64,000 bases of DNA, taken from IMG/VR virus record IMGVR_UViG_3300028840_001821; one strand, written 5' to 3'. The notes beneath the pieces were generated by a model. That model worked only from the letters and a program-made list of their open reading frames with translations. It was not told the origin of the DNA and searched no databases. How positions within the stretch are numbered: position 1 is the first letter of the stretch; the number at the start of each line of letters is the position of its first letter. Below are positions 1 to 64,000 of the stretch, one piece after another. Made by a program: the position numbers and the translations under genes. The stretch comes from a virus (lineage: Duplodnaviria; Heunggongvirae; Uroviricota; Caudoviricetes).

Positions 1-148
1 ACGCGAACCCAACGCCGCGTCAGAGTCCTCGGCATCAAAGAAGCCGGACCACACTGGCTCGATCTCGAAGTCATGGACTTAGGGTGGCATCGCCGAATGT
101 ATATCACGCGCCACAAAGACACGATCAAGGTTTTGGAGAGAACAAAAG

Positions 149-628
149 ATGAGTGACGAAGCAAGAGAACCCGCCGGTATGAAGGTGAGCCACAAGCTAC
201 CTCCGTTGCAGGGACGAGTGGCGTGTGACGTTCTCCAAGAGTTGCGCGATTGCTTTAAGAGCCGCGACTTCAGTAGCATGAGGTCGAAGGTCGAGGAACT
301 ACAGGCTATGTTCGATCGCATGGAGGAGGCTCTCGCGCAGTATGGAAACAGTTACGGCGGTCTCGATCACGTTCACCTTGACGTTGCCGAACTCAAGAAA
401 GAGAAGAGACAACTCAAGGGAGAGATCTATCGTCTCAAGAGGGATAAGGTCGAGCTTGAGGAACAGAAGGCAAGTGACACCGACGACCTCGAAGCCGTCG
501 GCTCGGCGTTCATCAATCTCCTGCGAGACGAGATGGAGATTCCTATCGGACAGGCGGGAGCGTTCTTCAAGAAGATGCGCAAGGCTGGTCTGATCATCTA
601 CAAGCAGAAGGACAATAAGGATGAGTGA
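149..628 (+). CDS. hypothetical coiled-coil protein
   Basis: 159-aa ORF and first gene of a translationally coupled run; its stop overlaps the next start (ATGA). Confidence 0.45.
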   Translation: MSDEAREPAGMKVSHKLPPLQGRVACDVLQELRDCFKSRDFSSMRSKVEELQAMFDRMEEALAQYGNSYGGLDHVHLDVAELKKEKRQLKGEIYRLKRDKVELEEQKASDTDDLEAVGSAFINLLRDEMEIPIGQAGAFFKKMRKAGLIIYKQKDNKDE

Positions 629-821
629 GGAGTATCCGCAGACTGGACCCGCCGCACTTGGTGTGTTCAGTATCAAGAGGCTGTTCACCCCGTTCTCGAT
701 GGAGAATCGGTGCTGGAACTACTATGACGTGAGAGAGAATCGCGTCAAGTTTGGTTACACGCTGGTCTACATGTTCGGCGTCCGTGTCGCCACCATTCAC
801 AGGACGAAGCCCTGGAACTAA
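621..821 (+). CDS. hypothetical protein
   Basis: 66-aa ORF. Start overlaps the upstream stop and its stop overlaps the next ATG (TAATG coupling). Confidence 0.4.
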   Translation: MSEEYPQTGPAALGVFSIKRLFTPFSMENRCWNYYDVRENRVKFGYTLVYMFGVRVATIHRTKPWN

Positions 822-1282
822 TGGTCAATCGCTGGCTGAAACAACTACGTGAGGCGGCTGATCTCGCCCGAAACTCGATCGCTGATAAGCGAAAGAGCTA
901 CATCGGCGCGGTGATCGCGGAGCGCAACAAAATCATCGGTAGCGGAGTCAACTCAAACGACCCGCATCCAGCGATGCAGAAACACTACCCTTGGTATTCC
1001 GGCGTTCACGCTGAGGCGGCGGCACTGATCGACGCTACTCGGGAGCGCGGGGATGTGCGCGGCTGTGATCTTTTCGTTACGAGGGTCTACCGCACGGGTG
1101 AGATCGCATCCACGTCAAAGCCCTGCAAATACTGCATGGCTCTGATCGCACTCTTCGGGATTCGTCGCGTCTTCTATGTTGACGACGGAGAGATCTGTGT
1201 GGCGATTGTCAACGGCGGTCGCGGGGTAGAGGAGTTCGGGTCTGCTGATCTGATCGCAGAAAAGCCTAAAAAACAAGGGTGA
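821..1282 (+). CDS. cytidine/deoxycytidylate (dCMP) deaminase family protein
   Basis: Carries the zinc-binding signature of CMP/dCMP deaminases: H-A-E (GVHAEAAAL) followed by P-C-x-x-C (SKPCKYCMALI). Confidence 0.6.
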   Translation: MVNRWLKQLREAADLARNSIADKRKSYIGAVIAERNKIIGSGVNSNDPHPAMQKHYPWYSGVHAEAAALIDATRERGDVRGCDLFVTRVYRTGEIASTSKPCKYCMALIALFGIRRVFYVDDGEICVAIVNGGRGVEEFGSADLIAEKPKKQG

Positions 1283-1307
1283 AAACGTCTTCGACGTGAG
1301 TTATAAT

Positions 1308-1675
1308 AGTGAAGGCTGCTGCGGCAGTCTGAGGAATTGAAAGAGAACTAAAAGTGTTTTGGGGACTTGGAAACCCTCCTCGGCAGGTGGGTCGGTGGAG
1401 TCCCGCCTAATGCAAACCCTGCCATTAATAATTTATGTGCTTGTCCCCCTTAGTCTTAAGTAGATTAAGGGGGCTGGCTCTCCCCTTCTTCTCAGGCAGG
1501 GATGGGAGAGGGGCGTGGCGAGGACCCTAATTCCTCGCTGGAGTCGAGACACTCCTGGCTCGCGGGGAGTTTAAGTTTGCGCGTGCAGTTGGTCCGTTAA
1601 TCTTCAAGCGGTCACCCGTCATTAGGTTAAAGTCGCCGGAGCCGGGGTTAAAATAGCTTCGGCGCTTTTTTAGTA
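1308..1675 (+). ncRNA. candidate structured non-coding RNA or long 5' leader
   Basis: About 370 nt with no plus-strand ORF, between a TATAAT promoter-like element (1302-1307) and a weak terminator-like gcttcggcgctttttt (about 1655-1672). It contains several perfect hairpins (cccccttagtcttaagtagattaaggggg, ctctcccc..gggagag, ggcagg..ccctgcc). Confidence 0.3.
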
Positions 1676-1700
1676 TCTACGCCAAGCGGAGTTTTGTTTC

Positions 1701-2066
1701 ATGGGCATTGATTACGACGCACATATTGGCTACGGCGTGATGGTTCCGAAGTCTCTGGAGCCCGAGTGGCTTGAAGAGATCGCAGAGCGTAACATCGACA
1801 AAGATCGCTTTGCCGTCATGTGTTGGGGTGACTCCTACACGTGGGATGACGACGACGAGTGTGAACACACGAACATGATCATCGTCGTGAAGGAATCACA
1901 CGAAGACACGTGGCACAATTGCCCACACCCCGTGAATAAGTTGTTTGACCCGAACAATGTCGATATTCCACGATGGGACGATATGCTCCGCAAAGAGTGT
2001 GAGCGTGTCGGCATTGACTTCGACAAAGAAAAACCTCAGTGGTATCTGACGTGCCATGTCTGCTAA
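1701..2066 (+). CDS. hypothetical protein
   Basis: 121-aa ORF after a roughly 390-nt non-coding leader. Its stop overlaps the next start. Confidence 0.45.
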   Translation: MGIDYDAHIGYGVMVPKSLEPEWLEEIAERNIDKDRFAVMCWGDSYTWDDDDECEHTNMIIVVKESHEDTWHNCPHPVNKLFDPNNVDIPRWDDMLRKECERVGIDFDKEKPQWYLTCHVC

Positions 2067-2286
2067 TCTGGATAGCGCACCGCCCACGGAAGAACGCGAC
2101 CAGGGTGTCAATGTGGACGGCGAACCGTGCTACATGATCGACGGTGAACCCGTCGAGGAACGTAGGCAGCGCCTAATGATCCAAGATGCAGTTCAATTCG
2201 CACGAAGAACGGGCTGGCGCAAGGGATTCACAATCGGCATCATCATCGGTGCCGCAATCACGCTGCTCATAGCGCAGATGGGATAA
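2056..2286 (+). CDS. small membrane protein
   Basis: 76 aa with a C-terminal hydrophobic helix (GFTIGIIIGAAITLLIAQ). Start overlaps the upstream stop. Confidence 0.4.
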   Translation: MSANLDSAPPTEERDQGVNVDGEPCYMIDGEPVEERRQRLMIQDAVQFARRTGWRKGFTIGIIIGAAITLLIAQMG

Positions 2287-2288
2287 CG

Positions 2289-2576
2289 ATGGCTGATCTG
2301 TGGGGTCGATTGATCGCAATTGCCACGAAGGATATTGCCCAGGAAGTGCGGGCACAAATCCTGGCGCTCGGTGACGAAGCCGCCCCGGAAGAGATCCACA
2401 AGGTTATCATGTGGGGGCAGGAAGAGTCCCGGCGACGGCTCGAAGAGGCGAAACTCGTAGTCAAAGAGGAGATCCCCGAGGAAGAGAAGACGAAGAAGAT
2501 CTTCAAGATCATGCTCGGCAATCTATTCGACGACTACACCCGGCGCTACAAAGAAGATACGGGCGAGGACTTTTGA
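2289..2576 (+). CDS. hypothetical protein
   Basis: 95-aa ORF. Its TGA stop overlaps the next ATG (TGATGA). Confidence 0.45.
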   Translation: MADLWGRLIAIATKDIAQEVRAQILALGDEAAPEEIHKVIMWGQEESRRRLEEAKLVVKEEIPEEEKTKKIFKIMLGNLFDDYTRRYKEDTGEDF

Positions 2577-2752
2577 TGAAGTTTGTGTTTCTCACACTAC
2601 GAGCAAAAGAGAAGGTCGATCCGCTGGTAGTGTGTTCATTCTTAATGGGGCTTTTCAACCCGGCTCAGGGTAAGACCGAAGTGTCCTACATGCCGGTGTT
2701 AGTAAAGTTTGATGAGGGCGGAAATGAGTCTACTCGAAAACGATATGTATGA
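2576..2752 (+). CDS. hypothetical small protein
   Basis: 58-aa ORF, MKFVFLTLRAKEK.., coupled to the upstream gene. Confidence 0.35.
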   Translation: MKFVFLTLRAKEKVDPLVVCSFLMGLFNPAQGKTEVSYMPVLVKFDEGGNESTRKRYV

Positions 2753-3089
2753 TTGGGGCATGGTGCCTCAAGACAAGCAAGATACCGACAGGAGCAATCT
2801 CATGGGTCGCTGGATCATGTTCTTTTCCGATGACAATAACTGCGCCCACCTTCACGTCTTCGATGCGGACTTCCACGATGCGGACGACGTGGCGCGTGCG
2901 AAGATCACCGAGGTCGGTGCCGATCCGGATATGACTCCGTTCATGCTCAACGAGTTTGAGGGTGAGCTACGGGTAACCGATCCGGCTATCGGAGGCAAGG
3001 GAGAGATCTTCTCCATGTTCAAAGCACCGCCGGACAAGACCAGAACACCGTCGGCGGACGAACCCGCCGATCCATTTGTCACACAGTAG
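2709..3089 (+). CDS. hypothetical protein
   Basis: 126-aa ORF. An alternative start exists at ATG 2745 (MYDWG..). Confidence 0.4.
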   Translation: MMRAEMSLLENDMYDWGMVPQDKQDTDRSNLMGRWIMFFSDDNNCAHLHVFDADFHDADDVARAKITEVGADPDMTPFMLNEFEGELRVTDPAIGGKGEIFSMFKAPPDKTRTPSADEPADPFVTQ

Positions 3090-3098
3090 GAGAATCAC

Positions 3099-3533
3099 AT
3101 GGACTTCGCGTCAATCGGCATCAACTTGGAGCAGTCCAACCTGCTCACGTGGGGCGTCGTCGCCATTGCGGCGATTAGTTGGCTTTTGCTCTACTGGCGT
3201 GTCAAGAAGCATGTCGTCGCCTTCGTGAAGGGCACGAGCAAGCGCAGCCTTCAGAACATCGTCATCAGCAACGTCGCCATTGCGGCGCTCATCGTGTTGG
3301 TGATGATCGTTGGCTTCAACATGCGCACGCAGCGCAAGATCAAGGTGAAGCCGGACACCACGATGGAACGCAACCTTCAGGATCACGTGGGTATGACGCC
3401 GGAAGAGATCCGTCAGCACCGCGAGCACATTCGCCAGAAGCGTGCGGACCAGTGGAAAAACCGCAAGCAAGAGGCGCGAGAAGACGAGAAAGCAGAGCGT
3501 GAACGGTTGCGTAAGCAACTCATGGGCAAGTAA
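3099..3533 (+). CDS. membrane protein
   Basis: RBS GGAGAAtcacATG. Two predicted TM helices are followed by a charged coiled tail. Confidence 0.5.
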   Translation: MDFASIGINLEQSNLLTWGVVAIAAISWLLLYWRVKKHVVAFVKGTSKRSLQNIVISNVAIAALIVLVMIVGFNMRTQRKIKVKPDTTMERNLQDHVGMTPEEIRQHREHIRQKRADQWKNRKQEAREDEKAERERLRKQLMGK

Positions 3534-3563
3534 GTTCCTTTTTTCCAACTACAGGAGTGTTTT

Positions 3564-4547
3564 GTGATGAAGAAGTTTGCCCTTCTACTCGGTATCGTTG
3601 CCGCCATGTTCGCGGCGGGATGCACCGTCGAAGTGCCGCAGGGCACGAAGTGTAAGGTCATGACCGTCGATGGCTGGCAGGACGAGATCTACGATCCGGG
3701 TCGCGCCACCTGTTGGGGTCGTGACGATGCGTATTTCATCGACACCACCGAGGATCTCTACACCGAGACTCTCAAGATTCTCTGTGCCGATGATCTCAAC
3801 TTCGAGTTCGACGTCAATACGCGCTGCGGCGTGAATGACGACAAGGACGCAATCAACCGCGTGTTTACCAAGGTGCGTTCCGGCGAAGACAAGTTGATCA
3901 GTCGGCAGGATATCTACCGGATCTACGTCAAGCCCGTTGTCGAGGCGGAAGCGCGTAAGATCGTCGCCGCCCGCGAGACCAGTCAGATCAACGCCGAACG
4001 TGGTCAGATCGAGAACGAGATCCGCACGGCTGTTATGGAGCAGTTGAAGACTGTTCCGGTCAACATCGGTCTCATCAACATCTCCAACCTCGACTTCCCC
4101 GCCATCATCACTCAGGCGAACGAGAAGAACAAGCAGCGCGAGATTGCGATCAAGGAAGAGAGAGCGAAGGCTCAGATCGCCCAGGCGCGTGCCGAGGGTG
4201 AACTCAGGGTCAAGAACAAAGAGTATCAGATCGCCCTTCTCGAAGCCAAGGAAATCGCTGACGCTCAGGCGATCATCGGTGCCAGCTTGAACAACAACCC
4301 GCTCTATCTGGCGTGGCAGCAGAACAAGGTCATGCTCGCCGCTGCCAAGAGTGCGAACAAGATGTTCATCGTCCCGTTCGATATGATGAACGGCGGCGGC
4401 ACGGGCGGTCTCATGAACAGCGCCCTGATTCGGGACGCGATTCAGGACTCGAAGCCCGGCGATGGTGTCAACAGCGCCCTGAAGCGTGCGCAAGACGCTC
4501 AGAAGGCGGCGAACGACGCGGAGAAGCGTCAGAACGACGGTCAGTAG
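3564..4547 (+). CDS. SPFH/band-7 (prohibitin/HflKC-like) lipoprotein
   Basis: Signal peptide with a lipobox (LLLGIVAAMFAAGC). The central region has the SPFH-domain character (..EARKIVAARETSQINAERGQIENEIR..EKNKQREIAIKEERAKAQIAQARAEGE..). Confidence 0.6.
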   Translation: MMKKFALLLGIVAAMFAAGCTVEVPQGTKCKVMTVDGWQDEIYDPGRATCWGRDDAYFIDTTEDLYTETLKILCADDLNFEFDVNTRCGVNDDKDAINRVFTKVRSGEDKLISRQDIYRIYVKPVVEAEARKIVAARETSQINAERGQIENEIRTAVMEQLKTVPVNIGLINISNLDFPAIITQANEKNKQREIAIKEERAKAQIAQARAEGELRVKNKEYQIALLEAKEIADAQAIIGASLNNNPLYLAWQQNKVMLAAAKSANKMFIVPFDMMNGGGTGGLMNSALIRDAIQDSKPGDGVNSALKRAQDAQKAANDAEKRQNDGQ

Positions 4548-4666
4548 TCCATTCACAGCCCCGATCTCACCAGAGGTCGGGGCATAAGTCTATTTCGGGA
4601 GAGAGTTATGAGTAGCTCAACTCAATCTCAAGATCCGGGAGCAATGATGATCGTGCGTGAGATTAA

Positions 4667-4797
4667 CCGGCACGGGCGCGGTTGAAAACCGGTTAAGGAA
4701 ACCGGTAGATGAAGAGTGAAATAACCGGGATACCGCTTTGCGAGCAGAATGATATCAGTCTTCAGAAAAGAGGCTTAGATGGAGAGAATACTGAACA
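4667..4797 (+). repeat. conserved roughly 130-nt leader element, copy 1
   Basis: ccggcacgggcgcggttgaaaaccggttaaggaaaccggtagatgaag..cagaaaagaggcttagatggagagaata. Copy 2 at 5188 is about 85% identical. It contains a hairpin aaccgg-ttaaggaa-accggt. Confidence 0.55.
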
Positions 4798-4992
4798 ATG
4801 ATTGAGTGGCAATGCCAAAGCTGTAAGCAACACTTCGGCATAATGCTCATGTGCCCAAACTGTGGCTGGATCATATCGGAAGACTACGTAAAAAGGATCA
4901 GGCGGGCGCGGGAGATCCTAATCCTGGGTCTTGCGCGTAAGGTCCAAGGGATAGATCTTGGTGGCATTATTGATCCGTTTGATCCACTCTAG
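4798..4992 (+). CDS. zinc-ribbon small protein
   Basis: 64 aa with CxxC..CxxC (CQSCKQ..CPNCGW). Lies downstream of conserved leader copy 1. Confidence 0.45.
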   Translation: MIEWQCQSCKQHFGIMLMCPNCGWIISEDYVKRIRRAREILILGLARKVQGIDLGGIIDPFDPL

Positions 4993-5041
4993 CCCGGCGG
5001 GCGGTGCCGAAGGCACGATGTAGCTTAAAGGAAATTGAACT

Positions 5042-5209
5042 ATGATATTGACACTCCAAATACTAGGATCAATAATAGGATTACTAGTGCTATCCTGCTG
5101 GTTCTGGTATGCCTGTGTGTGGGGTCCGATCACCGGGACGTGGCGCATTCTGTGTCTCAAACCCTTCTTCTGCGGGCTCCAATCTAACCGGCGCGGGCGC
5201 GGTTGAAAA
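5042..5209 (+). CDS. single-TM micro-peptide (paralog 1)
   Basis: About 55 aa, MILTLQILGSIIGLLVLSCWFWY.., preceded by the conserved spacer gccgaaggcaNgatgtagcttaaaggaaattgaactATG. Confidence 0.4.
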
Positions 5210-5315
5210 CCGGTTAAGGAAACCGGTAAATGAAGACTGCTATCACTTTGAAATACTGGTGCGATCACTCTGAGTTCAGAGTTCAGAAAAACAGCTTAGA
5301 TAGAGAGAATAACAG
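5188..5315 (+). repeat. conserved roughly 130-nt leader element, copy 2
   Basis: A direct repeat of the 4667-4797 element. It overlaps the 3' end of micro-peptide gene 5042..5209. Confidence 0.55.
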
Positions 5316-5486
5316 ATGATGTATCTGAAGCACAGAAGGTCTGATGTTTCACAGCGCGGGTCGAGAAAACATCCGGTTGGGCACCCGTCCGCGCAGCCCA
5401 TTTCATCCTGCTTAGATTGGTGCTCGGACCGCATGGGTTCATTAATTGAGGTGATCTTGCCGATACTGATTGTTGGAGGAATCTGA
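5316..5486 (+). CDS. small protein downstream of leader copy 2
   Basis: About 56-aa ORF starting right after the second copy of the 130-nt leader. Confidence 0.3.
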   Translation: MMYLKHRRSDVSQRGSRKHPVGHPSAQPISSCLDWCSDRMGSLIEVILPILIVGGI

Positions 5487-5489
5487 ACG

Positions 5490-5615
5490 ATGATCACACT
5501 ATTCATTGTCTCAATCTCATCAATCTTACTAGGAGCAATAGGAGGAGTAATCCTATTCTCGATGCTCATTGGCAGGGATCTTAATCCGTTCTCCCGTCGT
5601 GATTCCCGAGGGTAG
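5490..5615 (+). CDS. single-TM micro-peptide (paralog 2)
   Basis: 41 aa, MITLFIVSISSILLGAIGGVILFSMLIGRDLNPFSRRDSRG, with a hydrophobic helix and charged tail. Confidence 0.4.
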   Translation: MITLFIVSISSILLGAIGGVILFSMLIGRDLNPFSRRDSRG

Positions 5616-5660
5616 CCCGGCGCTGCCGAAGGCAGGATGTAGCTTCAAGGAAACTGAACG

Positions 5661-5801
5661 ATGATCGCATCATTCTTAGGAACCCCACTATCAGGAATCA
5701 TAGCTCTCATTACCATAGTAGGACTCTTGGTATTATGGGCTCGTCTTGATCCCTTTCACACCATCTCTCGCCGTGATCTAATGCGTGATTCTGAAGAGTA
5801 G
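5661..5801 (+). CDS. single-TM micro-peptide (paralog 3)
   Basis: 46 aa, MIASFLGTPLSGIIALITIVGLLVLWARLDPFHTISRRDLMRDSEE, behind the same conserved spacer and RBS as paralog 1. Confidence 0.4.
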   Translation: MIASFLGTPLSGIIALITIVGLLVLWARLDPFHTISRRDLMRDSEE

Positions 5802-5982
5802 ATTGAGCCCTTGTGTGCCTAGCTACACGCCCACTTTCTCGTTGTATTCATCTATTTTTCAGCTAAAACCGCCCAAAACCCCGTCATAGCGGCAAAAAAG
5901 CCGAAATGAGCCCGTAAAGTTCAAGAAAACCGGGTGAAAACAGCCCTAAAGCGAGTTATAACAGTAGAAAGGGGCACTTTAG

Positions 5983-6120
5983 ATGCAGTGGATCAATGAA
6001 TTAACTACTCAGGGGGCGGTGACGCTCTGGATCTTCATCGGAGCGGCTTCTTGGGTAGCTGTAACCTTCATCAAGGCTGTGACGGGTGCCTATCTGCCCC
6101 GAATTGGCGAGGACGAAACC
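5983..6120 (+). CDS. small TM peptide
   Basis: 45 aa, MQWINELTTQGAVTLWIFIGAASWVAVTFIKAV.., downstream of the second GGGTGAAAAC..GAGTTATAAC promoter-like block. Confidence 0.35.
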
Positions 6121-6187
6121 CAAAAGGATTAAGATCTACGGGGCGAAATCGCTTAAAACGGCAAATCAGCGTTTCTGAGGCTCATAA

Positions 6188-6313
6188 GTGAAGAAATACA
6201 AGCCAATGACCCGCGCCCAACGAGCACACGCACTGTTCTGGGTCTTCCTGGGTTTGGCAGAGGTGATCGTTGCCATTCTGATTATGAGCGGCGTGATCCA
6301 GCCGGTGGGATAG
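6188..6313 (+). CDS. small TM peptide
   Basis: GTG start with GAGG 8 nt upstream, 41 aa (..ALFWVFLGLAEVIVAILIMSGV..). Its stop abuts the next ATG. Confidence 0.35.
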   Translation: MKKYKPMTRAQRAHALFWVFLGLAEVIVAILIMSGVIQPVG

Positions 6314-6736
6314 ATGAAGAAGTCCCATTGGGAAGAGGTAGGCTACTACGATATCTATACCCGGAGAGGGTTGATAACTTACACAGAGGAATCTGAGATG
6401 AAAGCGTATTTCAAAAATCTCCTTACTGGTTACATCGACCTGTGGAAGATCTCTTGGAACCTCAAGGGAACCGCATTACCGGCGTGGGTAGGACTCAACG
6501 TTGGGATACTGGCGCTGGTTGTCGCCTTTGTTGTCACCGCCGCCAAGTTAGGGTTCATTGCAACCTTCTTGGGTGTGGCAATCGGCATGTCGTTCTTGTT
6601 GTTCGGTGTGGGTCTGAGGCTCGTAGCAAAAGACCTAAGAACAGAGGGTGGCATTAAGGTGAAGGAAGTAGTGACACCGGTGGAGACAACTCTTGGTGAC
6701 GACCGCGAGGTTGAGTCTTCCGCGCCTCTGAACTAA
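6314..6736 (+). CDS. membrane protein
   Basis: 140 aa with three hydrophobic segments. Confidence 0.5.
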   Translation: MKKSHWEEVGYYDIYTRRGLITYTEESEMKAYFKNLLTGYIDLWKISWNLKGTALPAWVGLNVGILALVVAFVVTAAKLGFIATFLGVAIGMSFLLFGVGLRLVAKDLRTEGGIKVKEVVTPVETTLGDDREVESSAPLN

Positions 6737-7384
6737 TGACTCTTCTATCTTACTAGCCTTGGCGCAGCCAATCTACGGCGAAGCCGGAGACTCTTCCGGT
6801 TGCTCGTAAGGTGAGAATACTTGCTCCTCTCCACCTGCCTTGTACCATCCATTATGGCAAAAAAAGTCCATTCGTTCCAAACTTTTTTGGTAAATCCGTG
6901 GCGTGGTTTTTTGAATTGAAAACTAAAACTGGAAATCTCACCAGCCGCCCGGGTCCACGAAGCGCGACTTATAAGGCGGGATCGCGCTAAACCCCTCCCG
7001 GACCTTGAGATCCGAAGGTCCGAAGTTCGGCACACCGGACAATCCGATCCGAAGCTCGTCTTCTCATTTTGATACTCTCATAATGAGACAGCACATAGAA
7101 ATTCCTTCCTGGTCGGTCCTCTTACTATATAACTCATCCTGAGTCAAGTCGTTTCAAGAAAAAACTCCACTTTTTTGTCACTTCGGGTCTTGCGGTCTGA
7201 ACATCCCCAGGTGTCTCGTTCTTGAACATCGGATCTTCCGATCTGAACGTCGTTACCTCCGGCGCGTCTCTACCATATATATAGAAGAGGGATCTTGAGA
7301 AAAATCCAGAAAGTCTGACGAGATGATGAAGCAAATGAGTTATAGCAGTGAGCGCACAAAGCGCAAAGAAAAAATCAAAACAGC

Positions 7385-7412
7385 TTGACTATCGCCCGCA
7401 GCATGGTATTCT
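7385..7412 (+). promoter_or_regulatory. sigma70-like promoter (TTGACT-N16-TATTCT)
   Basis: -35 at 7385-7390 and -10 at 7407-7412, followed by the leader tggggtgaag. Confidence 0.5.
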
Positions 7413-7462
7413 TGGGGTGAAGTCGAACGAAACACTTTTCTCTCTTGAAAGGAATTTGGATC

Positions 7463-8092
7463 ATGTCGGACAAGGAAACCAAGACCCGCGAGCGCAAGGT
7501 GACCGTCACGGACGAGATGCTCAAGAGCTACCGCGAGATCGGCAGCGAGACTCCGAGCCCGATGGCGACCCTGCTCCGCACCCTCCCGGACGCCGAGGCG
7601 AAGAAGCAGATCCAGCGCATCGAGAACGCGGTCGAGAAGAACAGCAAGGACCGACTGGCGTCGGACGAGGGCTACCAGAGTGCCCGCAAGCTGTTCGAGG
7701 CGGCGAAGAACACCTTCTACCGCACCCGCAACAAGCTGACCGTCGAGGACGTCTCGATCGAGAACCCGGACTTCGACTCCGACCAGCCGGTGAGCGAAGA
7801 GAATCCCGCGAAGATCATCATCAAGCGCAACGGCTTCGAGTCCCGCCGTGCCGCGCTCCGCGAGAAGATCGCCGAAGAGGACGCCAAGGAAGCGTCGGCG
7901 GCGGCGGAGACCGCGACGGGCGAGAACTTCGACCCGAAGCAGGAGATCAGCGAGACCAACATGCCCGAGGGCGTGCTGCACAAGAACATGCGCGAGGCGC
8001 AGGAGAGAAAGCGGGCTCTCGCCCGCAAGGCGATGGGACTCAACGGCACCGACCAGGAGACCCCGCCCGAGGTCCTGACCGACGGCGAGTAG
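7463..8092 (+). CDS. hypothetical acidic protein
   Basis: ATG after leader ..gaaaggaatttggatcATG. The track start (TTG 7445) reads the leader as protein. Confidence 0.5.
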   Translation: MSDKETKTRERKVTVTDEMLKSYREIGSETPSPMATLLRTLPDAEAKKQIQRIENAVEKNSKDRLASDEGYQSARKLFEAAKNTFYRTRNKLTVEDVSIENPDFDSDQPVSEENPAKIIIKRNGFESRRAALREKIAEEDAKEASAAAETATGENFDPKQEISETNMPEGVLHKNMREAQERKRALARKAMGLNGTDQETPPEVLTDGE

Positions 8093-8436
8093 AATACCGA
8101 CAGACCCCAACTTCCTCCGCATAGGGACCGCCCGGCTTCGCCGGGCGTGTCCCGACTTTTAACACTTTCGGGCTCACGGGTAACATCCTTGTAGGACGCG
8201 GGTAGCTAACCCATCAATACGGGACTGCCAACGCATGGGTTCCGGAGCCCGATTTATGGACGGGTCCGCTGGATCGGCGGGTCAGCGCAGTAATCAGATC
8301 ATCCCGGTGGGTTCGATTCCCACGCCCGTCCACCCTCCAACTTCGGATCTACCGGTCCGAACGTCCCACCTCTGTTCTGCCTTACGGGCGATTTCTCCCC
8401 GCGAATAAGGTCCCCCAGGTTTCTTTGAAAAAGAAT

Positions 8437-8464
8437 TTGACTTCACGCGCTCCGGGTGTATACT
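8437..8464 (+). promoter_or_regulatory. sigma70-like promoter (TTGACT-N16-TATACT)
   Basis: Followed by the conserved leader tggggtgaaaggaaacgaaacccaATG. Confidence 0.55.
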
Positions 8465-8488
8465 TGGGGTGAAAGGAAACGAAACCCA

Positions 8489-8977
8489 ATGATCGTAACA
8501 GAGCAAGAGATTCGGAAACTGGTCAGGGTCAAGGGGCATACCACGCCCGCCACCTACGAGGACGCAGTGCAAGAGGCTCTACTGGCGGCTCACCTTGCCG
8601 AGCAAGAGAAACCCGACAACAAGCAGTTCGCTATCGGTCGGGCGATCACGGCGGCGCGTAACTTCACGCGGAAAGAGCGTGCCAGGGGACGCCACGAAGG
8701 CGGCGGAGAGTTCTGCCAGGGACTCGACATCCATGACGAAGAGGTCGCCAACCAGCTTATCGCCCCCGTGCCGGACTTCTCCCCGGCGCAGGTGGACGCG
8801 CTTCACGCCTTCGTCGAGGAGCAGGACGAGCCGACCCGCGAGATCATGGCGGCGATCCTTGCCGGCGATAGCATGATGCGAATCAGCAACCGCACCGGCA
8901 GGAGCCACAGCGACGTGTGCCGCATCGTGCGGCGGTTCAAGGAAGCGGCATCCAGGGAACTGGAGGGGGTGGAATAA
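8489..8977 (+). CDS. sigma-factor-like protein (region 4 HTH)
   Basis: The C-terminal ..EIMAAILAGDSMMRISNRTGRSHSDVCRIVRRFKEAAS resembles a sigma70/ECF region 4.2 HTH. Confidence 0.45.
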   Translation: MIVTEQEIRKLVRVKGHTTPATYEDAVQEALLAAHLAEQEKPDNKQFAIGRAITAARNFTRKERARGRHEGGGEFCQGLDIHDEEVANQLIAPVPDFSPAQVDALHAFVEEQDEPTREIMAAILAGDSMMRISNRTGRSHSDVCRIVRRFKEAASRELEGVE

Positions 8978-8993
8978 CCGCCCTTCGGGGCGG
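8978..8993 (+). terminator. GC hairpin after stop (ccgcccttcggggcgg)
   Basis: Perfect stem with a uucg-type loop immediately after the TAA stop; there is no T-run. Confidence 0.35.
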
Positions 8994-9022
8994 GGGAAGA
9001 CAAAAGAGTAAAGGATCTGAAC

Positions 9023-9397
9023 ATGACAATCAGACCATCTCAGTGCCACGATTTTCCCGTCGGCGAGTGCTGGCGGGACCACTGCGGCGAGGGCGTTCAC
9101 AAGGTCTATGATGGTAGCTGGTTCGAGAATGACGACGGACCTGATGATACCGGCTACTACATCTACCAGAGCCAGGTAGACCAGATGTGGGTGGTCGAGC
9201 GGGCGCTGATGTGCAATCCCTACGACAGCCCGGAGAATCGCCCTGTTGCCAAGTTCGCCGATGAGCAAGAGGCAATCAACTACGCCGTGGGGCTTGCCAG
9301 GGATAACGCTCGCACGATAGCCGCCCGGGTAGAGACCCACCTCAAGGACTACGCGGATCGGCTTTGGGCGAACGAGACCAAGGCGGCAGGGATCTAA
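9023..9397 (+). CDS. hypothetical protein
   Basis: RBS aaaggatctgaacATG, 124 aa. Confidence 0.5.
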   Translation: MTIRPSQCHDFPVGECWRDHCGEGVHKVYDGSWFENDDGPDDTGYYIYQSQVDQMWVVERALMCNPYDSPENRPVAKFADEQEAINYAVGLARDNARTIAARVETHLKDYADRLWANETKAAGI

Positions 9398-9729
9398 CCG
9401 GCTTTGCCGTGCTAACGAGAACGAGAATTGGAAGTGTAAATAGGAATCCGAGTTGGAGGTCTGCATCAATATTATATATGCGACCCTGGACCTTCCTACC
9501 TCTGGATCTTAAGATCTGAAACTCCGAAGTTCACGGAGTCTCAGAATGGGAATCTCAGAATGAGACGTCCCTGGAATGGGAATCTGGTTCCGTCGCCCAA
9601 GAATACCACATTCTCACGACGAGTCAAGCACAAAATCGGCGATTTTGGTAAATACGTTCAGGTCTGAACCTCTCCGCCCCCAACGCGCAGCGGTCTCAAA
9701 ATGAGAATGCAAAATTCCAGAAAAACGGT

Positions 9730-9757
9730 TTGACAATCGAATCTCATGAGTTATAAT
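9730..9757 (+). promoter_or_regulatory. sigma70 consensus promoter (TTGACA-N16-TATAAT)
   Basis: Followed by the leader aggggtgaaaggaaagaaaaccATG. Confidence 0.6.
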
Positions 9758-9779
9758 AGGGGTGAAAGGAAAGAAAACC

Positions 9780-10502
9780 ATGAAACTACTATCGGTCGGA
9801 TCGGACGCGAAAACGGTCAAGGGCGAAAAACTCGGGTATCTAACGGGTATCCTGTATCTCAGTCCCGCCGATGAGATTCCCGGGCAGAACCTATGCCCGT
9901 TCGCTTCCCCGGGTTGCCGTGCCGCGTGCCTGTATACCGCCGGGCGCGGTGCTATGGCGAACGTGAAAGCCGGGCGCGTGCGGAAAACGCTTCTCTTCGT
10001 CGAGGACCGGGAGGTATTTCTTTCTCAGTTACGGGCAGATATTTCCCGGTTGGTGAATCAAGCGCGGAAAAAGGGAATGCGTCCCGTTGTGAGACTCAAC
10101 GGCACGAGCGATCTTCCGTTCGAGAAAATTTTTCCCGATCTTTTCGCGGAATTTCCTCAAGTCCAATATATGGACTATACCAAGAATCCGTATCGGATGC
10201 GGAAATTTCTTCGCGGTGGATTGCCCGCGAACTATCACTTGACCTTTTCCCGAAGTGAGACGAATCACCGGACGGCGCTTTCGATTCTCAAATCGGGAGG
10301 GCAGGTAGCCGTGGTCTTCTCCGGGAAAATTCTTCCGCCCGATTGGAAGGGATTCCCGGTTCGAGACGGCGACGCCCACGACGCGAGATTCTCAGATCGG
10401 GACGGCGTGATCGGTCTGGTTTCGAAAGGGCAGGCGTCTCGGGATGAGACGGGTTTCGTGGTCGATCCCGGATTCCCGCAGGGGAAAAAGATCAAACGGT
10501 AG
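9780..10502 (+). CDS. hypothetical protein with Cys motif (CPFASPGCRAACLY)
   Basis: 240 aa. The C..SPGC..AC.Y motif resembles the N-terminal Cys cluster of the phage Gp37/Gp68 (DUF5131)-type family; this match is tentative. Confidence 0.45.
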   Translation: MKLLSVGSDAKTVKGEKLGYLTGILYLSPADEIPGQNLCPFASPGCRAACLYTAGRGAMANVKAGRVRKTLLFVEDREVFLSQLRADISRLVNQARKKGMRPVVRLNGTSDLPFEKIFPDLFAEFPQVQYMDYTKNPYRMRKFLRGGLPANYHLTFSRSETNHRTALSILKSGGQVAVVFSGKILPPDWKGFPVRDGDAHDARFSDRDGVIGLVSKGQASRDETGFVVDPGFPQGKKIKR

Positions 10503-10664
10503 GAACATCTGAAACAACATGGTTTGTCCTCCTTTCGCAAAGTGAGACGCGGGGTAACTCCCCGCGATCTCGCTATCGAACTAACGATGAAAAGGTCTGA
10601 ACGTTGTTAGCGTGCTGTCAAAATGCGCGGACAAATGCGTCGGACAGAAAGTTTTGATTATCAC

Positions 10665-10692
10665 TTGACAGCGCCGCCCTATAGGATATAAT
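10665..10692 (+). promoter_or_regulatory. sigma70 consensus promoter (TTGACA-N16-TATAAT)
   Basis: The block cttgacagcgccgccctataggatataattagggtgaaaggg is nearly identical to the block at 11082. Confidence 0.6.
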
Positions 10693-10715
10693 TAGGGTGA
10701 AAGGGACAAACAACC

Positions 10716-10934
10716 ATGAGCAACATCGAAATTCTGGACGACGGGCGAACCGTCGGCTACAACGTGCGCGACCTACTGCGCGAGGCAATCAAGGATATGG
10801 ACGTTCCCGAGATGAGACGCGACACATCAAGCGACTCAAACGTCCGATGGTTGAGCCGAAACCTCGCCATCCAAAATCGGGACAACGAGAATTTCCGCGT
10901 GGCGATGCACTTCATCCGCGCCCTACTGTCATGA
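10716..10934 (+). CDS. hypothetical protein
   Basis: 72 aa. The track ORF 10697..11101 is a frame that begins in the leader. Confidence 0.45.
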   Translation: MSNIEILDDGRTVGYNVRDLLREAIKDMDVPEMRRDTSSDSNVRWLSRNLAIQNRDNENFRVAMHFIRALLS

Positions 10935-11101
10935 GTAACCGATCAGAACATCGTAAGGTAGCAGCGAAACGCGCCGGTAAGGGCGGAGTAAACTGCTACT
11001 GCTGCGATCCGTCACCCCGCGAGAAGAAGAAATTCTTTCGCACTATCCGGCGGATACTCAAGAGAAAATTCCGAAAGGAACTTGACAGCGCCGCCGGGTA
11101 G
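10931..11101 (+). CDS. small basic Cys protein
   Basis: ATGA overlap with the upstream stop; 56 aa (..GVNCYCCDPSPREKKKFFRTIRRILKRKFRK..). Its 3' end contains the next promoter. Confidence 0.35.
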   Translation: MSNRSEHRKVAAKRAGKGGVNCYCCDPSPREKKKFFRTIRRILKRKFRKELDSAAG

Positions 11102-11109
11102 GGTATAAT
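11082..11109 (+). promoter_or_regulatory. sigma70 consensus promoter (TTGACA-N16-TATAAT)
   Basis: A duplicate of the 10665 block, followed by the leader ggggtgaaaggaaggaaagccATG. Confidence 0.6.
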
Positions 11110-11131
11110 TGGGGTGAAAGGAAGGAAAGCC

Positions 11132-11479
11132 ATGAACGAGAAACCAACGGCAGAAAGCCTCGGACTCCACGCCGATACGCACGAGCGGTGGACGTGGTTC
11201 TCCCAAATCGGCTACAAACCGCCGCAGGAGGACGTCGATACCGTCCGCGAGGCGTTCTATCAGGACTATGAGTATGCCTGCTACAAGCGGGATACGTTCG
11301 AGTGGTTGGGCAACGTCAAGCCGAATCACCTTGCCGACGCGCAAGCCGGTGCCGACTCAAGGGGATTGGCGGTAGTCTTCCTGAAACTACCGATGCCCGC
11401 GCATGACCCGTCCGAACTGCCCGACGATGAGCCGCCAAGCGGGTGGGATTCATCGTGGGGGGAGGACCCGAGAGAATAA
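11132..11479 (+). CDS. hypothetical protein
   Basis: 115 aa, starting after the conserved leader. Confidence 0.5.
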   Translation: MNEKPTAESLGLHADTHERWTWFSQIGYKPPQEDVDTVREAFYQDYEYACYKRDTFEWLGNVKPNHLADAQAGADSRGLAVVFLKLPMPAHDPSELPDDEPPSGWDSSWGEDPRE

Positions 11480-11480
11480 C

Positions 11481-11565
11481 GGGCGTGAGACTGGCTTTCG
11501 ACCCGGCGTAAGACCCGAAAAGGGAGCGACCGGGGACCTCGGTTCAATTCCGAGCACGTCCACCA
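11481..11565 (+). ncRNA. tRNA-like structured RNA with encoded CCA
   Basis: The 5' gggcgtg pairs with the 3' cacgtcc acceptor, followed by A-CCA. There is a perfect T arm (ctcgg-ttcaatt-ccgag) and an internal stem (ctttcg/cgaaag). At 85 nt it does not fold as a standard cloverleaf in my hands. Confidence 0.4.
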
Positions 11566-11579
11566 GAATACCAAACGAT

Positions 11580-11735
11580 GGGAACGTCGGACCGCCGGGG
11601 AACCTTAGCGGGTTCCGTTAGGTAGCATAGTGCTTAGGTCCGGTTGAGAGACACCGAGCCGGATAGGTGTCAGTGGAAAGCCGTGCGCACGGTCGGAAGC
11701 GTTCGAGGCGGGGTGCAATTCCCCACGTTCCTACC
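11580..11735 (+). ncRNA. tRNA-like-ended structured RNA, about 155 nt
   Basis: The 5' gggaacg pairs with the 3' cgttcct at the far end, next to a T-arm-like cgggg-tgcaatt-cccc. The interior has several perfect hairpins (ggaacc-ttagcg-ggttcc, ccgtgcgcacgg, ccgg..ccgg). Confidence 0.3.
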
Positions 11736-11758
11736 CTTTTAATCCGAAATGCATTCTG

Positions 11759-11884
11759 CAAATAGGGTTTGATTTCCATGGCAGGAAAACGCCCCTATAG
11801 TAGTAGCGACGATCACATCCGAACATCTTTTTCTCATAACGAGACTTCGGACGTTTGGATCTGAACATCCGACCGGGGCGCGGA
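11759..11884 (+). repeat. composite intergenic repeat unit (copy a)
   Basis: caaataggg..ttccatggcaggaaaac..ccctatag, then 20 nt, then tccgaacatctttttctcataacgagac..cggacgtttggatctgaacatcc. Confidence 0.55.
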
Positions 11885-11957
11885 GCGAGTCTCATCCCGA
11901 GATTCCGATGTTCGGATAGGATTCTCTGACGGCTGCTGAGAAAAAAAGAAAATCACC

Positions 11958-11985
11958 TTGACGGCAAGCCACTTCGTGATATAAT
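11958..11985 (+). promoter_or_regulatory. sigma70 promoter (TTGACG-N16-TATAAT)
   Basis: Followed by the leader ggggtgaaaggcaaggaaacaaa..aaaggagcaaaatcATG. Confidence 0.6.
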
Positions 11986-12031
11986 TGGGGTGAAAGGCAA
12001 GGAAACAAACCCGCTCGAAAGGAGCAAAATC

Positions 12032-12760
12032 ATGAAGGCAACGCTCGAAATGGTCAAGGCGGTCGAGACCCCCGCCCCCACGGACACCTGGAACCCGATC
12101 TCGCACGTGGACTTCCTGGACGTGATCGAGTCGCAACTCCGGCAGGAAGGCTGGCGGTTGCACGAGACCCGGCACGATCTCGCAAAGGGCGGAATCCGCT
12201 ACACCGGACGCGCTCTCCTGATTCCGGCGGACGTGTCGGAAGTGGTTCGCGCCGGAGCGGACGTCAAGCTCATGCTCGGTTGGGCGAACTTCCTCGACAA
12301 GTCCCGGGCGGCGACGATTCTCGGCGGCTCGGACGTGTTTATCTGCTCGAACGGTCAGATGTTCGCGGAGCACAAGGTCTCCGGCAAGCACACCACGAAC
12401 GTAATCCGGACCCTCCGGTCGCGGTTCGCGGGTGCCCTGGACTCGATCCTGAACCGGTTCGACGATGAGGTCCGCCGGTTCGAGGAGTTCAAGGAAACCG
12501 CCCTGGAGCGCCCGGACATGGCGGAAATGATCCTCGACGCCCGCAAGCGGGGTGCCCTTCCCGCCGCCGACGTCCTCAAGGTGATGGCGGAATACGACGC
12601 CCCGTCCTTCGAGGAGTTCAAGGGCGGAACGGTCTGGACCGGGTTCAACGCCTTCACCACGGTCGCACGGGCGCGTTTCGAGAAGAATCCCGCCGCCGCC
12701 GCCGATGAGTCGCTCGCCTTGGGCGAACTGTTCGAGGAGCGATACCCGATCGCCAGCTAA
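12032..12760 (+). CDS. hypothetical protein
   Basis: Strong RBS aaaggagcaaaatcATG, 242 aa. The opposite-strand ORF 11834..12778 is judged spurious. Confidence 0.5.
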   Translation: MKATLEMVKAVETPAPTDTWNPISHVDFLDVIESQLRQEGWRLHETRHDLAKGGIRYTGRALLIPADVSEVVRAGADVKLMLGWANFLDKSRAATILGGSDVFICSNGQMFAEHKVSGKHTTNVIRTLRSRFAGALDSILNRFDDEVRRFEEFKETALERPDMAEMILDARKRGALPAADVLKVMAEYDAPSFEEFKGGTVWTGFNAFTTVARARFEKNPAAAADESLALGELFEERYPIAS

Positions 12761-12765
12761 CCGAC

Positions 12766-12790
12766 CACCGGACCGCAAGGTCCGGTGTTT
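12766..12790 (+). terminator. hairpin caccggaccgcaaggtccggtg plus uuu
   Basis: Perfect stem immediately after the stop codon. The same ggaccgcaaggtcc core recurs after other genes. Confidence 0.45.
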
Positions 12791-12863
12791 CCCTTAGCCG
12801 AACAAACGATGAAGCGGTCCGAACGTCGGTAGCCAGAGGGCAAAAAGAAATTCTGAAAAGGGT

Positions 12864-12891
12864 TTGACTAAGGCATTTGACGTGCTATAAT
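12864..12891 (+). promoter_or_regulatory. sigma70 promoter (TTGACT-N16-TATAAT)
   Basis: Followed by the leader aggggtaagaaaggacggaaaccATG. Confidence 0.6.
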
Positions 12892-12914
12892 AGGGGTAAG
12901 AAAGGACGGAAACC

Positions 12915-13262
12915 ATGAGCCTGAAAGACGAAATTCACGACGTGTTCGCCAGCGAGAACGCAGTGCTGGACCCGGACGACGCGGAGAACCTGACCGCCGC
13001 CCTGTTCGCGCAAGTGCCCGCGCTGGACTACAACATCAACCCCAACGGAATCACGGTCTGGACGCCCGACAAAGCGCCCGAGTGGGCGAAGAAGCACGCG
13101 CCGGAGAAGACCATGCACATAGCGTGGATTCCGATCACGGCGGGGCGAGTGACCGCCCTATTCGGTCCGGGGACCGCCTTCGGCAAGGGGTTCCAACTTC
13201 AGACGGTCACGCTTCCCGGGGACGTCAAGGGCTTTCTTGCCTACGGCACCGAAAGCGAGTAA
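12915..13262 (+). CDS. hypothetical protein
   Basis: 115 aa. Confidence 0.5.
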   Translation: MSLKDEIHDVFASENAVLDPDDAENLTAALFAQVPALDYNINPNGITVWTPDKAPEWAKKHAPEKTMHIAWIPITAGRVTALFGPGTAFGKGFQLQTVTLPGDVKGFLAYGTESE

Positions 13263-13363
13263 CCGACCCGGACGTCGCAAGCGCGGCGTCCACCTTGCGG
13301 CGGAATATCCGACCTAACGGTCCGAACGTCGGAACCTTCCCTGCTTTTTTACGAGGATTCTGG

Positions 13364-13391
13364 TTGACAATCGCCGTAGGCGAGTTATAAT
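13364..13391 (+). promoter_or_regulatory. sigma70 consensus promoter (TTGACA-N16-TATAAT)
   Basis: Sits ahead of a roughly 170-nt structured leader before the 13563 gene. Confidence 0.55.
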
Positions 13392-13562
13392 AGTAGTGAG
13401 CTTAAGACCTCACGCAATAGCCAAACAACCATCCCGGCGAAGGCTGGAAAACCGGGGCGATAAATGAGGCGCTAATGCGACGGCTACTAAACCGTAAGTG
13501 GCTAAAACCCACCCTCACGGGGGACCTTAAGCTTTCTCTTATTTTCACAACAGGAGAAGACT

Positions 13563-13724
13563 ATGCAAGCGATGAACCTGACCGCAATCGACCAACTGTT
13601 CGAGAAGAACCCGGAGATCAAATCCAACCGGGCAAGGCGGAACGCGATCCACAACGCCGCCCCGTGGCTCACGAAGGATGAGGCGGGACAGGCGCTCGCT
13701 CTATGGCTCCGCTATCGCGGGTAA
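13563..13724 (+). CDS. small protein (53 aa)
   Basis: Strong RBS acaggagaagactATG. Not in the ORF track because it is shorter than 60 aa. Confidence 0.4.
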   Translation: MQAMNLTAIDQLFEKNPEIKSNRARRNAIHNAAPWLTKDEAGQALALWLRYRG

Positions 13725-13740
13725 ACGAAAATCCATTCTA

Positions 13741-13880
13741 CAAATAGGGTAAGGTTTCCATGGCAGGAAAACCGCCCTATAGATTAACAGACAAAGCGGT
13801 CCGAACATCTTTTTATCATTCCGAGACCGTCTCAAAATGAGACGCCGCACATCGGACGTTTGGGTCTGAACGTCCAAACC
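13741..13880 (+). repeat. composite intergenic repeat unit (copy b)
   Basis: The same architecture as copy a, and it includes a perfect palindrome gtctcaaaatgagac at 13829-13843. Confidence 0.55.
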
Positions 13881-13924
13881 TCACGCCTCGCAAACCCCGT
13901 GCCAAAAGAAATTCTAATTTCGAC

Positions 13925-13952
13925 TGGACTCGATTCCTATTCGTGCTATAAT
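13925..13952 (+). promoter_or_regulatory. promoter (TGGACT-N16-TATAAT)
   Basis: Perfect -10 but a weaker -35. Followed by the leader aggggtgacaagcaaaggagaacaggagaaaaatcATG. Confidence 0.45.
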
Positions 13953-13987
13953 AGGGGTGACAAGCAAAGGAGAACAGGAGAAAAATC

Positions 13988-14209
13988 ATGAGTCGCTGGT
14001 CACTGCCCGGATACGATGAGTGGAAAACCACGGACCCCAACGAGACCGACCCGGCGGACTATGAGTGCCGCATGTGTGACCTCGACGGGGACGAGTGCCA
14101 ATGTGAGAATCAGGACGATTGGGTCCTGAAAGACAACGAGCCGGACGACTACGACGACGACTACGACGACGCCGACGTGTGCGACCGGTTCTATAGCCCC
14201 TACGACTAA
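13988..14209 (+). CDS. acidic Cys-containing small protein
   Basis: 73 aa, ..CRMCDLDGDECQCENQDDW.., with a poly-D/Y tail. Confidence 0.45.
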   Translation: MSRWSLPGYDEWKTTDPNETDPADYECRMCDLDGDECQCENQDDWVLKDNEPDDYDDDYDDADVCDRFYSPYD

Positions 14210-14462
14210 CAGGAGGATTCAAACAATGGGCTACTGACTCGCAGCCTAAGCCCGACTCCCAGGCGATAGGGAAGTCGGTTGGGCGCTGAAGTATCGTCCC
14301 GTCGGATTAGCTACCCGGCGGTTGTAATGGCGGGAGTTAGCTACCCGTCGCACCTACCTTCGGATGTTCCGATCCGAACCTCCCTACCTTATGCCGTTCC
14401 GGCGTCTCAAATCGGGACAAAGAAAATTCCAGATTTAGCTTTACTGATACTCCGTTTGGGCT

Positions 14463-14468
14463 ATAATA
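14463..14468 (+). promoter_or_regulatory. -10 TATAAT (weak -35 TTACTG at 14441)
   Basis: The context gggctataatagatatagaaacggaggacaaaaATG matches the cassette pattern. Confidence 0.35.
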
Positions 14469-14490
14469 GATATAGAAACGGAGGACAAAA

Positions 14491-14646
14491 ATGGTTGTCA
14501 TTCTCAGCATACCCGGCGGGTTTCAAGATACGGTCGAGACCGTAGTGGTGCCCGGGGCGAAAACCGCGAAACAGGCAATCGCGGAAGCCAAGAAACAATT
14601 TCCCCGTGAGAAGCGGGATTCAATCCGAGCGGAGGTAAGGAAATGA
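14491..14646 (+). CDS. small protein (51 aa)
   Basis: MVVILSIPGGFQDTVETVVVPGAK... Its stop overlaps the next start (ATGA). Confidence 0.4.
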   Translation: MVVILSIPGGFQDTVETVVVPGAKTAKQAIAEAKKQFPREKRDSIRAEVRK

Positions 14647-14990
14647 GTCTCACAAAGAAACACTTCGTCGATCTCGCAAAGAGACTCGGCGAGGAGAACG
14701 CCAGCGACCGTCTCATTTCGGGAATCGCGGATTTCTGCGAGGAGCACAATCCCCGGTTCGACCGGACCCGGTTCATCCAGGCTGTCGAGGAGAATCGGGA
14801 CGTCAACCGTTGCACCAAGTGTAACGAGGTCATTCCCGATTTGGGACAGGCGTTGACGCAATTCTGCGCCACGTGCGCCACCGAAAACGAGGACTTCGAC
14901 GAATCACCCTGTATTCGGTGCATGGCGGAGAACGAGCGCGAATGCACGTGCGGCGACTATCTGGCGATTGACAACGACCCCCTCTTCTAA
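14643..14990 (+). CDS. Cys-rich zinc-binding protein
   Basis: 115 aa with several CxxC-type pairs (CTKCNEV..CATCATEN..CIRCMAENERECTCGD). Confidence 0.5.
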   Translation: MSLTKKHFVDLAKRLGEENASDRLISGIADFCEEHNPRFDRTRFIQAVEENRDVNRCTKCNEVIPDLGQALTQFCATCATENEDFDESPCIRCMAENERECTCGDYLAIDNDPLF

Positions 14991-14997
14991 GGATTAG

Positions 14998-15015
14998 CGG
15001 ACCGCAAGGTCCGTT
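14998..15015 (+). terminator. hairpin gcggaccgcaaggtccgt
   Basis: Same ggaccgcaaggtcc hairpin family, placed after the stop codon. Confidence 0.4.
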
Positions 15016-15067
15016 ATTCGCTGCCAGCTTCGGACGTTCGGAGCCGAACCTTATTCCAAGATTCTCC

Positions 15068-15095
15068 TTGATTGTAGCGCCCAACGTGCTATAAT
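15068..15095 (+). promoter_or_regulatory. sigma70 promoter (TTGATT-N16-TATAAT)
   Basis: Followed by the leader agaagtgaaaggagacaaggaaATG. Confidence 0.55.
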
Positions 15096-15117
15096 AGAAG
15101 TGAAAGGAGACAAGGAA

Positions 15118-15477
15118 ATGCCAAGACGATACCCAACCGAACCCGTCGAGGACCCCGCAGTCATTTGCGAGGGATGCGGCAACGAGTTCAACGTGGACGA
15201 TTTCACCGACGGACTGTGCTTCGATTGCCTTCAAGATCTCGAATACGAGCGCAACTGCGAAATGCGCGAACTGGCAAACGACCCGGATTCCCCCTACTTC
15301 ATGGCGGACCGGTTCGCGGACCCCGGCGGCGACTCGTGCCTCTACCCGGAAACCGACGACAACCCGCGCAATCTCGCGTGCCCCAACTGCGGAGCGGAGA
15401 ACGTGCTAACCCCGGCGGACCGATCGGCGGGCTATCAGTGCGACCCGTGCGCCCGGCAGGCGGAAATGGGTTTCTAA
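15118..15477 (+). CDS. Cys-rich zinc-finger protein
   Basis: 119 aa (CEGCGNEF..CFDCLQD..CPNCGAEN..CDPCARQ). Confidence 0.5.
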   Translation: MPRRYPTEPVEDPAVICEGCGNEFNVDDFTDGLCFDCLQDLEYERNCEMRELANDPDSPYFMADRFADPGGDSCLYPETDDNPRNLACPNCGAENVLTPADRSAGYQCDPCARQAEMGF

Positions 15478-15492
15478 TCCACGAATCCCTGT

Positions 15493-15612
15493 CAATTTAC
15501 AAGGCAGGGATTTTGCCCTATAGAGGTTAAGATGAAGCGATCCGAACATCTTTTTCTCATTCCGGGATTTCTCACAATGAGAATCGGACGTTTGAATCTG
15601 AACATCCGAACC
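15493..15612 (+). repeat. composite intergenic repeat unit (copy c)
   Basis: caatttacaaggcagggattttgccctataga..tccgaacatctttttctcattccgggatttctcacaatgagaatcggacgtttgaatctgaacatccgaacc. Confidence 0.55.
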
Positions 15613-15657
15613 GTGCTCGCTGCAAATCCCGTGCCAAAAAGAAAAAACAAAAAGGGC

Positions 15658-15685
15658 TTTACTGTGAGCGATACCATGCTATAAT
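15658..15685 (+). promoter_or_regulatory. sigma70 promoter (TTTACT-N16-TATAAT)
   Basis: Followed by the leader aagagtgaaaggaaacagaacaATG. Confidence 0.5.
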
Positions 15686-15707
15686 AAGAGTGAAAGGAAA
15701 CAGAACA

Positions 15708-15893
15708 ATGGTCAACCCGAGAAACGCAAGGCGATACCTGATTCTAAGGGAATTGCTCCGGGACTTCGGACGATTCGCTCTCTACTTTGTAGTCGGGACA
15801 ATCGCGCTGTTTCTCATTTGGGGACTATGCGAGGGTATCAAGGATACGTGTTTCCCAAAATGGAACCACGTGCCCTATGTTGAGGGAAGGTGA
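15708..15893 (+). CDS. small membrane protein
   Basis: 61 aa containing a TM helix (FALYFVVGTIALFLIWGL). Confidence 0.45.
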   Translation: MVNPRNARRYLILRELLRDFGRFALYFVVGTIALFLIWGLCEGIKDTCFPKWNHVPYVEGR

Positions 15894-15896
15894 AAA

Positions 15897-16130
15897 ATGT
15901 TCCGGAGGAAGCGTAAGCTGGCAGTGACGCTGACCGTGAAAAAGGTTCCGGTCGAGGTCGAATACGAGCATTTCAATCTGAGACGCCGCGCAACGGTCGA
16001 GGTCGCCCCGTGTCTCAATGTGGAACGCACGATGCGCCGCGCCGAGAATCTCATTCGGAGAATGGTCGGTTTCGGCAACGGACCGGACAGTCTGAAAATC
16101 GTTCACACCAGCATGGTCGTCTCATCGTGA
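15897..16130 (+). CDS. hypothetical basic protein
   Basis: RBS gagggaaggtgaaaaATG, 77 aa. Confidence 0.4.
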   Translation: MFRRKRKLAVTLTVKKVPVEVEYEHFNLRRRATVEVAPCLNVERTMRRAENLIRRMVGFGNGPDSLKIVHTSMVVSS

Positions 16131-16221
16131 GACGGCGGGCGGACCAAGTGTCCGTCTTCTCTTACGAGCTAACGACGTTCGCATCCGAACAGCGGACCGG
16201 CGATTTCTTTTTGGTTTTTCC

Positions 16222-16249
16222 TGGACTCTCGCGCCCAATGGGCTATAAT
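16222..16249 (+). promoter_or_regulatory. promoter (TGGACT-N16-TATAAT)
   Basis: The block ctggactctcgcgcccaatgggctataatagaggtgaaaggg is nearly identical to the block at 18502. Confidence 0.5.
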
Positions 16250-16271
16250 AGAGGTGAAAGGGAAACAAATC

Positions 16272-16739
16272 ATGCGATACGAAGAACTGTTAGGAAGCCA
16301 CATAACGCCGATGGAAGCGGCGGAAATGGCGGAAGAGACAACCCCGTCGTGGCGTCCCGATCTGGAAGACGTTGGAACGTCCGAGGAAATGGCGTCGGTA
16401 ATGGGACGTTTCGCCGAGCGATTCGAGAGCGACATTCTCGAACTGAGAAAGATCCCGATTGCGGATTGCTGTGTCGGGTGGGCGACCGTTTGGGAAGACG
16501 CCGTCCAAGACTACGCCGAGCGCATGGCAGCGGGCGAAATGGACTATCCGCCGATCATCGCCAGCGCGAACGATCCCGAGGATACTTGGTCAAGCCGCTG
16601 GACCGTGGAAGACGGGTCGCACCGCTGTCTCGCTCTGAGACAGATCGGAATCACTCACGTATATGCTTACGTCGAAGTGGACGAACATCTTGAGCCGCTG
16701 GTCCTGAATACGACGCCGGATTTACCGTTTCCCGAATAG
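16272..16739 (+). CDS. ParB/sulfiredoxin-like domain protein
   Basis: The ..WTVEDGSHRCLALRQIGITHVYAYV.. motif (DGxHR..A) is typical of the ParB N-terminal nuclease/NTPase-like domain. Confidence 0.45.
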   Translation: MRYEELLGSHITPMEAAEMAEETTPSWRPDLEDVGTSEEMASVMGRFAERFESDILELRKIPIADCCVGWATVWEDAVQDYAERMAAGEMDYPPIIASANDPEDTWSSRWTVEDGSHRCLALRQIGITHVYAYVEVDEHLEPLVLNTTPDLPFPE

Positions 16740-16866
16740 AGACAACTGTTCTCCCCTTTCAAAATGAGACGACCGACCGAAACCCGAACGGGAAACTCGG
16801 TCGTCTCGCTTTGGGACACCGGCGGTTCGGACCTGAACGTCGCTACCACTTTATTCTAAATTTCGT

Positions 16867-16894
16867 TTGACTAATAGCCTGAAGGGACTATAAT
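16867..16894 (+). promoter_or_regulatory. sigma70 promoter (TTGACT-N16-TATAAT)
   Basis: Followed by atagttgaacggagagaaacATG. Confidence 0.55.
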
Positions 16895-16914
16895 ATAGTT
16901 GAACGGAGAGAAAC

Positions 16915-17292
16915 ATGTATATCAGATTCGAGATGAGCGGTCACGAACGGAACTACGGTATTTTTACCGGCTGGCGTGACGCTCTCGGTGTAAATTGGGA
17001 TGATGAGACTTATATCGAAATAGATGAGCTTATGGCGAAAGCTGGTAGGATACTGCCGGTCGCCCATATTCCCATGAACGGAGGTAGGTGCTGGTTTAAG
17101 GATACGCCCCAAACCAAGCAGGTTATCGAGCTTCTTCGTGACGCCGCCGACCTTATGCTGGACGTATACGACGTTTCTGTTTCTGAGATACATACAGAGG
17201 ACCTTGAGGTCGTTTGGGAAGATGAATTTCAGGTGGTGGTTCCCGAAGAAAATATGAGTTTTCCCTTGCGTAGCGCCGTTCCCGTGCTATAA
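16915..17292 (+). CDS. hypothetical protein
   Basis: 125 aa. Its 3' end carries the next promoter. Confidence 0.5.
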   Translation: MYIRFEMSGHERNYGIFTGWRDALGVNWDDETYIEIDELMAKAGRILPVAHIPMNGGRCWFKDTPQTKQVIELLRDAADLMLDVYDVSVSEIHTEDLEVVWEDEFQVVVPEENMSFPLRSAVPVL

Positions 17293-17293
17293 T
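17266..17293 (+). promoter_or_regulatory. promoter (TTGCGT-N16-TATAAT)
   Basis: Lies inside the end of the upstream gene, followed by the leader agaagtgaaagcaaaggagaacggaaacATG. Confidence 0.45.
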
Positions 17294-17321
17294 AGAAGTG
17301 AAAGCAAAGGAGAACGGAAAC

Positions 17322-17615
17322 ATGAGCTGGACAAAAGAATACTTCGATAGCCTTCCCCACCCGAAAACGATGAGCCTAACGGATCTTTTCGGGGAGATCG
17401 AGGGAGCGGGCGACAGCATCGCCGAAATCGAGGGTGAAATCGCCGCCTTCGGCGACAGCGCCCCGGGCACATACTGGATGCTGGCACGCTATCGCTGGGT
17501 GATCGGCGAGATTCGCCGCCGCGAGGACGTGGAACGCCAGCGCCAGCGCCAGCGCGACGAAGCGCGGGCACTATTCCGCCCGGCAGCGGACGGGCTGGAA
17601 GACGTCCCATTTTGA
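17322..17615 (+). CDS. hypothetical protein
   Basis: 97 aa with a C-terminal RQRQRQRD repeat. Confidence 0.5.
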   Translation: MSWTKEYFDSLPHPKTMSLTDLFGEIEGAGDSIAEIEGEIAAFGDSAPGTYWMLARYRWVIGEIRRREDVERQRQRQRDEARALFRPAADGLEDVPF

Positions 17616-17762
17616 AACACGCATGATTTCCTCCGGAGCGACCACCGGGTCCAGGTGAAGCGTCAGACTTACCGATCTAAACGTCGGTAAGGAGTCAGCC
17701 CTGCTCGGTGGTCTCTTTTTGATTCGCCTCGAACGTTCCGACCCGAACGTCGTTTGTAAACT

Positions 17763-17920
17763 ACAAATCTCTGCCGGATTGCAAGGCAGGGATTTTTACC
17801 TATAGAACAAAAGAGGATCAGATCTGAACATCGTTTTCTCATATCGAGACCCAACGAAATATCGGTGCGACGTTCCGATCTGAACGTCGGAAGCACAACG
17901 CGTCTCATTCTGAGACCAGC
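17763..17920 (+). repeat. composite intergenic repeat unit (copy d)
   Basis: caaatctctgccggattgcaaggcagggatttttacctataga..gatctgaacatcgttttctcatatcgagac..cgttccgatctgaacgtcgg..gtctcattctgagac. Confidence 0.55.
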
Positions 17921-17952
17921 AAATAGTGTGCCATAGAAAATAAAAAAAAAGC

Positions 17953-17980
17953 TTGACTGTGATCCCGTGCATGGTAGAAT
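17953..17980 (+). promoter_or_regulatory. sigma70 promoter (TTGACT-N16-TAGAAT)
   Basis: Followed by gagggtagaaacggagggacgaaATG. Confidence 0.5.
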
Positions 17981-18003
17981 GAGGGTAGAAACGGAGGGAC
18001 GAA

Positions 18004-18387
18004 ATGAAAATCGCAATCAAAGGCAAGGGCAAAAACGAGAAAGTCGCTCGCCTGATCCGCAATGGTTTTCCGTGGTATCGTAAGCACGCCGTCCACGTGC
18101 GCATCGGCACCACGGTGGAGCTACAAGGAACGGCATGGTTTGAGGGAAGCCGCTCGGACTACTACTGGTTCAACACAATCACTGGCGAGTCTCGCTCGAT
18201 CGGCGTTTCGCGTAATCCGGCGCAATTCGGAGGTCCGACGGAAACGCCTACGGTCGAGACCGGCGGGCATCGTGCGGTAGTCGAGGGCGGTTTTTTCTGC
18301 GGCAAGGCGTCCACGCTCATGATCGTAATCAATCCCGACGATGTGGGCGCGATCGGCGACGCTTATCGGGAAGCCGTCGCAGTCTGA
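18004..18387 (+). CDS. hypothetical protein
   Basis: 127 aa. Confidence 0.5.
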   Translation: MKIAIKGKGKNEKVARLIRNGFPWYRKHAVHVRIGTTVELQGTAWFEGSRSDYYWFNTITGESRSIGVSRNPAQFGGPTETPTVETGGHRAVVEGGFFCGKASTLMIVINPDDVGAIGDAYREAVAV

Positions 18388-18501
18388 GACAAGTTCTTCG
18401 TTCTCCCAATACGAGACGACCGACCGAATCCGGAACTCGGTCGTCTCACTTTTAGACTGAGTAAAGGACGTTTAGATCCGAACGTTTTCTTTAGATTTCG
18501 C

Positions 18502-18529
18502 TGGACTATCGCGCACAATGAGCTATAAT
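18502..18529 (+). promoter_or_regulatory. promoter (TGGACT-N16-TATAAT)
   Basis: A duplicate of the 16222 block, followed by agaagtagaaaggaaacgaaacATG. Confidence 0.5.
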
Positions 18530-18551
18530 AGAAGTAGAAAGGAAACGAAAC

Positions 18552-18911
18552 ATGCGAATCAAAGAAGTAACGGATCAAGGCGGCACGATCTTCGAGGGCG
18601 AAGTCTATCCCTTCGCGTGCTACTGCGGCGAGGAATACCAGACCGCCGAGGCGGCTTGGAATTGCCGCAAGTGCCGCACGTATCTCGAACCTGAAACGTT
18701 CGCCAACCGAGAGGTCTATCATTTCACCGGCGATCGTGAGCCGACGCAAGCGGAGTTGATGGAACCGACCCCGGAGTCGCTGGCGTTCGAGGCGATGTTC
18801 GATGAGGACGGACTCAGCGACGTCGAGGCGGACGCCATGACTCTCAGGGATGCCGGGATGGGCACCGATGAGGATTACGGATACTTCGGCGACGATGGCG
18901 ACGACTGGTAA
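18552..18911 (+). CDS. zinc-ribbon protein
   Basis: CYCGEEY..CRKCRTY, 119 aa with an acidic C-terminus. Confidence 0.5.
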   Translation: MRIKEVTDQGGTIFEGEVYPFACYCGEEYQTAEAAWNCRKCRTYLEPETFANREVYHFTGDREPTQAELMEPTPESLAFEAMFDEDGLSDVEADAMTLRDAGMGTDEDYGYFGDDGDDW

Positions 18912-18918
18912 AGGAGGA

Positions 18919-18941
18919 ACGGACCGAAAGGTCCGTTTCTT
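18919..18941 (+). terminator. hairpin acggaccgaaaggtccgt plus UUCUU
   Basis: Perfect 7-bp stem followed by a U-rich tail after the stop codon. Confidence 0.5.
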
Positions 18942-18999
18942 ACGGCGTGCTTCGGACGTTCGGATCCGAACATCGGTAGTAGAAATCTAAGAAAAAGGA

Positions 19000-19027
19000 T
19001 TGACAATCGTGCGGAGCACGGTATACT
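19000..19027 (+). promoter_or_regulatory. sigma70 promoter (TTGACA-N16-TATACT)
   Basis: Followed by gtaaatagaaaggcggagaacaATG. Confidence 0.55.
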
Positions 19028-19049
19028 GTAAATAGAAAGGCGGAGAACA

Positions 19050-19253
19050 ATGGCAGAACCGACCGAGAAAAGCCCAGCAATCAACGATCTTCTTTCCAAG
19101 CTCGCCGGACGTGACCGGGTCGAGTCAATCAAAAGTGACGATTGCGTCGCCTGCGGTGAGCCCGCGACGGAGTTCAACGATGAGATCAGCGAGCGGGAGT
19201 TCAAGATCTCCGGACTCTGCCAGGATTGCCAAGACGACTTCTTCGGCACCTAA
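19050..19253 (+). CDS. small zinc-binding protein
   Basis: 67 aa, DDCVACGEP..CQDCQDD. Confidence 0.45.
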   Translation: MAEPTEKSPAINDLLSKLAGRDRVESIKSDDCVACGEPATEFNDEISEREFKISGLCQDCQDDFFGT

Positions 19254-19330
19254 CAGCCCGGCGTTACCACGTGGTAACGTCGCCGCTCGTGATAACGACG
19301 TTCAAGCCCGAACCTATTTAGAAGAATGCC

Positions 19331-19358
19331 TTGACAACGGTATTAACTATGATATAAT
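19331..19358 (+). promoter_or_regulatory. sigma70 consensus promoter (TTGACA-N16-TATAAT)
   Basis: Followed by gtaaatagaaaaggagaacaaacATG. Confidence 0.6.
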
Positions 19359-19381
19359 GTAAATAGAAAAGGAGAACAAAC

Positions 19382-19615
19382 ATGCCCCACTGGATCAAAA
19401 GACGCGAAGCCGAAAACAGGATCGACCTGGCAAAAGATTCCGCCTTCTATGGTGGTATCGCGGACCTGGTGGTCTATCTCCAGAGCGAAAAGTTCCATAC
19501 CGATACGACCGTCCAGGTGAGCGACGTTCTCAATCGGATACAAGCTGCCAAGGATCAAGCCGAAGAAGCGAAAGCCGAACAAGCCCGATACGAGACGGAT
19601 AGGGGTAATCTCTAA
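19382..19615 (+). CDS. hypothetical protein
   Basis: 77 aa. Confidence 0.45.
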   Translation: MPHWIKRREAENRIDLAKDSAFYGGIADLVVYLQSEKFHTDTTVQVSDVLNRIQAAKDQAEEAKAEQARYETDRGNL

Positions 19616-19620
19616 ATGAG

Positions 19621-19645
19621 ACGGGGCGCAAGCCCCGTTCTCTCA
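19621..19645 (+). terminator. hairpin acggggcgcaagccccgt plus ucucuc
   Basis: GC stem with a gcaa loop right after the stop codon. Confidence 0.4.
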
Positions 19646-19713
19646 CCGCCCGCGCCATACGTTCGGACCCGAACATCGGTAGCAGACCGGCAAAAAGAAA
19701 TTCTGAAAAAGAC

Positions 19714-19741
19714 TGGACTGAAACCGCCCGCGTGCTATAAT
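19714..19741 (+). promoter_or_regulatory. promoter (TGGACT-N16-TATAAT)
   Basis: Followed by acaagtagaaaggacggagaacaATG. Confidence 0.5.
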
Positions 19742-19764
19742 ACAAGTAGAAAGGACGGAGAACA

Positions 19765-20001
19765 ATGATCGAAAACAATCGCGCAACTGTCGCCAAGTGG
19801 ATCGATACCGATCGCTTCTCGTATCTGGTAGTGGATCACGCCGGAAACACGGACTTCGCTGAGGTCCCGATGGCGGACCCTCGGGTCGTTTGGGTGAACT
19901 CGGTAATCGCTTCTTCGCTCGCCCGCTTCTACAACCAGAACGGGAACGCCGCTGGCGGGCACTACATCGCCGTGGTCGAGATCCCCACCGTCACCGCCTA
20001 A
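19765..20001 (+). CDS. hypothetical protein
   Basis: 78 aa. Confidence 0.45.
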   Translation: MIENNRATVAKWIDTDRFSYLVVDHAGNTDFAEVPMADPRVVWVNSVIASSLARFYNQNGNAAGGHYIAVVEIPTVTA

Positions 20002-20022
20002 TCGAAAACCAAAATCACAAAT

Positions 20023-20041
20023 GCCCCGGAAAACCCGGGGC
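20023..20041 (+). terminator. hairpin gccccggaaaacccggggc
   Basis: Perfect 7-bp GC stem after the stop; no clear U-run. Confidence 0.35.
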
Positions 20042-20062
20042 ACAGAATCTCTCTTATATAGG

Positions 20063-20360
20063 TTCGGACCTAGCGATCTGAACATCTTTTTCTCATTCTG
20101 AGACGTCTCGTTTTGAGACGTGCGAAATCGCACGCCGAGAAATTCTTTCCGTTACCGCACGGTAACGTCTCGAAATGATAATCGGACGTTCGGATCGGAA
20201 CGTTGTGTCATTCTGAGAATACGCACGGCGCATTACGCACGGCGCGTATTCTCATTCTGAGCTTGCGACGTTCGGACCTGATTCTCTTTTTCTCTTTACG
20301 AGATTCTATCGATTGGCACGGGAATTGCTTTGTGTCTCATTCTGAGACAAAAGAAAATCC
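20063..20360 (+). repeat. cluster of GTCTCA/TGAGAC palindromes and GGAYCTGAACRTC units (copy e)
   Basis: ggttcggacctagcgatctgaacatctttttctcattctgagacgtctcgttttgagacg, followed by three more TCTCATTCTGAGA units and a hairpin gagaatacgc..gcgtattctc. Confidence 0.55.
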
Positions 20361-20431
20361 GGAATGGACTAAAGGAAAACCCGGAAACCGCCGATAAGTA
20401 AAGTAGGCAAGCAAAAGAAAGGAAAACGAAA

Positions 20432-20521
20432 ATGAGAATCTCGAAACTCGGAACGGTTTTCGCTCTCGGGTTCGCCCTGGGAATGGCGTTTTCCGCTCTC
20501 ATAGTGGGACTGGTAGGATGA
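20432..20521 (+). CDS. 29-aa hydrophobic micro-peptide
   Basis: Leader gcaaaagaaaggaaaacgaaaATG, MRISKLGTVFALGFALGMAFSALIVGLVG. Its stop overlaps the next ATG. Confidence 0.3.
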   Translation: MRISKLGTVFALGFALGMAFSALIVGLVG

Positions 20522-20703
20522 TAGTCCTTCTCAATCCGAGACTCGCCGAAACGTTGGATCTCGAAATGATCCGTCGGGAATTGCCCGGGGTTCAAATTGA
20601 GGTCCAGGAAGAACGCCGGGATCTCGAAACGAGACCGCCGGAAAAGGGAATCGACGAAACATGGCGGGAACGCGCTAAGTCGTTGGGCTATAACGTCTTA
20701 TGA
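20518..20703 (+). CDS. hypothetical protein
   Basis: 61 aa, ATGA-coupled to the upstream micro-ORF. Confidence 0.4.
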   Translation: MIVLLNPRLAETLDLEMIRRELPGVQIEVQEERRDLETRPPEKGIDETWRERAKSLGYNVL

Positions 20704-20729
20704 CGATTCGCGCGGAATCGGGAAATCAC

Positions 20730-20757
20730 TTGACCCGTTCCGACCCTATGGTAGAAT
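20730..20757 (+). promoter_or_regulatory. sigma70 promoter (TTGACC-N16-TAGAAT)
   Basis: Followed by gtaagtgaaaggggattcaaacATG. Confidence 0.5.
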
Positions 20758-20779
20758 GTAAGTGAAAGGGGATTCAAAC

Positions 20780-21031
20780 ATGAAAAAGCAAACGGTCGAA
20801 TCGGACGGAAAAGTTTACCACTTGACGCCCAAAAACGAGACTCGTCCCGTTTTGGGACCGACGGAAATTCCTTCCCACGGACGCCGATTCCGGGGCAGGA
20901 TCATTCTGAGAAACGCCGCCGGAGAAACCACGTGGGAAAATTCTCAGAATGAGGTTGGAATCCAGGGTTTCCGCCCCGTGAGAATCCGCTACAATGCGGA
21001 AACGGGAACGGCGGAAGTGGCGTCCTACTAA
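20780..21031 (+). CDS. hypothetical protein
   Basis: 83 aa. Confidence 0.45.
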   Translation: MKKQTVESDGKVYHLTPKNETRPVLGPTEIPSHGRRFRGRIILRNAAGETTWENSQNEVGIQGFRPVRIRYNAETGTAEVASY

Positions 21032-21068
21032 CGAGTTAGGCGGTTCCGGTCTTTTTCTCGGAATCGCC

Positions 21069-21096
21069 TTGCAATCCGCCCCTACTATGGTATTCT
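21069..21096 (+). promoter_or_regulatory. promoter (TTGCAA-N16-TATTCT)
   Basis: The -10 context atggtattcttagggtgaa matches the 7385 promoter (atggtattcttggggtgaa). Confidence 0.45.
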
Positions 21097-21145
21097 TAGG
21101 GTGAATAGGGGACACGAAAACAGCACAAACGAAAGGAAATCAGCT

Positions 21146-21511
21146 ATGTTCGGAAATGAGACTACCACCTACGCACTACGGATCACCAGCGCGGTTCTCA
21201 AACTGGGACTCGCCTACTCCCCGGAAATCGTTTCCGAAGCGGGCGTCCCGGAAGCATACGGGCAAAAAATTCTCACCAAGCTCTCCCGGGCGGGTATCAT
21301 TTTGAGCCGCAAGGGTCGCGGGCACGGATGCGGAATCCGTATCAATCCGGAACGGCTGGAAACGCCGCTCGCGGAAATCTTTTCCCTCTTCGCCCCGCCC
21401 CGTCTCGAAATGGAGAATGCCGGACCTGCGGGTCGGGTTCTGGACGGTCTCCTGAAGGGTCTCGAAACGAGAACCGCCAGTCTCAAAGTGAGAGATCTCC
21501 AGGACGGCTAA
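21146..21511 (+). CDS. Rrf2-family (winged-helix) transcriptional regulator
   Basis: TYALRITSAVLKLGLAY..EIVSEAGVPEAYGQKILTKLSRAGIILSRKGRGHGCGIRI matches the Rrf2/BadM HTH pattern (YALR..L..LA..IS...GI....L.KIL.KL.KAG.I.S.RG..GGY.L). Confidence 0.55.
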   Translation: MFGNETTTYALRITSAVLKLGLAYSPEIVSEAGVPEAYGQKILTKLSRAGIILSRKGRGHGCGIRINPERLETPLAEIFSLFAPPRLEMENAGPAGRVLDGLLKGLETRTASLKVRDLQDG

Positions 21512-21518
21512 CAGCGAA

Positions 21519-21550
21519 AGACCTTCCCACCCGGGAAGGTTTTTCTTTGT
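21519..21550 (+). terminator. rho-independent terminator
   Basis: The stem accttcccacccgggaaggt is followed by TTTTCTTTG. Confidence 0.6.
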
Positions 21551-21900
21551 GCCTGCCCGTCTCATATTGAGACGCCAGCATGTGCGCCGTTCGGGTCGAA
21601 ACGTCCGTTTCTCCTGAGACGCTCATAGCGCCGATCTGACGACGTTTGAATCGGAACGTGGACTATGTATCGGTTCGGGCTTGCGTGGATTGTAGGGGCG
21701 TTTCTGCCCGTCTCAGAGGGTGTCCACAAAATAGGACAGTAGGACGTTCGGACGTGAACATCGTATCACAATGAGACAACGATATATCGGTGTATCATAA
21801 TAAGATGAGCGTTATCGCACGTATCATATTGAGACGCGGGCTATCGTCTCAGGATGGGAATTTTTCAAATCTCAGGGTGAGACGCCCGTCTCAAAAGGGG
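21549..21900 (+). repeat. dense cluster of CGTCTCA / TGAGACG half-sites downstream of the Rrf2 gene
   Basis: At least eight copies of gtctca or tgagac(g) in 350 nt (ccgtctcatattgagacgcc, ctcctgagacgc, ccgtctcagagg, cacaatgagaca, catattgagacgcgggctatcgtctcagg, tctcagggtgagacgcccgtctcaaaagg). No convincing ORF spans it. Confidence 0.55.
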
Positions 21901-22380
21901 ACCGGGGGTTCTGTCGCAGGATTTATCAAATCTGGGCTAAACTCTTCATTTATGCTTGCCCAGCGCGGGCGACCAGAGGGAGGTTTTCTGCCTTACGAGC
22001 CGCGAAGCGGATTTCGGAAGATTTTGTTGAAGAAATTTGTTCAAAATGCCATAATAGTAGTGGAGACCAGTGCCTTTTTATCGTATAGTTCAGATACAGG
22101 AAGTAGTAAATGAAGTTGAGAGATTCTGCAACTCGACTTCCGTTTTTGAACTTTGACATTCGATGTGGGTGAGAAGAGAGAGCTTGGTGAATTGAACGGG
22201 AGCTGTGGTGTGAGCCAGCGCGAAGGCGAGACCACCTAGATGTATCCCGGGAACCCTCGACGGTGACTGAGACAGGGTCATGGCGCGAGGCAAATAGCCG
22301 TCTGTTTCGGCTCTCTCTTTCCGCCCACGGGCGTGTAGCTTTACCAGTCACCTTAAATCTTCTTCTTAGGGACCTTGACC

Positions 22381-22590
22381 ATGCGGTTTTGGGACAACGC
22401 ACTACCCCTACTGTGCTACGCAGCGGCTTTCGTATATTTTGTTACGCCGCCCGACAGTGCGCTCGGGGAGTGGATGCTGAGCAACATGACAGATGAGAAG
22501 CGGTTCTTATGCATCTCTGGCGTCTTTTTCATGGTCCTGGGCGTAATCATCAAGCAGGGCTACGATATTGAGGGTAAGAAAGACCGCTAG
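22381..22590 (+). CDS. small membrane protein
   Basis: 69 aa with two hydrophobic helices. Confidence 0.4.
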   Translation: MRFWDNALPLLCYAAAFVYFVTPPDSALGEWMLSNMTDEKRFLCISGVFFMVLGVIIKQGYDIEGKKDR

Positions 22591-22610
22591 CGCGGGACGA
22601 GAGAATCCTT

Positions 22611-23039
22611 ATGCCAGATAGACTACCTTTTGACTCGGGCTCGCCCGAGGAGCAGCCCGACGAGGACGCCGGGTCCCCTGACGGCGACGAGCCAGAAGCC
22701 ACCCCGGAGCAGAAAAGGCTCCACAAGACCGCGATGGAGATTGCCGCCGGTCTAGTCTTAGGTATTCGGGACGACAACAAGGCAGTGATGAGGCAGTTGG
22801 TGGATGTCGTGTTCTTCATGCTTTCCGTCTCCCATGCCTTTGGCGGACGATTCGTTGAGCACTCGGGAGCCGGAGATGAAGGTGAGCCGCAGATGCGCCT
22901 AATCGACGCGATGACGGAGGAGCCGATGGACTCGAACATGATCCTCCAGCGCATCAACATCATGATGCAGATGGTCCGCGAGGCGGCTGGCAAAGCCAGC
23001 GATGAACAGACGGATCAGTTGACCGAGGACGACCTTTAA
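22611..23039 (+). CDS. acidic hypothetical protein
   Basis: 142 aa. Confidence 0.45.
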   Translation: MPDRLPFDSGSPEEQPDEDAGSPDGDEPEATPEQKRLHKTAMEIAAGLVLGIRDDNKAVMRQLVDVVFFMLSVSHAFGGRFVEHSGAGDEGEPQMRLIDAMTEEPMDSNMILQRINIMMQMVREAAGKASDEQTDQLTEDDL

Positions 23040-23107
23040 CCCCGCTGGCGCGGGTGTATTCTGGCTGCTTTTACTTACGAGCCTCATTTGACCACTTTTG
23101 AAAGCCT

Positions 23108-23398
23108 TTGATCATGGATTTCTTTCACAACGCCTTTGAGCCGGATATGTTACCCCTCTGGTTTCTGTTTGCCTGGGTGATTATTCTTGCGGCACTATCT
23201 GTCGTTCTCGGGAAGAAGAACGAGGACAAGCGCCAGACGATAGAGGCTCTTAAAGACAGACTGGCAGAGGAGATAGAACACTCGGGTAATATCATCGAGG
23301 GCTTGCGCCGGTCTACCCGCGATCACAGTGATGACGCGGACAAATATGCCGCCCGCCTTGATGAGATTCGGGCGATCGTGAACCGGGATATGCCATGA
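23108..23398 (+). CDS. membrane-anchored protein
   Basis: N-terminal TM helix (LPLWFLFAWVIILAALSVVL) followed by a coiled region. Confidence 0.45.
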   Translation: MIMDFFHNAFEPDMLPLWFLFAWVIILAALSVVLGKKNEDKRQTIEALKDRLAEEIEHSGNIIEGLRRSTRDHSDDADKYAARLDEIRAIVNRDMP

Positions 23399-23431
23399 AC
23401 GGCGTTGGAGGGACAAAAGGGAGAAGCCGAG

Positions 23432-23641
23432 ATGCCCGAGAAAGCTACCTTCAAAATCCGCATGACGCCTGACCTGGAAGAAGCCTTCCAGCGGGCAGCG
23501 AACGACCGAGAGATTGCCCAAGAGATGCTGGATGCAGCCAAGAAAGCGCGTCGGGCAACAGGTATTTTCTTCATTTTCGGGGCGATCTTCGCTCTGTGGG
23601 GAGTTATATCAGTGGTGATCAACTCGGGAGCGATTCAATGA
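23432..23641 (+). CDS. C-terminally membrane-anchored protein
   Basis: RBS aaagggagaagccgagATG. C-terminal TM helix (GIFFIFGAIFALWGVISVV). Confidence 0.4.
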   Translation: MPEKATFKIRMTPDLEEAFQRAANDREIAQEMLDAAKKARRATGIFFIFGAIFALWGVISVVINSGAIQ

Positions 23642-24072
23642 GAATACCGCACCAGGAGCAGATTCGACCCGGCGACGCGGTTCAATTCCGCTACGATCAC
23701 GTGGGTCCCATCTTCTCTGGTACAGTTACGAGGGTAACTACCTTGTATAAGGTTGACCGCTGGAACCAACCCGAAGAGGGTGTCACGGTCATGACAATCG
23801 AGTCCGGTGACAGGGTGTATGACGACATTACCCTGGAAGAGATTGTTAACCACGACGGTAAGTGGCGCGATCTCGTTTGGGACGTACACGCTCTGGCAGG
23901 TACCATGAAGCCCGGCTTCAAGTACAATGGCTTCACGGTCAAGCGAGTGATCTTTAACGTAATCGCAGACCCGATGGTGCTGGATATGAAGTTTTACGCC
24001 GAGGGTTTCTGCTACGTAGAGACACCTGACGGACTGATCCAAAAACGCAGTTTTGATCAGGTAGGAGAATAA
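23638..24072 (+). CDS. hypothetical protein
   Basis: RBS actcgggagcgattcaATG, ATGA overlap with the upstream gene, 144 aa. Confidence 0.45.
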   Translation: MRIPHQEQIRPGDAVQFRYDHVGPIFSGTVTRVTTLYKVDRWNQPEEGVTVMTIESGDRVYDDITLEEIVNHDGKWRDLVWDVHALAGTMKPGFKYNGFTVKRVIFNVIADPMVLDMKFYAEGFCYVETPDGLIQKRSFDQVGE

Positions 24073-24096
24073 GAAATAATCGTGAGACAGCGATTG

Positions 24097-24168
24097 AGGG
24101 CGGTAGTATAACTGGTAATATACCCGACTCAGACTCGGGCGTTGCGGGTTCGAATCCCGTCCGTATCT
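24097..24168 (+). tRNA. tRNA-like element, acceptor stem unresolved (possible pseudo-tRNA; loop anticodon CAG)
   Basis: Good D arm (gtat..atat), perfect anticodon stem cccga/tcggg around loop cTCAGac, and a canonical T loop (gcggg-ttcgaat-cccgt). The 5' and 3' ends do not pair into an acceptor stem. Confidence 0.3.
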
Positions 24169-24232
24169 CGATATTCTGGTGGCATAACATGGTGGTACCG
24201 CCGGTTTTGTCTTTACTCACCCCGGGATAAAT

Positions 24233-24316
24233 AGCGGCGAAGCATTTGGTAATGCAGGGTGTCTCATAAGCACTCGCCGTAGGGCATTGTGGGTTTGATT
24301 CCCACCGCCGCTACCA
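24233..24316 (+). tRNA. class-II-like tRNA, apparent anticodon CAT, long variable arm, encoded CCA
   Basis: Acceptor agcggcg/cgccgct followed by A-CCA. The anticodon stem is ggtgt/gcact with G-U pairs around loop cuCAUaa. There is a 14-nt variable arm, and the T loop (tttgatt) is atypical. Confidence 0.4.
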
Positions 24317-24516
24317 AAACACCACCGTCGAGAGACGGAGGACCGCAGCGTGAAAGGTAGCACGAATTGATGGGCTTGTAGAGATAACCATTGGCTGGAC
24401 CAAACTACCTTGAGGTCCAGATCTCTCAAGCGGGCTGTCAAGATACTTATGCGCGGCTCTTGGCAGGATACGGTTAGGTGGGACCCCGTACTGCGGACGT
24501 TTTAAGGGAAACAGGA

Positions 24517-24888
24517 ATGACAGACAGTCAGTGGGTGGTTAGGGACCGCGACACCGAGCCCAAGGCATTCATGTGCTCCGGAGTGTTGCCCATTCCGCAG
24601 CACCACGCAGGCATGATGCTCCAGTGTACCAAGCAGGTCACGCTGACGGGCTTGGTTGACAAGAAAGAACGCGTGTATGCTGAGCCCGGCGATCTGTGTA
24701 TCGTCATCAGCATCAGCGACACGTACGGCTGGACCGGGTTTACGCCCAACTACAATTTGGACGTCATGTTCCTGAGCGGCGGCTCGATGTCGTTGAGCAG
24801 GCGTTGCGTCGAAGAGCAATTTCAGGTGTTAAAGGGTTTTCCAAGGAAGCTATCAGACATGAGAAAGTATAGGTATAAACCGGACTGA
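24517..24888 (+). CDS. hypothetical protein
   Basis: RBS aagggaaacaggaATG, 123 aa. Confidence 0.4.
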   Translation: MTDSQWVVRDRDTEPKAFMCSGVLPIPQHHAGMMLQCTKQVTLTGLVDKKERVYAEPGDLCIVISISDTYGWTGFTPNYNLDVMFLSGGSMSLSRRCVEEQFQVLKGFPRKLSDMRKYRYKPD

Positions 24889-24925
24889 TAGCCCTCCGTG
24901 GCGGGGGCTAGCATAGACTATATGT

Positions 24926-25003
24926 GCCTCCGTGGTGTCAACAGTTTAACATACCCGGCTCTTACCCGGTGAGATCTAGGTGCGAATCCTAGCGGGGGTA
25001 CCA
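24926..25003 (+). tRNA. tRNA-Lys (anticodon CTT), CCA encoded
   Basis: The cloverleaf folds with acceptor gcctccg/cgggggt, anticodon loop cuCUUac, and T arm ctagg-tgcgaat-cctag followed by A-CCA. Confidence 0.6.
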
Positions 25004-25006
25004 AGT

Positions 25007-25083
25007 GCCTCCGTAATGTAATGGACAAGCATACTCGGCTTTTAACCGATGAAGTGTGGGTTCGAATCCTACCGGGGGTACCA
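25007..25083 (+). tRNA. tRNA-Lys (anticodon TTT), CCA encoded
   Basis: Same acceptor as the previous tRNA, anticodon loop cuUUUaa, T arm gtggg-ttcgaat-cctac. It starts 3 nt after the previous tRNA. Confidence 0.6.
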
Positions 25084-25084
25084 A

Positions 25085-25159
25085 ACTCCCGTGGTGTAAT
25101 AGACGCATACTCGCCTCCTAAGCGTTGAGGTCCGGGTGCAAATCCTGGCGGGAGTACCA
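25085..25159 (+). tRNA. tRNA-Arg (anticodon CCT), CCA encoded
   Basis: Acceptor actcccg/cgggagt followed by A-CCA, T arm ccggg-tgcaaat-cctgg, and loop cuCCUaa. The anticodon stem has only 3 clean base pairs. Confidence 0.5.
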
Positions 25160-25161
25160 AA

Positions 25162-25242
25162 GGCGCGGTGGCAGAGCGGCGAATGCACCCGGCTGTAAAC
25201 CGGGCGTCTATGACCTCCCTGGTTCGAGTCCAGGTCGCGCCA
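25162..25242 (+). tRNA. tRNA-Tyr (anticodon GTA), class II
   Basis: Acceptor ggcgcgg/tcgcgcc, perfect anticodon stem cccgg/ccggg around loop cuGUAaa, a 13-nt variable arm, and T arm cctgg-ttcgagt-ccagg. No CCA is encoded. Confidence 0.65.
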
Positions 25243-25259
25243 TAAGGTGAGAGACAAAC

Positions 25260-25655
25260 ATGCACTGGTCGGAACTAGATAGTACACAAAAGCGTGGCGA
25301 TGTTGGCATGAGCATGGCTATCGCCTATTTCACGAGACACGGATATACGGTTTCTATCCCGCTGACTGATAGTCAAGATTACGACTTAATCGCTGATCTC
25401 GGCGGGGCTCTTGTTAGGGTCCAGGTAAAGACTACAACGTACAAGCGTCCAAATGGCGTTAGCGAAGTCAGCCTAAAGACCATGACCGGAACTACAAAGA
25501 AGCGGATACACAAGACGTTTGACCAAGTATCATGCGACTACCTATTTGTCGTTACGACCGAAGATAGGATGTTCATGATCCCCAAGGATGAGGTGGCTGG
25601 GAAAACCACCCTGGCGATCGAGAACAAGTATGCGGCATATGAGGTAGAACTATAG
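25260..25655 (+). CDS. PD-(D/E)XK-type nuclease family protein
   Basis: The motif ..DYDLIADLGGALVRVQVK.. (D-x13-E/Q-x-K pattern) sits in a small 131-aa protein embedded in the tRNA island. The position is typical for homing-type nucleases. Confidence 0.5.
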   Translation: MHWSELDSTQKRGDVGMSMAIAYFTRHGYTVSIPLTDSQDYDLIADLGGALVRVQVKTTTYKRPNGVSEVSLKTMTGTTKKRIHKTFDQVSCDYLFVVTTEDRMFMIPKDEVAGKTTLAIENKYAAYEVEL

Positions 25656-25731
25656 GACAGAAAGGGCTGGTTGTCCTGGGTGGTCTTATAAGCCACTGTC
25701 AATGTCGAGTTCGATTCTCGTCTGTCCTACC
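25653..25731 (+). tRNA. tRNA-Ile (anticodon TAT), CCA encoded
   Basis: Acceptor aggacag/ctgtcct followed by A-CCA, anticodon stem gtggt/gccac around loop cuUAUaa, and T arm tcgag-ttcgatt-ctcgt. The variable region is 8 nt. It overlaps the stop codon of the upstream CDS. Confidence 0.5.
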
Positions 25732-25740
25732 AAAATAATT

Positions 25741-25814
25741 TGGGCTCGTACTCCAACAGGAAGAGAGACCCGGCTCAAATCCGGGATAGTGTGAGTTCGA
25801 ATCTCACCGAGCCT
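25741..25814 (+). tRNA. class-I tRNA with anticodon CAA (Leu codon UUG), discriminator A
   Basis: Acceptor gggctcg/cgagcct, perfect anticodon stem cccgg/ccggg around loop cuCAAau, a 5-nt variable loop, and T arm gtgag-ttcgaat-ctcac. Confidence 0.5.
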
Positions 25815-25819
25815 ATAGA

Positions 25820-25892
25820 CGCCCGGGTAGCCGAATGGAATAGGCGCTGGTCTTAGGAACCAGATTTTGTGGGTTCGACTCCCACCCCGGGT
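25820..25892 (+). tRNA. class-I tRNA with anticodon TAG (Leu codon CUA), discriminator A
   Basis: A perfect 73-nt cloverleaf, gcccggg-ta-gccg..aggc-g-ctggt-cuUAGga-accag-atttt-gtggg-ttcgact-cccac-cccgggt-a. Confidence 0.55.
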
Positions 25893-25898
25893 ATCACA

Positions 25899-25972
25899 CG
25901 GGCTGATGGTGACAACGGCTTAACACGCCGCCTTTGCACGGCGGAGATCTGGGTTCGATTCCCAGTCGGTCC
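25899..25972 (+). tRNA. tRNA-Ala (anticodon TGC)
   Basis: Acceptor gggctga/tcggtcc includes the G3:U70 Ala identity pair. The anticodon stem ccgcc/ggcgg is perfect around loop uuUGCac, and the T arm is ctggg-ttcgatt-cccag. Confidence 0.6.
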
Positions 25973-25985
25973 ATATGGAGTAGGC

Positions 25986-26132
25986 ATGAAGTTGACTAAG
26001 GAACAGGCGGAAAAGCTTCTTGCAGAGGCGCTTAGACTCGCCTCTAACGAGGAGCCAGGGAAGGCGATAATTCTCAATGAAGAGGACATTCGTAAGATCC
26101 TTGATCCTGATTCTTCTACTGCTGGCGACTAG
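25986..26132 (+). CDS. possible small protein (48 aa)
   Basis: ATG-initiated ORF MKLTKEQAEKLLAEALRLAS.. immediately after tRNA-Ala. It overlaps the next, better-supported CDS by 56 nt. Confidence 0.25.
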   Translation: MKLTKEQAEKLLAEALRLASNEEPGKAIILNEEDIRKILDPDSSTAGD

Positions 26133-26553
26133 CGCCGCAGCGCAGGATCTCTATTGGTATCCAAGCAAGTATCGACCGCAACTGTTTGTAACGGGCGCGG
26201 TAGCAGGAAGACCCACCGACGTCAAGGCAACGCTGGTCGAGTATAGCTCTCCAGCACCGTCGCGGGTGATCTTCCTCGTCGGCAAGTATCAGAAGCAGTA
26301 CGTTCAGGCGTTCCCGGGAATCGGCGTTCTCCACATCCCGTATCATACGATGTGGATGCAGCAGCGGTGGCTGAAGCTGAAATACCCGGCTCGCATCCTG
26401 GAGTTTTCTCTCTTTAAGGGGACGATTCACCCCGGCTTGAGGGGGACCCAATGGTGCGTACAAGTTTACGTAGAGTATTACAAGTGGGGTTATCCGGCAC
26501 CGCCGGAGGCACCGAAGTGGTTGTCTTACCCGCGCTTGGTAACGATTCAGTGA
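26077..26553 (+). CDS. secreted protein (signal peptide)
   Basis: Classical N-terminal signal peptide, MKRTFVRSLILILLLLATSAAAQD, in a Tyr/Trp-rich 158-aa protein. Confidence 0.5.
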   Translation: MKRTFVRSLILILLLLATSAAAQDLYWYPSKYRPQLFVTGAVAGRPTDVKATLVEYSSPAPSRVIFLVGKYQKQYVQAFPGIGVLHIPYHTMWMQQRWLKLKYPARILEFSLFKGTIHPGLRGTQWCVQVYVEYYKWGYPAPPEAPKWLSYPRLVTIQ

Positions 26554-26564
26554 AGAAGTTTGAC

Positions 26565-26640
26565 GCCCCAATGGTGTAATCGGCTAACACGCCGCCCTCT
26601 CAAGGCGGAGACATGGTGGGTTCAAATCCCCCTTGGGGTA
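26565..26640 (+). tRNA. tRNA-Glu (anticodon CTC)
   Basis: Acceptor gccccaa/ttggggt, D stem gtgt/acac, perfect anticodon stem ccgcc/ggcgg around loop cuCUCaa, and T loop ttcaaat. Confidence 0.55.
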
Positions 26641-26654
26641 TAAAAGGGACGCAG

Positions 26655-26726
26655 GTTGGTAAGTAGCTTAACTGGAAAAAGCACCGGGTCATGCCCGGGG
26701 AAGTGGTTCGAATCCACCTATCAACT
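26655..26726 (+). tRNA. tRNA-Met/Ile2-like (anticodon CAT)
   Basis: Acceptor gttggta/tatcaac, anticodon stem ccgg/ccgg around loop guCAUgc, and T arm agtgg-ttcgaat-ccacc. The D arm is poorly formed. Confidence 0.4.
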
Positions 26727-26787
26727 GTCGCGGTGAGGCTAGCGAGGGACGTCACTTACTAGTTTCCTCTTTGCCCTTTAATACAAC

Positions 26788-26862
26788 GGCGCTGTAGCTT
26801 AATTAGTAAAGCACGCGGCTGAAGACCGCGAGTCGCCGGTGCAATTCCGGACAGCGCCACCA
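26788..26862 (+). tRNA. tRNA-Phe (anticodon GAA), CCA encoded
   Basis: Perfect acceptor ggcgctg/cagcgcc followed by A-CCA, D stem gctt/aagc, and anticodon stem cgcgg/ccgcg around loop cuGAAga. Confidence 0.65.
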
Positions 26863-26863
26863 A

Positions 26864-26940
26864 CGGATCTTGGTGTAGGCAGTTCCGCACGCCACGCTGA
26901 TAACGTGGAAGACAAGGTGCAAATCCTTGAGATCCGACCA
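26864..26940 (+). tRNA. tRNA-Ile (anticodon GAT), CCA encoded
   Basis: Acceptor cggatct/agatccg followed by A-CCA, anticodon stem ccacg/cgtgg around loop cuGAUaa, and T arm caagg-tgcaaat-ccttg. It starts 2 nt after tRNA-Phe. Confidence 0.65.
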
Positions 26941-26946
26941 GACAAT

Positions 26947-27021
26947 TCAAGCGTAGCTCAGCAGCAGAGCGCCCGGCTGTTACCCGGAGGGTCGGTGGTG
27001 CAAGTCCACCCGCTTGAGCCA
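26947..27021 (+). tRNA. tRNA-Asn (anticodon GTT), CCA encoded
   Basis: Acceptor tcaagcg/cgcttga followed by G-CCA, D stem gctc/gagc, loop cuGUUac, and T arm ggtgg-tgcaagt-ccacc. Confidence 0.6.
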
Positions 27022-27029
27022 GACAGATC

Positions 27030-27106
27030 TCATCCGTAGCTCAGTGGTCTAGAGTCACCGGCTGTTAACCGGAGGGTCACGGGTTCGAATCCCGTCGGGT
27101 GAGCCA
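27030..27106 (+). tRNA. second tRNA with anticodon GTT (Asn-like), CCA encoded
   Basis: Acceptor tcatccg/cgggtga followed by G-CCA, loop cuGUUaa, and a perfect T arm acggg-ttcgaat-cccgt. Confidence 0.55.
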
Positions 27107-27210
27107 AAACAGAAAAGAGACAACAATGTGTGATACAATGATGAGCCGAATTACCTTTGCTAATATTACCGCCGCCCTGGTAATACGGGACGGCATTAAG
27201 ACTGCGTAGT

Positions 27211-27360
27211 ATGAGTGGTGCAAGAAGCGGACATCCCGTTATCGACCAACTCCTACAGAGCAACTACGAGTTTCCTCCGTGGGTGTCGGTTGTTATTCTT
27301 GTGGGTGCCTTGGCACTTTTCGCTTGGGTATTCTGGATGCTACGTGATCGAAAGAAATAG
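27211..27360 (+). CDS. small TM peptide (49 aa)
   Basis: MSGARSGHPVIDQLLQSNYEFPPWVSVVILVGALALFAWVFWMLRDRKK. Its stop overlaps the start of tRNA-Gln. Confidence 0.3.
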   Translation: MSGARSGHPVIDQLLQSNYEFPPWVSVVILVGALALFAWVFWMLRDRKK

Positions 27361-27435
27361 ACCCATAGTGGAATTAGCTAACACGTCGGACTCTGAATCC
27401 GAAGATTGCAGGTGCAAGTCCTGCTGGGTCTACCA
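27359..27435 (+). tRNA. tRNA-Gln (anticodon CTG), CCA encoded
   Basis: Acceptor agaccca/tgggtct followed by A-CCA, perfect anticodon stem tcgga/tccga around loop cuCUGaa, and T arm gcagg-tgcaagt-cctgc. Confidence 0.6.
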
Positions 27436-27442
27436 GAACAAT

Positions 27443-27529
27443 AGAGGCGTGACCGAGCGGCTAAGGGACCCGGTTGGAAGCCGGGTAGGGGTCTAAAAGC
27501 CTTCGTGGGTTCGAGTCCCACCGCCTCTG
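27443..27529 (+). tRNA. tRNA-Ser (anticodon GGA), class II
   Basis: Perfect acceptor agaggcg/cgcctct with G73, anticodon stem cccgg/ccggg around loop uuGGAag, a long variable arm, and T arm gtggg-ttcgagt-cccac. Confidence 0.65.
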
Positions 27530-27550
27530 CTCAGAATACCGGCTAACGCC

Positions 27551-27772
27551 GTGGAGACTAGTATGAAGTGTATCATGGATTTAGACTGGTGTACATACGA
27601 GTGCCCCTGCGGTGAGTCGCTGTGTACACGACATGAATCCGTAGAGTCAGTAACGGCTTGGATCGATCAACATCGCCCGCATACTGACGGCACTCTTAAG
27701 ACGCACATTAGCGATGATGGTGCGCGTATTCTTGGCGACGATGCTAAGAGGGATTATACAAGAAAGCTATAG
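27551..27772 (+). CDS. Cys-rich small protein
   Basis: 73 aa, ..DWCTYECPCGESLCTRHES.. Confidence 0.4.
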   Translation: METSMKCIMDLDWCTYECPCGESLCTRHESVESVTAWIDQHRPHTDGTLKTHISDDGARILGDDAKRDYTRKL

Positions 27773-27823
27773 AAATGTTTTACAGTTGTAGTTGTCGATC
27801 ATCCAGTCAACGTGGAAGGTAGG

Positions 27824-27900
27824 CAGATATTGGTTAGCTGCGCCCGATTGCTACTCGGGTAGACTTCACGGTCCTGTGGGTTCGAGTCCCTCACCTTCCT
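27824..27900 (+). tRNA. tRNA-Ser (anticodon GCT), class II
   Basis: Perfect acceptor ggaaggt/accttcc, D stem gcag/ctgc, anticodon stem cccga/tcggg around loop uuGCUac, and a long variable arm. Confidence 0.6.
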
Positions 27901-27905
27901 CTTTG

Positions 27906-27996
27906 GGAGGCTTAGTCTAACGGTAGGACACCTGGCTCGAACCCAGGCAAGGCGGCGAGAGTCGTTGTGAGAGTTCGAATCTCTCAGCCTCCTCCA
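27906..27996 (+). tRNA. tRNA-Ser (anticodon CGA), class II, CCA encoded
   Basis: Acceptor ggaggct/agcctcc, anticodon stem cctgg/ccagg around loop cuCGAac, a 21-nt variable arm, and T arm gagag-ttcgaat-ctctc followed by U-CCA. Confidence 0.6.
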
Positions 27997-27999
27997 TCC

Positions 28000-28081
28000 G
28001 CCCTGGTGACCCGAGTGGTAAGGGAGCGGGTTGCAACCCCGCTGGCGCAAGCTATCGTCAGTTCGATTCTGACCCGGGGCT
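28000..28081 (+). tRNA. long-variable-arm tRNA with anticodon GCA (Cys codon) and U73
   Basis: Acceptor gccctgg/ccggggc, anticodon stem gcggg/cccgc around loop uuGCAac, a variable arm tggc-gcaa-gcta (4-bp stem with GNRA loop), and a perfect T arm gtcag-ttcgatt-ctgac. Confidence 0.5.
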
Positions 28082-28107
28082 CTAACCGACTTTGTCGGGA
28101 GAAGAAA

Positions 28108-28296
28108 ATGTCTCAAACTCATGGTTCGAATATTCCAGGCAATCCATATTATGGAGAAAGTATCATGGACGCAATCATTGGAGAACTGAAGGTTCAGCTT
28201 GAGGCTATGAAGCGCCTTCCAAGCCACCGCGAGGTCGCGTTGGCGATCACAAAGCTGGAAGAGTCCATCATGTGGCTCAAGGCTTTCAAGAAGTAA
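28108..28296 (+). CDS. small hypothetical protein (62 aa)
   Basis: RBS cgggagaagaaaATG. The 5' part of track ORF 27967..28296 lies over tRNAs and is rejected. Confidence 0.4.
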   Translation: MSQTHGSNIPGNPYYGESIMDAIIGELKVQLEAMKRLPSHREVALAITKLEESIMWLKAFKK

Positions 28297-28302
28297 CTAT
28301 GT

Positions 28303-28378
28303 GCCCCTGTCGTCTAACGGATCAGGATCTCTGGCTACGAACCAGAGGATGGGAGTTCGAATCTCTCCGGGGGTACCA
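28303..28378 (+). tRNA. tRNA-Arg (anticodon ACG), CCA encoded
   Basis: Acceptor gcccctg/cgggggt followed by A-CCA, anticodon stem ctctgg/ccagag around loop cuACGaa, and T arm gggag-ttcgaat-ctctc. Confidence 0.6.
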
Positions 28379-28379
28379 C

Positions 28380-28451
28380 ACCCCTGTGATCTAACGGCTA
28401 GGGTATCTGCCTTACAAGCAGAAAGTGGTGGTTCGATTCCACCCAGGGGTA
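28380..28451 (+). tRNA. tRNA-Val (anticodon TAC)
   Basis: Acceptor acccctg/caggggt, perfect anticodon stem tctgc/gcaga around loop cuUACaa, and T arm ggtgg-ttcgatt-ccacc. Confidence 0.6.
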
Positions 28452-28455
28452 TAAA

Positions 28456-28526
28456 CGGGAATTGGTATAATGGTAGCATACGTGGTTTGGGACCACGGGG
28501 CGAAAGTTCGATTCTTTCATTCCCGA
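28456..28526 (+). tRNA. tRNA-Pro (anticodon TGG)
   Basis: Acceptor cgggaat/attcccg, D stem gtat/atac, anticodon stem cgtgg/ccacg around loop uuUGGga, and T arm gaaag-ttcgatt-ctttc. Confidence 0.6.
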
Positions 28527-28638
28527 TAACACGGAAGCCGTGGAAACGGTCAGACTCGATAAGCTTACCGCTAGCTAGGCATATGACTAGGTATGTGAGT
28601 CTATGTGGAGCCACTCACCGTAGAAACCGCTTCCAATC

Positions 28639-28713
28639 GGTCTTATGGTGTAACGAGTAACATACAGGACTGTCGATCCTGAGCACGGAGTGCAAGTCTC
28701 CGTAGGACCGCCA
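28639..28713 (+). tRNA. tRNA-Asp (anticodon GTC), CCA encoded
   Basis: Acceptor ggtctta/taggacc followed by G-CCA, perfect anticodon stem cagga/tcctg around loop cuGUCga, and T arm cggag-tgcaagt-ctccg. Confidence 0.6.
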
Positions 28714-28721
28714 TAATATAT

Positions 28722-28793
28722 GCCGGATTAGTTCATCAAGTAGAATACGCGCCTTGTAAGCATGAGAGCGGGGTGCAAGTCCTCGATCCGGCG
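28722..28793 (+). tRNA. tRNA-Thr (anticodon TGT)
   Basis: Perfect acceptor gccggat/atccggc and loop cuUGUaa. The anticodon stem has one mismatch. Confidence 0.5.
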
Positions 28794-28799
28794 CTCGAT

Positions 28800-28877
28800 G
28801 TCACAGATAGCTCAACTAGTTAGAGTATCGCACTGTGAATGCGAAGGTTGAGGGTGCGAGTCCCTCTCTGTGACCCA
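28800..28877 (+). tRNA. tRNA-His (anticodon GTG) with G-1, CCA encoded
   Basis: A G at -1 precedes acceptor tcacaga/tctgtga followed by C73-CCA. Perfect anticodon stem tcgca/tgcga around loop cuGUGaa, and T arm gaggg-tgcgagt-ccctc. Confidence 0.65.
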
Positions 28878-28878
28878 T

Positions 28879-28952
28879 AGGGTGATGGTGTAATGGTAAC
28901 ATGGCGGTTTCCAAAACCGCGGCTCAAGGTTCGATTCCTTGTCGCCCTGCCA
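28879..28952 (+). tRNA. tRNA-Trp (anticodon CCA), CCA encoded
   Basis: Acceptor agggtga/tcgccct followed by G-CCA, perfect anticodon stem gcggt/accgc around loop uuCCAaa, and T arm caagg-ttcgatt-ccttg. Confidence 0.6.
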
Positions 28953-28972
28953 TAACCTTTTAGGTTAGAAAT

Positions 28973-29110
28973 ATGATCTTAGAGAAAGATATCCCGCAGC
29001 CCAAGATAGACCCAGCTAAGTACTATGCTGCGGAGTATTTTGAATTTCATTATCCTCAGCCCAACTGGTTTGACCGCCTATGGGCAAAGATTGAAGACTG
29101 GCTTGATTAA
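28973..29110 (+). CDS. small hypothetical protein (45 aa)
   Basis: MILEKDIPQPKIDPAKYYAAEYFEFHYPQPNWFDRLWAKIEDWLD, lying between tRNA genes. Confidence 0.3.
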   Translation: MILEKDIPQPKIDPAKYYAAEYFEFHYPQPNWFDRLWAKIEDWLD

Positions 29111-29112
29111 CT

Positions 29113-29185
29113 GCGTCTATGGTGTTCAACGGTAGCACACGACGTTGCCAACGTCGAGGTTCGGGTTCAAGTCCCGGTAGATGCT
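29113..29185 (+). tRNA. tRNA-Gly (anticodon GCC)
   Basis: Acceptor gcgtcta/tagatgc, perfect anticodon stem cgacg/cgtcg around loop uuGCCaa, and T arm tcggg-ttcaagt-cccgg. Confidence 0.6.
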
Positions 29186-29192
29186 CTCATTA

Positions 29193-29268
29193 GCGTCCGT
29201 GGTGTTTAACAGTAGCATCACTGGCTTCCAACCAGTGGGTCTCGGTGCGATTCCGAGTGGACGCTCCA
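29193..29268 (+). tRNA. tRNA-Gly (anticodon TCC), CCA encoded
   Basis: Acceptor gcgtccg/tggacgc followed by U-CCA, perfect anticodon stem actgg/ccagt around loop cuUCCaa, and T arm ctcgg-tgcgatt-ccgag. Confidence 0.6.
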
Positions 29269-29471
29269 AAACGTAGTTTGTAGGAAGTTGGGGTATTTCG
29301 CGCAGAGGGTAGAGTTCTGCACTTGGGGCAGATCGGTGGAAGTTCCTCGTGGGGTGGACGAACCGGTATTCCTGCTCCTAAGACGACCAGGAACTCCCGA
29401 TTCAGGTGCTCTCTAGTCCGCGCTCATCGTCATGGAGTATCCCACTTCCTTCTTTTTTAAGGGAAGTGGAC

Positions 29472-29960
29472 ATGAAGTATTTTTTCATCGCACTCTTAAT
29501 CCTGTGTGTTGGTGGCTTTTGTGCCGCCAATTATCATCAGTTTAAGAGACCCGCACCCGCCGTGGCTATCGAAGCCGCACAATCTGGCGATTCTATCGCC
29601 GACCCCGCCTCTATCCCCGCCTTGGCGAACCTCTTCATCGCCGCCCTCCAGATGTATAACAGTATTGACGCTATCTTAGAAGAGGTCCGTAGAGTCAATG
29701 ATGTCGTAGACGAGGACTCTATCACCGGCATTGCCGATTCTGGACATGGGGATGGTTCGGTCGCCACTGTGATCTACTACAAAGACAAGAACGGCGACAT
29801 GAAGACCTGTCACAGCACCAAGGATGGGATCGCCCGTGTTGCTGGCGAGATCAAGCTTCTTTGGGGCATGGGTAAGAAGCCCGTCATCATCCTTGTCGTG
29901 ACGAAGGCTACTAAACAGATCAGCACTTTAGGCATCGTTGTGAAGAAGCCGGGCAAGTAA
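29472..29960 (+). CDS. secreted/exported protein
   Basis: The signal-peptide-like N-terminus MKYFFIALLILCVGGFCAANY follows RBS aagggaagtggacATG. 162 aa. Confidence 0.5.
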   Translation: MKYFFIALLILCVGGFCAANYHQFKRPAPAVAIEAAQSGDSIADPASIPALANLFIAALQMYNSIDAILEEVRRVNDVVDEDSITGIADSGHGDGSVATVIYYKDKNGDMKTCHSTKDGIARVAGEIKLLWGMGKKPVIILVVTKATKQISTLGIVVKKPGK

Positions 29961-30256
29961 TGGGCAGCTACCATATGTTCCCGCGCAGCTTCATCGAGGG
30001 GCTGAACCTGGGAGATCCAGACGCCTTCGACCGGTGCCTGGACATTTCAACCTTCTTCCATACCAAGCAGGACAATCGCTGGCAGGAAGAGGGGGATTCG
30101 CAGACAATGTACGGAGCGCGGCTGTTGTATATCGCGCACGTTATGGGATTTGAAGTTACCGATCACGGTATGATTAAGAACGCCAAGGGAGAGAGACTCA
30201 GCTTTGATGATTTGATTCGCGTCATCGAACGTCGCCTTGGCAAACAAGGAGGCTAA
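29960..30256 (+). CDS. hypothetical protein
   Basis: TAATG coupling with the upstream gene, 98 aa. Confidence 0.45.
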   Translation: MGSYHMFPRSFIEGLNLGDPDAFDRCLDISTFFHTKQDNRWQEEGDSQTMYGARLLYIAHVMGFEVTDHGMIKNAKGERLSFDDLIRVIERRLGKQGG

Positions 30257-30258
30257 GA

Positions 30259-30528
30259 ATGGGACGCAAATCGTTAGAATCGAAGGGCAAGATCAGCCGT
30301 GACGAGCTATATGACCTCTACGTCACGCAGTCGTTGTCCGTCAAAGCCATTGCGCAACGCAAGGACATGGCGCAAGGCACCGTTTACAATTACCTGGTGG
30401 CGTATGAGATTCCACGTCGCCCTAGAGGGAGCCGCCGGTCTAAGGCAACAGCCCCCGTGGCACCGCCGCTGGCTAACCCCGAAATCCCGGCTTTGGAGAA
30501 CACCGATGACCACTCCGGAAATGCGTAA
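30259..30528 (+). CDS. HTH DNA-binding protein
   Basis: The ..LSVKAIAQRKDMAQGTVYNYL.. segment is a helix-turn-helix-like pattern. 89 aa. Confidence 0.4.
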   Translation: MGRKSLESKGKISRDELYDLYVTQSLSVKAIAQRKDMAQGTVYNYLVAYEIPRRPRGSRRSKATAPVAPPLANPEIPALENTDDHSGNA

Positions 30529-30925
30529 TGACGCTTCGCGTCGTATCTCGCGTATGCAGGAAAACATGGCTGACAAGAAGCGCCCAAAGAAGGTAGACCC
30601 GACAGTTCCCGCGACAGACACGCCGCCCGAACCGGAACTGTACGAAGAGGAACTAGAGTACATGGTCCTCCCCGAAGAGAGTGCTAGCCAGATCAGCGAG
30701 GCGAACCTCAAGGAAGGGGACGTAGTAATCTACCTCCGCGCCGTGACATTCAAGCCCGAGGTACTCAAGAACATCGCTCAGCGGGGTCCAACCGCACTGC
30801 GGGACTACGCCGTTAAGCAGCCCGCGTATTTCTTGATTACGAGACAGGAATACGCAGCAGACGTGTTGAAGGCGCTGTTAGAAGACAGTATCAACCCGCC
30901 CAAAAAGGATGAGGAGAGAGAATAA
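30506..30925 (+). CDS. hypothetical protein
   Basis: 139 aa. Its start overlaps the upstream gene. An alternative ATG exists at 30521. Confidence 0.4.
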   Translation: MTTPEMRNDASRRISRMQENMADKKRPKKVDPTVPATDTPPEPELYEEELEYMVLPEESASQISEANLKEGDVVIYLRAVTFKPEVLKNIAQRGPTALRDYAVKQPAYFLITRQEYAADVLKALLEDSINPPKKDEERE

Positions 30926-31323
30926 TGGCTGGAAAGAGAATCCCCCAGGATAACACGCCCGTCGTGAGTCCGCAGGACTTCCAGGAACGTAAGGCGAAGC
31001 AGGACATCGAGAATCGTCGGCTGGCGAACGTGGCTGCTCTAGGTAAGCGCATTCGTGAGCTAGAGGCGGCTGAGAAGGTTTATACCGCCGAGATCCAGGA
31101 GCTAAAGATCCGGATTGCCACGTTGGAGGAGGAGAATACAGAGATGGTCGAGAAGATGAAGACGTTCGGTGCGGATGCTCCACTCGAAGATCCGATTGCC
31201 GACGAGGATCTAGAGCTAACGAAGGAGCCTGCGACAGCGCGTGAGCTTCCCAAGAAGGACGCGAAGCCTACGAAGAAGGACGAAGACGACGACGAAGAGA
31301 AGACCGATAAAGAGGATCTCTAA
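30925..31323 (+). CDS. coiled-coil protein with acidic tail
   Basis: TAATG coupling with the upstream gene, 132 aa (..RIRELEAAEKVYTAEIQELKIRIATLEEENTEM..). Confidence 0.5.
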   Translation: MAGKRIPQDNTPVVSPQDFQERKAKQDIENRRLANVAALGKRIRELEAAEKVYTAEIQELKIRIATLEEENTEMVEKMKTFGADAPLEDPIADEDLELTKEPATARELPKKDAKPTKKDEDDDEEKTDKEDL

Positions 31324-31332
31324 GTGACTTTA

Positions 31333-31932
31333 ATGGTTCTACCGTCTGGGACGCAGTTCGGATTATATTCCGCCAATTCCACAGAACGAGAAAAAGAAAT
31401 TACACAGGTAATCGAACTTGTAGTCAACATCAAGAAGAGTGCTTACGTAGGTGGAATGTATGATGACGACGATCTAGCGCAGGAACTTCGCATGAGACTA
31501 CTAAGGGCAGCAGAGAATCTGGATGCAGAAGCGCCGCCCTATAACTACCTCATGCGTTGTGCCGACAACTTTATCATCGACAAACGACGAGGCGTCTACC
31601 AGTACAACAATCCACCGTGTTCAGTTTGCGCCGCAGGCGGAGGGTGCCAACCCGACGGGAGCCAGTGTGCCGACTGGAGACGATACGAGAAGAATCTGCA
31701 CACCAAGAGGCAGATCGACAGCCCCATTCCACTAGGTGATTCCGACGTTCCGCAGTTCGACGTGACGTATGAGACCATTGTTGCGCGGGAACTGCACGAG
31801 CGGATCATCGCCGCCCTCCCATCCAGCCTACTTAAACCCTACCACAACATGATTACGGGCGGAGACGTATCAACGATGCAGCGGAACAAGATCCGTGCAA
31901 TTGTGAGGAAGTTGATGGAATATGACAGGTAG
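31333..31932 (+). CDS. sigma-factor-like protein (regions 2 and 4) with Cys-rich insert
   Basis: Region-2-like ..PYNYLMRCADNFIIDKRR.., region-4.2-like ..GGDVSTMQRNKIRAIVRKLMEY, and an internal CSVCAAGGGCQPDGSQC segment. Confidence 0.45.
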   Translation: MVLPSGTQFGLYSANSTEREKEITQVIELVVNIKKSAYVGGMYDDDDLAQELRMRLLRAAENLDAEAPPYNYLMRCADNFIIDKRRGVYQYNNPPCSVCAAGGGCQPDGSQCADWRRYEKNLHTKRQIDSPIPLGDSDVPQFDVTYETIVARELHERIIAALPSSLLKPYHNMITGGDVSTMQRNKIRAIVRKLMEYDR

Positions 31933-32746
31933 CACTCCACTACAGCGACGTATCGCGGAGTTGCTTAAAGAGAACGCGGGGAAGACGGGGATCGATAAAC
32001 TGGTTGCCAACGAGGTTGGTGCCAGCCCTGAGACCGTGCGGCAGATTAGGCGCAAGCTTGGTATCGCCGCAGGGAAGAGGGGTCGTCCGGCTAAGAAGAA
32101 AGCGCCAGCGAAGCCGTCGGCTCCAGTAGCGACGGTCAAGGAGAGTCTTGCTCGCCCTGGCGACGAACTCACCCGGGCGGAGCGAATGCAGCGTCTTGAA
32201 GATCGTTTCAAGACTGATCCCAAATATGCCCACTACCTAGAGTCCATTTTCGATAAGGACGAGAAGGTCGCGTTCCTCAAGCAATTCATCGATATCGTGA
32301 CCGATCTTGACACGCTGGACTCCTTCGAAGAAGCCCACCTTTTCATTGCCCTTGCCCAATTCATTCTAGCCCTACGGTATGCGAAGAAGTATCGCCAACA
32401 GCAGGAGGCGTTCGACCGCTATCTCAAGGGCAACTTCGATCCGGCTGCACCCAACATTAAGGCGCTCATCCGCGACGTGCCACCCGACGAGGCGCTCATG
32501 GAGGAGTTTAACAAGAAGAGCGCGTTGTTCAACCAGTTCCGCGAGAAGTTCGCCCGTGTACAGGAGGAGAAGCGTCGCCGCGTTACCAAGGGGCGCGAGA
32601 CCTTCGCTGACTACATGGAGTACTACAGCGACAAGGAGAAGCAACGCGAGGCTATGCGCGACATCCTCGACATGAACAAGGCTACCGACGAAGAGTTGAA
32701 GCGCATGATGGAAAACAACGAATTGCTAGGTGGTTTTGATGGCTAA
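31922..32746 (+). CDS. DNA-binding protein (N-terminal HTH), possible small terminase
   Basis: N-terminal HTH ..IDKLVANEVGASPETVRQIRRKLG.. plus a Lys-rich linker. It sits two genes upstream of terminase large subunit. Confidence 0.35.
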   Translation: MTGSTPLQRRIAELLKENAGKTGIDKLVANEVGASPETVRQIRRKLGIAAGKRGRPAKKKAPAKPSAPVATVKESLARPGDELTRAERMQRLEDRFKTDPKYAHYLESIFDKDEKVAFLKQFIDIVTDLDTLDSFEEAHLFIALAQFILALRYAKKYRQQQEAFDRYLKGNFDPAAPNIKALIRDVPPDEALMEEFNKKSALFNQFREKFARVQEEKRRRVTKGRETFADYMEYYSDKEKQREAMRDILDMNKATDEELKRMMENNELLGGFDG

Positions 32747-33326
32747 GGCAATGTCTCGTATCACAATCATCCGTGACACCCGCGAGAAGGAGGGTCACGG
32801 TTGGAAATGGGACAAGCGTAGCACATGGTGTGAGAAGACCGAGAAGGCGGCTCTAAAGACTGGCGACTACATAATCAAGGAACTCCCCAATCTCATCGTC
32901 ATCGAGAGAAAGGCGGATTACCGCGAGTTGTGTATGAACTTCACATCCAAAGAGTATCGGAGGAGACTCTTCGAAGAGCTTGACAGGATGCAGGAGTTTC
33001 GCTTCAAATTTATCATCGTAGAATGCACGTTCGACGAGGCGATGGACCGCAATAGCTATCGCTACCTGAAAGCCGGACGTATTCGGAACAATGCCCCCAC
33101 AATCCTACTCGGTACTATTGCGGCGATCCACCTCAAATATGGCGTCCACGTCATCTTTGCTGGTAAACGAGGAAAAGAGTATGCGTCCAGGTTATTCCTG
33201 AAGGCGTTTGAATACTACATGAAAGAAGAAGCAGATGAACATGGGTCCGCAGGAAGTTCACAGCAAGGTTCTGGAGAAGATCCTAAGAGTTCAGCAGCTA
33301 GTGGAGATGGAAAAGCAGGCGATTAG
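32739..33326 (+). CDS. ERCC4-type (XPF/Mus81/Hef-like) nuclease domain protein
   Basis: The ERCC4 hallmark motifs ..ITIIRDTREKEG.. and ..LIVIERKADYREL.. (ERK..D) are present. Confidence 0.5.
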   Translation: MAKAMSRITIIRDTREKEGHGWKWDKRSTWCEKTEKAALKTGDYIIKELPNLIVIERKADYRELCMNFTSKEYRRRLFEELDRMQEFRFKFIIVECTFDEAMDRNSYRYLKAGRIRNNAPTILLGTIAAIHLKYGVHVIFAGKRGKEYASRLFLKAFEYYMKEEADEHGSAGSSQQGSGEDPKSSAASGDGKAGD

Positions 33327-33477
33327 GCGTGCCATTGCGGAGGCACATACAGAGTTGGATGAGGATGCTTGGAACGAGCATAGTCGTATCGCAATCTTTC
33401 TCGCGCTGAAGGACTCACAGATGCGCGAGATCGGAGAGCGCCTCATCATCGAGGAGGAAGACGAGGAGATTTTATGA
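33235..33477 (+). CDS. possible small protein
   Basis: 80-aa ORF overlapping the ERCC4 gene end by 90 nt (alternative ATG at 33305). Its stop overlaps the terminase large subunit ATG. Confidence 0.3.
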   Translation: MNMGPQEVHSKVLEKILRVQQLVEMEKQAIRRAIAEAHTELDEDAWNEHSRIAIFLALKDSQMREIGERLIIEEEDEEIL

Positions 33478-35579
33478 CCCTCTGGGTACCTGGTACCACC
33501 GGTCTTAACGCCGATGATATCGAGAGCATCTTTCACACAGCAGACACGCCGCTGGAGGCGATCGTCAAGCTAGGGCGCACCAACCTATCATGGCTGGTCC
33601 GCCTACTAATGTGTGCGCCTGACGGCACGGGTGATCCGCTCATCCTTATGCCATTCCAGAGCGTGATGCTAGAGCTTCTGTGGAATAAGAAGTTCCCCAT
33701 GATTCTGGCATGTCGTGGTGCTGGTAAGACCTTCATGCTGGGGGTATACGCTTTGCTCCGCGCCATCCTAGTGCCCGGTGAGGAAATCCTGATCGTTGGT
33801 AAAGCGTTCCGTCAGTCCAAGAAGGTGTTTGAGTACGTCGAGAAACTCTACAACAACTCCCCCTTGATCAAAGAGCTTGTAGACAAGAGCCTAAAGAGGT
33901 TTAATACGAAACGGAAGGATGCCATTTCTCACGGTAGTGACCGGTATGAAATGTACATCGGGCTCTCTAAGATCATTGCACTTCCGATCGGCGACGGCGA
34001 GAGCATCCGTGGTCAGCGTGCGACGACACTCCTCGTAGACGAGTTTGCTTCTGTTAATGAGGAAGTGCTAGAGATCGTCATCACCCCGTTCCTGTCAGTT
34101 CATAAGAACCCGCAGAAGCGTGCGGCTATGAATAAGTTTCTGAAGCGCCTTGAGTCTTTAGGAGCACCAGATGATCTAATCAACAAGATGTTGAAGCTAC
34201 AGGGAAGGGGCAACCAGATGGTTATTTCTGGTACCGCTTCTTCGCAGTTCAACCACTTCTACCGCTACTACCTCCAGTACAAAGACATCATCAATAGCAA
34301 GGGCGACGGTCGAATCATCCGCAAGGCGATGGGTCAAACTGCGCAGGGTACGGCGGATGCCATCCCGGATGAGATCATCGAGTCAGTATGCCGCACCTGG
34401 AGAGATTATTCTGTTTACCAGGTTCCGTATACTTCCATGCCAGAGGGCTATCTAGACGATGCGATGGTGGCTCGTAACCGACTAATGTTCACACGCGCTC
34501 GTTTCCGCCAAGAGTACGAGTGCCAGTTTCCTGACGACACCGGAGGTTTTATTCCTTACGGGCTCATCAAGGAGTCAAGCCCCATCGGCGAGGAGCAGAT
34601 TGTTCCCGAGCTATACGGCGAGCCTGGAGCCCGCTATGTTATGGGTATTGACCCCGCTCGTTTGAAGGACTACTTCGGCATCGTCATCTTGAAGCTGCGT
34701 GGCTCTTCCTCCCAGCTTGTTTATGCCAAGTCGTTCTACCGCCGCGAGTTCACCAAGATCGTACCCCACATCGTTGACCTGACCAAGCGGTTCAACATCG
34801 TGCGGATCTTGATGGATAACGCCGGTGGTGGTATTCACGTGAAGGATATGTTGAAGGATCCGAATCACATCTCCAAGAAGGAAGACATGATCTTCGATAT
34901 GGACGACCTTGAGTCGCGCCATAAGCCTTATGGGCGCAAGATTCTTCAGGTGCAGAACTTCAGCAATCAATGGGTGGACGAGGCGATCAACGCCATGAAG
35001 TCCGACATTGAGCACAAGCGCCTAATGTTCCCCCTGCCGAGCCTAGTCAACTCTGACGAGGTGCTCATGAATCAGTATGCCAGGGCTATACGTAAGGTTC
35101 CTGGTGAGATCTTCACTCGGGGTGCGAATGGTCAGTGGTCCTCTGAGTCCTCTGATATTCTAAACCGCTTGAATGATGAATTTTTGGGAGAGGAAAACGA
35201 CGAAGGAGACGTGATCGAGGATGGCGTCATGAAGCATATCGATGAGACGATTCTGGAGACCTGTGCCATCGAGCAGCAGGGTATCCCGGGGTCTCAGTCT
35301 GTGAAGTATGACCTGCCCAAGATCTCGACCTCGGACGCGGCGGATGATGTTCGCCACCGAGACCGTTACACTGCTCTGTTACTAGCCTCCCAGGCGGCGC
35401 GTATTGAGATGTCGCTGGGTCGTTCAAGTTCATCTATTCCGTCTGAGGGTGCTGTTGCCGGACGTCCGGGAGCCCATCGCCAGCGCGGTTCACACAGGGT
35501 TAGCAAGCAGGGTTCGATGAGGATCGTGGATTATAGCGATCATTACAAAAAAATGAGATCTAGACGCCCCAGATCGTAG
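33474..35579 (+). CDS. terL: terminase large subunit
   Basis: Walker A ..ACRGAGKTFMLG.., Walker B ..TLLVDEFASV.., and a C-terminal nuclease region (..MGIDPAR..ILMDNAGGG..). 701 aa. Confidence 0.8.
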   Translation: MTLWVPGTTGLNADDIESIFHTADTPLEAIVKLGRTNLSWLVRLLMCAPDGTGDPLILMPFQSVMLELLWNKKFPMILACRGAGKTFMLGVYALLRAILVPGEEILIVGKAFRQSKKVFEYVEKLYNNSPLIKELVDKSLKRFNTKRKDAISHGSDRYEMYIGLSKIIALPIGDGESIRGQRATTLLVDEFASVNEEVLEIVITPFLSVHKNPQKRAAMNKFLKRLESLGAPDDLINKMLKLQGRGNQMVISGTASSQFNHFYRYYLQYKDIINSKGDGRIIRKAMGQTAQGTADAIPDEIIESVCRTWRDYSVYQVPYTSMPEGYLDDAMVARNRLMFTRARFRQEYECQFPDDTGGFIPYGLIKESSPIGEEQIVPELYGEPGARYVMGIDPARLKDYFGIVILKLRGSSSQLVYAKSFYRREFTKIVPHIVDLTKRFNIVRILMDNAGGGIHVKDMLKDPNHISKKEDMIFDMDDLESRHKPYGRKILQVQNFSNQWVDEAINAMKSDIEHKRLMFPLPSLVNSDEVLMNQYARAIRKVPGEIFTRGANGQWSSESSDILNRLNDEFLGEENDEGDVIEDGVMKHIDETILETCAIEQQGIPGSQSVKYDLPKISTSDAADDVRHRDRYTALLLASQAARIEMSLGRSSSSIPSEGAVAGRPGAHRQRGSHRVSKQGSMRIVDYSDHYKKMRSRRPRS

Positions 35580-35613
35580 CGTTTATCGTATAATACAGTA
35601 GGGGGTTCCCGAA

Positions 35614-38043
35614 ATGTCAAGAAAAAGAAATAAAAGTCGCGCCAATGCGCGCAAGCGCACTCATGCAAGTGCGAAATATGAAGATGCGATCGAGCGGGGT
35701 TTGGCTGCTAACGCTAGACTAGCTGGGGTCGATCTCAACGAACTGCGTAATTCCCGTATGTCGCGGGCTTACCTGGGCGACCAGCATCCTGGTGCCAGGA
35801 TCTCCCGTACCCCGTTTCTAGAGGAAGACACATACGAGAATGCTTTTATCACTCGCCGGAAGAGTGTTCAAAATGAACTTGACGACAAGGATCGCTTCAA
35901 GTTCCATCGCCGTTCTCTGATCGCACGTGTCAACCATGATATCATTGCGGCGTGCCGGATTGCATATCGCAACTATGGTATGGTCCGTACTGTGGTAGAC
36001 TTGATGTCCAACTTCATCTCGAAGCTGCATATCACCCACCCGGACCCTCAGTGGCGTCGGTTCTATCGCTCCTGGGCTGCTAAAGTTCAACTAAACGAGC
36101 GCCTCAGCACATTTACCCGCGACATCCTCGTGGGTGGGCAGGCGTTCATTTTCCGTTCAATGGCTACCATCACGCAGGAGCAGCGTCGCCTAATGCGTCG
36201 GGCTGTTGCGGAGAACGCTCCGGTCAAGGAGCCTACTTACACGATCGTCGGCAATGAGCTACTAGTTGACTACGGAGATGAGTCCGGAGTCATTAGTCCG
36301 CAGATTCGTGGATTGGGTGAGGACTTCACAGGTAAGACCAAGCGCGTCAAGAAGAACACGGTGCCGTGGTCTTATACTTCGCTCAACCCGCTCCAGATCG
36401 AGCCGACCGGTGGTGTCGTGAAGGGTCAGCAGCAATTCAAGTTCCTAATCCGCTCTGATGACCTAGACAAGCTCGGTAACATCGGAAGAGATCTAGACGG
36501 AGACCGGGGTAAGGGTGGAAGCAACACGTCCACCTCTCCGAACCGTTATCGTGGATACATTGACGAGGGCGAGACCCGCGAGAATATGCCGGAGGAGTTC
36601 GGCAAGCGGATCAAGAAGGCAGAGTCTCCGTTCGGTGACTACGACAGCGAGGTTGACATCCCGAACGAGCGCCTATACGTCATCTACGACAAGAAGTTCG
36701 ATTGGGAGCAGTGGGCGGTACCGATGGTGTATCCGGCACTGAAAAACCTGAAGATCAAGGAACTTCTACGTGCGATGGAAGCACGTGCAGCCGAATCCTT
36801 CATTGCTTCTCTGTTACTAGTGAAGTTGGGTTACGTCGATCCGAAGACTGGCGAGATCATTGGTCCTCCGACCGGTGTTGTAGACGACGTTGCCGACCTG
36901 ATCGCGGCTGCTGCGGAATCTAGCCACTTGATTTGGGCGACGCCCGATATCGAGATGGAGTATGTGCAGCCGGATCTATCTCAGATCTTCAATAAGGATA
37001 AGACTGCCGGTGTCGATGCTGACATTCTGGCTGACCTTGGTGCTTCTGAGGTAGTGGTCAACGGTCGTGGTGGCGGAAACTACAGCAACGCTTTCCTGAG
37101 TGTTGCCGCCATGCTTGAGCGACTTGAGACCATCCGCGAGCACTTGCGCCGCTGGGTGACGCATGAGTTGATGCTACTATCCCGCGCCGTTGGAGATAAC
37201 AAGGTTCCCTCTATTCGCTTCGAGGTTACCTCACTACGTGACCCGCGAGTCATGAACGACTTCATGGTCAAGTTGACTCAGATGAACGTGATCTCTCGTC
37301 GTACTCTCCTTGAGTATGCGAACCTTGACGCCGACGTCGAGAACGCAGAGGTCAACCATGAGCAGGATCTCATCAAGAAGGGTGAGCTACCGCCGCTCAA
37401 GGGTCCGTTCAAGGACGAGATCGACACCAAGGTCACGGAAGAGAGGATGCGCGAAGACGAGGATGGCGTTCTACCGTCCAACGAGGAGCAGACAGAGCGC
37501 GAGGTCCAGAAGACCGAAAAGATGGGGGAGGTTCAGAAGAAGCTCAACCCGCCTGGGGATAACCCACAAGGTCCTGGACAGCGTGGTCGTCCGACTGGCA
37601 CGGAGAAGCCGCAGTCTGTCAAGCGTGATACTAAGCCGAAGGGTATGTCCCAGAAGATCCGGATCAATAAGGGTAAATACCTGAAGTATCGCACAGAGGG
37701 CAGGCGACTGGTCAACAAGATTCTCGGGTGCTTGATGCGAAGGGCACTTGTTGCAGCCGACACGGACCGAGTTGCTGACTTGCGACCGGAGGTGCGGAAG
37801 CAAATTTGGCGTATGACTGAGCAGATTCTTGGTAATACTAAGTTTGGTGCGAGAATCACGCAGTCTTATGTCGAATCGTTCTTCACTCAGGCACCTGCTA
37901 AACTCGACAGATGTGTGCAGGACGTATTCAAGCAGAAGGTGGCGTCATTCCGGAAGAAGAATGGCAAGGCACCGACTGGCAAGAAGCGCAAGGAGCTTCT
38001 AAGTTCTGCTTGGGCGATTTGTAGAAGCTCTTTGAAGAAATAA
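35614..38043 (+). CDS. portal protein (putative)
   Basis: 809-aa protein immediately downstream of terminase large subunit, with a basic N-terminus and a long acidic/Lys-rich C-terminus. The call rests on position and size. Confidence 0.55.
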   Translation: MSRKRNKSRANARKRTHASAKYEDAIERGLAANARLAGVDLNELRNSRMSRAYLGDQHPGARISRTPFLEEDTYENAFITRRKSVQNELDDKDRFKFHRRSLIARVNHDIIAACRIAYRNYGMVRTVVDLMSNFISKLHITHPDPQWRRFYRSWAAKVQLNERLSTFTRDILVGGQAFIFRSMATITQEQRRLMRRAVAENAPVKEPTYTIVGNELLVDYGDESGVISPQIRGLGEDFTGKTKRVKKNTVPWSYTSLNPLQIEPTGGVVKGQQQFKFLIRSDDLDKLGNIGRDLDGDRGKGGSNTSTSPNRYRGYIDEGETRENMPEEFGKRIKKAESPFGDYDSEVDIPNERLYVIYDKKFDWEQWAVPMVYPALKNLKIKELLRAMEARAAESFIASLLLVKLGYVDPKTGEIIGPPTGVVDDVADLIAAAAESSHLIWATPDIEMEYVQPDLSQIFNKDKTAGVDADILADLGASEVVVNGRGGGNYSNAFLSVAAMLERLETIREHLRRWVTHELMLLSRAVGDNKVPSIRFEVTSLRDPRVMNDFMVKLTQMNVISRRTLLEYANLDADVENAEVNHEQDLIKKGELPPLKGPFKDEIDTKVTEERMREDEDGVLPSNEEQTEREVQKTEKMGEVQKKLNPPGDNPQGPGQRGRPTGTEKPQSVKRDTKPKGMSQKIRINKGKYLKYRTEGRRLVNKILGCLMRRALVAADTDRVADLRPEVRKQIWRMTEQILGNTKFGARITQSYVESFFTQAPAKLDRCVQDVFKQKVASFRKKNGKAPTGKKRKELLSSAWAICRSSLKK

Positions 38044-38057
38044 AGGGGGTGTAGCGA

Positions 38058-38309
38058 ATGTCTACTCCGACTGGTCCGTTCGAGCCGAAGGATCCTCAGA
38101 AGAACCGAGGACACCTGGTTGTTATGAAGAACGGCGGTAGTATGATTACCGTGACCACGAAGAAGATCAAAGCCGCCGACAATACGACTAAAGCCAAGGG
38201 TGAGGTCGTAGCGCGGACAATCATCCGTCGTGATCCGACCGATCGTACGAAGCACGTGACTAGCAATGACTATGGAACCAGCCCGTCTGGTACCTCAGAT
38301 ACGAACTAA
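38058..38309 (+). CDS. hypothetical protein
   Basis: 83 aa. Confidence 0.4.
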   Translation: MSTPTGPFEPKDPQKNRGHLVVMKNGGSMITVTTKKIKAADNTTKAKGEVVARTIIRRDPTDRTKHVTSNDYGTSPSGTSDTN

Positions 38310-38388
38310 ATCATTTTTTAACTGGTATACATGAATTTTTATCGTATAAATAGTTAGAAGGGATCTATTTTCACTTTAGGGGGTCTCC

Positions 38389-40326
38389 ATGTCTAAGAAG
38401 GTCGTCTTGAAGGCGAAAGCTTCGGTTATCGAGGCTCCGGCGGTAATAGATGAACAAGTTACCGCTTCGCTCGCCAAGGCTTCCGGTGACGACGGCGTGA
38501 ACCAGGAGGATTTGCTCCACGTTCGCAGCACGATGGTCACTAGTGGGGCGAACCGCAACAAAGACTTCTTCTTGAAAGATGAACTTTGGGCGGCTCGGAA
38601 GTCACCTCTGCACAAGCCTTCTGATTGGGACCATGACCGCAAGCGGATCGTGGGTCACATCTACCGGGTTGAGGCTCGGACAATCGAAGGTGAAGAGCTT
38701 GATCTTGAAGCGGATCGTCCGACCCTAAAGGATGGTACGCTCTATGACGGCGATTTCGAACTTATCGTGGATAAGGTCGTATACGCCGCGCTACTACCTG
38801 AGTATGCTGAAGCCATTAAGCGGCTGTCGGCGATGGGTCAACTTCACGTAAGCATGGAAGCATGGTTTGATAGCTATGACTTCGTGACATGGGAAGATGA
38901 CTCCGACCTGTCAGAAGCTCGCCTTGTAGATGATATCGAATTTGAACTTCACGCCCGGGATGAGAATCCTGAGTGGGAGGACAAGCTGATCACGTCTGGC
39001 AAGGATGGCAACGGGAAGCTGGAGGACGGACGCTGTGTGGGTCGTGCGCTGAAGGACATTATCTTCGGCGGCATTGGCTACGTTGGCGTTCCCGGCAACC
39101 CGCGCTCTGATATCCACGCGGTATCTGAGAAGGCGATCTCTGAGGAAGAGTCCTCTGAGACCCCGGCTCTAGCCCGCTTGGATGGCGGAACGTTCGAAGG
39201 CAAGGAGCGCAGTGAAGCGGCTGAAAAGGGCGAGGATTGGACTCATAAGTACAATATCGCTTTCACGATGTTCGGCGGCGGGCACAAGTCCGACGTCGCT
39301 ATCATGGGTGAGGTCGTATCACGAGGTGGCGTGGAAGCGGCGATAAGAGCCTTGAAGGAGAATATCTTCCCGAGGTTGCCGCAACTGGCGATGGCAGTTA
39401 TCAAGGAGATGGATTTGGATTCGGATCTGAATCCTGTCCCGTGGCACAAGTCCATCAGCGCCATTGAGGATGAAAACAAAGTAGTGTATTCTTGCTCTTA
39501 CGAGTTCGAGCGCGAGCCCGAGCCTGAAGAGGAGGAACAGGAGTCTCAGCCGAGCGTCTTGGCTGAGAGTGTTACCGCCGAATTGGTGGCGGATGATGTT
39601 CAGGAGGTGGACATGAACGCTGATCTTCAGGAGCTACAGACTAGGCTCGCAGAGCTTGAGTCTGAGAATGCGCGTCTGAAGGAGGAGCAGGCAAACGCTG
39701 CTTCCGTCGCCGAAGAGGCGGCTCGTATGGAGAAGGTTGACGCGCTTCTCAAGACCGTAGCAACACCGACAGAGATCGCTCGTATCGACGAGGCGATCCA
39801 GAGTGGTCGTGACCCGTTTGAGGCAAAGCTAGCTTTCATCAAGGAATCCCGCGAGCAAGCTGGCACCGCAATTGCGGCGCTTCAGGGGGAAATCGAGAAG
39901 TTCCGTCTACGTGATCGTATCGAGCAGGTCAAGGGTCTCAACCTTTACACGGATGAGAAGCTTGAGAAGGTTCGTGACGCGGTTGCGAAGATGGATGACG
40001 AGGCTTTCGCCGAATGGCTAGAGGAGCGCAAGGATTTTGCCGACAAGATCGCGGCTGCCACTGCCTCCGACGAGTCCGAGGTCGAGGATGCCGAGGAAGA
40101 GGTCGAGGATAGCGCCGAGCAGGCAACTGCGGCTCTAGACGACGCCGAACCCGAGGAGAAGCCGAACTTCGCGGAAACCAAGTCCGAGTCAGAGGATGCT
40201 CCCGCTGAGGCAGAGTCCAGCGAGGAGAAGGATTTCGAGGATCTTGCTGCTCTAGTAAGTGAATCGGGTAATACAGATCGTATCAAGCGTCTGCGTAAGC
40301 AGCGTGGCGACCACTTTGGTCGTTAA
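38389..40326 (+). CDS. prohead scaffolding protein, possibly fused to a prohead protease
   Basis: 645 aa. The C-terminal half is a long acidic coiled coil (..LQELQTRLAELESENARLKEEQ..), typical of scaffolds. It lies between portal and capsid. Confidence 0.4.
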   Translation: MSKKVVLKAKASVIEAPAVIDEQVTASLAKASGDDGVNQEDLLHVRSTMVTSGANRNKDFFLKDELWAARKSPLHKPSDWDHDRKRIVGHIYRVEARTIEGEELDLEADRPTLKDGTLYDGDFELIVDKVVYAALLPEYAEAIKRLSAMGQLHVSMEAWFDSYDFVTWEDDSDLSEARLVDDIEFELHARDENPEWEDKLITSGKDGNGKLEDGRCVGRALKDIIFGGIGYVGVPGNPRSDIHAVSEKAISEEESSETPALARLDGGTFEGKERSEAAEKGEDWTHKYNIAFTMFGGGHKSDVAIMGEVVSRGGVEAAIRALKENIFPRLPQLAMAVIKEMDLDSDLNPVPWHKSISAIEDENKVVYSCSYEFEREPEPEEEEQESQPSVLAESVTAELVADDVQEVDMNADLQELQTRLAELESENARLKEEQANAASVAEEAARMEKVDALLKTVATPTEIARIDEAIQSGRDPFEAKLAFIKESREQAGTAIAALQGEIEKFRLRDRIEQVKGLNLYTDEKLEKVRDAVAKMDDEAFAEWLEERKDFADKIAAATASDESEVEDAEEEVEDSAEQATAALDDAEPEEKPNFAETKSESEDAPAEAESSEEKDFEDLAALVSESGNTDRIKRLRKQRGDHFGR

Positions 40327-40357
40327 TACAGTAAACCCATAGGGAGGTGTAAAAACT

Positions 40358-40867
40358 ATGGCACTCCGTCCGATTCGTCAGGTCGTTGAGACCAGCAACC
40401 AGTACCATGCGGACGCGGCGGCTGAGAGGGGCGGCATCGTCTCGCTAGCGAGTGGTCAGGTCGTTTCTTACGGCGCGACTGCTGCTGGTTCCGGTCTTCA
40501 GCCCGTGGGCGTGCTGCTAACCGACGTTGAAGATCTTAACTACTTCAACGCACCGCAGAAGCTCATGCGTTCAGTAATCGACATCGGTGGCGTTGTAGCC
40601 GTCGCAGTCGAGGGCGAGTTTGAAACCGACTTCATCGAGGATTCCGTTGAGGGAACCATCGTTGCGGGTCAGACAGCCTATCTCACAGCAGATGGTGAGC
40701 TAACAAACTCCGCTACTACAGGTGATGATCCGGCTATGCCGAATACCATCGTTAACCCTGTTGTTGGTGTATTCACCAGCAACGATCATACAACCCGTGG
40801 CGCGGGTCTTGGCTGGGTACGCTTCATGCTCCAGATCAAGCAGGGCGCAACACAGCAGCTTACTTAA
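40358..40867 (+). CDS. hypothetical head protein (paralog of 43899)
   Basis: 169 aa. Its N-terminus MALRPIRQ is shared with the 43899 gene (MALRPIRT). Confidence 0.4.
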   Translation: MALRPIRQVVETSNQYHADAAAERGGIVSLASGQVVSYGATAAGSGLQPVGVLLTDVEDLNYFNAPQKLMRSVIDIGGVVAVAVEGEFETDFIEDSVEGTIVAGQTAYLTADGELTNSATTGDDPAMPNTIVNPVVGVFTSNDHTTRGAGLGWVRFMLQIKQGATQQLT

Positions 40868-40883
40868 GAGGGGGTGATTCAGG

Positions 40884-41912
40884 ATGGCATATGATAAGCG
40901 TCTAATCGAGGCTCTACGCCGTACAGCCGATAACGATCCCGAGGTGCGCAGCAAGGCACAGCGGGCGTTCGCGGGAGCCCTGAACGCGCCCTTGCGTAAG
41001 GGCGTCATGGACGAGGACAACCTCGACGACATCTACGAGCGTCAGGTTCTAGCAGCGGGTGCGCAAGCATATTACCCGCTCGATATCGTGAAGCCGGGCG
41101 AGGAAGATAACTTCGTCGCGTTCACGTATCAGAACCAGAACCGTATTCCTGAGCGTAGGGTCGAGGCGGACGAGCTTTGGGTACCGACGTACAAGATCGC
41201 TAACGCGATGGACTGGGACGTCGATATCGCACGTGATGCTCGTTTCGATCTCGTCGGACGTGCGCTTCAGGTTTACCGTGCGGGCTTCACCCGTAAGCTC
41301 AACTACGACGGCTGGACAACCATCCTAGCCGCAGCAGTGCAGCGCGGTCTCATTGTTTCTGGTGCGAACCAAAGTTCTCTTCCGTTTACCGGTCGTAGCA
41401 TGATTTCGAGTGCTACTCTCGGTGGCGAGTTCACGAAGGAGCTAGTCTCCCGCATGATCATCACCATGCTACGTGGTGGCGGCGGCAACATGGTGAAGAC
41501 TACTCTTACTGACCTTTACCTCTCTGCCGAGGCTATCGCAGACATGCGTGCCTGGGACGCGAGTGACGTCTCTGACTTCTCTCGTCGTGAGCTAGAGGTT
41601 CAGGGCGGCGGTCAGCTTGGTCTGTCCAACATCTACGGCGTAGTTCTGCACCCGATGCAGGAGTTCGGCGTGGGTCAGGACTACCAGACGATCATCGAGG
41701 ATCTCGGGGCAACCCAGCCGAGTGGTACGACTCAGTACTGCATCGGTCTCGATCTCTCGACGGCTGACAGTTTTGTCATGCCGATTCGTCAGGAGCTAAC
41801 GACCTTTGAGGATCCGACACTACAGCGTCAGCTTCGCGCAGGCGTCTACGGTTACATGGAGCAGGGCTTCGCCTGCCTCGACAACCGTCGTGTTCTCCTA
41901 GGTGCCCACTAA
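40884..41912 (+). CDS. major capsid protein (putative)
   Basis: 342 aa in the position after the scaffold, followed by the strongest intrinsic terminator in the window. Confidence 0.5.
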   Translation: MAYDKRLIEALRRTADNDPEVRSKAQRAFAGALNAPLRKGVMDEDNLDDIYERQVLAAGAQAYYPLDIVKPGEEDNFVAFTYQNQNRIPERRVEADELWVPTYKIANAMDWDVDIARDARFDLVGRALQVYRAGFTRKLNYDGWTTILAAAVQRGLIVSGANQSSLPFTGRSMISSATLGGEFTKELVSRMIITMLRGGGGNMVKTTLTDLYLSAEAIADMRAWDASDVSDFSRRELEVQGGGQLGLSNIYGVVLHPMQEFGVGQDYQTIIEDLGATQPSGTTQYCIGLDLSTADSFVMPIRQELTTFEDPTLQRQLRAGVYGYMEQGFACLDNRRVLLGAH

Positions 41913-41935
41913 GCCTAGCTTAGTCAAAACCCAAC

Positions 41936-41968
41936 GAAGGGGCGAGTAATCGCCCCTTCTTTTTTTGT
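41936..41968 (+). terminator. rho-independent terminator
   Basis: The stem gaaggggcga-gtaa-tcgccccttc is followed by TTTTTTTG. Confidence 0.7.
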
Positions 41969-42129
41969 GCCCTGAGAGAAAGAAATGTTTTTTTGAACTT
42001 GTCATTTATCGTATATTATATTGGAGGGATGCTACTTCGGTGTTTCATGGCGCGGACACCGTAGTCTGCGGGTGCGGGCAGTAGTTATCATTACTTGATT
42101 TACAGCCTACCACGTCGTAGGAGAAGGTC

Positions 42130-42384
42130 ATGAGCCAATTTATTGGCATCAGACCTCCCCCTGGTAACTTAAAGCGATCATTCGATTTTTCAGTGAGCAC
42201 TCACAACATCGGCGGGAATAGGTTCCTACTTCCTCATAACTTTGGGACCTATGATATCCTCGTGCAGTGTTTCACTGATACTGGCGTTCAAATACAGCCA
42301 GCCGGGATTGAGATAGTCGATGCTAATAATGTTCTCATAACTTTCTCTGTCAATATTGGTGGCAGGTGTATTATCTTTGCCTAA
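42130..42384 (+). CDS. hypothetical protein
   Basis: 84 aa. Confidence 0.35.
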   Translation: MSQFIGIRPPPGNLKRSFDFSVSTHNIGGNRFLLPHNFGTYDILVQCFTDTGVQIQPAGIEIVDANNVLITFSVNIGGRCIIFA

Positions 42385-42402
42385 AGGGGAGGGTGAGATA
42401 GA

Positions 42403-43041
42403 GTGTTATTCAATAGCTTGATCGAGTTTGTGACATCGGGTCTGTTGCAATCTCCGGAGTCTATTGACATTGAGGCGCTCGACGGTTTTCTGCGTTTGTC
42501 TTGTGCGAACGCTAGCGGTACTCTAGAGTATAGCGTAGACGAGAACCAGTGGCGCTTGAGAAATGCTAACGGTGCGTTTGCACCGATCATGTCCGGCATC
42601 AATGGTGTTCCAGGACCGGACTTAACACTAGAAGGCGGCGCGAACGTAACTCTGACGCCCGACTATGGGGCGGGTAAGATCACGATCAGCGCCTCGGTTC
42701 CATCCGGTACGACTATCAATGGTCAGCCGGGTCCCTTTACGTTAGTGGGAGCCAGCGGCATAGAGGTTGTCACGGTGGGCAACACCATTACCTTCACACA
42801 TGCGCCCGGGGCGTGGGTTATTGGGGCGTCGGGACTTATGGAGCCATCAGCGCGTAATATTATCATCAACCACGGTCTCGGTACAAGGGCTGTGAATATG
42901 ACGTTCGCGTTTGAGGGAGGCTCCCGCGACGGCAGAATCTTCTTTCCGGGAAGACTCACAGTAGTCGATGAGGACAGTATATCTATGAGACTGGACTTGG
43001 TGAGGGACTTTACCTACACCATCATCGGTCTGAAGGGATAA
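42403..43041 (+). CDS. hypothetical structural protein
   Basis: GTG start with RBS aaaggggagggtgagatagaGTG, 212 aa, Gly/Thr-rich. Confidence 0.45.
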   Translation: MLFNSLIEFVTSGLLQSPESIDIEALDGFLRLSCANASGTLEYSVDENQWRLRNANGAFAPIMSGINGVPGPDLTLEGGANVTLTPDYGAGKITISASVPSGTTINGQPGPFTLVGASGIEVVTVGNTITFTHAPGAWVIGASGLMEPSARNIIINHGLGTRAVNMTFAFEGGSRDGRIFFPGRLTVVDEDSISMRLDLVRDFTYTIIGLKG

Positions 43042-43044
43042 AAG

Positions 43045-43557
43045 ATGGTAACGCCGAGCGGTACTAAACTGTATGAGATCTATGACCAAGTGCGCGTAGA
43101 TGTGTTCGGTACAAACGACGAATGGACAACTACCGCCGCTTCCGGTCTACCGACATCTGTTATGGACGTATATGCGCAGAAAGTGGCTTCCCGGATCAAC
43201 GGGCAGCTCAGTATGCATAACTACGTACAGATTAATACCACTACCGGCGCAGTCTCACCGGCGATTGACCAGGTTTATGCTTTGCTAGAGACAGGCATCT
43301 TGGCGCTAATTCGTGATACGGAGGTGTCGCTGCTCAAGCGGCTGTCTAGTGGCTTGGGTATGAATACCGGCACGGGAGGTGGTGAAGGCGCTGTTGTGCG
43401 GAACGCTGACTCTGTGCAGGTGTCTACAGCCGCACGGTATCAAGAACGCATCCGTGCCTTCCTGAACGATCGCAATACTGCCAAAGAAGACTTCAAGACT
43501 CAACTGCGTCAGTTCAAGTACGACCTGCTAAGCAACAGGAAGCGGTATGTCTATTAA
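43045..43557 (+). CDS. hypothetical structural protein
   Basis: 170 aa. Confidence 0.45.
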   Translation: MVTPSGTKLYEIYDQVRVDVFGTNDEWTTTAASGLPTSVMDVYAQKVASRINGQLSMHNYVQINTTTGAVSPAIDQVYALLETGILALIRDTEVSLLKRLSSGLGMNTGTGGGEGAVVRNADSVQVSTAARYQERIRAFLNDRNTAKEDFKTQLRQFKYDLLSNRKRYVY

Positions 43558-43915
43558 AGTCCCCGTTTACTTCCACGTCAACGAGGGCGTCTGGCACGTG
43601 CCCGGATTCCATGTCACGGTCTACGGGCGCTTTGTTCAGCCAGATCCAACAGAGATTCCGGTCGAGGTCTTCCGCGTGTTCCGTGACCAGTTCACGCTAG
43701 CCCCCATCACCAAAGAACTCCTTACTCATTTATTCGGCAACAAGTACTTTGCTTCGACGAAGTTCGAGCTTGGTAGCCTACACATCTTAGCCGAACCGTT
43801 CTTGCGCAAGCTCGCCGACAAGATCGGGATCAAACACAAACACCTGAAGTCGCGTGCCGGGATTGCAAGACTAATCCGCAACGAGATACTAAAGAGGATT
43901 GAAGATGGCTCTTAG
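43547..43915 (+). CDS. hypothetical structural protein
   Basis: 122 aa, overlaps its neighbours. Confidence 0.45.
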   Translation: MSIKVPVYFHVNEGVWHVPGFHVTVYGRFVQPDPTEIPVEVFRVFRDQFTLAPITKELLTHLFGNKYFASTKFELGSLHILAEPFLRKLADKIGIKHKHLKSRAGIARLIRNEILKRIEDGS

Positions 43916-44480
43916 ACCGATAAGAACAGAAAGCGTGATCAAGCGCGATGCTCACCCTCGCTGGATTCCAGCAGAGGCGGGCGGGCTTGTGTCGTTCACG
44001 GCTGCTAGCGGGGTAGACTATTCTATCTATGCTGCTGATCCATCCGGCGTCAATATCATCGGTATCCAACGGCACGATGTGATCGAGAACGATCGTCCGG
44101 ACTTGTTCCCGCGCCCGAGAACTCGCAAGATCCAGTATACATGGACGGAGGATCTGCTAGTGATCACTAAAGGTATGGTGGTTACAGACTTCATCCACCC
44201 CGATGCGACAGGTATTGTTGCGGGCGCTACAGCATATGCTGGTCCAAGTGGACTAGTTACGACTGACTCCTCCTTCAATGGCAGGATCGTTGGTTACTTC
44301 GAAGATGACCTTGTGGTAGATTCGCACGCAGTACTTGTAGAGGGAGGCGGCTACTACCGCCAGGAGTTCTATACGGACCCGAACACAGGGGAGAGAAGCC
44401 TGGAGGATAGGGGTTATCCGCGTAAGACGGTTACCTCTCCGGGCTGGGCAAAGTTAAGGCTGGCGATCCAAAATGGTTAG
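43899..44480 (+). CDS. hypothetical structural protein (MALRPIR paralog)
   Basis: 193 aa. Confidence 0.45.
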   Translation: MKMALRPIRTESVIKRDAHPRWIPAEAGGLVSFTAASGVDYSIYAADPSGVNIIGIQRHDVIENDRPDLFPRPRTRKIQYTWTEDLLVITKGMVVTDFIHPDATGIVAGATAYAGPSGLVTTDSSFNGRIVGYFEDDLVVDSHAVLVEGGGYYRQEFYTDPNTGERSLEDRGYPRKTVTSPGWAKLRLAIQNG

Positions 44481-45000
44481 AAACGAAACTCCGAACGAAG
44501 ACCTAAGTGAAGGCGCGTCGTTTGCTTTTCCGGATTACGAGGCTCTTTATGAAGAGGTCATCGACTCTTCATTCACCAATCTTGGTAGAACAGTCACTTT
44601 CCATCTACAGCCGATTCTTTCGTCTCCTTCTGGCACTCCTCAGCCGACCCATCAGGCATACAAGATCAACCCGTTTACGCGGGAGGGCTTTCGTCCTGCA
44701 CCGGTAGAGCGTCAGCCTGCGGTTCACAAGGAACAGCGTATCGTTCAGTATACGGCACACGTGCGTCATGGTCCTGCGGATATTGACCAGGGCACGCCGT
44801 TGGGTCGTCTAGCCGACAACGAGGTTCAGCTTACTACGGTGTCGGGTTCTGAGGAACACTTGCGCGATGCTATCGCTATGACTATTGACGGTCGTAGGTT
44901 CAAACTGCGTGCAGGTCCGCGTCCGATTGGTCTCGGCTCTGTGAAGTATCTGATCTCGATCTGGCAAGAAGACCCGTCTGCTGAAGATGGTGCGAAGTAA
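44473..45000 (+). CDS. hypothetical structural protein
   Basis: 175 aa. Confidence 0.45.
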   Translation: MVRNETPNEDLSEGASFAFPDYEALYEEVIDSSFTNLGRTVTFHLQPILSSPSGTPQPTHQAYKINPFTREGFRPAPVERQPAVHKEQRIVQYTAHVRHGPADIDQGTPLGRLADNEVQLTTVSGSEEHLRDAIAMTIDGRRFKLRAGPRPIGLGSVKYLISIWQEDPSAEDGAK

Positions 45001-45998
45001 TGGTAGCCCCCGCCGTTGCTCTGGCGTTTGGGCGCACCCTATCCGGCATCTTTGGAGGCGCTGCGTCTCGTGCAACTGCTGCTCAGCGCAATGTTACGTC
45101 TGCAATACTACGGGTTATGGCGAGAGGATTCAAGCGGCTACCCCGCGTGACGGGGATTAGGAATCCTATTGAGCCGAGGCTTGTAGTAGAGAAAGAGATG
45201 GATAAGAAGTTTCGACAACTAGTCCGCTTCTATATCTCTAGACTATTAGATGACGTCGCTCGGGACGCCGCGACGAGACGCAAGCAGTTAATGAATATGG
45301 TTGTCTTTGGTGCTAAGGCTCGGCGTGGATCGACCATCAATACTGGCGGGACCACTGGTCTTACGGGCACCGACCTGTTCCGTAAGGTGCGAGACCCCTC
45401 CGTGATTGGTGAGATGGGTTTTCCGTCCCGCTTCAATCCAGAGGCAGCGTTGGTCAAGGGCTTGAAGGAGTCTGTTCAGACCATTGTTATGCGCCCTCGT
45501 TACAACCATCTCGTGATGAAGTTCATCCTTGATTACAATCGCCTGCGTCGTCTCACCCCTCATCCGGCAGCTAAGATGAAGAGTGGTAAGAACATCACCG
45601 TTACCTCGTGGCTTGACTGGCTACATGGCGATGCCGGTGTAACGGACGCAGGATTCGTGCCCCTATCTAAGATGCGTGGTGCCAAGCCGTCTAAGCGACC
45701 GCTCAGTCCGCGTTCGTATGGTGCGGCAGGACAGAATGCAGGTTGGATGATCTCTCCGACGAAGAAATCGACATTCAAGAAGAGAACCAGTAGTCGAGGA
45801 GTACCCAAGAGGGGCAGTGGAAGAGAAAAGACCAGTATCAACATTCCAGGCTCATGGCGCATTAGTACCCCGGTGAACAAGAACTGGGTGACGGAGCGCA
45901 GCCTGTCGATCGGTATAGGACTTCTTGACCTGTATGCCGGTGGTCTGATCCAGAGGATTCACCGCAAGACGGTCAAGAATTTCGCTGTGAAAATCTAA
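45000..45998 (+). CDS. hypothetical structural protein
   Basis: 332 aa, basic. Confidence 0.45.
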   Translation: MVAPAVALAFGRTLSGIFGGAASRATAAQRNVTSAILRVMARGFKRLPRVTGIRNPIEPRLVVEKEMDKKFRQLVRFYISRLLDDVARDAATRRKQLMNMVVFGAKARRGSTINTGGTTGLTGTDLFRKVRDPSVIGEMGFPSRFNPEAALVKGLKESVQTIVMRPRYNHLVMKFILDYNRLRRLTPHPAAKMKSGKNITVTSWLDWLHGDAGVTDAGFVPLSKMRGAKPSKRPLSPRSYGAAGQNAGWMISPTKKSTFKKRTSSRGVPKRGSGREKTSINIPGSWRISTPVNKNWVTERSLSIGIGLLDLYAGGLIQRIHRKTVKNFAVKI

Positions 45999-46010
45999 TG
46001 GGTGGTAGCT

Positions 46011-47057
46011 ATGCTTATTAAGCCGAGGCAATTGATCAAGTTGAACTTGAAGTTCTTCCTGGATCAAGTTTTTATCCGCGACGGCAACTATCAAAACATC
46101 TCGCGTGGCACGCAGGCGTTTGATGGTACCGACGTGAGTAGATTACAGCCCGACAACGATGCAGAGACGCTAGCGAGCCTAGGGTTTGTTTCGACCGACA
46201 CTAATAAGGTGTGGCAGAGCCCATTCAAGAACTGGGTATATCAGTCTGGACTCGTCCATTCATACGACCGGGGCGAACCCCAGAAGACTGCTCCGACGAT
46301 TTGTTCTGGCATCTATCTCGACGGCGTGTTTAAGCCGGATAGGGCAGAGATGCCGTGGGGTCCCGCCGCAGGCTGGGATCCGACTTGCTTTCCGACAATC
46401 GACTGGATCAATGGTCGCGTGGTCATGAGCAGTGGCTTGCCGTCGAGTGCCACAGTTCAGGCAGCGTATTCTTACGGCGAAGTGACGGTCGCCCTAGCTA
46501 GCCGCGAAAACGAGGACATGGAAGAGTATGTCAAGAACTCGCGGTATGGTAATAATCCCGACACATGGAATAGCATCTCGTATCCTTCCGGTAGATTTCA
46601 ACCGCTTCCGGCGGTGTTCATCGAGATCTCCGAGCAGGACCATGATGCTTACGAGCTTGGTAACAGAAGCCTGAAGGAGCGGGATCAGGTGACTCTGTAC
46701 GTGGCATCCAACAGTAATGTTGTGTTGGATAACATCCTAGATACGATAAGGCTTCAGGACCGCCGGGGTTTTCCGATCGTTGATTACAACGTCGCCCCTC
46801 TTCCGCTGAGCGGTATTTTTTCTGAACGCTCTCCAGAATACATGCGTTACAGCATTCTTCAGGGGAACGTTGTGGCTCACCCGTCAGGCTACACTTCACT
46901 TTATGGTCAGGGGCAGTTCCAGTCTGCCCGGGTTCAGCTAGACAACATTCGGGGTCTAGAGGCTGGACAGGTGACAATGGACATCGAAACCTACATCATC
47001 GTTCCCGATTCACCTATTGGAACTTCTTCTATAGGGTATAATTTCTTTGAAAGCTAA
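46011..47057 (+). CDS. hypothetical structural protein
   Basis: 348 aa from the ATG; the track starts at GTG 46002. Confidence 0.45.
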   Translation: MLIKPRQLIKLNLKFFLDQVFIRDGNYQNISRGTQAFDGTDVSRLQPDNDAETLASLGFVSTDTNKVWQSPFKNWVYQSGLVHSYDRGEPQKTAPTICSGIYLDGVFKPDRAEMPWGPAAGWDPTCFPTIDWINGRVVMSSGLPSSATVQAAYSYGEVTVALASRENEDMEEYVKNSRYGNNPDTWNSISYPSGRFQPLPAVFIEISEQDHDAYELGNRSLKERDQVTLYVASNSNVVLDNILDTIRLQDRRGFPIVDYNVAPLPLSGIFSERSPEYMRYSILQGNVVAHPSGYTSLYGQGQFQSARVQLDNIRGLEAGQVTMDIETYIIVPDSPIGTSSIGYNFFES

Positions 47058-47646
47058 CATAGTCGCACTGTACGAGGCGGGGTCTAGCTTGCGACTTATT
47101 GGTGAGGCTTATGGTCGTAGCAAGACCTGGGTGCGTAAACGTCTCATTGACGCGGGTGTAGATATTCGTTCTGCCAGAGAAAGTAAGAAGGTTGGTCGAC
47201 TTGGTGCTGAAGTTCTGTGTAAAACATGTGGCACTATGGTCTATCGCAAGCCCAATAAGGTTGCACGGAACCTTAATACCTTTTGCTCTCGTCAGTGTTA
47301 TGCGTTGTCTTTGAAGCTGTCTATGCGCGGCAGTAGGAACCACCAATGGCACGGTGGTAGGTCTATTGCCACAATGATCCGTCATAGCGTGCGAAATAAG
47401 GAGTGGATTCAATTCATACTAGAACGAGATGATTTTACGTGTCGGCATTGTCACCAAAGGGGCGTTCATCTACACGTGCATCACATCTATCCGTTTGCTA
47501 GTATCTTGGATCGATTTCTTGAACAGAACTCTTCAAATAACATAGAGCTTCTACTAGAGGCGTCGCAGGAATTTGAAGAGTTTTTTGATATAGATAACGG
47601 CATCTCTTTATGTAGAGAATGTCATAAAGAAGTTCATCACTCGTAG
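47047..47646 (+). CDS. HNH homing endonuclease
   Basis: HNH motif ..CRHCHQRGVHLHVHHIYPF..NGISLCRECHKEVHH, plus an N-terminal HTH and a CxxC..CxxC zinc ribbon. It appears to use a TTG start. Confidence 0.65.
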   Translation: MKANIVALYEAGSSLRLIGEAYGRSKTWVRKRLIDAGVDIRSARESKKVGRLGAEVLCKTCGTMVYRKPNKVARNLNTFCSRQCYALSLKLSMRGSRNHQWHGGRSIATMIRHSVRNKEWIQFILERDDFTCRHCHQRGVHLHVHHIYPFASILDRFLEQNSSNNIELLLEASQEFEEFFDIDNGISLCRECHKEVHHS

Positions 47647-47721
47647 AATTTTAACGTATATATAAGTGGATACCTATGTAGTTCCCGGAGTGGGGACGTT
47701 GTATCATAAGGGAGGTAAACA

Positions 47722-49065
47722 GTGGCTACTCTGAATGCTAACAACCGCATTTTCTGGGCGGTCGAGAAGGTGGCTATTCGTGACAACAGTGCCACGAATA
47801 CCGACCAGACGTCCGTTTGGAACGCGCTCGAATTCCCCTCCGGCGCTATGGCTGCACCCCTGAACCCGGATTATGTTCTAAGTGGTGTAGATCAGGTAAA
47901 CGGTCGGTGGGAAATCGGTCGTGGTGTACAAAGTGTAAGTTCAACTACTACGTATAACCTTGAGCAAGTCTTCGAGCTTGGTCAGATCGAGGTTTACGAA
48001 GATAGTGAACGTGTGCCCGACATCGAGTATACCATCGAGAAGGCTCTCGACGGTACGAAGATGCTGTATTTCATGGCTTCCGATCCCGCACCGGGTGTAG
48101 ACGCCAACGGCATCCCGAAGATTGGTCTGAACAACCGCGTTGGTACGTTCCGTTCCGATCACGCTCTTAACATCTACCCGGACACGCAGGAGCGTTCGAC
48201 AGGCACTCCTCGCTCTGCTATGGTGGCGTCCGGTATGTATCTGTCTTCCGTTACTTACTCGTTCCCGGTGGACGGCTTCTGCACAGAGGCTCTAACGTTC
48301 GTTGGTAACGACAAGATCTGGAAGAACTTCAACGCGAACATCTCCGGTCTTCCGGTAGACGCGTATCCGCAGACTGGCAACACCTACAAGATTCCGGCGT
48401 CTGGTTTCGAGGTCGCTGAATCTACACAGGGTACTCCGAGCGCGTCTCTACGCGTTATCGGTTCTGGTATCCAGCGTCGTGAGAACGTTGACCTACGTAG
48501 GTCTGTTCTTCCGTCCGACATCCCGGGTGTCCAGGCAGCAACTTTGACGACAGTAAACGCAGGCGGCGTTGGCGGATCTACCTCTGGTGTGGTCGTTCAC
48601 ACGACCGGAAACCTTGACTATATGGTCGAGCGTATCCAGAGCATCACGCTGAGCGTTGACTTGAACCGTACGGACTTGAACGAGCTTGGCTCGAAGCGTC
48701 CATTCACTCGTTACATCGCGTTCCCGATCGAGACTTCCTGTGCGATCGAGGTCATCACTGCCGAGGGTGACCACGTTCAAGCGAAGGCGGAGTTCGACAT
48801 CGGCACGGACAACACCCAGCCGAACGAAACCGTCATCGTGCGTACGACAGACGGAACTCAGATCGACCTGGGCGACTCGATGCGACTACAGAGTGTGGAC
48901 TTCAGTCCGGGCGACGCGGGTGGCGACAATGCGACAGCTACCTACAACTATCGTGGATTCAACATCTTCAATATCACACACGACACCTTCTATCCTCACC
49001 ACCGCGTATACGTATCAGCGTCCGCGAACTCGCGCTTCAATGTGGGTGCCGCTGCATCCTTCTAA
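47722..49065 (+). CDS. major tail protein or tail sheath (putative)
   Basis: GTG start after the strong RBS taagggaggtaaacaGTG, 447 aa. It is the first gene of the tail block after the HNH insert. Confidence 0.4.
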   Translation: MATLNANNRIFWAVEKVAIRDNSATNTDQTSVWNALEFPSGAMAAPLNPDYVLSGVDQVNGRWEIGRGVQSVSSTTTYNLEQVFELGQIEVYEDSERVPDIEYTIEKALDGTKMLYFMASDPAPGVDANGIPKIGLNNRVGTFRSDHALNIYPDTQERSTGTPRSAMVASGMYLSSVTYSFPVDGFCTEALTFVGNDKIWKNFNANISGLPVDAYPQTGNTYKIPASGFEVAESTQGTPSASLRVIGSGIQRRENVDLRRSVLPSDIPGVQAATLTTVNAGGVGGSTSGVVVHTTGNLDYMVERIQSITLSVDLNRTDLNELGSKRPFTRYIAFPIETSCAIEVITAEGDHVQAKAEFDIGTDNTQPNETVIVRTTDGTQIDLGDSMRLQSVDFSPGDAGGDNATATYNYRGFNIFNITHDTFYPHHRVYVSASANSRFNVGAAASF

Positions 49066-49197
49066 TAGCGCAGTTTCCATAGATGAGAGGGGCGGGTACC
49101 CGCCCCTCTCCATAGCTCGCCTACCATGTGTAGAAGGAGTTACAGTGCCGTCGCCGGGGTTCGCGGCGGCACTAGTTTTTTTAGGGATATAGGGATC

Positions 49198-50322
49198 ATG
49201 GCAGAAGCAGGCGAAAAGCTAGAGGACGCAATCCAGCGTCTACTATCTAATAGTTGGATGGTGGAAACTGAATCCTCCGACCCCTCTCGCCAAATTCTTG
49301 TCGTAAGACATCCCACCCTAGACCAGAAGCTCATCGGTCGTTTCTTCAAGCAGAAGTTTATCAAGGACCAGACGGGGTCTATGATGAGCCGGGAAGAAGC
49401 CGAAAAGGCGGCGTTCGCTAACGGCGCATGGCATCCCGGCTTGGACGCGAAGCTGGAGACCCTATCTTCTCGTTACGAGATGCTGCACGAAGCCTTAGAG
49501 GCTGAGGAAGAGAACGCCAAAAAGATCGTGGCTGCAAAGGCGCGTGTTCGCTCCATCACGCGAGAGATCAGCCAGATGGAATACACGATGCGCTCTCTGA
49601 TGCTTCAGAAGTTCAGTATCTTTGGCAATACCCTCGAATACCACGCGGAACGTCAGCGCGTGATTCGGATGATTGGCATGAATACGTTTGACGTTCATGG
49701 CAATCCGATTTGGGAAAAGGGCTCTATTGAGGATGAGCAAGATACTGGTCTGATCGACTTTCTAAGTAACGCCTATGTTGAGCAGCAGAACTTCGACGTC
49801 CGCCTAGTTAGGCGTATTGCGAGAAGCAATCTGTGGCACTATCGTTGGACCCTTGGCAAGAACCAGCCCGAGTCTTTGTTCGGGTGCGCGGTCCGGGACC
49901 TAACGGTGGAGCAGAACTTTCTTGTGTTCTGGAGTCAGTTATACGAAGCTTTGAACGAGGCGGCAGACCCGCCCCCACGTGATGTGGTTGAAGACGACGA
50001 GGCTTTTGATAAGTGGCTAGAGAAGCACGCGAGAAAGCACGAGAAGAAGAAACAAAAGGAATACTTCGGCTTAAACAAGCCGGGTAACGAACAGTTCGTT
50101 GTCATCGATGGCTATTACGATGACGAGGGATATTGGCACGAGCATACAGCAGAGGAGAAACAGAAGATCGCGGATAGTATCTATGGATGTAACTCTCCCC
50201 TCATCCGCAGAATGCAAGTAGAGGGTCACCGCAAGCTACAGGATATGGGTGGTCAAGCGCGTGAGACAGAGTTGCGTAAGGGTTGGTTCAGGTTACTTGG
50301 TTGGGATAAGGTCAATGAATAA
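49198..50322 (+). CDS. hypothetical tail-module protein
   Basis: 374 aa from ATG 49198 (MAEAGEKLEDAIQRLL..). Confidence 0.45.
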   Translation: MAEAGEKLEDAIQRLLSNSWMVETESSDPSRQILVVRHPTLDQKLIGRFFKQKFIKDQTGSMMSREEAEKAAFANGAWHPGLDAKLETLSSRYEMLHEALEAEEENAKKIVAAKARVRSITREISQMEYTMRSLMLQKFSIFGNTLEYHAERQRVIRMIGMNTFDVHGNPIWEKGSIEDEQDTGLIDFLSNAYVEQQNFDVRLVRRIARSNLWHYRWTLGKNQPESLFGCAVRDLTVEQNFLVFWSQLYEALNEAADPPPRDVVEDDEAFDKWLEKHARKHEKKKQKEYFGLNKPGNEQFVVIDGYYDDEGYWHEHTAEEKQKIADSIYGCNSPLIRRMQVEGHRKLQDMGGQARETELRKGWFRLLGWDKVNE

Positions 50323-50854
50323 GGTACTAAAAGACAGCTTGGTCCGTAAGAATCGTCAGATGTACAAGACGGCTCTACGCGCAATAGAGCGCGTGATGGG
50401 ACCAGAGTTTACGCGTAGCGACAAGTTCTCAGCGATTCGTAGTACGATCCTCACGGCTGGTAATGAGGTTGAGAGGTCAATCTCTACCGAGGTGGATCAG
50501 TATGCTATCGTCCTAAAGGATGGAGAGACTCCGGCAGCAGTGAGCGCCAGCGAGTACATCATCTCTATGGTGCCGCAGATCAAGTTTGGTCTGGAGGTCC
50601 AGGCAGGCGGCTCTGTGCCATTTCTACGCCTGATCTCGAAGGACGTCAAGGAAGACCTGTCGCTGTTGCGAGAGATCTTCGGAGCGGGTATTGTGTCAAG
50701 GCAAAATGGATATCCGCTGTTTGAGGTAAGAGGAACCACGGACTGTATGAAGGTCAAGCCCGTTATGGACGAGATCATGAAGAGGCTGAAAAACCCGTCC
50801 GACTACGTGGAGTGGGTTGAGTCTCTCTATGCCTTGTATCGGGGCGAAGGGTAA
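50315..50854 (+). CDS. hypothetical tail-module protein
   Basis: 179 aa from ATG 50315, overlapping the upstream stop. Confidence 0.4.
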   Translation: MNKVLKDSLVRKNRQMYKTALRAIERVMGPEFTRSDKFSAIRSTILTAGNEVERSISTEVDQYAIVLKDGETPAAVSASEYIISMVPQIKFGLEVQAGGSVPFLRLISKDVKEDLSLLREIFGAGIVSRQNGYPLFEVRGTTDCMKVKPVMDEIMKRLKNPSDYVEWVESLYALYRGEG

Positions 50855-50866
50855 TAGGAGATAGCC

Positions 50867-51460
50867 ATGTCGGAATATGAATTTCAGGCTACCGACTTAG
50901 ACGGTAAGACGAGTACATACTCGTTTGGACCTGAGACGCTTGGTATCCAGCAGCAGTGTAAGCTGGCATACACCCAGGCATATGCGTTCTACTTCAAGAA
51001 CGGAACCATGACCAAGGCGCAGGCGCTCGATATCGCCAAGAAGAATGGTGTCATCGATGACGCGTGGCAGAAACGGGTGGATATGGTAGTGATGCAGATT
51101 GCTACGCAGACCACCAAGCTTTCTGAAGAGAAGGCTAAGAAGAGGAAGAACAAGAAGAAGATCGCCGACGCCACGGCGGCTCTCAAGGAGCTGCGCGAGC
51201 AGTATGAAGACCTGCTTGCAAGACACACCGAGGTTATGATGCCGACGTGTGAGAACTTGTCCGAGAATAGGGAGCTAGAGTTGAATGTAGTTCTCAGGCT
51301 TCTGGATGAAGATGGTCAGCGCGTATACAAAGACCATGCAGATATGGCTAATCGATACGACGAGCCGTTGACCCAAATTGCTCTTGAGCATATGATGTAT
51401 CTGCGGGCGGGACTCCCATTCCAGCTCGACGGTCTCTATATAGAGGAACAGAAGGACTAG
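50867..51460 (+). CDS. tail assembly chaperone (putative)
   Basis: 197-aa acidic protein with a Lys-rich central stretch, immediately upstream of the tape measure gene. The call rests on position. Confidence 0.35.
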   Translation: MSEYEFQATDLDGKTSTYSFGPETLGIQQQCKLAYTQAYAFYFKNGTMTKAQALDIAKKNGVIDDAWQKRVDMVVMQIATQTTKLSEEKAKKRKNKKKIADATAALKELREQYEDLLARHTEVMMPTCENLSENRELELNVVLRLLDEDGQRVYKDHADMANRYDEPLTQIALEHMMYLRAGLPFQLDGLYIEEQKD

Positions 51461-51469
51461 GTGTTGTAG

Positions 51470-54400
51470 ATGCCTCCGTCTCAAAAGGTTGTAGTTGTCC
51501 TAGAGGTTCGCGCCAGTAAGAAGATTGACGCGGAACTCACTAAGGCAAAGTCTAAAGTTAAGGGATGGGCGGCAACTCTTACGCGGGAGATGAAGAACGT
51601 CTTCAAGAGGGCGACCTTCTTCCGCTTCTCTACAATTGGCATCAACTCCTTCTTCAACTCCATCCGCTTCGCCCGCCAGGAGGCTATCGCCTTCCAGGAT
51701 GCGCTAGGCGACATCGTCAAGGTTGACCTGAATAGGTTCATTGACCTCAACAGTAAGGCTACGCGCAAACTAAGCGATGACATCAGTAGACTAGCTAACG
51801 AGTATGGCATCTTGCGTGTCGAGGCGGCGCAGACCTTGCAGGCTATTACCGTCGCGGGTTTCCGTGGCGCTGAGGCAATGAAGGTGTTGGATGCAGCCCT
51901 CCTGGGTCAGTCCGCCACTGGTCTTAAGGCGGCAAAGGTCTTCAAGGCTATTTTGCTTCCTTCCATCCTTCAGTTCGGCGTTGGTGTAGACCAGCTAGAG
52001 TCCGCCCTTGATGTTCTTGTTACTACGCAGGCAAATGCTGCCGTTGGATTCGAGGACTTCGCTGGTGCGTTCCGTGCTGGTGGTGCTACCTTGGCGGGTA
52101 CAACCCGGTCCCTAAACGAAGCGGCTGCGCTTGTTGCCGCTCTCGGCGAGGTCACTCAGGAGTCTGGTGCCACGGTTGGTACGTTCTTCAAGACCTTGTC
52201 CCCGCGTCTGCTTGCGAACCCGGGTGCCAAGAGGGTATTAGAGACCTTTAAGGTTGATGTAGTTAACCCGCAGACAGGAGCCCTCAAGAGCACGGGCGAG
52301 GTTCTAGTTGACCTCAACCGGAACATGATCGGCTTGGGCGCGGGCGCTAAGCGTTACAACCTGAGCGTGGTCTCCGGTATTCGTCAGGGTAACCGTTTGA
52401 TCGCGGTTATGAACGCGCTAGCCAAGGTCGAAGAGCTAGTAGAGCTAAACTCCCGTGCGGCTGGAGACACGCGTCGTCGTGTTGCCGTCGAGCAGCAGAA
52501 GATTTCTGTTAAGTGGAGGAAGGTACAGAACGAGTTTGCTCAAAGCCTTGAGAAGTCCATGCTCCCGGTTATGGACGACCTCATTGTGGCAGCTAGGGAT
52601 ATTGCGCGTTTTGGTGCCGGTGCGATCAACACCTTAATTGAGGTTGGGCAGTCGCTTGGTATCATTAGTAAGGCTAGTCCAGAGGAAAAAAGGCAGTTAT
52701 CGCTGGTGCGGCAGATCGAGGGGGCTGCGAAGAATCTGTCCGATGCAGGGGTCGAGGCGGTTAATAAGCAGATCCTCAGTATGGCTGTTCAGGTTAAGCG
52801 TTTCAGTATAGAGGAGGCTAGGCAGATTGCCAGGGGTGCGGGTTTTGATCCCGGCATTATCGGTACTGCAATAGGTCGTTTGGCTGAGAATATTACGGGA
52901 CAGACGCCCGTTTCGTCGCAGAGGGCGATTACGAATCTAGATCAGCTCTCTACTATATATAGCGAGCTACTTGCGGGTGGCTTCAAGTTTGCCCAGGGGT
53001 TTGAGAATACCCAACAGCAGATTGGCAATCTCCAGACTATCTTAGCAGCCGTACGTAAGAGGGCGGCTGAAGACAAGAAGGCGGGTCTAGACCCACGCAT
53101 TACTACTGACCTTCCGACCGGGCTCGCCGGACCAGACAATCAGGGCTCTCAGTTTAGAAGTGTTCTGAAGACATTCAACACGGCTCTACGTGAGGGCGGA
53201 CCGGCGAAGTCTATCAAAGAGTTCCAGGTGCGGCTAACCAACGCGTTTGCGGCGATTAATAACCCGGTCAAGTCATTCAACCGTGGACTTCTTCAGCAGC
53301 GCAAGACACTGGTTCAGGTCAACCAAGAGCGGAAGATTGCCAGAGACAAGGCACTTGCTACAGCAGAAGAGCAAGCTAAGATCGATCTCCAGGGTCTAGA
53401 CGCCGGTGCTAAGAAGGCTTTGCAAGAAGAACTACAGTTAGCACGAGACAAGAGCCGAGTCGAGGCACTTAAGGATCAGGTTAAGCTAGCCGAGTTTGAC
53501 GCCAAGGCGATGCGTCGTCTGAATACCGAACTCAACTCCATGAAGGATAAGAGTAAGGACGCTGCGTCCAAGCTATCTACGTCAACGCGTCGATTGAACG
53601 AGTTGCGTATCGAGGAAGCTAAGGCAGCTACAGCAGTAGCCAAGGCGACCATCTCTATGAAGGACGCACTGATCGAATATGAGATCGGTCTACTCAGAGC
53701 CCAGCTTGAGTCTAAGAAGATTACAGGAGAGGTCGGCAGTCTCGCACAGGAGTTGGCGGGTTCTAAAAAGATCATTCCGTTGTTCCTTGAGGGATTAACG
53801 AAGGAGCTTCAGCAGCCGTCTCGTGTTGGCGGAGGATTCGGTGGCGACAACATCATCAAGGGTGAGTTGAAGCTATCGAATCTACGGAGAGAGTCGTTGC
53901 GTCAGCAGCTAGACTTGACCCAGCAGATCCTTAATCGTCAGCGAGAGATTGGCGAGTCCTTCTTCTCCCTGGACGCTGGCGGACGTAATCAGCTTGCCCA
54001 GGGTCTTGGTGCTATCCAAAACCTCTTTGGTAGGTTTGGTGGCGACGTGGGCGCGGTCCGTGGCTTGTCCTCTCAGGATCTAAATGCGTTTGGTCGCCAG
54101 CTTCTAGGCTTGCCGGATGACGTGAAGGAATCTATCTTACGTGCAACGGAGTTCATCCCCGAGGGTGCTACGGTTGCTGGCTTCACCGGTAAGCAGATTA
54201 GGGATATTATTGCGCAGGCATCTCTTGGTCGCGCCGATGGTACTGGCATCCTGGACATCGGGGCTCTCCAGGAGGAAGCCGCAGATGCTACAACCAAGCT
54301 TGCAGAGCTACAGACCGACGCGTTGGTCAACTCTATTGAGCAATTGAACGTCGCTCAGCAGCAGCTAGACCAGCAGAAGGCTCAGACAGAAGTTGCTCGT

Positions 54401-55255
54401 ATCCAGGTAGAGGTTGCGCGTCAGCAGTTGGCTGCTCTAACATCTGAGCAGGGCACACGCCGCGCAGGTATCATGGCAGAGATGGATTTCATCCGTAGGC
54501 AGAACCGCCCGACCGGTCCGGCGATGGGTACTAACGCTGTCCTTGGTCGTGCGAGCATGGCTAGGATTCAGGCATTCCAGACAGCTATGACAAACATCCT
54601 GGATCTAGCGCAAGAAAACCTAGAGTCTGGCAGGGGCACGGCAGAGACTATGGGCGTTCTACAGGAACGCTACGAGAGATTCAATCAGGCTATTAAGGAA
54701 AACGATACATCGATTGCCGCACTCAACGAGGGCTTCCTTAAAATGGGTAGGACAGTCACATCTCTCAACCAGTTGTTCGAGCAGGGTAGGGCTGCGGATC
54801 TCGCCAAGGTAGGTAGTGGTACGCCGGGCTTCGCCATTGCCAAGGGCAAGGCGGCTGGCTCCACGACACAGGTGCCGGTTGAGAAGGCGCTTCTGGATCT
54901 TATCGAGGTTCTACGTCCTCTAACCGGGGAAAAGGGATTCAACTCACAAGAGCTTGGCGTTATGATCAAGAACATCGAGGCGGCTCTAGCCAATAACGGT
55001 GGCAGGGTGCCGACAGAGGTATTGATCAAGCTAGCAGGCGAAACTATCGAGAAGCTAGAGATTACGGGGCTCGCCGAACTACCGGCAGCTATGGCGGACG
55101 TAGTAAAGAACCACCCGGACGTAAAGGACTCTGCGACATTCATCAAGAATCTGGGCGTCATCATCCGGGCAATGGTCGAGGCTGGTATTGGGGCAGGCGC
55201 GTTCCCGCCGAACCTGAGAGCACAGCTACCAAGTATTCCGGCAACAGGCGAGTAA
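51470..55255 (+). CDS. tail tape measure protein
   Basis: 1261 aa, rich in Ala/Gly/Gln/Leu, with long predicted helical stretches. Position and size are typical of a tape measure protein. Confidence 0.7.
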   Translation: MPPSQKVVVVLEVRASKKIDAELTKAKSKVKGWAATLTREMKNVFKRATFFRFSTIGINSFFNSIRFARQEAIAFQDALGDIVKVDLNRFIDLNSKATRKLSDDISRLANEYGILRVEAAQTLQAITVAGFRGAEAMKVLDAALLGQSATGLKAAKVFKAILLPSILQFGVGVDQLESALDVLVTTQANAAVGFEDFAGAFRAGGATLAGTTRSLNEAAALVAALGEVTQESGATVGTFFKTLSPRLLANPGAKRVLETFKVDVVNPQTGALKSTGEVLVDLNRNMIGLGAGAKRYNLSVVSGIRQGNRLIAVMNALAKVEELVELNSRAAGDTRRRVAVEQQKISVKWRKVQNEFAQSLEKSMLPVMDDLIVAARDIARFGAGAINTLIEVGQSLGIISKASPEEKRQLSLVRQIEGAAKNLSDAGVEAVNKQILSMAVQVKRFSIEEARQIARGAGFDPGIIGTAIGRLAENITGQTPVSSQRAITNLDQLSTIYSELLAGGFKFAQGFENTQQQIGNLQTILAAVRKRAAEDKKAGLDPRITTDLPTGLAGPDNQGSQFRSVLKTFNTALREGGPAKSIKEFQVRLTNAFAAINNPVKSFNRGLLQQRKTLVQVNQERKIARDKALATAEEQAKIDLQGLDAGAKKALQEELQLARDKSRVEALKDQVKLAEFDAKAMRRLNTELNSMKDKSKDAASKLSTSTRRLNELRIEEAKAATAVAKATISMKDALIEYEIGLLRAQLESKKITGEVGSLAQELAGSKKIIPLFLEGLTKELQQPSRVGGGFGGDNIIKGELKLSNLRRESLRQQLDLTQQILNRQREIGESFFSLDAGGRNQLAQGLGAIQNLFGRFGGDVGAVRGLSSQDLNAFGRQLLGLPDDVKESILRATEFIPEGATVAGFTGKQIRDIIAQASLGRADGTGILDIGALQEEAADATTKLAELQTDALVNSIEQLNVAQQQLDQQKAQTEVARIQVEVARQQLAALTSEQGTRRAGIMAEMDFIRRQNRPTGPAMGTNAVLGRASMARIQAFQTAMTNILDLAQENLESGRGTAETMGVLQERYERFNQAIKENDTSIAALNEGFLKMGRTVTSLNQLFEQGRAADLAKVGSGTPGFAIAKGKAAGSTTQVPVEKALLDLIEVLRPLTGEKGFNSQELGVMIKNIEAALANNGGRVPTEVLIKLAGETIEKLEITGLAELPAAMADVVKNHPDVKDSATFIKNLGVIIRAMVEAGIGAGAFPPNLRAQLPSIPATGE

Positions 55256-55271
55256 AGAATAGGGGGTTGTA

Positions 55272-56747
55272 ATGCACCTATCGTCAGTCGTCCCGGGGAA
55301 CTCACAGTCCTGGGTCGAGATTTGGTATGGCGACGACCGGATCGGTCCGCCTACACCCCTTATCTCTTGGGACCGCGACTACGTAGAGTCTGGTAACGAA
55401 GAGAAGATCGCTGCTACCCGTGTAATCACACTGAACGGCACGTGGATCAACTCGCCGAGCGGAACCTACAACGATGTCTACGCGGCGCAGGAGCAATTGC
55501 TGTCCATCTTCGCAACAGATGGGAAGCATTTCTCTTTACGGGCGGGACCATCTAACACGGTGATTGCCCCTGGTGAATATATCGCCAGCGGCATCTATCC
55601 CAAGGTGCGTAGCATCTCGTTGCCGGAAGACCTCCAGTATGATAAGTTCATCTACACCGTTGTCCTTGAATACGACGAAGACGACATTGGCGCTAGCGGC
55701 TTAATTGAAAGCGAAGATAACACGTGGTCCTACAATGAGGTTGATGAGTCCCAAAGGGTCAGGATCGAACACTCGATTTCTATCGTGGGCAAGAACACGG
55801 CTCAGAGTGGCGAGACCAACAACGCGCATGAGAATGCCCGGGATTACGGCAGGACCCTGCTGGGGCTGGCTAAGGCTCCGGCGAACTTCCCGGTTCACGT
55901 GCATCAGAGCGAAGCGCCCCTGTATGAGATCTCTACTCAGCGCACAGAGTCCGTCAGCCTAACCCGTGGTTCGTATGATGCCACAGAGGCGTTCATTGTT
56001 ACGTCGGGCATCTATCCTTGGAATCATTCGCGCTCTATCTCGGTGAGTACCGACCGGGCAGGCATTACCTCTATCCAGCTTCAGGGTAAGATCCAGGGTC
56101 TAGGTAGAACAGACGTTGCGCCGAGCGGCAACGTTGGCTTCGACAATGCCACCTCTGGCTGGCTGAACCATGTGAAGCCGAACCTATATGTTGATGCTGC
56201 GGCATTCTATACAGGGTTGGGCTATTCGCTGTCGCTGAATAACAAGAGGATCGCGCAGTCTGTGGCAGAGTCCGAGTTTCTTGGCACGGTAGACTATGAC
56301 GTTACATATACCGACGATCCGGCAGACGACCTGCCGTCAGGTATCGCCGAAAGGTCTGTGACCTATGATCGTCGAGATCCGACCGAGCTATTGGCTCGCT
56401 TTACAATTCCGTTCAGACAGCTTGGCTCCATCGTACAAGAGATGGGAACAACGCTAGACGGTAGCATCAGCGTGAGTGCTCGCGCCAGGGCAACTAACAC
56501 CGGGGATGAGTCGGCGGACGTCAACCGCGCCATCGCCCAGGTAGAGTCAGACCTTAACGCGGTGAAGCCAGATCCAAACAGTTCTGAGTTTATACGCCTA
56601 GACCTAGTGGGACAGCCCTCTCTGAACTACGATATCAAGAGTAGGGTTGCCTCGGCGTCGATTCAGTATTCGTTCATCCTAGACTTGGCGGGCGTGAACT
56701 CTGCCAGCGGCAGTATTTCTCTTCCGCGTTACCAGGGAGGCTTGTAA
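55272..56747 (+). CDS. distal tail/baseplate protein (putative)
   Basis: 491 aa, directly after the tape measure gene. Confidence 0.45.
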   Translation: MHLSSVVPGNSQSWVEIWYGDDRIGPPTPLISWDRDYVESGNEEKIAATRVITLNGTWINSPSGTYNDVYAAQEQLLSIFATDGKHFSLRAGPSNTVIAPGEYIASGIYPKVRSISLPEDLQYDKFIYTVVLEYDEDDIGASGLIESEDNTWSYNEVDESQRVRIEHSISIVGKNTAQSGETNNAHENARDYGRTLLGLAKAPANFPVHVHQSEAPLYEISTQRTESVSLTRGSYDATEAFIVTSGIYPWNHSRSISVSTDRAGITSIQLQGKIQGLGRTDVAPSGNVGFDNATSGWLNHVKPNLYVDAAAFYTGLGYSLSLNNKRIAQSVAESEFLGTVDYDVTYTDDPADDLPSGIAERSVTYDRRDPTELLARFTIPFRQLGSIVQEMGTTLDGSISVSARARATNTGDESADVNRAIAQVESDLNAVKPDPNSSEFIRLDLVGQPSLNYDIKSRVASASIQYSFILDLAGVNSASGSISLPRYQGGL

Positions 56748-57259
56748 TGGTACTTCCGCCTGAAGTCAAGATCGTTCAGTTCGATGTGGCTGCTGCGACT
56801 AGTGGCACGTGGTCGGGGTTCGTAGATACAACAACCCAGGCTCTAGACTTTGGGCAGATCGATAACAGCGTCTCGGGCTTGGTGAGTGATACTAAGGTCG
56901 TCGCCATGAGTGGCGTCGAGTTCAATGGTAACACAGTTATCGAAGACATGCGTTTCTATGCGGTAGCGACTACTGCCTTTAGCCAGGGCACGTATCAGTT
57001 CCTTATGGAATTGACTAATACGTGGGCTCAGAATAAGCAGTTGACGACTGGGGCAGACGATGTCCCGATTTCGCTACCCGGTTCGCAGAACTATTTCAGG
57101 CATGGGGGAGGTGCGCAGATTACCGGCTCTGGTCAGGTAGACGGATTAGGGCAGTGGGCGTATCTTGCCATTTTTGCAGGGACAGACGTGCCAGATGGCA
57201 CTTATGGCGGCTTGGGCGCTGGCACTTTGCGCTATCGTTTCCGCTACGATTACTATTAA
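56747..57259 (+). CDS. tail protein, paralog family A
   Basis: 170 aa. Shares SLPGSQN(Y/L)F and a C-terminal ..R(Y/H)R(F/V).YDY motif with the 57842 gene. Confidence 0.45.
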   Translation: MVLPPEVKIVQFDVAAATSGTWSGFVDTTTQALDFGQIDNSVSGLVSDTKVVAMSGVEFNGNTVIEDMRFYAVATTAFSQGTYQFLMELTNTWAQNKQLTTGADDVPISLPGSQNYFRHGGGAQITGSGQVDGLGQWAYLAIFAGTDVPDGTYGGLGAGTLRYRFRYDYY

Positions 57260-57262
57260 GGA

Positions 57263-57838
57263 GTGGTCATGGTAGAGGTTTTTCCGGGCGCGGGAGTCGA
57301 TCCTAATATTGCCAATGCGGTCGATGGTGCTACAACTGCGCTGCGTACTGTGGACTACGCTCACCACGAGGTTCACAGCGGTAGACATTTTACATTCTCT
57401 GCAACTAGTGGAGACCTAGATATCGGGACTCCGCTAGAGTATCTTATTCATACGCCGGATACAGAGCGGTGGGCTCACCTGCTTGGTAACGTGTATGGGG
57501 CTCTACATACTAGGTTCGAATTCTTTGAAGGAGCTACTCACACGTCTGGCATTCATATGCCAATTCACAATAACAATAGGAATAGTGCCAATGGACCGGG
57601 TTTGATTATCACAGAACATGCGGATGACGGAGACGACGGCACCTTACTATTTGAAACTGAGTTTGGTGTAGATACTGGAGGTGGCGCAAATCGAGTCACC
57701 GGCGGCGGCACTGCTCGCGCGGACTCGGAGTGGGTATTGAAGCAGAATACAGTATACCTACTTAGGTTGTCTAGTCTAACAGCCGACAACGTGGTTAATA
57801 TGGCGCTTAGCTGGTATGAACACATCGACGCAAACTAG
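57263..57838 (+). CDS. tail protein
   Basis: 191 aa. Confidence 0.45.
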   Translation: MVMVEVFPGAGVDPNIANAVDGATTALRTVDYAHHEVHSGRHFTFSATSGDLDIGTPLEYLIHTPDTERWAHLLGNVYGALHTRFEFFEGATHTSGIHMPIHNNNRNSANGPGLIITEHADDGDDGTLLFETEFGVDTGGGANRVTGGGTARADSEWVLKQNTVYLLRLSSLTADNVVNMALSWYEHIDAN

Positions 57839-57841
57839 CGA

Positions 57842-58420
57842 ATGGACGGCATGATGGTTGACGCTCCAACTGTTCATTTATATGAATTTAACATCAGCGA
57901 GACTTCACCTGCGCCGACGCGCCACATCGCTAGTGGGTCGGCAGCATATGTGAAGACACTTGGGAGCGGTACGCAGTCAGCCTACCTGGAGTTCGATACC
58001 TTCACCGAAGAGGATTGGTACTACGGAGCCAAAACAAAAGTCTTTATTTTCAGGACTTCTTCACTAAATTATCGTATATATAATATGAGGTACTATGTTC
58101 CTGACCAAAGTGCCCTCTCTCCAGGTTCATCCCACTTGCAATTTGCCACTTCAGGCGTCTGGGCTGCATACCCCGCCCAAGCTGCCAGCGGTCAGGCTGG
58201 CATGATAGAAGTCCCCACATCTCTGCCAGGGTCGCAGAATCTCTTTGTACAGAATGGCGATGCCAGCATGAGTGGCACCCTGGACCCAGACGTCTCTCAG
58301 TACGTGTATGTGAGCCTCATCCTCGGCGCAGCCTTTCCGAATGGTCGGTATGGCGCGGGTGATGCTGGCTCGTTTGGTCGGTTTGAGCACAGAGTGACCT
58401 ACGATTATACGGGACCATAG
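57842..58420 (+). CDS. tail protein, paralog family A
   Basis: 192 aa, a paralog of the 56747 gene. Confidence 0.45.
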   Translation: MDGMMVDAPTVHLYEFNISETSPAPTRHIASGSAAYVKTLGSGTQSAYLEFDTFTEEDWYYGAKTKVFIFRTSSLNYRIYNMRYYVPDQSALSPGSSHLQFATSGVWAAYPAQAASGQAGMIEVPTSLPGSQNLFVQNGDASMSGTLDPDVSQYVYVSLILGAAFPNGRYGAGDAGSFGRFEHRVTYDYTGP

Positions 58421-58422
58421 CC

Positions 58423-59214
58423 ATGACTCTTGTATTACATGCAAAATTCAGTGAGATGGCTGGGACCCAGACTGTCAATGACGTCGATCCGACGCACAGC
58501 GGCGTGCTGGAGGGGTCTGGTATTCCGACGTGGCAGGGCGGCGGACCACGTAGCACATACCTGGACTTCAACGGGCTAGAGGGCGGTAGTATCGTACGCT
58601 TCCCTGAGAAGTCTGAGACGATGATCTCGGGCAATCTATCGGTGAGCGTATGGGTGAATACGACACAGACGTTTCCTGGCGCTCCGGCACCAGACCCACA
58701 GAAAGAGATGGTTACTCGTGGTGGCGGCAACTTCTCGTTTGGCTGGGAAGAGGGTGCTGTAGAAAACTTTGTGTGGCTGCGCTGTTTTTTTCGACGTCCA
58801 GACAACGTTAACTTCGAACTCGAATGGCGTGATGATAATCCGCAGCCGGGATTCCGAGATGGTGCTTGGCACAATATCCTGATTCGATTCCAGCCATCCT
58901 CAGACGATGCTACATCAGATGGGGTTGCCCAACTATGGGTTGACGGAATTTTGAAAGATGAAGAGTCTCATAATCTATCGCAGCTCAAAATCTCTGGTGT
59001 CGAGGACTGGTGGATTATTGGTGGTCGTAAGTCTACTGCCACCGAGGTAATTGACCGCAACCTAATCGGCAGTATCACAGACGTAAAGGTCTGGGATGAA
59101 TACATCTCAGACGCACAGATACAAATAGAAGCAACACCCGCCTCCGACCTAGTAGGAGGTATGGATGGTTTCATACGTAGCCATCCGGGGCGTCATATTC
59201 GCAAACTCTCTTAA
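58423..59214 (+). CDS. LamG-like (concanavalin-A-like jellyroll) domain tail protein
   Basis: ..SVSVWVNT..DGAWHNILIRF..LWVDGIL..GSITDVKVWDEYISDAQIQ matches the Laminin_G_3-type pattern that ends in (V)W/Y-(N)-x-ALS-x-x-(E/Q)I. Confidence 0.5.
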   Translation: MTLVLHAKFSEMAGTQTVNDVDPTHSGVLEGSGIPTWQGGGPRSTYLDFNGLEGGSIVRFPEKSETMISGNLSVSVWVNTTQTFPGAPAPDPQKEMVTRGGGNFSFGWEEGAVENFVWLRCFFRRPDNVNFELEWRDDNPQPGFRDGAWHNILIRFQPSSDDATSDGVAQLWVDGILKDEESHNLSQLKISGVEDWWIIGGRKSTATEVIDRNLIGSITDVKVWDEYISDAQIQIEATPASDLVGGMDGFIRSHPGRHIRKLS

Positions 59215-59239
59215 GCCAACACGGAGGAGGTGTTAACAC

Positions 59240-59431
59240 ATGGCAACTATCAACTACAACTCTGATACCAACGATGCTAACCTAGTACTTATGCGTACGG
59301 GTCTACGTGTACTTCGTTACACTGATCGCAAGGTTAGTGCGTCCTATGGACGTGGTGCTCTGATCAGCCGTCTATCTGGCTTCAAGCAGGAGGCGACTCT
59401 CACTAACCCGTTCACAAACGCCACATCCTAA
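59240..59431 (+). CDS. small hypothetical protein
   Basis: 63 aa. Confidence 0.35.
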   Translation: MATINYNSDTNDANLVLMRTGLRVLRYTDRKVSASYGRGALISRLSGFKQEATLTNPFTNATS

Positions 59432-59512
59432 TCTCCTAGTCCTGGGAGAAATCTCCACACGCCCGGGGCTGGGGTTTATCTTCAGCCCCGGATTCATTTT
59501 ATGGAGAGATGA

Positions 59513-59950
59513 ATGTTTGAGACGCAAGAAAAAGGAAATACGATCACCGCGACGCTTCAGGCGTATAGTGGTGAGCAAGTCGAGTTCACATTCGATAAGG
59601 AAGAAGGACACTCCTTTGAGATTGGCGGTACCGCCTCAAACCAGGTGCTTACGTATCCTGTCAAGGTGCTGGCAGTCTACACCAAAGAAGACGATGGCAA
59701 GGAATACTGCGACGTGCAGATCGGAGACAGGTGCTTTCCTGATCGCCGCGTTTGCGGTGTCATCGTTCCCAACCAGACAGCCTTCCTTATTGAAACCTAT
59801 GATCTTAACGACAAGCCGCGCTGGCTAGTTGTTAAAGATATCCCGGAAGCGGTGCGTCGTCACTTCATCAATATCGACGTCCGCCGTGGTGCCTCTTTGG
59901 TTAAGAGGTTGCGCATTGATCCGTTTCTAGGCGATTCTAAGGTGATGTAA
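59513..59950 (+). CDS. hypothetical protein
   Basis: 145 aa. Its stop overlaps the next ATG (TAATG). Confidence 0.45.
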   Translation: MFETQEKGNTITATLQAYSGEQVEFTFDKEEGHSFEIGGTASNQVLTYPVKVLAVYTKEDDGKEYCDVQIGDRCFPDRRVCGVIVPNQTAFLIETYDLNDKPRWLVVKDIPEAVRRHFINIDVRRGASLVKRLRIDPFLGDSKVM

Positions 59951-62900
59951 TGGCTACATCTGGCATCCTCGCCCTCATTGATTGGGAGGATTTCTCCACT
60001 GGTGATCTACATGGTCAGAATGGATGGAGGGTCCAGAACGAGGATGGTGTGCGCCCAGTTGGCTTTGATTCCGTAATCATTACAGAGGTTGGTGCGCCTA
60101 GCGGTCAGATCGCTATGCGGAACAATCCTGGCACTGTGTCTGACGACCGCCGCGCCGTCATGGTTCTAGACGGCAGTGGCGTAGATCGTTCTGCGTATGA
60201 TAAGGTGTCGATTGAAGCTGGTATGATCATGAACCAGCTAGAAGGTCGCTCCATTATGCTCATTCGACCGAGCGGAGCGACGAATGATACACTATATGGT
60301 TATCGTGTTGAGTGGGAACACAACACTGGCGCAGCAGACACACTAACATTCGACCGTCTAGACAACGGTGCGATTACTAACCTAGACTCATTCAATATTG
60401 ATAGGGTAGAAAGTCTACGCCTATTAGTAGAGGATGATGATAGTAATATCACTATATGGGCTAACGCCTCTGGTACCTGGGAGTTTATCCATCAAGAAGC
60501 GACTACGACGTATAACTACCTCCCAACTAGCGGCGCATTCCAGTTGCGTACTGACGAAGCGGGTCTTATTCACGGTATTGGCGATGTCACCATATACGGC
60601 GTGAATAATGCAACCGCGACCTCGGGTCAGATTGGTGCCTACGTCCACAACTTCGAGGAACGATGTATCCTCGATATCGACTTTGAGAACTACACAGACG
60701 GCAACTTACTAACTGACAGCCAGCCAGACGACTGGTGGACCCTGACCAGCAACGGTAAGCCTACCGCAGCTAATGACGCATACATCAAAAGCGACCCTGG
60801 TAGCGGTCTAGTGATGTGGCGTCGTGCCGATGCCGTGGCGTTCCCGGGTAAGGCGATCATCGCCGTACTTAACTCGGGCGTTCCCACCAATGCTAGTTCT
60901 TTACGATATGAGTTAGACGTCGCGCCCGATCAGGCTGCGACTAGCCAGTGCAAAGCCGACATTCTATTCCGTCCTAAGAGTGGAATGGCGAACAACCTCA
61001 CTACATGGCGTTTCGGATACTGGCGACGCCTCTCGGGTCAGGATCGTTTTGTTCTTCAGGAGTTGTTGAACGGCGGTAACGTTCAGGCTCTTGCCTACCT
61101 GACTGACGACTATACTATCACCTCTGCTCGTCTACGTGTAGTTGATGACGGTGATTTGATTCAGTGCCATGTTAAAGCGAAGAACTCGGGCATTTGGGAG
61201 GAAACTCATAGCCTGTATGACAATTCGCTTAATGACCAAACGCCAAGTGGTGCGCTGAACTTTGATGGTGATGGTACTAATGTAGTTGTTCAGGTAGATA
61301 ACTTTAACATCTATGCGACATACTCCGGTCTTCAGGTGACTACCGGCGAGATTGGCGGCTACGTTAACGGCGTGGCTGTTTCTACGTCTGGTGAGATTGG
61401 TGGCTATATTGAGGCTGGTGCCGCACCGACACCAACGTCTGGTGAGATCGGTGGCTATGTTCCAGCCTTTAGTCCAGAATCATCTGGACAGATTGGTGGC
61501 TATCTACAAGTATATCCTGGTGCGACACCAGAGGTCTTCACTAAGATTGATCCAGCCATCCAGAGTTGGTGGTATGGCAACGAGGACTCTCCGGGCGACG
61601 CTCTTGTTGATTACGGAGACCTGGGTAACGACCTTGTTGCCCTTACTCCTGTCAACCAGGGTATTCTTACAAGCGGTGTTCAGACAGCTAATATCCAGAG
61701 AGAGAATGCGCGTGTAACGAAGAACGCTGGTACTGGCACAAATGCGAAGTTCCGTGGTGTCGATATTGGGGAGCAGTACACGGGGTCGGCGGAGAACTTT
61801 ACCTGGCAGGGTTGGATATATCCGAGCGGCGGTCACCTACAGGAGACGCAGCCGGTTGTCCTAATCATGCGGGACGATCAGACATTCAATAACAGTGCGC
61901 GTTTCGCAATACAGGTTGTTGGTTCGGCTGGCAAGCCGGTCGATAGGCTACAGGTGGCACACAGGTGGGGTGCGGGCTCTGCGGAAATCGATTACGTCAC
62001 TACGGCGCACGGCGCGGTTCCAAGCGGTCAATTTGTTCATATTGCAGCTACATACAATAAGACTGGCGGAGAGGTTATTCTCTACGTCAATGGCGGCATT
62101 GTTGGCTCCGGCGCGATCACGGGCGTTATGGGTTCTGGTTCTGCGGATGAGCTAGCCCTCCAGGGTAATCCCAACCCGGCGAACACAGACTTCACGGGCG
62201 CTGCCAACGACATCATGTTCATCAGCCGCGCATTGTCAAGCGGAGAGGTTGCATATGTAGCCGAGTCCGGAGTCGGTCCCGTACCTTCTGCTGGTGAATC
62301 CATTGGTGGCTATCTCGATGCATTCGTGACCAGCGTAACTGCTACAGAAGAGCAGATGCAGGGGGTCTGGAGGCTTGATGAGTTAGGCGACAACGATACG
62401 CGCCTAGACAGTAGCGGCAAGAGCAATCACCTCAATGTGATTACAGGATCACCGAAACAGGTTGCAGCTCGTAGAAACAATGGCACAAGATTTGAGCATT
62501 GGGTTAACCCCTTCCCGTCACTACAACGTACTGGTAGTGGCGTGTCCACCGGGCTTAGCCCAACGGCGTCATCTTGGACAATGGGTCTGTGGGCGAAGCC
62601 CAGCGGCGTGGCGTATGAACGCTATGCGCAGCTTGCGGGCAAGGGTTCTTATGATCAGTATGTCCTATATATGGACGAAGAAGGCGAGGTCTGGGGTCAG
62701 GTAAGTATCGACGGCATCGGCTACGTTGTTTCGACACAGCCGAGCAGCCTGATCGCTAACGAGTGGCAGCATATCGATTGGGTGGTTGACCGCGATAACG
62801 AGGTCCAGTATATCTACCGCACGGGCTCCGACTACATCCCGACTATTATTGGTAGTGGTGCTCTGCCGGATTCGTCCAAGGCACAGGACACAACAACCGA

Positions 62901-64000
62901 ACCGTTCCATGTCGGCGCATCTCCGACGAACCAACAGCCATACGACGGCGATTTAGACGAAGTTTACTTCATCCAGCGGGCTCTGTCGTCTGGAGAGATT
63001 CTATCCGTCGTGAAGATCGGCTTGCCGATAGTGATTGCCACGGGTGCGTCGGGTCAGATTGGCGGCTACATGGCAGCGCCGGACTCGGCGACGGGCGTGT
63101 CTGGTCAGGTCGGTGGCTACACGGACGGCGTCCAGCTATCGGCATCGGGCGAGGTTGGTGGCTACCTAGAGCAGCTAGATTCGCCGACAGGGTCGTCGGG
63201 TCAGATTGGCGGATACACAACATACGATCTAGAATCAGCGTCGGGTCAGATTGGCGGATACGTCACATATACCCAGGAGACTGGCTCGGGTCAGGTCGGA
63301 GGCTATCTAAACGCGGTTAGCGTGGATGACGACGCATCCTTCCTCTCGATGTTCACATATGTTGTGCCGGAAGATATCGACTTTGATCTAATCGCCAGGA
63401 TCGGTAGCGCGATGTCGAATGACTTCGATGCGACACTTCAGGTCTTGAGGCAGTATACACCGCCGACAGTGACCTGCTATGTTACTGGCTCCGGCACTCT
63501 CGACGGTTACTATCACGTCACGGTATCTGGTACTGTGACCGTGGGCGATGAGACCATCCAGAATGGTGCGGCAAACGAGATCGAGAGTGTCTGGATCCAG
63601 TTTGGTAACATGAGTGGTCAGCAGGACGTGACGCCGAGCGACGGCGTGTTTGAGGTCGAGCACACGTTCACATCGTCTGGTGTATACATCATTCGTGCTG
63701 ACGCCATTGATAAGCAGGGCACGCACGGTAGCTGCCGCAAGCGCGTTGACCTATCGGTTGGTCTAGCCGCAGACGAGAAGATAACGCTGGAACTAACCGG
63801 CACGCCACAGAGTGGTGTAGTACCACACACGATCGCCTTCACGCAGGCGTATGGTGTGCAGCCGGTGGGAGTAAAGGAATCGATCATCAACTTCGGTGAT
63901 CGTACACTCTCGCACTATGATGATCCGACACACCTCTACCATTCGGTCGGAAACTATATCCCGGTCTGGATCGTCAGAGATGACAACGGTCGGTTTTGGT
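59950..64000 (+). CDS. giant tail fiber / receptor-binding protein (partial, runs off window)
   Basis: I read no stop codon from ATG 59950 to the window end, giving more than 1350 aa. It is absent from the ORF track, presumably because it is unterminated. It has at least two LamG-like modules (..NDIMFISRALSSGEVAYV.., ..LDEVYFIQRALSSGEILSVV..) and about 16 copies of an S-G-(Q/E)-(I/V)-G-G-Y heptapeptide. Confidence 0.55.
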   Translation, partial: MATSGILALIDWEDFSTGDLHGQNGWRVQNEDGVRPVGFDSVIITEVGAPSGQIAMRNNPGTVSDDRRAVMVLDGSGVDRSAYDKVSIEAGMIMNQLEGRSIMLIRPSGATNDTLYGYRVEWEHNTGAADTLTFDRLDNGAITNLDSFNIDRVESLRLLVEDDDSNITIWANASGTWEFIHQEATTTYNYLPTSGAFQLRTDEAGLIHGIGDVTIYGVNNATATSGQIGAYVHNFEERCILDIDFENYTDGNLLTDSQPDDWWTLTSNGKPTAANDAYIKSDPGSGLVMWRRADAVAFPGKAIIAVLNSGVPTNASSLRYELDVAPDQAATSQCKADILFRPKSGMANNLTTWRFGYWRRLSGQDRFVLQELLNGGNVQALAYLTDDYTITSARLRVVDDGDLIQCHVKAKNSGIWEETHSLYDNSLNDQTPSGALNFDGDGTNVVVQVDNFNIYATYSGLQVTTGEIGGYVNGVAVSTSGEIGGYIEAGAAPTPTSGEIGGYVPAFSPESSGQIGGYLQVYPGATPEVFTKIDPAIQSWWYGNEDSPGDALVDYGDLGNDLVALTPVNQGILTSGVQTANIQRENARVTKNAGTGTNAKFRGVDIGEQYTGSAENFTWQGWIYPSGGHLQETQPVVLIMRDDQTFNNSARFAIQVVGSAGKPVDRLQVAHRWGAGSAEIDYVTTAHGAVPSGQFVHIAATYNKTGGEVILYVNGGIVGSGAITGVMGSGSADELALQGNPNPANTDFTGAANDIMFISRALSSGEVAYVAESGVGPVPSAGESIGGYLDAFVTSVTATEEQMQGVWRLDELGDNDTRLDSSGKSNHLNVITGSPKQVAARRNNGTRFEHWVNPFPSLQRTGSGVSTGLSPTASSWTMGLWAKPSGVAYERYAQLAGKGSYDQYVLYMDEEGEVWGQVSIDGIGYVVSTQPSSLIANEWQHIDWVVDRDNEVQYIYRTGSDYIPTIIGSGALPDSSKAQDTTTEPFHVGASPTNQQPYDGDLDEVYFIQRALSSGEILSVVKIGLPIVIATGASGQIGGYMAAPDSATGVSGQVGGYTDGVQLSASGEVGGYLEQLDSPTGSSGQIGGYTTYDLESASGQIGGYVTYTQETGSGQVGGYLNAVSVDDDASFLSMFTYVVPEDIDFDLIARIGSAMSNDFDATLQVLRQYTPPTVTCYVTGSGTLDGYYHVTVSGTVTVGDETIQNGAANEIESVWIQFGNMSGQQDVTPSDGVFEVEHTFTSSGVYIIRADAIDKQGTHGSCRKRVDLSVGLAADEKITLELTGTPQSGVVPHTIAFTQAYGVQPVGVKESIINFGDRTLSHYDDPTHLYHSVGNYIPVWIVRDDNGRFW
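61340..61510 (+). repeat. in-frame tandem repeat, period about 42-48 nt (SGEIGGY units x4)
   Basis: The unit ggYgagatYggYggctaY recurs 4 times within the fiber gene. Confidence 0.6.
63040..63310 (+). repeat. in-frame tandem repeat, period about 42-48 nt (SGQIGGY units x6)
   Basis: The unit tcgggtcagattggcggNtac recurs 6 times, encoding ..ASGQIGGYMAAPDSATGVSGQVGGYTDGVQLSASGEVGGYLEQLDSPTGSSGQIGGYTTYDLESASGQIGGYVTYTQETGSGQVGGYLNAV. Confidence 0.65.

Follow-up and report, generated by a model that had tools for sequence, protein, structure and literature searches.

A cluster-less Rrf2-like protein encoded by a large uncultured phage and a palindromic motif of its early region as the putative operator

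To our knowledge, the characterised regulators of the Rrf2 family, which are IscR, NsrR, RsrR, RirA and CymR, are all cellular sensors, and a literature search found no report of a phage-encoded member. NsrR, IscR and RsrR bind as dimers to inverted repeats, with the base contacts of the recognition helix mostly at positions ±4 to ±6 from the dyad, and the signals they respond to are NO, Fe-S status or redox state, while the site of CymR is ~27 bp long and is found at a few metabolic promoters. In phages, sets of tens of short intergenic sites, many of them away from promoters, are known as the stoperators of mycobacteriophage L5 gp71 and as the C1 operators of bacteriophage P1. Both kinds of sites are asymmetric, and the stoperators also have a biased orientation and serve in temperate immunity, where the HTH repressors come from other families. 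The operators of Cro overlap promoters, the TF1 protein of SPO1 is an HU-type protein recognizing modified DNA, and the host-takeover module of SPO1 contains clustered strong early promoters.

The window, which is the whole 64,000-nt stretch of DNA analysed here, comes from an uncultured, large phage of ~170 kb that is rich in tRNA genes, and no signs of lysogeny were seen within it. No cultured relatives were found either by megablast with the 13–22.5 kb segment or by tblastn with the Rrf2-like protein described below, and the terminase is merely ~25% identical to Bacillus phage terminases. The early region of the window is divided into many short cassettes under individual sigma-70 promoters (~20 in all).

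The ORF at 21146–21511 on the plus strand encodes a 121-aa protein, for which an earlier, sequence-only reading had proposed an Rrf2-like winged-helix identity. A profile comparison agreed with this proposal, because PF02082 matched residues 6–70 with E = 1.5e-6 and 28.9 bits, marginally below the curated cut-off of 30, and so did the structure search. All eight close family members match Rrf2 in Pfam (best 7.3e-8), seven homologs are 69–91% identical, and a profile search also recovered Rrf2-like proteins of canonical length, with alignments that run from one end to the other. The sequence search of the PDB gave merely a weak match to NsrR (E = 0.023), and it took the fold search to settle the family. 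In the latter, the AF2 model (pLDDT 88.4, with predicted helices at residues 93–112 and 115–120) had only Rrf2 proteins among its top 36 Foldseek matches in the PDB, with TM scores of 0.61–0.74 over ~120 residues, while MarR-type proteins appeared only lower; the best match was CymR (3t8r, TM 0.74) over the full length. The model suggests a complete wHTH and, after it, a long dimerisation helix at the C-terminus, with no extra domain.

The helix-3/wing motif of the Rrf2 family, Lx3Gx6Gx2GGx2L (PMC9338935), is present in the protein as L46-SRA-G50-IILSRK-G57-RG-[H60]G61-CG-I64, with five of the six positions kept; the first glycine of the GG pair is variable in this clade. The fold and the wing motif are shared with NsrR, IscR and RsrR, but cluster ligands are missing from the phage protein, and it has no evident effector site. 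Its sole cysteine, C62, is located in the wing, and the loop carrying the Fe-S ligands is deleted in nine of nine clade members. The closer likeness is to CymR of B. subtilis and S. aureus, which also has an H-wHTH, a wing and a long dimerisation helix without the three-cysteine Fe-S site, although the identity is 16–20% and the phage protein is shorter because of the deleted ligand loop. The recognition helix and the wing are its best-conserved parts, even at 38% identity. Hence, the sequence profiles and the predicted structure indicate that the product is a genuine, conserved, full-length winged-helix protein of the Rrf2 fold.

Upstream of the gene, a sigma-70-like promoter (TTGCAA-N16-TATTCT, TG-extended) can be read from the sequence at 21069–21096 on the plus strand, and this tgGTATTCTTAGGGTGA arrangement recurs in the related contig L007, there with TTGACA, at 980–1007. 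The gene is followed on the same strand by a predicted intrinsic terminator (CCTTCCC-accc-GGGAAGG-TTTTT, 21520–21548), which gave partial Rfam alignments of the terminator type. A minus-strand ORF at 21176–21565 was favoured by a crude codon model, but it was ruled out by the Pfam and structural support for the plus strand; the conservative substitutions across eight homologs, and the plus-strand call in every related contig, also speak against it. Among the early-region ORFs, a DNA-binding Pfam match at E ≤ 0.01 was obtained for the Rrf2-like gene alone. Its product is not, as had been claimed, the only recognizable transcription factor of the region, because the plus-strand ORF at 8489–8977 (162 aa) encodes a divergent ECF-like sigma factor. 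Sigma70_r2 (E = 0.02) and a C-terminal HTH (E = 0.026) match this ORF, its AF2 model has two helical domains, and the top ~20 Foldseek matches are all ECF sigmas (E = 5e-3 to 0.1). Together with gp31324, it makes up the two sigma-like proteins of the phage.

The palindrome GTCTCA-N3-TGAGAC, denoted P1, was searched as GTCTCANNNTGAGAC with up to two mismatches. The data showed 43 matches in the whole window versus 3.21 ± 1.83 expected from dinucleotide shuffles (shuffle maximum 10), and 41 of them are located between 7061 and 21902. By our own gene model, 14 of the 23 intergenic regions in the early part contain P1, and some gene 3′ ends do as well. When the matches were divided according to this gene model, the 7.2 kb of early noncoding DNA contained 28 versus 0.31 expected, or 13 versus 0.03 at up to one mismatch. 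The early coding DNA contained nine versus 0.30, chiefly at gene 3′ ends, while two versus 2.7 in the remaining 48 kb of the window meant no enrichment there, and no P1 was found in the window upstream of genes beyond the early region. P1 is thus a strongly non-random DNA-level motif restricted to the early region. The sequence-only reading was right that the palindrome is real and intergenic, but its placement in more than 15 regions, or in almost every one, was somewhat overstated, since 14 contain at least one site. The five perfect copies start at 13829, 16119, 17902, 20334 and 21559; the first had been located correctly, two had been placed 3–6 nt away (17896 and 20331), and those at 16119 and 21559 had been missed. 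The accompanying remark about Esp3I/BsmBI and BsaI restriction sites carries no evidential weight.

The P1 sites, which are given here without strand, are located upstream of promoters or next to terminators, often beside an element of the P2/R type described below and an A-rich UP region. The perfect copy GTCTCAAAATGAGAC at 13829–13843, a consensus form also present in the related contigs L004, L005 and L007, is part of an R-half/P1/P1/P2 composite, the copy at 16119–16133 overlaps the stop codon of the ORF at 15897–16130, and the copy at 17902–17916 is centred 44 bp upstream of the −35 element at 17953. For 20 sigma-70 promoters, the P1 centres precede the start of the −35 element by 29–124 bp or more. 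Among the ~20 sigma-70 promoters no P1 overlapped the −35 or −10 elements, and there was no helical phasing of P1 relative to the −35 (Rayleigh p = 0.95 at 10.5 bp), with P2 likewise not significant, which makes simple promoter occlusion unlikely. This is different from the Cro/CI-type operators, which cover the −35 and −10 elements. P1 is also absent from the promoter of the Rrf2-like gene itself, and so the usual signature of autoregulation is missing.

Dense P1 fields are located on both sides of the operon that has the Rrf2-like gene as its last gene, and flanking fields are also present in L004 and L007. The upstream field (20090–20348) consists of four sites with up to two mismatches (20090, 20105, 20205 and 20334), two looser ones and three P2/R elements, and equivalent fields precede the homologous operon in L007 (1–160, six copies, five of them perfect) and L004 (7327–7738). 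The downstream field (21559–21902) had been credited with at least eight half-sites, and indeed seven palindromes with up to two mismatches and nine exact TGAGAC/GTCTCA hexamers were counted in 21550–21900, interleaved with three P2-like elements at 21586, 21641 and 21743. Its first site (21559) and its last (21888) have positional counterparts in the related contig L001 (10420 and 10670), and an Rfam search of the field returned nothing meaningful. The location of this field between the terminator of the Rrf2 gene and the first late-type promoter (22078) had been overlooked, as had the second palindrome family.

This second family, P2 (GGACGTTCGGATCYGAACATC, with the half-site TCYGAACRT and the shorter R half-site TCYGAAC), is 22 bp long (11-0-11) and has 23 copies in the window, of which the best example is tTCGGACGTTCGGATCCGAACATCGG at 18955–18974 (also without strand). 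In the early region the TCYGAACRT half-site was counted 26 times, versus none in the other 48 kb. Most P2 copies are centred 25–100 bp upstream of the next −35, and P2 is usually 17–38 bp away from P1; fixed short distances between P1 and R/P2 recur, as in GAACATC-ttt-TTCTCA. The late-type motif TTATCGTATA precedes structural genes. The first of its five perfect plus-strand copies (22078, 35583, 38339, 42006 and 58069) covers 22078–22087, just downstream of the P1 field, and a copy with one mismatch is located at 47651. With up to one mismatch on both strands, seven were counted versus 2.0 expected.

The enrichment of P1 was found in every related contig that encodes the Rrf2-like protein, and this co-occurrence comprises five lineages, one of them at 38% identity. 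There were 11 P1 sites versus 0.5 expected in L001, 23 versus 0.4 in L004, and 11 within 2.3 kb in L007, while L005, with the 38% identical protein, contains tandem arrays of six and ten copies. The period of the tandem arrays in the relatives is 15–16 or 28 bp, and the P1 core stays the same in phages that range over 44–55% GC. No P2 was found in L005 or L007, and L001 has a single copy, even though each of these contigs carries a gene for the Rrf2-like protein together with abundant P1. No P1 was present in the unrelated Rrf2 loci L009–L012. L005 and the window have only three proteins in common, which are the Rrf2-like protein, gp7463 and the sigma-like gp8489. The phages in which the two occur together are related and have further genes in common, and so the co-occurrence cannot single out the Rrf2-like protein. 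IMG/VR contained no homolog of this protein and no tandem P1, and a metagenome scan for the protein returned short contigs only. A scan of 185,579 genomes for tandem P1 gave eight matches, which is about chance by estimate, with no local P1 enrichment and no clue to the host.

A palindrome found between cistrons could act in RNA, as a hairpin with a 6-bp stem and a 3-nt loop that marks processing, termination or antitermination. Many P1 copies are at or just past gene 3′ ends, and several pairs flank a G+C-rich terminator hairpin (16756/16803 and 18403/18443; also 10534 and 19608), where GAGAC and GTCTC lengthen the terminator stem and the second P1 contributes its T-rich spacer as the U-tract. 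However, the departures from the P1 consensus break the dyad and do not compensate, as only one preserves Watson–Crick pairing, while 61 give G.T (16), A.C (15) or other (30) combinations. The similar numbers of G.T and A.C leave no signature of a transcribed strand, and the A/T-rich spacer, with A about equal to T, has no strand bias either. The relatives keep the sequence and not the pairing, for example in the change of GTCTCA to GTATCA at the orthologous L001 site, and L005 and L007 have near-identical copies in tandem, as is typical of DNA-binding arrays. The spacing is rigid, with 27 cases of TCTC-N5-GAGA versus 0–4 at each other spacer length, and the two half-sites of this dyad-symmetric motif are equally conserved and vary independently, which points to a protein-binding site in DNA. 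The RNA reading is very improbable and was rejected, because the variation is non-compensatory and shows no strand asymmetry. A role of P1, of the R half-site or of both as promoter elements read by an ECF-like sigma (gp8489 or gp31324) is slightly less probable still. In its favour, the phage encodes two sigma-like proteins, R is restricted to the early region to the same degree as P1, and ECF sigmas typically have a GAAC-like −35 and a CGTC-like −10. Nevertheless, nothing is conserved at a fixed 15–18 nt downstream of R, the GAAC-to-GTCTC distance varies from 16 to 24 nt, and P1 has equal half-sites in dyad symmetry. Moreover, structural genes have the separate motif TTATCGTATA, and genes outside the early region have no P1 upstream. 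R/P2 as an ECF −35 was ruled out by the lack of a fixed downstream −10.

At the same very low level of probability, the P1/P2 fields could be iterons of a replication origin, or a partition or packaging site, bound by the winged-helix protein as initiator or centromere-binding protein. Lambda O and plasmid Rep are precedents, as winged-helix proteins with iterons close to the genes that encode them, and the 870-bp gene-free stretch beside the Rrf2-like gene, its repeated dyad-symmetric sites, a short A/T-rich patch at 21,785–21,810 and the tandem arrays in the relatives would fit this. On the other hand, the sites are scattered over 14 intergenic regions and 15 kb and not gathered at one locus, the cumulative GC skew has no inflection, the protein has a complete Rrf2 regulator fold with no extra domain, and no adjacent replication or partition genes were found. 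A more serious alternative, though one we consider clearly less probable than the Rrf2 pairing, is that P1 is bound by another factor, such as an unrecognized small phage protein, gp7463 or a conserved host regulator, and that the Rrf2-like protein binds elsewhere, e.g., to P2 or to host promoters. Canonical Rrf2 operators are 23–25 bp long (11-1-11 or 11-3-11), with the wings reading the outer positions, and this speaks against the pairing with P1, whose core has just 15–17 bp, while the 22-bp P2 is closer to the usual length. P2 copies are also present in the field next to the Rrf2-like gene, the fixed short distances between P1 and R/P2 suggest two proteins side by side, most early ORFs are without any annotation, and gp7463 and gp8489 are also common to the window and L005. 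Small phage DNA-binding proteins often escape Pfam. Against another binder, P2 is missing or nearly so in three contigs that have the Rrf2-like protein and abundant P1, no further early ORF has a DNA-binding domain at E ≤ 0.01, the P1 core is constant across phages of different GC content, and the recognition helix and wing are the best-conserved parts of the protein.

We therefore favour, with about even confidence, P1 in the form GTCTCR-N3-YGAGAC as the operator of a DNA-binding protein that the phage encodes and that acts as a dimer, most probably the cluster-less Rrf2-like protein. The identity of the binder, its action as a dimer and the sign of the regulation are what we infer from the above comparisons. 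In the NsrR–DNA complex the recognition helix makes its base contacts mainly at positions ±4 to ±6 of the operator (PMC9338935), and the conserved P1 core (±2 to ±7 from the dyad, with G/C-rich, weakly conserved flanks) spans these positions. In this Rrf2–P1 pairing, the protein would be made from its own sigma-70-type early promoter, and each dimer would insert two recognition helices into the TCTC/GAGA half-sites, 9 bp apart, across the A/T-rich spacer. The dimers would occupy ~40 sites unique to the sigma-70-driven early region, including the two dense fields flanking their own operon. Since the sites adjoin terminators or lie upstream of promoters rather than on the −35 and −10 elements, the protein may modulate the region as a whole, most likely as a Cro-like shut-off or an insulator in the early-to-late switch, and not as a classical promoter-occluding repressor.

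This arrangement would differ from that of CymR, because the putative operator is a 15-bp 6-3-6 palindrome in ~40 copies. It would be similar to the stoperators and C1 operators in that a small phage protein would use tens of dispersed intergenic sites, while P1, unlike those sites, is symmetric, and it is limited to a single early region of 15 kb. The likeness to lambda Cro and SPO1 is in the proposed role of a small dimer, made early, in turning down a block of strong host-sigma promoters. In a more specific and rather doubtful version of this proposal, a large lytic phage clade would have recruited an effector-less minimal Rrf2 protein as a silencer or insulator of the whole early region, acting through ~40 dispersed and tandem 15-bp operators beside terminators or upstream of sigma-70 promoters, paired with R/P2, and shutting down or partitioning the region at the switch to transcription by the phage sigma. 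Operators 15–16 bp apart would put neighbouring dimers on alternating faces of the helix.

Such a mode of action, if true, would be undescribed for Rrf2 proteins or lytic phages. If the pairing of the Rrf2-like protein with P1 is true, it would mean that a stripped-down Rrf2 scaffold without its sensing cluster serves as a phage timing device. The ~40 natural operator variants and the tandem arrays would then be an unusually rich dataset on the recognition of DNA by Rrf2 proteins, and the pairing would give a handle on an early transcription programme that involves ~20 sigma-70 promoters, two sigma-like factors and two repeated control elements.

The source of the window is a large, uncultured tailed phage with all of its genes on the + strand, which include 30 tRNA genes at 24.1-29.3 kb and terminase, portal and tape-measure genes at 33-55 kb. 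Cultured phages provided no nucleotide match to the window and no match to its Rrf2-like protein, and the terminase had only ~25% identity with Bacillus phage terminases. One protein of the window has an identical counterpart on a 169,698-bp metagenomic contig, the probable genome of origin. In our gene model, the region from 6.7 to 22.4 kb, here termed early, consists of short cassettes and is only ~54% coding. It contains about 20 near-consensus sigma-70 promoters (TTGACn-N16-TATAAT, 7385-20757) with an unusually uniform spacer of 16 nt, each with an A-rich upstream element, the UP-like AAAAGAAATTCYGAAAA, and a conserved leader AGGGGTGAAAGGA ahead of the ATG. An 85-nt early intergenic element at 11481-11565 (+), missed by ARAGORN and by the gathering scan of the whole window, scored 50.2 bits (E = 1.9e-17) with the Rfam tmRNA model, above the gathering score, through its tRNA-like ends only, and is a tRNA-like or mini-tmRNA element. 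A further tRNA-like element (8258-8331, +), below threshold at 26.5 bits with the tRNA-Sec model, was located in a 396-nt early intergenic region; its sequence ggttcgattcccacgcccgtccacc clearly resembles a T-arm/acceptor. Two further proteins were noted: a PD-(D/E)XK endonuclease within the tRNA array (25260-25655, +; PDDEXK_5, E = 5.8e-23), and a candidate anti-defence protein, suggested by an Acb2/Tad1 hairpin domain match (E = 6.8e-7) in one ORF of the first 31 kb.

The 15-bp palindrome P1 was searched with the pattern GTCTCANNNTGAGAC, allowing up to two mismatches. The whole window contained 43 sites versus 3.2 ± 1.8 in shuffles, which confirmed the palindrome field described in the sequence-only reading; 41 of these were within 7061-21902, and five sites were perfect (13829, 16119, 17902, 20334 and 21559). 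The proposed intergenic enrichment was borne out by early noncoding DNA, with 28 sites against 0.31 expected, or 13 against 0.03 at one mismatch or fewer. Early coding DNA had nine sites against 0.30 expected, in most cases at gene ends, while the remaining 48 kb had two against 2.7 expected. The palindrome had been said to occur in almost every early intergenic region; the number in our gene model was lower, 14 of 23, yet still striking. The spacing was fixed, with 27 occurrences of TCTC-N5-GAGA and zero to four for any other spacer from 0 to 25, and the downstream field (21550-21900) contained nine exact hexamer half-sites.

The variation among P1 copies, with the refined consensus c-GTCTCR-wWn-YGAGAC-g, was used to compare its possible functions as DNA or RNA. 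The off-consensus changes comprised 30 non-pairing, 15 A.C, 16 G.T and a single Watson-Crick-preserving change, without an excess of G.T over A.C, and the 3-nt spacer was rich in A/T with similar amounts of A and T. In the orthologous site of a relative GTCTCA was changed to GTATCA, and the other arm had not changed to compensate. Because the arms diverge from the consensus independently of each other and without compensation, P1 looks, from its sequence, like a dyad-symmetric protein-binding site rather than an RNA hairpin, and a function at the RNA level is disfavoured.

The 121-aa product of ORF 21146-21511 (+) matched Pfam Rrf2 with E = 1.5e-6 (28.9 bits; cut-off 30), as did all seven of its metagenome homologs (69-91% identity). 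A full-library profile search placed it in a tiny clade with one distant member (P0008, E = 2.5e-16, 38% identity), outside of which ordinary Rrf2-like proteins were aligned end to end. The AF2 model (pLDDT 88) had Rrf2 proteins as its top 36 matches in the PDB, including CymR, NsrR, IscR and RsrR, with TM values up to 0.74 over the entire chain. Together with the Pfam match this supports the original assignment to Rrf2. IscR, NsrR and RsrR contain a loop with three cluster-ligating cysteines, whereas in the phage protein this loop is deleted and the wing motif is essentially retained; therefore, the protein is a minimal, cluster-less member of the family. An overlapping minus-strand ORF, favoured by a crude codon score, was rejected as a by-product of the gene on the + strand. 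A sigma-70-like promoter of its own (21069-21096), with no overlapping P1, precedes the Rrf2-like gene, and a clean intrinsic terminator (21520-21548) follows it.

The association of this protein with P1 was examined in recovered contigs encoding its homologs. P1 was enriched in every protein-carrying lineage, across GC contents from 44% to 55%, with 11 sites (two mismatches or fewer) versus 0.5 expected in L001, 23 versus 0.4 in L004, and 11 in 2.3 kb of L007, where an array had six copies, five of them perfect and the first four at 28 bp steps. In L005, whose protein is 38% identical, two tandem arrays contained 6 and 10 copies with a period of 15-16 bp, and the only three detectable proteins shared with the window were the Rrf2-like protein and the early-region proteins gp7463 and gp8489. 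No P1 was found in the four loci of unrelated Rrf2 proteins (L009-L012). In the window (20090-20348), L004 and L007, dense P1 fields were located upstream of the operon whose last gene encodes the Rrf2-like protein, and L001 retains, at corresponding positions, the sites at either end of the downstream field.

A second palindrome, P2 (tTCGGACGTTCGGATCYGAACATCg), is present in 23 copies at 7232-21762 (e.g., 18955-18974, 11850-11869, 15587-15606), and of its half-site TCYGAACRT all 26 copies are in 6.7-22.4 kb and none in the other 48 kb. Most P2 copies precede the next -35 by 25-100 bp, and they are usually upstream of the A-rich UP element and 17-38 bp from P1. With its 22 bp, P2 fits the length of Rrf2 sites better than P1; neither L005 nor L007 contains P2, and L001 nearly lacks it, a distribution that favours the pairing of the conserved protein with P1 and not with P2. 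In relatives as well as in the window, half-sites of the element R (TCYGAAC) are found, in either orientation, in fixed register with P1 (GAACATC-ttt-TTCTCA), which points to a composite site bound by two proteins. A 98-nt module recurs about every 2 kb in five copies (11747, 13729, 15470, 17752 and 20006), in the order stop codon, CTACAAAT, hairpin, CCTATAG, R half-site, TTT and P1; the hairpin varies in sequence among copies and retains its pairing. A recognisably related module (aaactacaaat...cctatatagag) precedes each P1 array of L005 (~1890-1975 and ~3400-3480).

The proposal that the Rrf2-like protein controls the early cassettes via P1 is plausible and has only partial support, from the co-occurrence. 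In the crystal structure of NsrR with its operator most base contacts of the recognition helix are at ±4..6 and the wing contacts at ±9..11 (PMC9338935), and the conserved P1 core at ±2..7 fits recognition-helix contacts of this type. On the other hand, Rrf2 sites are typically 23-25 bp long, arranged as 11-3-11 (PMC5015018), and the weak conservation of the G/C-rich P1 flanks weakens the pairing, as does the lack of P1 at the gene's own promoter. It is also weakened by another regulator in the early region, gp8489 (8489-8977, +, 162 aa), with a weak Sigma70_r2 match (E = 0.02) and a C-terminal HTH. The top ~20 Foldseek matches of its two-domain AF2 model were all ECF sigmas, and it is conserved in relatives, L005 among them. 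This protein looks like a divergent ECF-like sigma factor, and hence the region has a transcription factor besides the Rrf2-like protein, which had been called its only recognisable one. The serious alternative is that P1 has another binder and that the Rrf2-like protein acts elsewhere.

A second phage sigma (31324-31929, +; Sigma70_r2 31.6 bits, above cut-off) is encoded just upstream of the structural module. The late-type motif TTATCGTATA, with the full form TTATCGTATA(w)TA, is found on the + strand at 22078, 35583, 38339, 42006, 47651 and 58069, where it stands ahead of structural genes (that of the portal and several others) and of a conserved noncoding stretch at 22.1 kb. This motif is probably recognised by the phage's own sigma as a -10-type element, and no -35 shared by the copies was seen. 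The noncoding stretch (~21,905-22,360, +) is conserved much better than the adjoining P1 field in comparison with L001 (10,760-11,215). A long invariant closing helix, in which GAGAAGAGAGAGC (~22,170) pairs with GGCTCTCTCTTTC (~22,310), encloses five compensatory pairs. The stretch, which had no Rfam match and a folding z-score of only -1.1, may represent a structured ncRNA or a leader under the 22078 promoter.

No P1 site overlapped a -35 or -10; the distance from the -35 to the P1 centre upstream of it was 29-124 bp or more, with no 10.5-bp phasing. P1 could be a promoter element for a phage sigma, which is disfavoured by the lack of a partner element at a fixed distance, while the dense fields could serve as an origin, partition or packaging element, a reading disfavoured by the spread of P1 over 14 regions and by the flat GC skew. 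Relative to the inferred start, several sites (9693, 14404) are at about -64, adjoining the A-rich UP element, several others are at stop codons, and the pairs 16756/16803 and 18403/18443 bracket an intrinsic terminator hairpin. The downstream field is bounded exactly by the Rrf2 gene terminator and the first TTATCGTATA copy, at 22078. This placement suggests that P1 may tag the sigma-70-driven early block for an early-made phage protein, which would damp, insulate or time the block during the handover to phage sigma factors, and would more likely act by repression or insulation than by activation.

Regulators with their regulons and phage repressors with dispersed operators are already known kinds of systems, and no account of an Rrf2 regulator encoded by a phage turned up in the papers searched. 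What is new here is the family, a cluster-less mini-Rrf2, its setting in a large, apparently lytic phage, and the architecture, in which a symmetric 15-bp site occurs in tandem arrays and beside terminators, and is paired with a second element.

Follow-up and report, generated by a model that had tools for sequence, protein, structure and literature searches.

[quoted passage not shown] Type I tRNA-Leu is thus already known, with the biochemistry done in this species in 2019. The S. coelicolor type I tRNA-Leu is not a substrate of E. coli LeuRS, and ScoLeuRS does not charge human mitochondrial tRNA (PMC6614811), so that the mitochondrial and type I forms are not interchangeable. Animal mitochondrial tRNA-Leu also lacks the long arm and has A73 and A14 as identity elements, and in E. 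coli the long arm is not needed for leucine identity (PMC9976931). For cysteine, the major CysRS determinants are U73 and the GCA anticodon (PMC9976931), and the long-armed selC* tRNA-Cys is cysteinylated (Mukai et al., NAR 2017, PMC5389517), which shows that cysteinylation can proceed in the presence of a variable arm. Allo-tRNAs and other irregular (8/4) tRNAs of bacteria and phages are characterized by sub-threshold tRNA-Sec matches, 6-bp anticodon stems, compact D arms and UAU as predominant anticodon (PMC5389517). Nematode nev-tRNAs reportedly combine a variable arm with anticodons of class I amino acids (Gly, Ile-UAU) on Leu-type bodies and are charged with leucine, a true identity mismatch (PMC3333845, PMC4300185).

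In this study, we analyzed a 64-kb stretch of DNA (the window), which is part of an uncultured tailed phage of ~170 kb with a near-complete tRNA set. A preliminary description had flagged six tRNA genes, five because anticodon and structural class seemed not to match and one for its UAU anticodon, and had proposed either structurally unusual isoacceptors or tRNAs recoding codons during infection. The former proposal is supported by the set of leucine core elements and by the orthology of the cysteine gene; the latter is not supported by codon-to-residue tests. We consider it likely that these genes encode cognate isoacceptors whose variable regions depart from the textbook form, and not identity-switched tRNAs, that the CAG gene and a second CAU gene are probably decayed, and that the code is standard. 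They would be odd-shaped tRNAs of ordinary meaning, belonging to kinds that Actinobacteria and many other phages also have.

The tRNA island and its cloverleaf structures

ARAGORN detected 30 tRNA genes at 24097-29268 in the 64-kb window, every one on the plus strand, of which 29 scored above the Rfam RF00005 gathering score. The large terminase gene (TerL homology) is located ~4 kb downstream of the island.

24097..29268, plus strand: tRNA island, 30 tRNA genes for all 20 amino acids with small ORFs interspersed (ARAGORN; Rfam)
25162..25242, plus strand: tRNA-Tyr(GUA), canonical class II with 13-nt variable arm, used as comparator
25260..25655, plus strand: PD-(D/E)XK endonuclease ORF (PF11645) within the island, of the type accompanying phage tRNA clusters
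26655..26726, plus strand: second CAU tRNA-like gene, 32.5 bits, 4-bp T stem, G37 after the anticodon
27443..27996, plus strand: three tRNA-Ser genes (GGA, GCU, CGA), canonical class II, 88-91 nt (ARAGORN)

One of the small island ORFs has an Acb2/Tad1 hairpin domain, which belongs to a family of anti-defence sponges.

Cloverleaves were drawn by ARAGORN, with Rfam covariance-model alignments as an independent source and model-free minimum-free-energy (MFE) folding as third check. All three concur that the described cloverleaves are real. The coordinates given before for the Leu(CAA), Leu(UAG), CAG, CAU, GCA and UAU genes were correct to 1-2 nt, with the ends of Leu(CAA) placed at 25741/2 and 25815/6, and drawings and covariance-model alignments place the anticodon loops at the same positions. 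MFE folding reproduced the cloverleaf for five of the six flagged genes, the exception being the CAG gene. The Rfam scores of Leu(CAA), Leu(UAG), Cys and the long CAU tRNA ranged from 39.7 to 63.5 bits; the UAU tRNA reached 34.6 bits.

It is very unlikely that the flagged genes as a whole are non-functional relics, i.e. duplicates undergoing decay in an array that evolves fast, or artefacts forced by tRNA finders. Leu(CAA), Leu(UAG), Cys, the long CAU and the UAU tRNA fold as cloverleaves without any model, orthologues in the sister phage L009 (TerL 81% identical) are separated from the window genes by compensatory changes, and the Leu family displays massive covariation. Some decay in the island is nevertheless real, as seen from the defects of two genes. 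The second CAU gene, with its low score and G37, is probably a non-functional, decayed copy. The other is the CAG gene:

24097..24169, plus strand: tRNA-like gene with anticodon CAG (drawings, Rfam alignment, MFE fold)

Its poor acceptor stem contains two mismatches and two G.U pairs; the D stem has 4 bp, the variable loop 4 nt, and A37 and U73 are present. The earlier term "class-I-like element" is a fair description, but the gene is weak: its MFE fold is not a cloverleaf and it falls outside the type I Leu family. It has probably decayed or is of another origin.

Leucine tRNAs with a short variable loop

25742..25815, plus strand: type I tRNA-Leu(CAA) with short variable loop (drawings, Rfam alignment, MFE fold)
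25821..25893, plus strand: type I tRNA-Leu(UAG) with short variable loop (drawings, Rfam alignment, MFE fold)

Drawings and covariance-model alignments show a 5-nt variable loop and A73 in both genes and no hidden arm, as had been described. Leu(CAA) has G1.U72, U8, a 3-bp D stem (CUC/GAG) with an 11-nt loop containing A14 A15 and GG, the anticodon loop CUCAAAU (A37) and the variable loop AUAGU (U48). Leu(UAG) has G1.U72, a 3-bp D stem (GCC/GGC), the D loop GAAUGGAAUA, the anticodon loop CUUAGGA (G37) and the variable loop AUUUU (U48). Thereby, both genes contain the bacterial tRNA-Leu core consisting of U8, A14, A15-U48, G18G19, the 3-bp D stem and A73. Type I tRNA-Leu may be understood as an otherwise normal bacterial tRNA-Leu that has a D loop of 10-11 nt and, where the long arm would be, a loop of 5 nt; A37 or G37 would suit the respective isoacceptor.

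Anticodon loop, spacing and T loop were the sole criteria for selecting a set of 73 unique viral tRNA(UAG) genes; all 73 had A73, and A15-U48 and the 3-bp D stem were present in 72 each. Of the stem positions in this set, 99.5% were paired, and double-sided compensatory changes occurred in 18 of 20 pairs. The short-loop shape was found in at least 120 viral contigs. Cultured phages such as Streptomyces NootNoot and Lactobacillus Semele, and others, have it annotated as tRNA-Leu, and related or cultured phages likewise carry genes of the other shapes annotated plainly as tRNA-Cys or tRNA-Met; these annotations are anticodon-based and hence no evidence of identity. L009 has a type I Leu(CAG) at the same position, adjoining Ala(UGC), with several compensatory pair changes relative to the window gene. 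Contrary to the earlier premise, bacterial tRNA-Leu is not invariably class II: many Actinomycetota have a type I tRNA-Leu(UAG) as a vertically inherited, syntenic gene on the chromosome. In a crude isotype test based on similarity, Leu(UAG) alone gave a clear result, the signal for Leu(CAA), Cys and CAU being noisy. Taken from sequence, these data support the assignment of the two genes as cognate, Leu-acceptor-like type I leucine tRNAs rather than another isotype.

The window genes share with S. coelicolor type I tRNA-Leu the 5-nt variable loop, U8-A14, the 3-bp D stem and the CAA isoacceptor. In contrast, they are phage-borne, comprise a UAG isoacceptor and carry U48 instead of C48. They are also the sole Leu tRNAs of the 64-kb window, which covers part of the genome; no long-arm tRNA-Leu was found in the island by ARAGORN and cloverleaf drawings. 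The phage tRNAs retain the full bacterial D-loop/T-loop core, unlike mitochondrial tRNA-Leu with its reduced, fragile core and dedicated LeuRS. The host LeuRS would charge both window tRNAs with leucine if it is a compatible enzyme, as E. coli LeuRS fails on the S. coelicolor type I tRNA. The two tRNAs would then read UUG and CUA/CUG, ~56% of the phage Leu codons (CTA 20%, CTG 20%, TTG 16%). PMC6614811 presented type I as a rarity of some Streptomyces; here, it was found widely in Actinomycetota chromosomes and phages.

Cysteine and CAU tRNAs with an additional hairpin

28000..28082, plus strand: tRNA-Cys(GCA), 83 nt, with variable-region hairpin (drawings, Rfam alignment, MFE fold)
28044..28053, plus strand: tRNA-Cys insert GGC-GCAA-GCU, 10 nt in the variable loop, 3-bp stem and GNRA tetraloop
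24233..24316, plus strand: tRNA(CAU), 84 nt including encoded CCA (drawings, Rfam alignment, MFE fold)
24276..24285, plus strand: CAU-tRNA insert GCC-GUAG-GGC, 10-nt variable-loop insertion relative to the Rfam tRNA model, 3-bp stem and tetraloop

The extra variable arm noted before in the GCA tRNA (U73) and the CAU tRNA (A73) is real and corresponds to a 10-nt insert in each. Both variable regions share the 13-nt layout of tRNA-Tyr(GUA), a 3-bp stem followed by three unpaired bases, and the arms of the island tRNA-Ser genes are longer, with 4-5 bp stems.

Apart from its hairpin, the GCA tRNA is a class-I cloverleaf with U73, C2-G71 and a 3-bp D stem of the tRNA-Cys type. Its L009 orthologue is a 71-nt class-I tRNA-Cys, which aligns to the window gene over the full length save the 10-nt insert. 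Variable-arm tRNA-Cys genes with U73 throughout were found in seven IMG/VR contigs and in Brevundimonas jumbo phages, and contig L257 carries two Cys genes, of 88 nt and 75 nt, whose acceptor stems are nearly identical. The 83-nt gene is supported by these comparisons as an ordinary cognate tRNA-Cys with an added hairpin. CysRS would tolerate this hairpin, since the enzyme recognizes the tRNA at its two ends.

Like selC* tRNA-Cys, the window gene combines U73 and GCA with a long variable arm. The selC* tRNAs, however, mimic tRNA-Sec, have an 8/4 acceptor/T arrangement, long stems and often a UCA anticodon, and are linked to selB*/cysS* in anaerobes, whereas the window tRNA-Cys is 7/5 with a minimal 3-bp hairpin, lies in a phage array and is an orthologue of normal tRNA-Cys. 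In the Brevundimonas jumbo phages (vB_BpoS-Kabachok and relatives, GenBank), which differ in lineage and host, tRNA-Cys has 87 nt, U73 and a GGC-GAAA-GCC hairpin and shares 77% identity with the window gene across 72 nt. A nearby 87-nt tRNA(CAU) in these phages has U73 and a D arm unlike the window CAU tRNA. A literature search found no published discussion of these Brevundimonas phage variable-arm Cys/Met shapes.

The 84-nt CAU tRNA is likewise a class-I cloverleaf with a variable-region hairpin, having A1-U72, A73, A8A9, a compact D arm, a 6-bp anticodon stem and the loop CUCAUAA. The searches yielded for it only a Leptolyngbya phage tRNA-Met of partial similarity and a few analogous CAU tRNAs of 85-87 nt. 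It is probably a phage elongator tRNA-Met, the alternative being an Ile tRNA via lysidine; elongator Met is the simplest assignment because the Ile(GAU) and Ile(UAU) tRNAs would already cover all Ile codons.

The UAU tRNA

25654..25732, plus strand: tRNA(UAU) with A73 and encoded CCA (drawings, Rfam alignments, MFE fold)

This tRNA has A8A9, a small D arm, a 6-bp anticodon stem and a 7-8 nt variable loop; its acceptor/T arms can be read as 7/5 with U49.U65 or as 8/4. The best Rfam match was the tRNA-Sec model, with the above-mentioned 34.6 bits under the threshold of 47. In this match and in being drawable as 8/4 it resembles the allo- and (8/4) tRNAs, but it has A73 and lacks a long variable arm, and its L009 counterpart reads as 7/4 or as 7/5 with a U.U pair instead of 8/4. 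That phage has the same tRNA body, which is also found, with an extra variable-arm hairpin, in a large viral family.

Codon meaning and recoding

The conflict of class and anticodon with the textbook rule could also be explained by identity-switched tRNAs recoding during infection, with Ser, Tyr or Leu bodies bearing GCA or CAU, or non-Leu bodies bearing Leu anticodons, resulting in mistranslation of host or phage proteins or in a variant code of the phage. The nev-tRNAs described above and allo-tRNAs with non-Ser anticodons (PMC5389517) are precedents. We compared codons with aligned residues, an approach which reports codon meaning in phage proteins and not which tRNAs decode them. In TerL aligned with 111 homologues, CTA, TTG and CTG matched Leu at 0.50, 0.43 and 0.40, the other Leu codons at 0.38-0.55. 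In 58 ORF pairs against seven related loci, the three codons behaved like the other three Leu codons at each divergence level and, in close relatives, swapped freely with all six Leu codons. For TGC and TGT, the proportion aligned to Cys was 0.88-0.92 among close and middle relatives. AUA codons were few and their alignment to Ile was weaker (0.50; n = 18). ARAGORN found no suppressor tRNAs in the island, and stop-codon usage was ordinary. On this alignment evidence, the genetic code of the phage is read as standard, with CUA, UUG, CUG, UGC and UGU not recoded. The bodies point in the same direction: the short Leu tRNAs carry Leu core elements and not those of another isotype, while the GCA tRNA, orthologous to normal tRNA-Cys, has U73 and C2-G71 without G73 or A73, and with 3 bp its variable stem does not reach the length seen in the tRNA-Ser genes of the phage itself. 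Unlike the nev-tRNAs, it combines a cognate body with a hairpin insertion, and its codons stand for Cys. Recoding is thus extremely improbable, and the reading as cognate isoacceptors is retained.

Variable-region changes and host defence

Gain and loss of the variable-arm hairpin would be a recurrent and apparently easy change in phage tRNA arrays. It is conceivable, though unlikely, that these changes are adaptive, in that loss (Leu, UAU) or gain (Cys, CAU) of the arm alters the shape of the elbow and variable region and so evades host tRNA-cleaving defence nucleases or toxins while the tRNAs stay chargeable; evading phage tRNAs would then replace depleted host tRNAs. This adds to the interpretation as cognate isoacceptors and does not contradict it. 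Against it, Actinomycetota chromosomes inherit type I tRNA-Leu(UAG) vertically, therefore the short form needs no anti-defence rationale and phages may just copy host-type tRNAs; L009 also manages without the Cys hairpin. We know of no nuclease targeting the variable regions of Leu, Cys or Met tRNAs. In its favour, the Septu defence system reportedly cleaves the variable loop of tRNA-Tyr (PMC13096335) and Retron-Eco7 reportedly degrades tRNA-Tyr (PMC12673091). The island ORF with the sponge-family domain, the variable-arm Cys genes of the jumbo phages and the recurrence of class changes across many unrelated phage arrays also fit; the array of contig L383, for example, contains three type I Leu genes together with an 85-nt CAU tRNA.

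tRNA genes of the island and their structure

The tRNA genes flagged in the preliminary description lie in one island upstream of the large terminase gene (TerL), and the features analyzed here are located as follows.

Features of the tRNA island and the large terminase gene
24097-29268, + strand: tRNA island, 30 tRNA genes, all on the + strand, for all 20 amino acids (ARAGORN)
24097 (start), + strand: CAG gene; variable loop 4 nt, U73, 4-bp D stem
24233-24316, + strand: CAU tRNA; in the Rfam alignment an insertion analogous to that of the GCA tRNA, gccguagggc, at 24276-24285
25654-25732, + strand: UAU tRNA
25742-25815, + strand: tRNA-Leu(CAA); variable loop AUAGU, 5 nt; A73
25821-25893, + strand: tRNA-Leu(UAG); variable loop AUUUU, 5 nt; A73
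28000-28081, + strand: GCA tRNA; U73; class-I tRNA plus 10 inserted nt (ggcgcaagcu, 28044-28053) in the Rfam alignment
33474-35579: large terminase (TerL), 701-aa ORF

The window belongs to an uncultured tailed phage. Nearly all of its long ORFs are encoded on the + strand, and the structural module follows downstream of the island. The gathering score of the Rfam tRNA model was exceeded by 29 of the 30 island genes; for the UAU gene the best Rfam match was the tRNA-Sec model (34.6 bits, threshold 47). The structural statements made before all hold within 1-2 nt according to ARAGORN, Rfam alignment and minimum-free-energy folds. The short Leu(CAA) and Leu(UAG) genes with A73 are real cloverleaves of 73-74 nt, which align to the Rfam covariance model over their full length with zero insertions, hence without a hidden arm, and which are reproduced by model-free minimum-free-energy folding. 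A long-arm tRNA-Leu is indeed absent from the whole island. Also, the extra variable-region arm reported for the GCA and the CAU tRNA was recovered by Rfam alignment and by folding, both genes forming five-armed cloverleaves (z = -1.8 and -3.8, respectively). The third short element was found at 24097 with its CAG anticodon, but this gene is weak, having an acceptor stem with two mismatches and two G.U pairs and a minimum-free-energy fold that is not a cloverleaf.

Since the window TerL shares only about 25% identity with the terminases of cultured phages (Bacillus phage matches) and a megablast of the island against cultured phages gave no match, no cultured relative could be used for comparison. 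Window positions 23474-45579 are identical to the JGI contig Ga0180437_10001547, and the window TerL has identical copies on metagenomic contigs, the longest of 169,698 bp. Among the TerL-seeded loci and closer relatives, only the ENA contig of a sister phage (L009; TerL 81% identical) extends into the tRNA island, while the TerL-seeded IMG/VR loci L001-L004 and the closer-relative contigs L012-L014 end short of any tRNA island. The L009 contig is cut at its upstream end, so that an orthologue of the long CAU tRNA is not seen there. Its TerL (10001-13177) carries an intein with a LAGLIDADG homing endonuclease and comprises 1058 aa compared to 701 aa in the window; TerL inteins are also present in several relatives (P0002, P0005, P0013, and others), while the window TerL is intein-free.

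Meaning of the codons concerned

Structurally unusual isoacceptors, or identity-switched tRNAs recoding codons during infection, had been offered as explanations for these genes, and the two differ in what the codons should mean in the phage's own proteins. Therefore, codon meaning was analyzed in two alignments. In an alignment of the window TerL with 111 homologues free of inteins, the homologue columns held Leu at fractions of 0.50 for CTA, 0.43 for TTG and 0.40 for CTG, and of 0.38, 0.51 and 0.55 for the other Leu codons CTT, CTC and TTA. The second alignment comprised 58 ORF pairs between the window and seven related loci.

Fraction of window codons aligned to Leu in the ORF pairs
Close relatives: CTA 0.78, TTG 0.76, CTG 0.81; CTT 0.75, CTC 0.81, TTA 0.84
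Distant relatives: CTA 0.45, TTG 0.54, CTG 0.41; CTT 0.42, CTC 0.46, TTA 0.43

The close relatives substitute each of the six Leu codons for CTA, TTG and CTG to about the same extent. TGC and TGT were aligned to Cys at 0.89 and 0.91 in close and 0.92 and 0.88 in middle relatives. AUA, which accounts for 7% of the phage's Ile codons, stood mostly opposite Ile codons and never opposite Ser in a small sample from close relatives (n = 18). No suppressor tRNA was detected in the island by ARAGORN, and stop-codon use is ordinary. Because of these alignments, the ordinary stops and the lack of a suppressor tRNA, the code of the phage's own proteins is concluded to be the standard one, so the genes of the window can be annotated normally. 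Recoding by identity-switched tRNAs is not supported, as CTA, TTG and CTG behave as Leu and TGC and TGT as Cys; the recoding reading of the window is tempting but wrong. What stands for the flagged genes other than the CAG gene is the interpretation as unusual isoacceptors, so that the two-sided proposal is supported in part. The heavy use of CTA (20% of the phage's Leu codons), CTG (20%) and TTG (16%) fits a supply role for the window's Leu tRNAs.

Short leucine tRNAs and their distribution

Both short Leu genes possess U8-A14, A15-U48, G18G19, a D loop of 10-11 nt, a 3-bp D stem and A73, i.e. the core identity set of canonical class II tRNA-Leu, while the long variable arm of that class (>10 nt, stem-loop) is missing. 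A37 is expected for UUR-type and G37 for CUN-type Leu isoacceptors, and A37 is found in Leu(CAA) and G37 in Leu(UAG). Both genes have G1.U72. For isotype assignment, anticodon-masked and variable-region-stripped sequences were compared with the 1904 tRNAs of the collected loci, a biased reference set, and the result was decisive for Leu(UAG) only and not for Leu(CAA), the Cys or the CAU gene.

In E. coli, leucine identity is set by the core elements that are also present in the window genes, and the long arm is dispensable (PMC9976931). The type I tRNA-Leu(CAA) of Streptomyces coelicolor, whose variable loop measures 5 nt, is a substrate of the LeuRS of that species but not of the E. coli enzyme; 5 nt is the shortest loop that permits charging, and A14 is important (PMC6614811). 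With a Leu anticodon, a cloverleaf with 5-nt loop, U8-A14 and a tRNA-Leu D arm, the window Leu(CAA) and Leu(UAG) share the features of the S. coelicolor tRNA, and by sequence we assign them to this already published type I tRNA-Leu. In contrast, the CAG gene is placed outside the family because of its 4-nt loop, U73 and 4-bp D stem.

To find further members, IMG/VR was scanned for CUUAGGA anticodon loops spaced from a T loop as in class I, which gave at least 120 matches. ARAGORN called a tRNA-Leu(UAG) of 74-78 nt in all 80 loci examined among the matches listed. In the 73 unique viral Leu(UAG) sequences, A73 is invariant, A15-U48 and the 3-bp D stem are each present in 72, and G1.U72 in 40; 99.5% of the stem positions are paired, and double-sided compensatory changes occur in 18 of 20 pairs. 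The D-arm types of the window genes recur in these 73 viral and in 119 genomic family members. In the sister phage L009, a type I Leu(CAG) adjoins Ala(UGC), which is the position of Leu(UAG) in the window, and differs from the latter by several compensatory pair changes. Under plain tRNA-Leu annotations, the shape is also present in cultured phages, one of the observations named beforehand as refuting, the annotation being anticodon-based and thus no evidence of identity: Streptomyces phage NootNoot and relatives, Gordonia phage Phendrix, and Enterococcus phages; Lactobacillus phage Semele has an adjacent, window-like type I Leu(UAG)/Leu(CAA) pair. The Leu core identity set together with this covarying family supports the view of both window genes as unusual isoacceptors.

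A stricter 21-base pattern gave at least 120 matches in bacterial genomes, those listed being mostly from Actinomycetota. In 78 of the 120 loci listed, the short Leu(UAG) is the sole tRNA within 8 kb. Because the identical sequence was seen again across many species and the gene is flanked by conserved housekeeping genes (Ham1/RdgB, PLP enzymes; each common to 14-15 loci), the chromosomal type I Leu(UAG) of Actinomycetota is a vertically inherited host gene. Holders of chromosomal singletons of 74-76 nt (L135-L254) include Ilumatobacteraceae, other Acidimicrobiia, Actinomycetospora and Pseudonocardiaceae, and the gene also occurs in arrays of 5-24 tRNA genes in Kribbella, Micromonospora, Streptomyces, Bacteroidota and others. 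Judged from these scans, the range of type I tRNA-Leu is much wider than the 'some Streptomyces' of the 2019 account (PMC6614811).

The rule that bacterial Leu tRNAs are class II, from which the preliminary description had argued, thus often fails in Actinomycetota, with their chromosomal type I loci, and in phage arrays. Since the Leu/Ser/Tyr rule fails this often, a mismatch of class and anticodon in a virus is by itself no evidence of recoding, which needs a codon-level test. As it is the LeuRS that decides whether a type I tRNA-Leu is charged, a phage having only this type may be limited to hosts with a permissive LeuRS, and this restriction may serve as a host-range clue.

The long GCA tRNA

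In L009, the Ser(GGA) gene is followed by a normal 71-nt tRNA-Cys with a 4-nt variable loop. The window GCA tRNA and this gene have the anticodon loop UUGCAAC, the T loop UUCGAUU and U73 in common, and their D arms and acceptor stems (GCUCUGG against GCCCUGG) align. Besides compensatory stem changes, the 10-nt hairpin is the only large difference; with it, the variable region comprises 13-14 nt instead of the 4-5 nt of canonical tRNA-Cys. The dominant determinants for CysRS are U73 and the GCA anticodon (PMC9976931). Variable-arm tRNA-Cys genes recur elsewhere: in Brevundimonas jumbo phages (77-83% identical, U73, annotated tRNA-Cys) and in seven IMG/VR contigs, all seven with U73, and one locus (L257) has Cys genes of 88 nt and 75 nt with nearly identical acceptor stems. 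A long-arm tRNA-Cys, selC*, is known to be a CysRS substrate (PMC5389517). It differs from the window gene by its 8/4 or bulged 8/4 acceptor/T architecture with Sec-like long stems, against a 7-bp acceptor and a 5-bp T stem, and by its linkage to selenocysteine machinery or cysS*, whereas the neighbors of the GCA gene in the phage array lack such domains.

A tRNA-Ser was considered for this gene and rejected, as it has U73 and C2-G71 in place of G73 and G1-C72/G2-C71, and a variable stem of 3 bp compared to 4-5 bp in the phage's tRNA-Ser. C2-G71 and the lack of G73 or A73 argue against SerRS, TyrRS and LeuRS as charging enzymes. The D arm raised the idea of a remodeled tRNA-Tyr or tRNA-Ser, against which stands the normal tRNA-Cys orthologue in L009; moreover, the 3-bp D stem is shared by E. 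coli-type tRNA-Cys. The hairpin loop GCAA is not an anticodon mimic but a plain GNRA tetraloop, since relatives have GAAA just as often. Because of the L009 orthology, U73 with GCA, the recurrence of variable-arm Cys genes and the selC* precedent, we interpret the gene as a cognate tRNA-Cys with an inserted hairpin. The orthology to a normal tRNA-Cys and the retained U73 speak against an identity switch.

The long CAU tRNA

The long CAU tRNA has A73, the loop CUCAUAA, a compact D arm, a 6-bp anticodon stem, an encoded CCA and a 7/5 acceptor/T architecture. It does not resemble an initiator tRNA-fMet, as A1-U72 is paired in place of a C1xA72 mismatch and the anticodon-stem base consists of U.G, G-C and U-A instead of three G-C pairs. 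A tRNA-Ser was rejected because of A73 and the 3-bp variable stem (4-5 bp in the phage's own tRNA-Ser), and with its short 3-bp hairpin and A73 the gene lacks the long arm and G73/U73 of allo-tRNAs. Elongator Met is the simplest assignment, since genes for Ile(GAU) and Ile(UAU) are present and the other CAU gene is weak; an Ile2 tRNA reading AUA via lysidine could carry the same anticodon and is the less simple alternative. The other CAU tRNA-like gene (26655-26726, + strand; 32.5 bits) has G37, a T stem of 4 bp and additional bases where acceptor stem and D arm join, and is probably a decaying copy.

Leptolyngbya phage Lbo-JY46, Brevundimonas phages and two IMG/VR loci (L261, L383) have analogous CAU tRNAs of 84-87 nt. 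A pattern scan for close relatives returned one contig, L383, in which a long CAU tRNA, analogous and not orthologous, is found together with three type I Leu genes. This contig (IMGVR_UViG_3300010885_025056) carries an array of 32 tRNAs in less than 5 kb (4-4766). Each of its three Leu tRNAs (UAG, GAG, CAA) belongs to type I. The variable stem of one CAU tRNA (85 nt) measures 5 bp, and the variable regions of Glu(UUC) and one Pro(UGG) are enlarged as well; the contig thus shows the window's combination of oddities, yet is unrelated in sequence.

The UAU tRNA and a related viral family

The UAU-anticodon tRNA noted in the island is a real gene, confirmed by ARAGORN, folding and its L009 orthologue, in which the same unusual body is kept. 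It has a variable loop of 7-8 nt and A73. An (8/4) allo-tRNA was rejected: the window gene can be drawn with 8/4 acceptor/T stems but the L009 orthologue cannot, and a variable arm and G73/U73 are absent. With the long CAU tRNA it shares A1-U72, A8A9, the 6-bp anticodon stem and the encoded CCA, while sequence similarity is too low to call the two paralogues.

A viral tRNA(UAU) family of 86-91 nt was also found (at least 120 matches, 102 of 119 verified; A73 in 64 of 65), with members in loci L264-L382 (e.g. L269, L277, L338) and in L034, L040, L055, L076, L085, L255, L259 and L186. The hairpin of its variable arm ends in a loop of 7 nt, whose typical sequence CAGAUUA contains the major Ile anticodon GAU, framed much as in an anticodon loop; a loop of this type is present in eight of ten long UAU tRNAs that were collected without requiring the motif. 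Literature searches yielded nothing on this GAU-spelling hairpin, which may be a handle for IleRS or a modification enzyme. The UAU tRNAs of the window and L009 have the odd body of the family (A8, 3-bp D stem, UUGGU-type D loop, 2-nt connector, 6-bp anticodon stem) and no hairpin.

Proposed role of the unusual tRNAs

The island would be transcribed and its transcripts processed by host enzymes. Host LeuRS, CysRS and MetRS would then charge the tRNAs via core, discriminator and anticodon determinants, which the altered variable region should leave undisturbed, and the tRNAs would supplement decoding of codons heavily used by the phage. For leucylation of the short Leu tRNAs by the host LeuRS, the indirect support comes from the Leu meaning of their codons.

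About 2-3% of class-I isotypes in the sampled arrays carry a variable arm, and literature searches gave no description of the variable-arm hairpins that recur on Cys, CAU and UAU tRNAs. One could imagine that gain and loss of variable arms in phages is a selected strategy and not drift, with the code unchanged. The variable/elbow region would then have been remodeled in arm-less Leu, hairpin-bearing Cys and CAU, and the GAU-loop UAU family, either for escape from host tRNA-cleaving defences or for an extra handle for synthetases or modification enzymes. We consider this improbable; if true, the window would be one case of a general, undescribed phage-host conflict over tRNA shape.

Other elements of the islands

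Within the island, an ORF at 25260-25655 (+ strand) encodes a PD-(D/E)XK endonuclease (PF11645, E = 6e-23), in place of which the L009 island has an HNH ORF; by comparison with other phage tRNA clusters both are probably homing-type endonucleases. A 43-aa ORF between tRNA genes (28165-28296, + strand) matches the Acb2/Tad1 hairpin domain PF24729 with 29.8 bits (cut-off 27), a family of anti-CBASS/Thoeris signal sponges, and L009 has a homologous small ORF at the same place. Finally, a 100-nt 'tRNA-Val(AAC)' call in L009 (5533-5632) contains five tandem GCCAAC hexamers across the anticodon and variable region; here a microsatellite has expanded within a tRNA gene.
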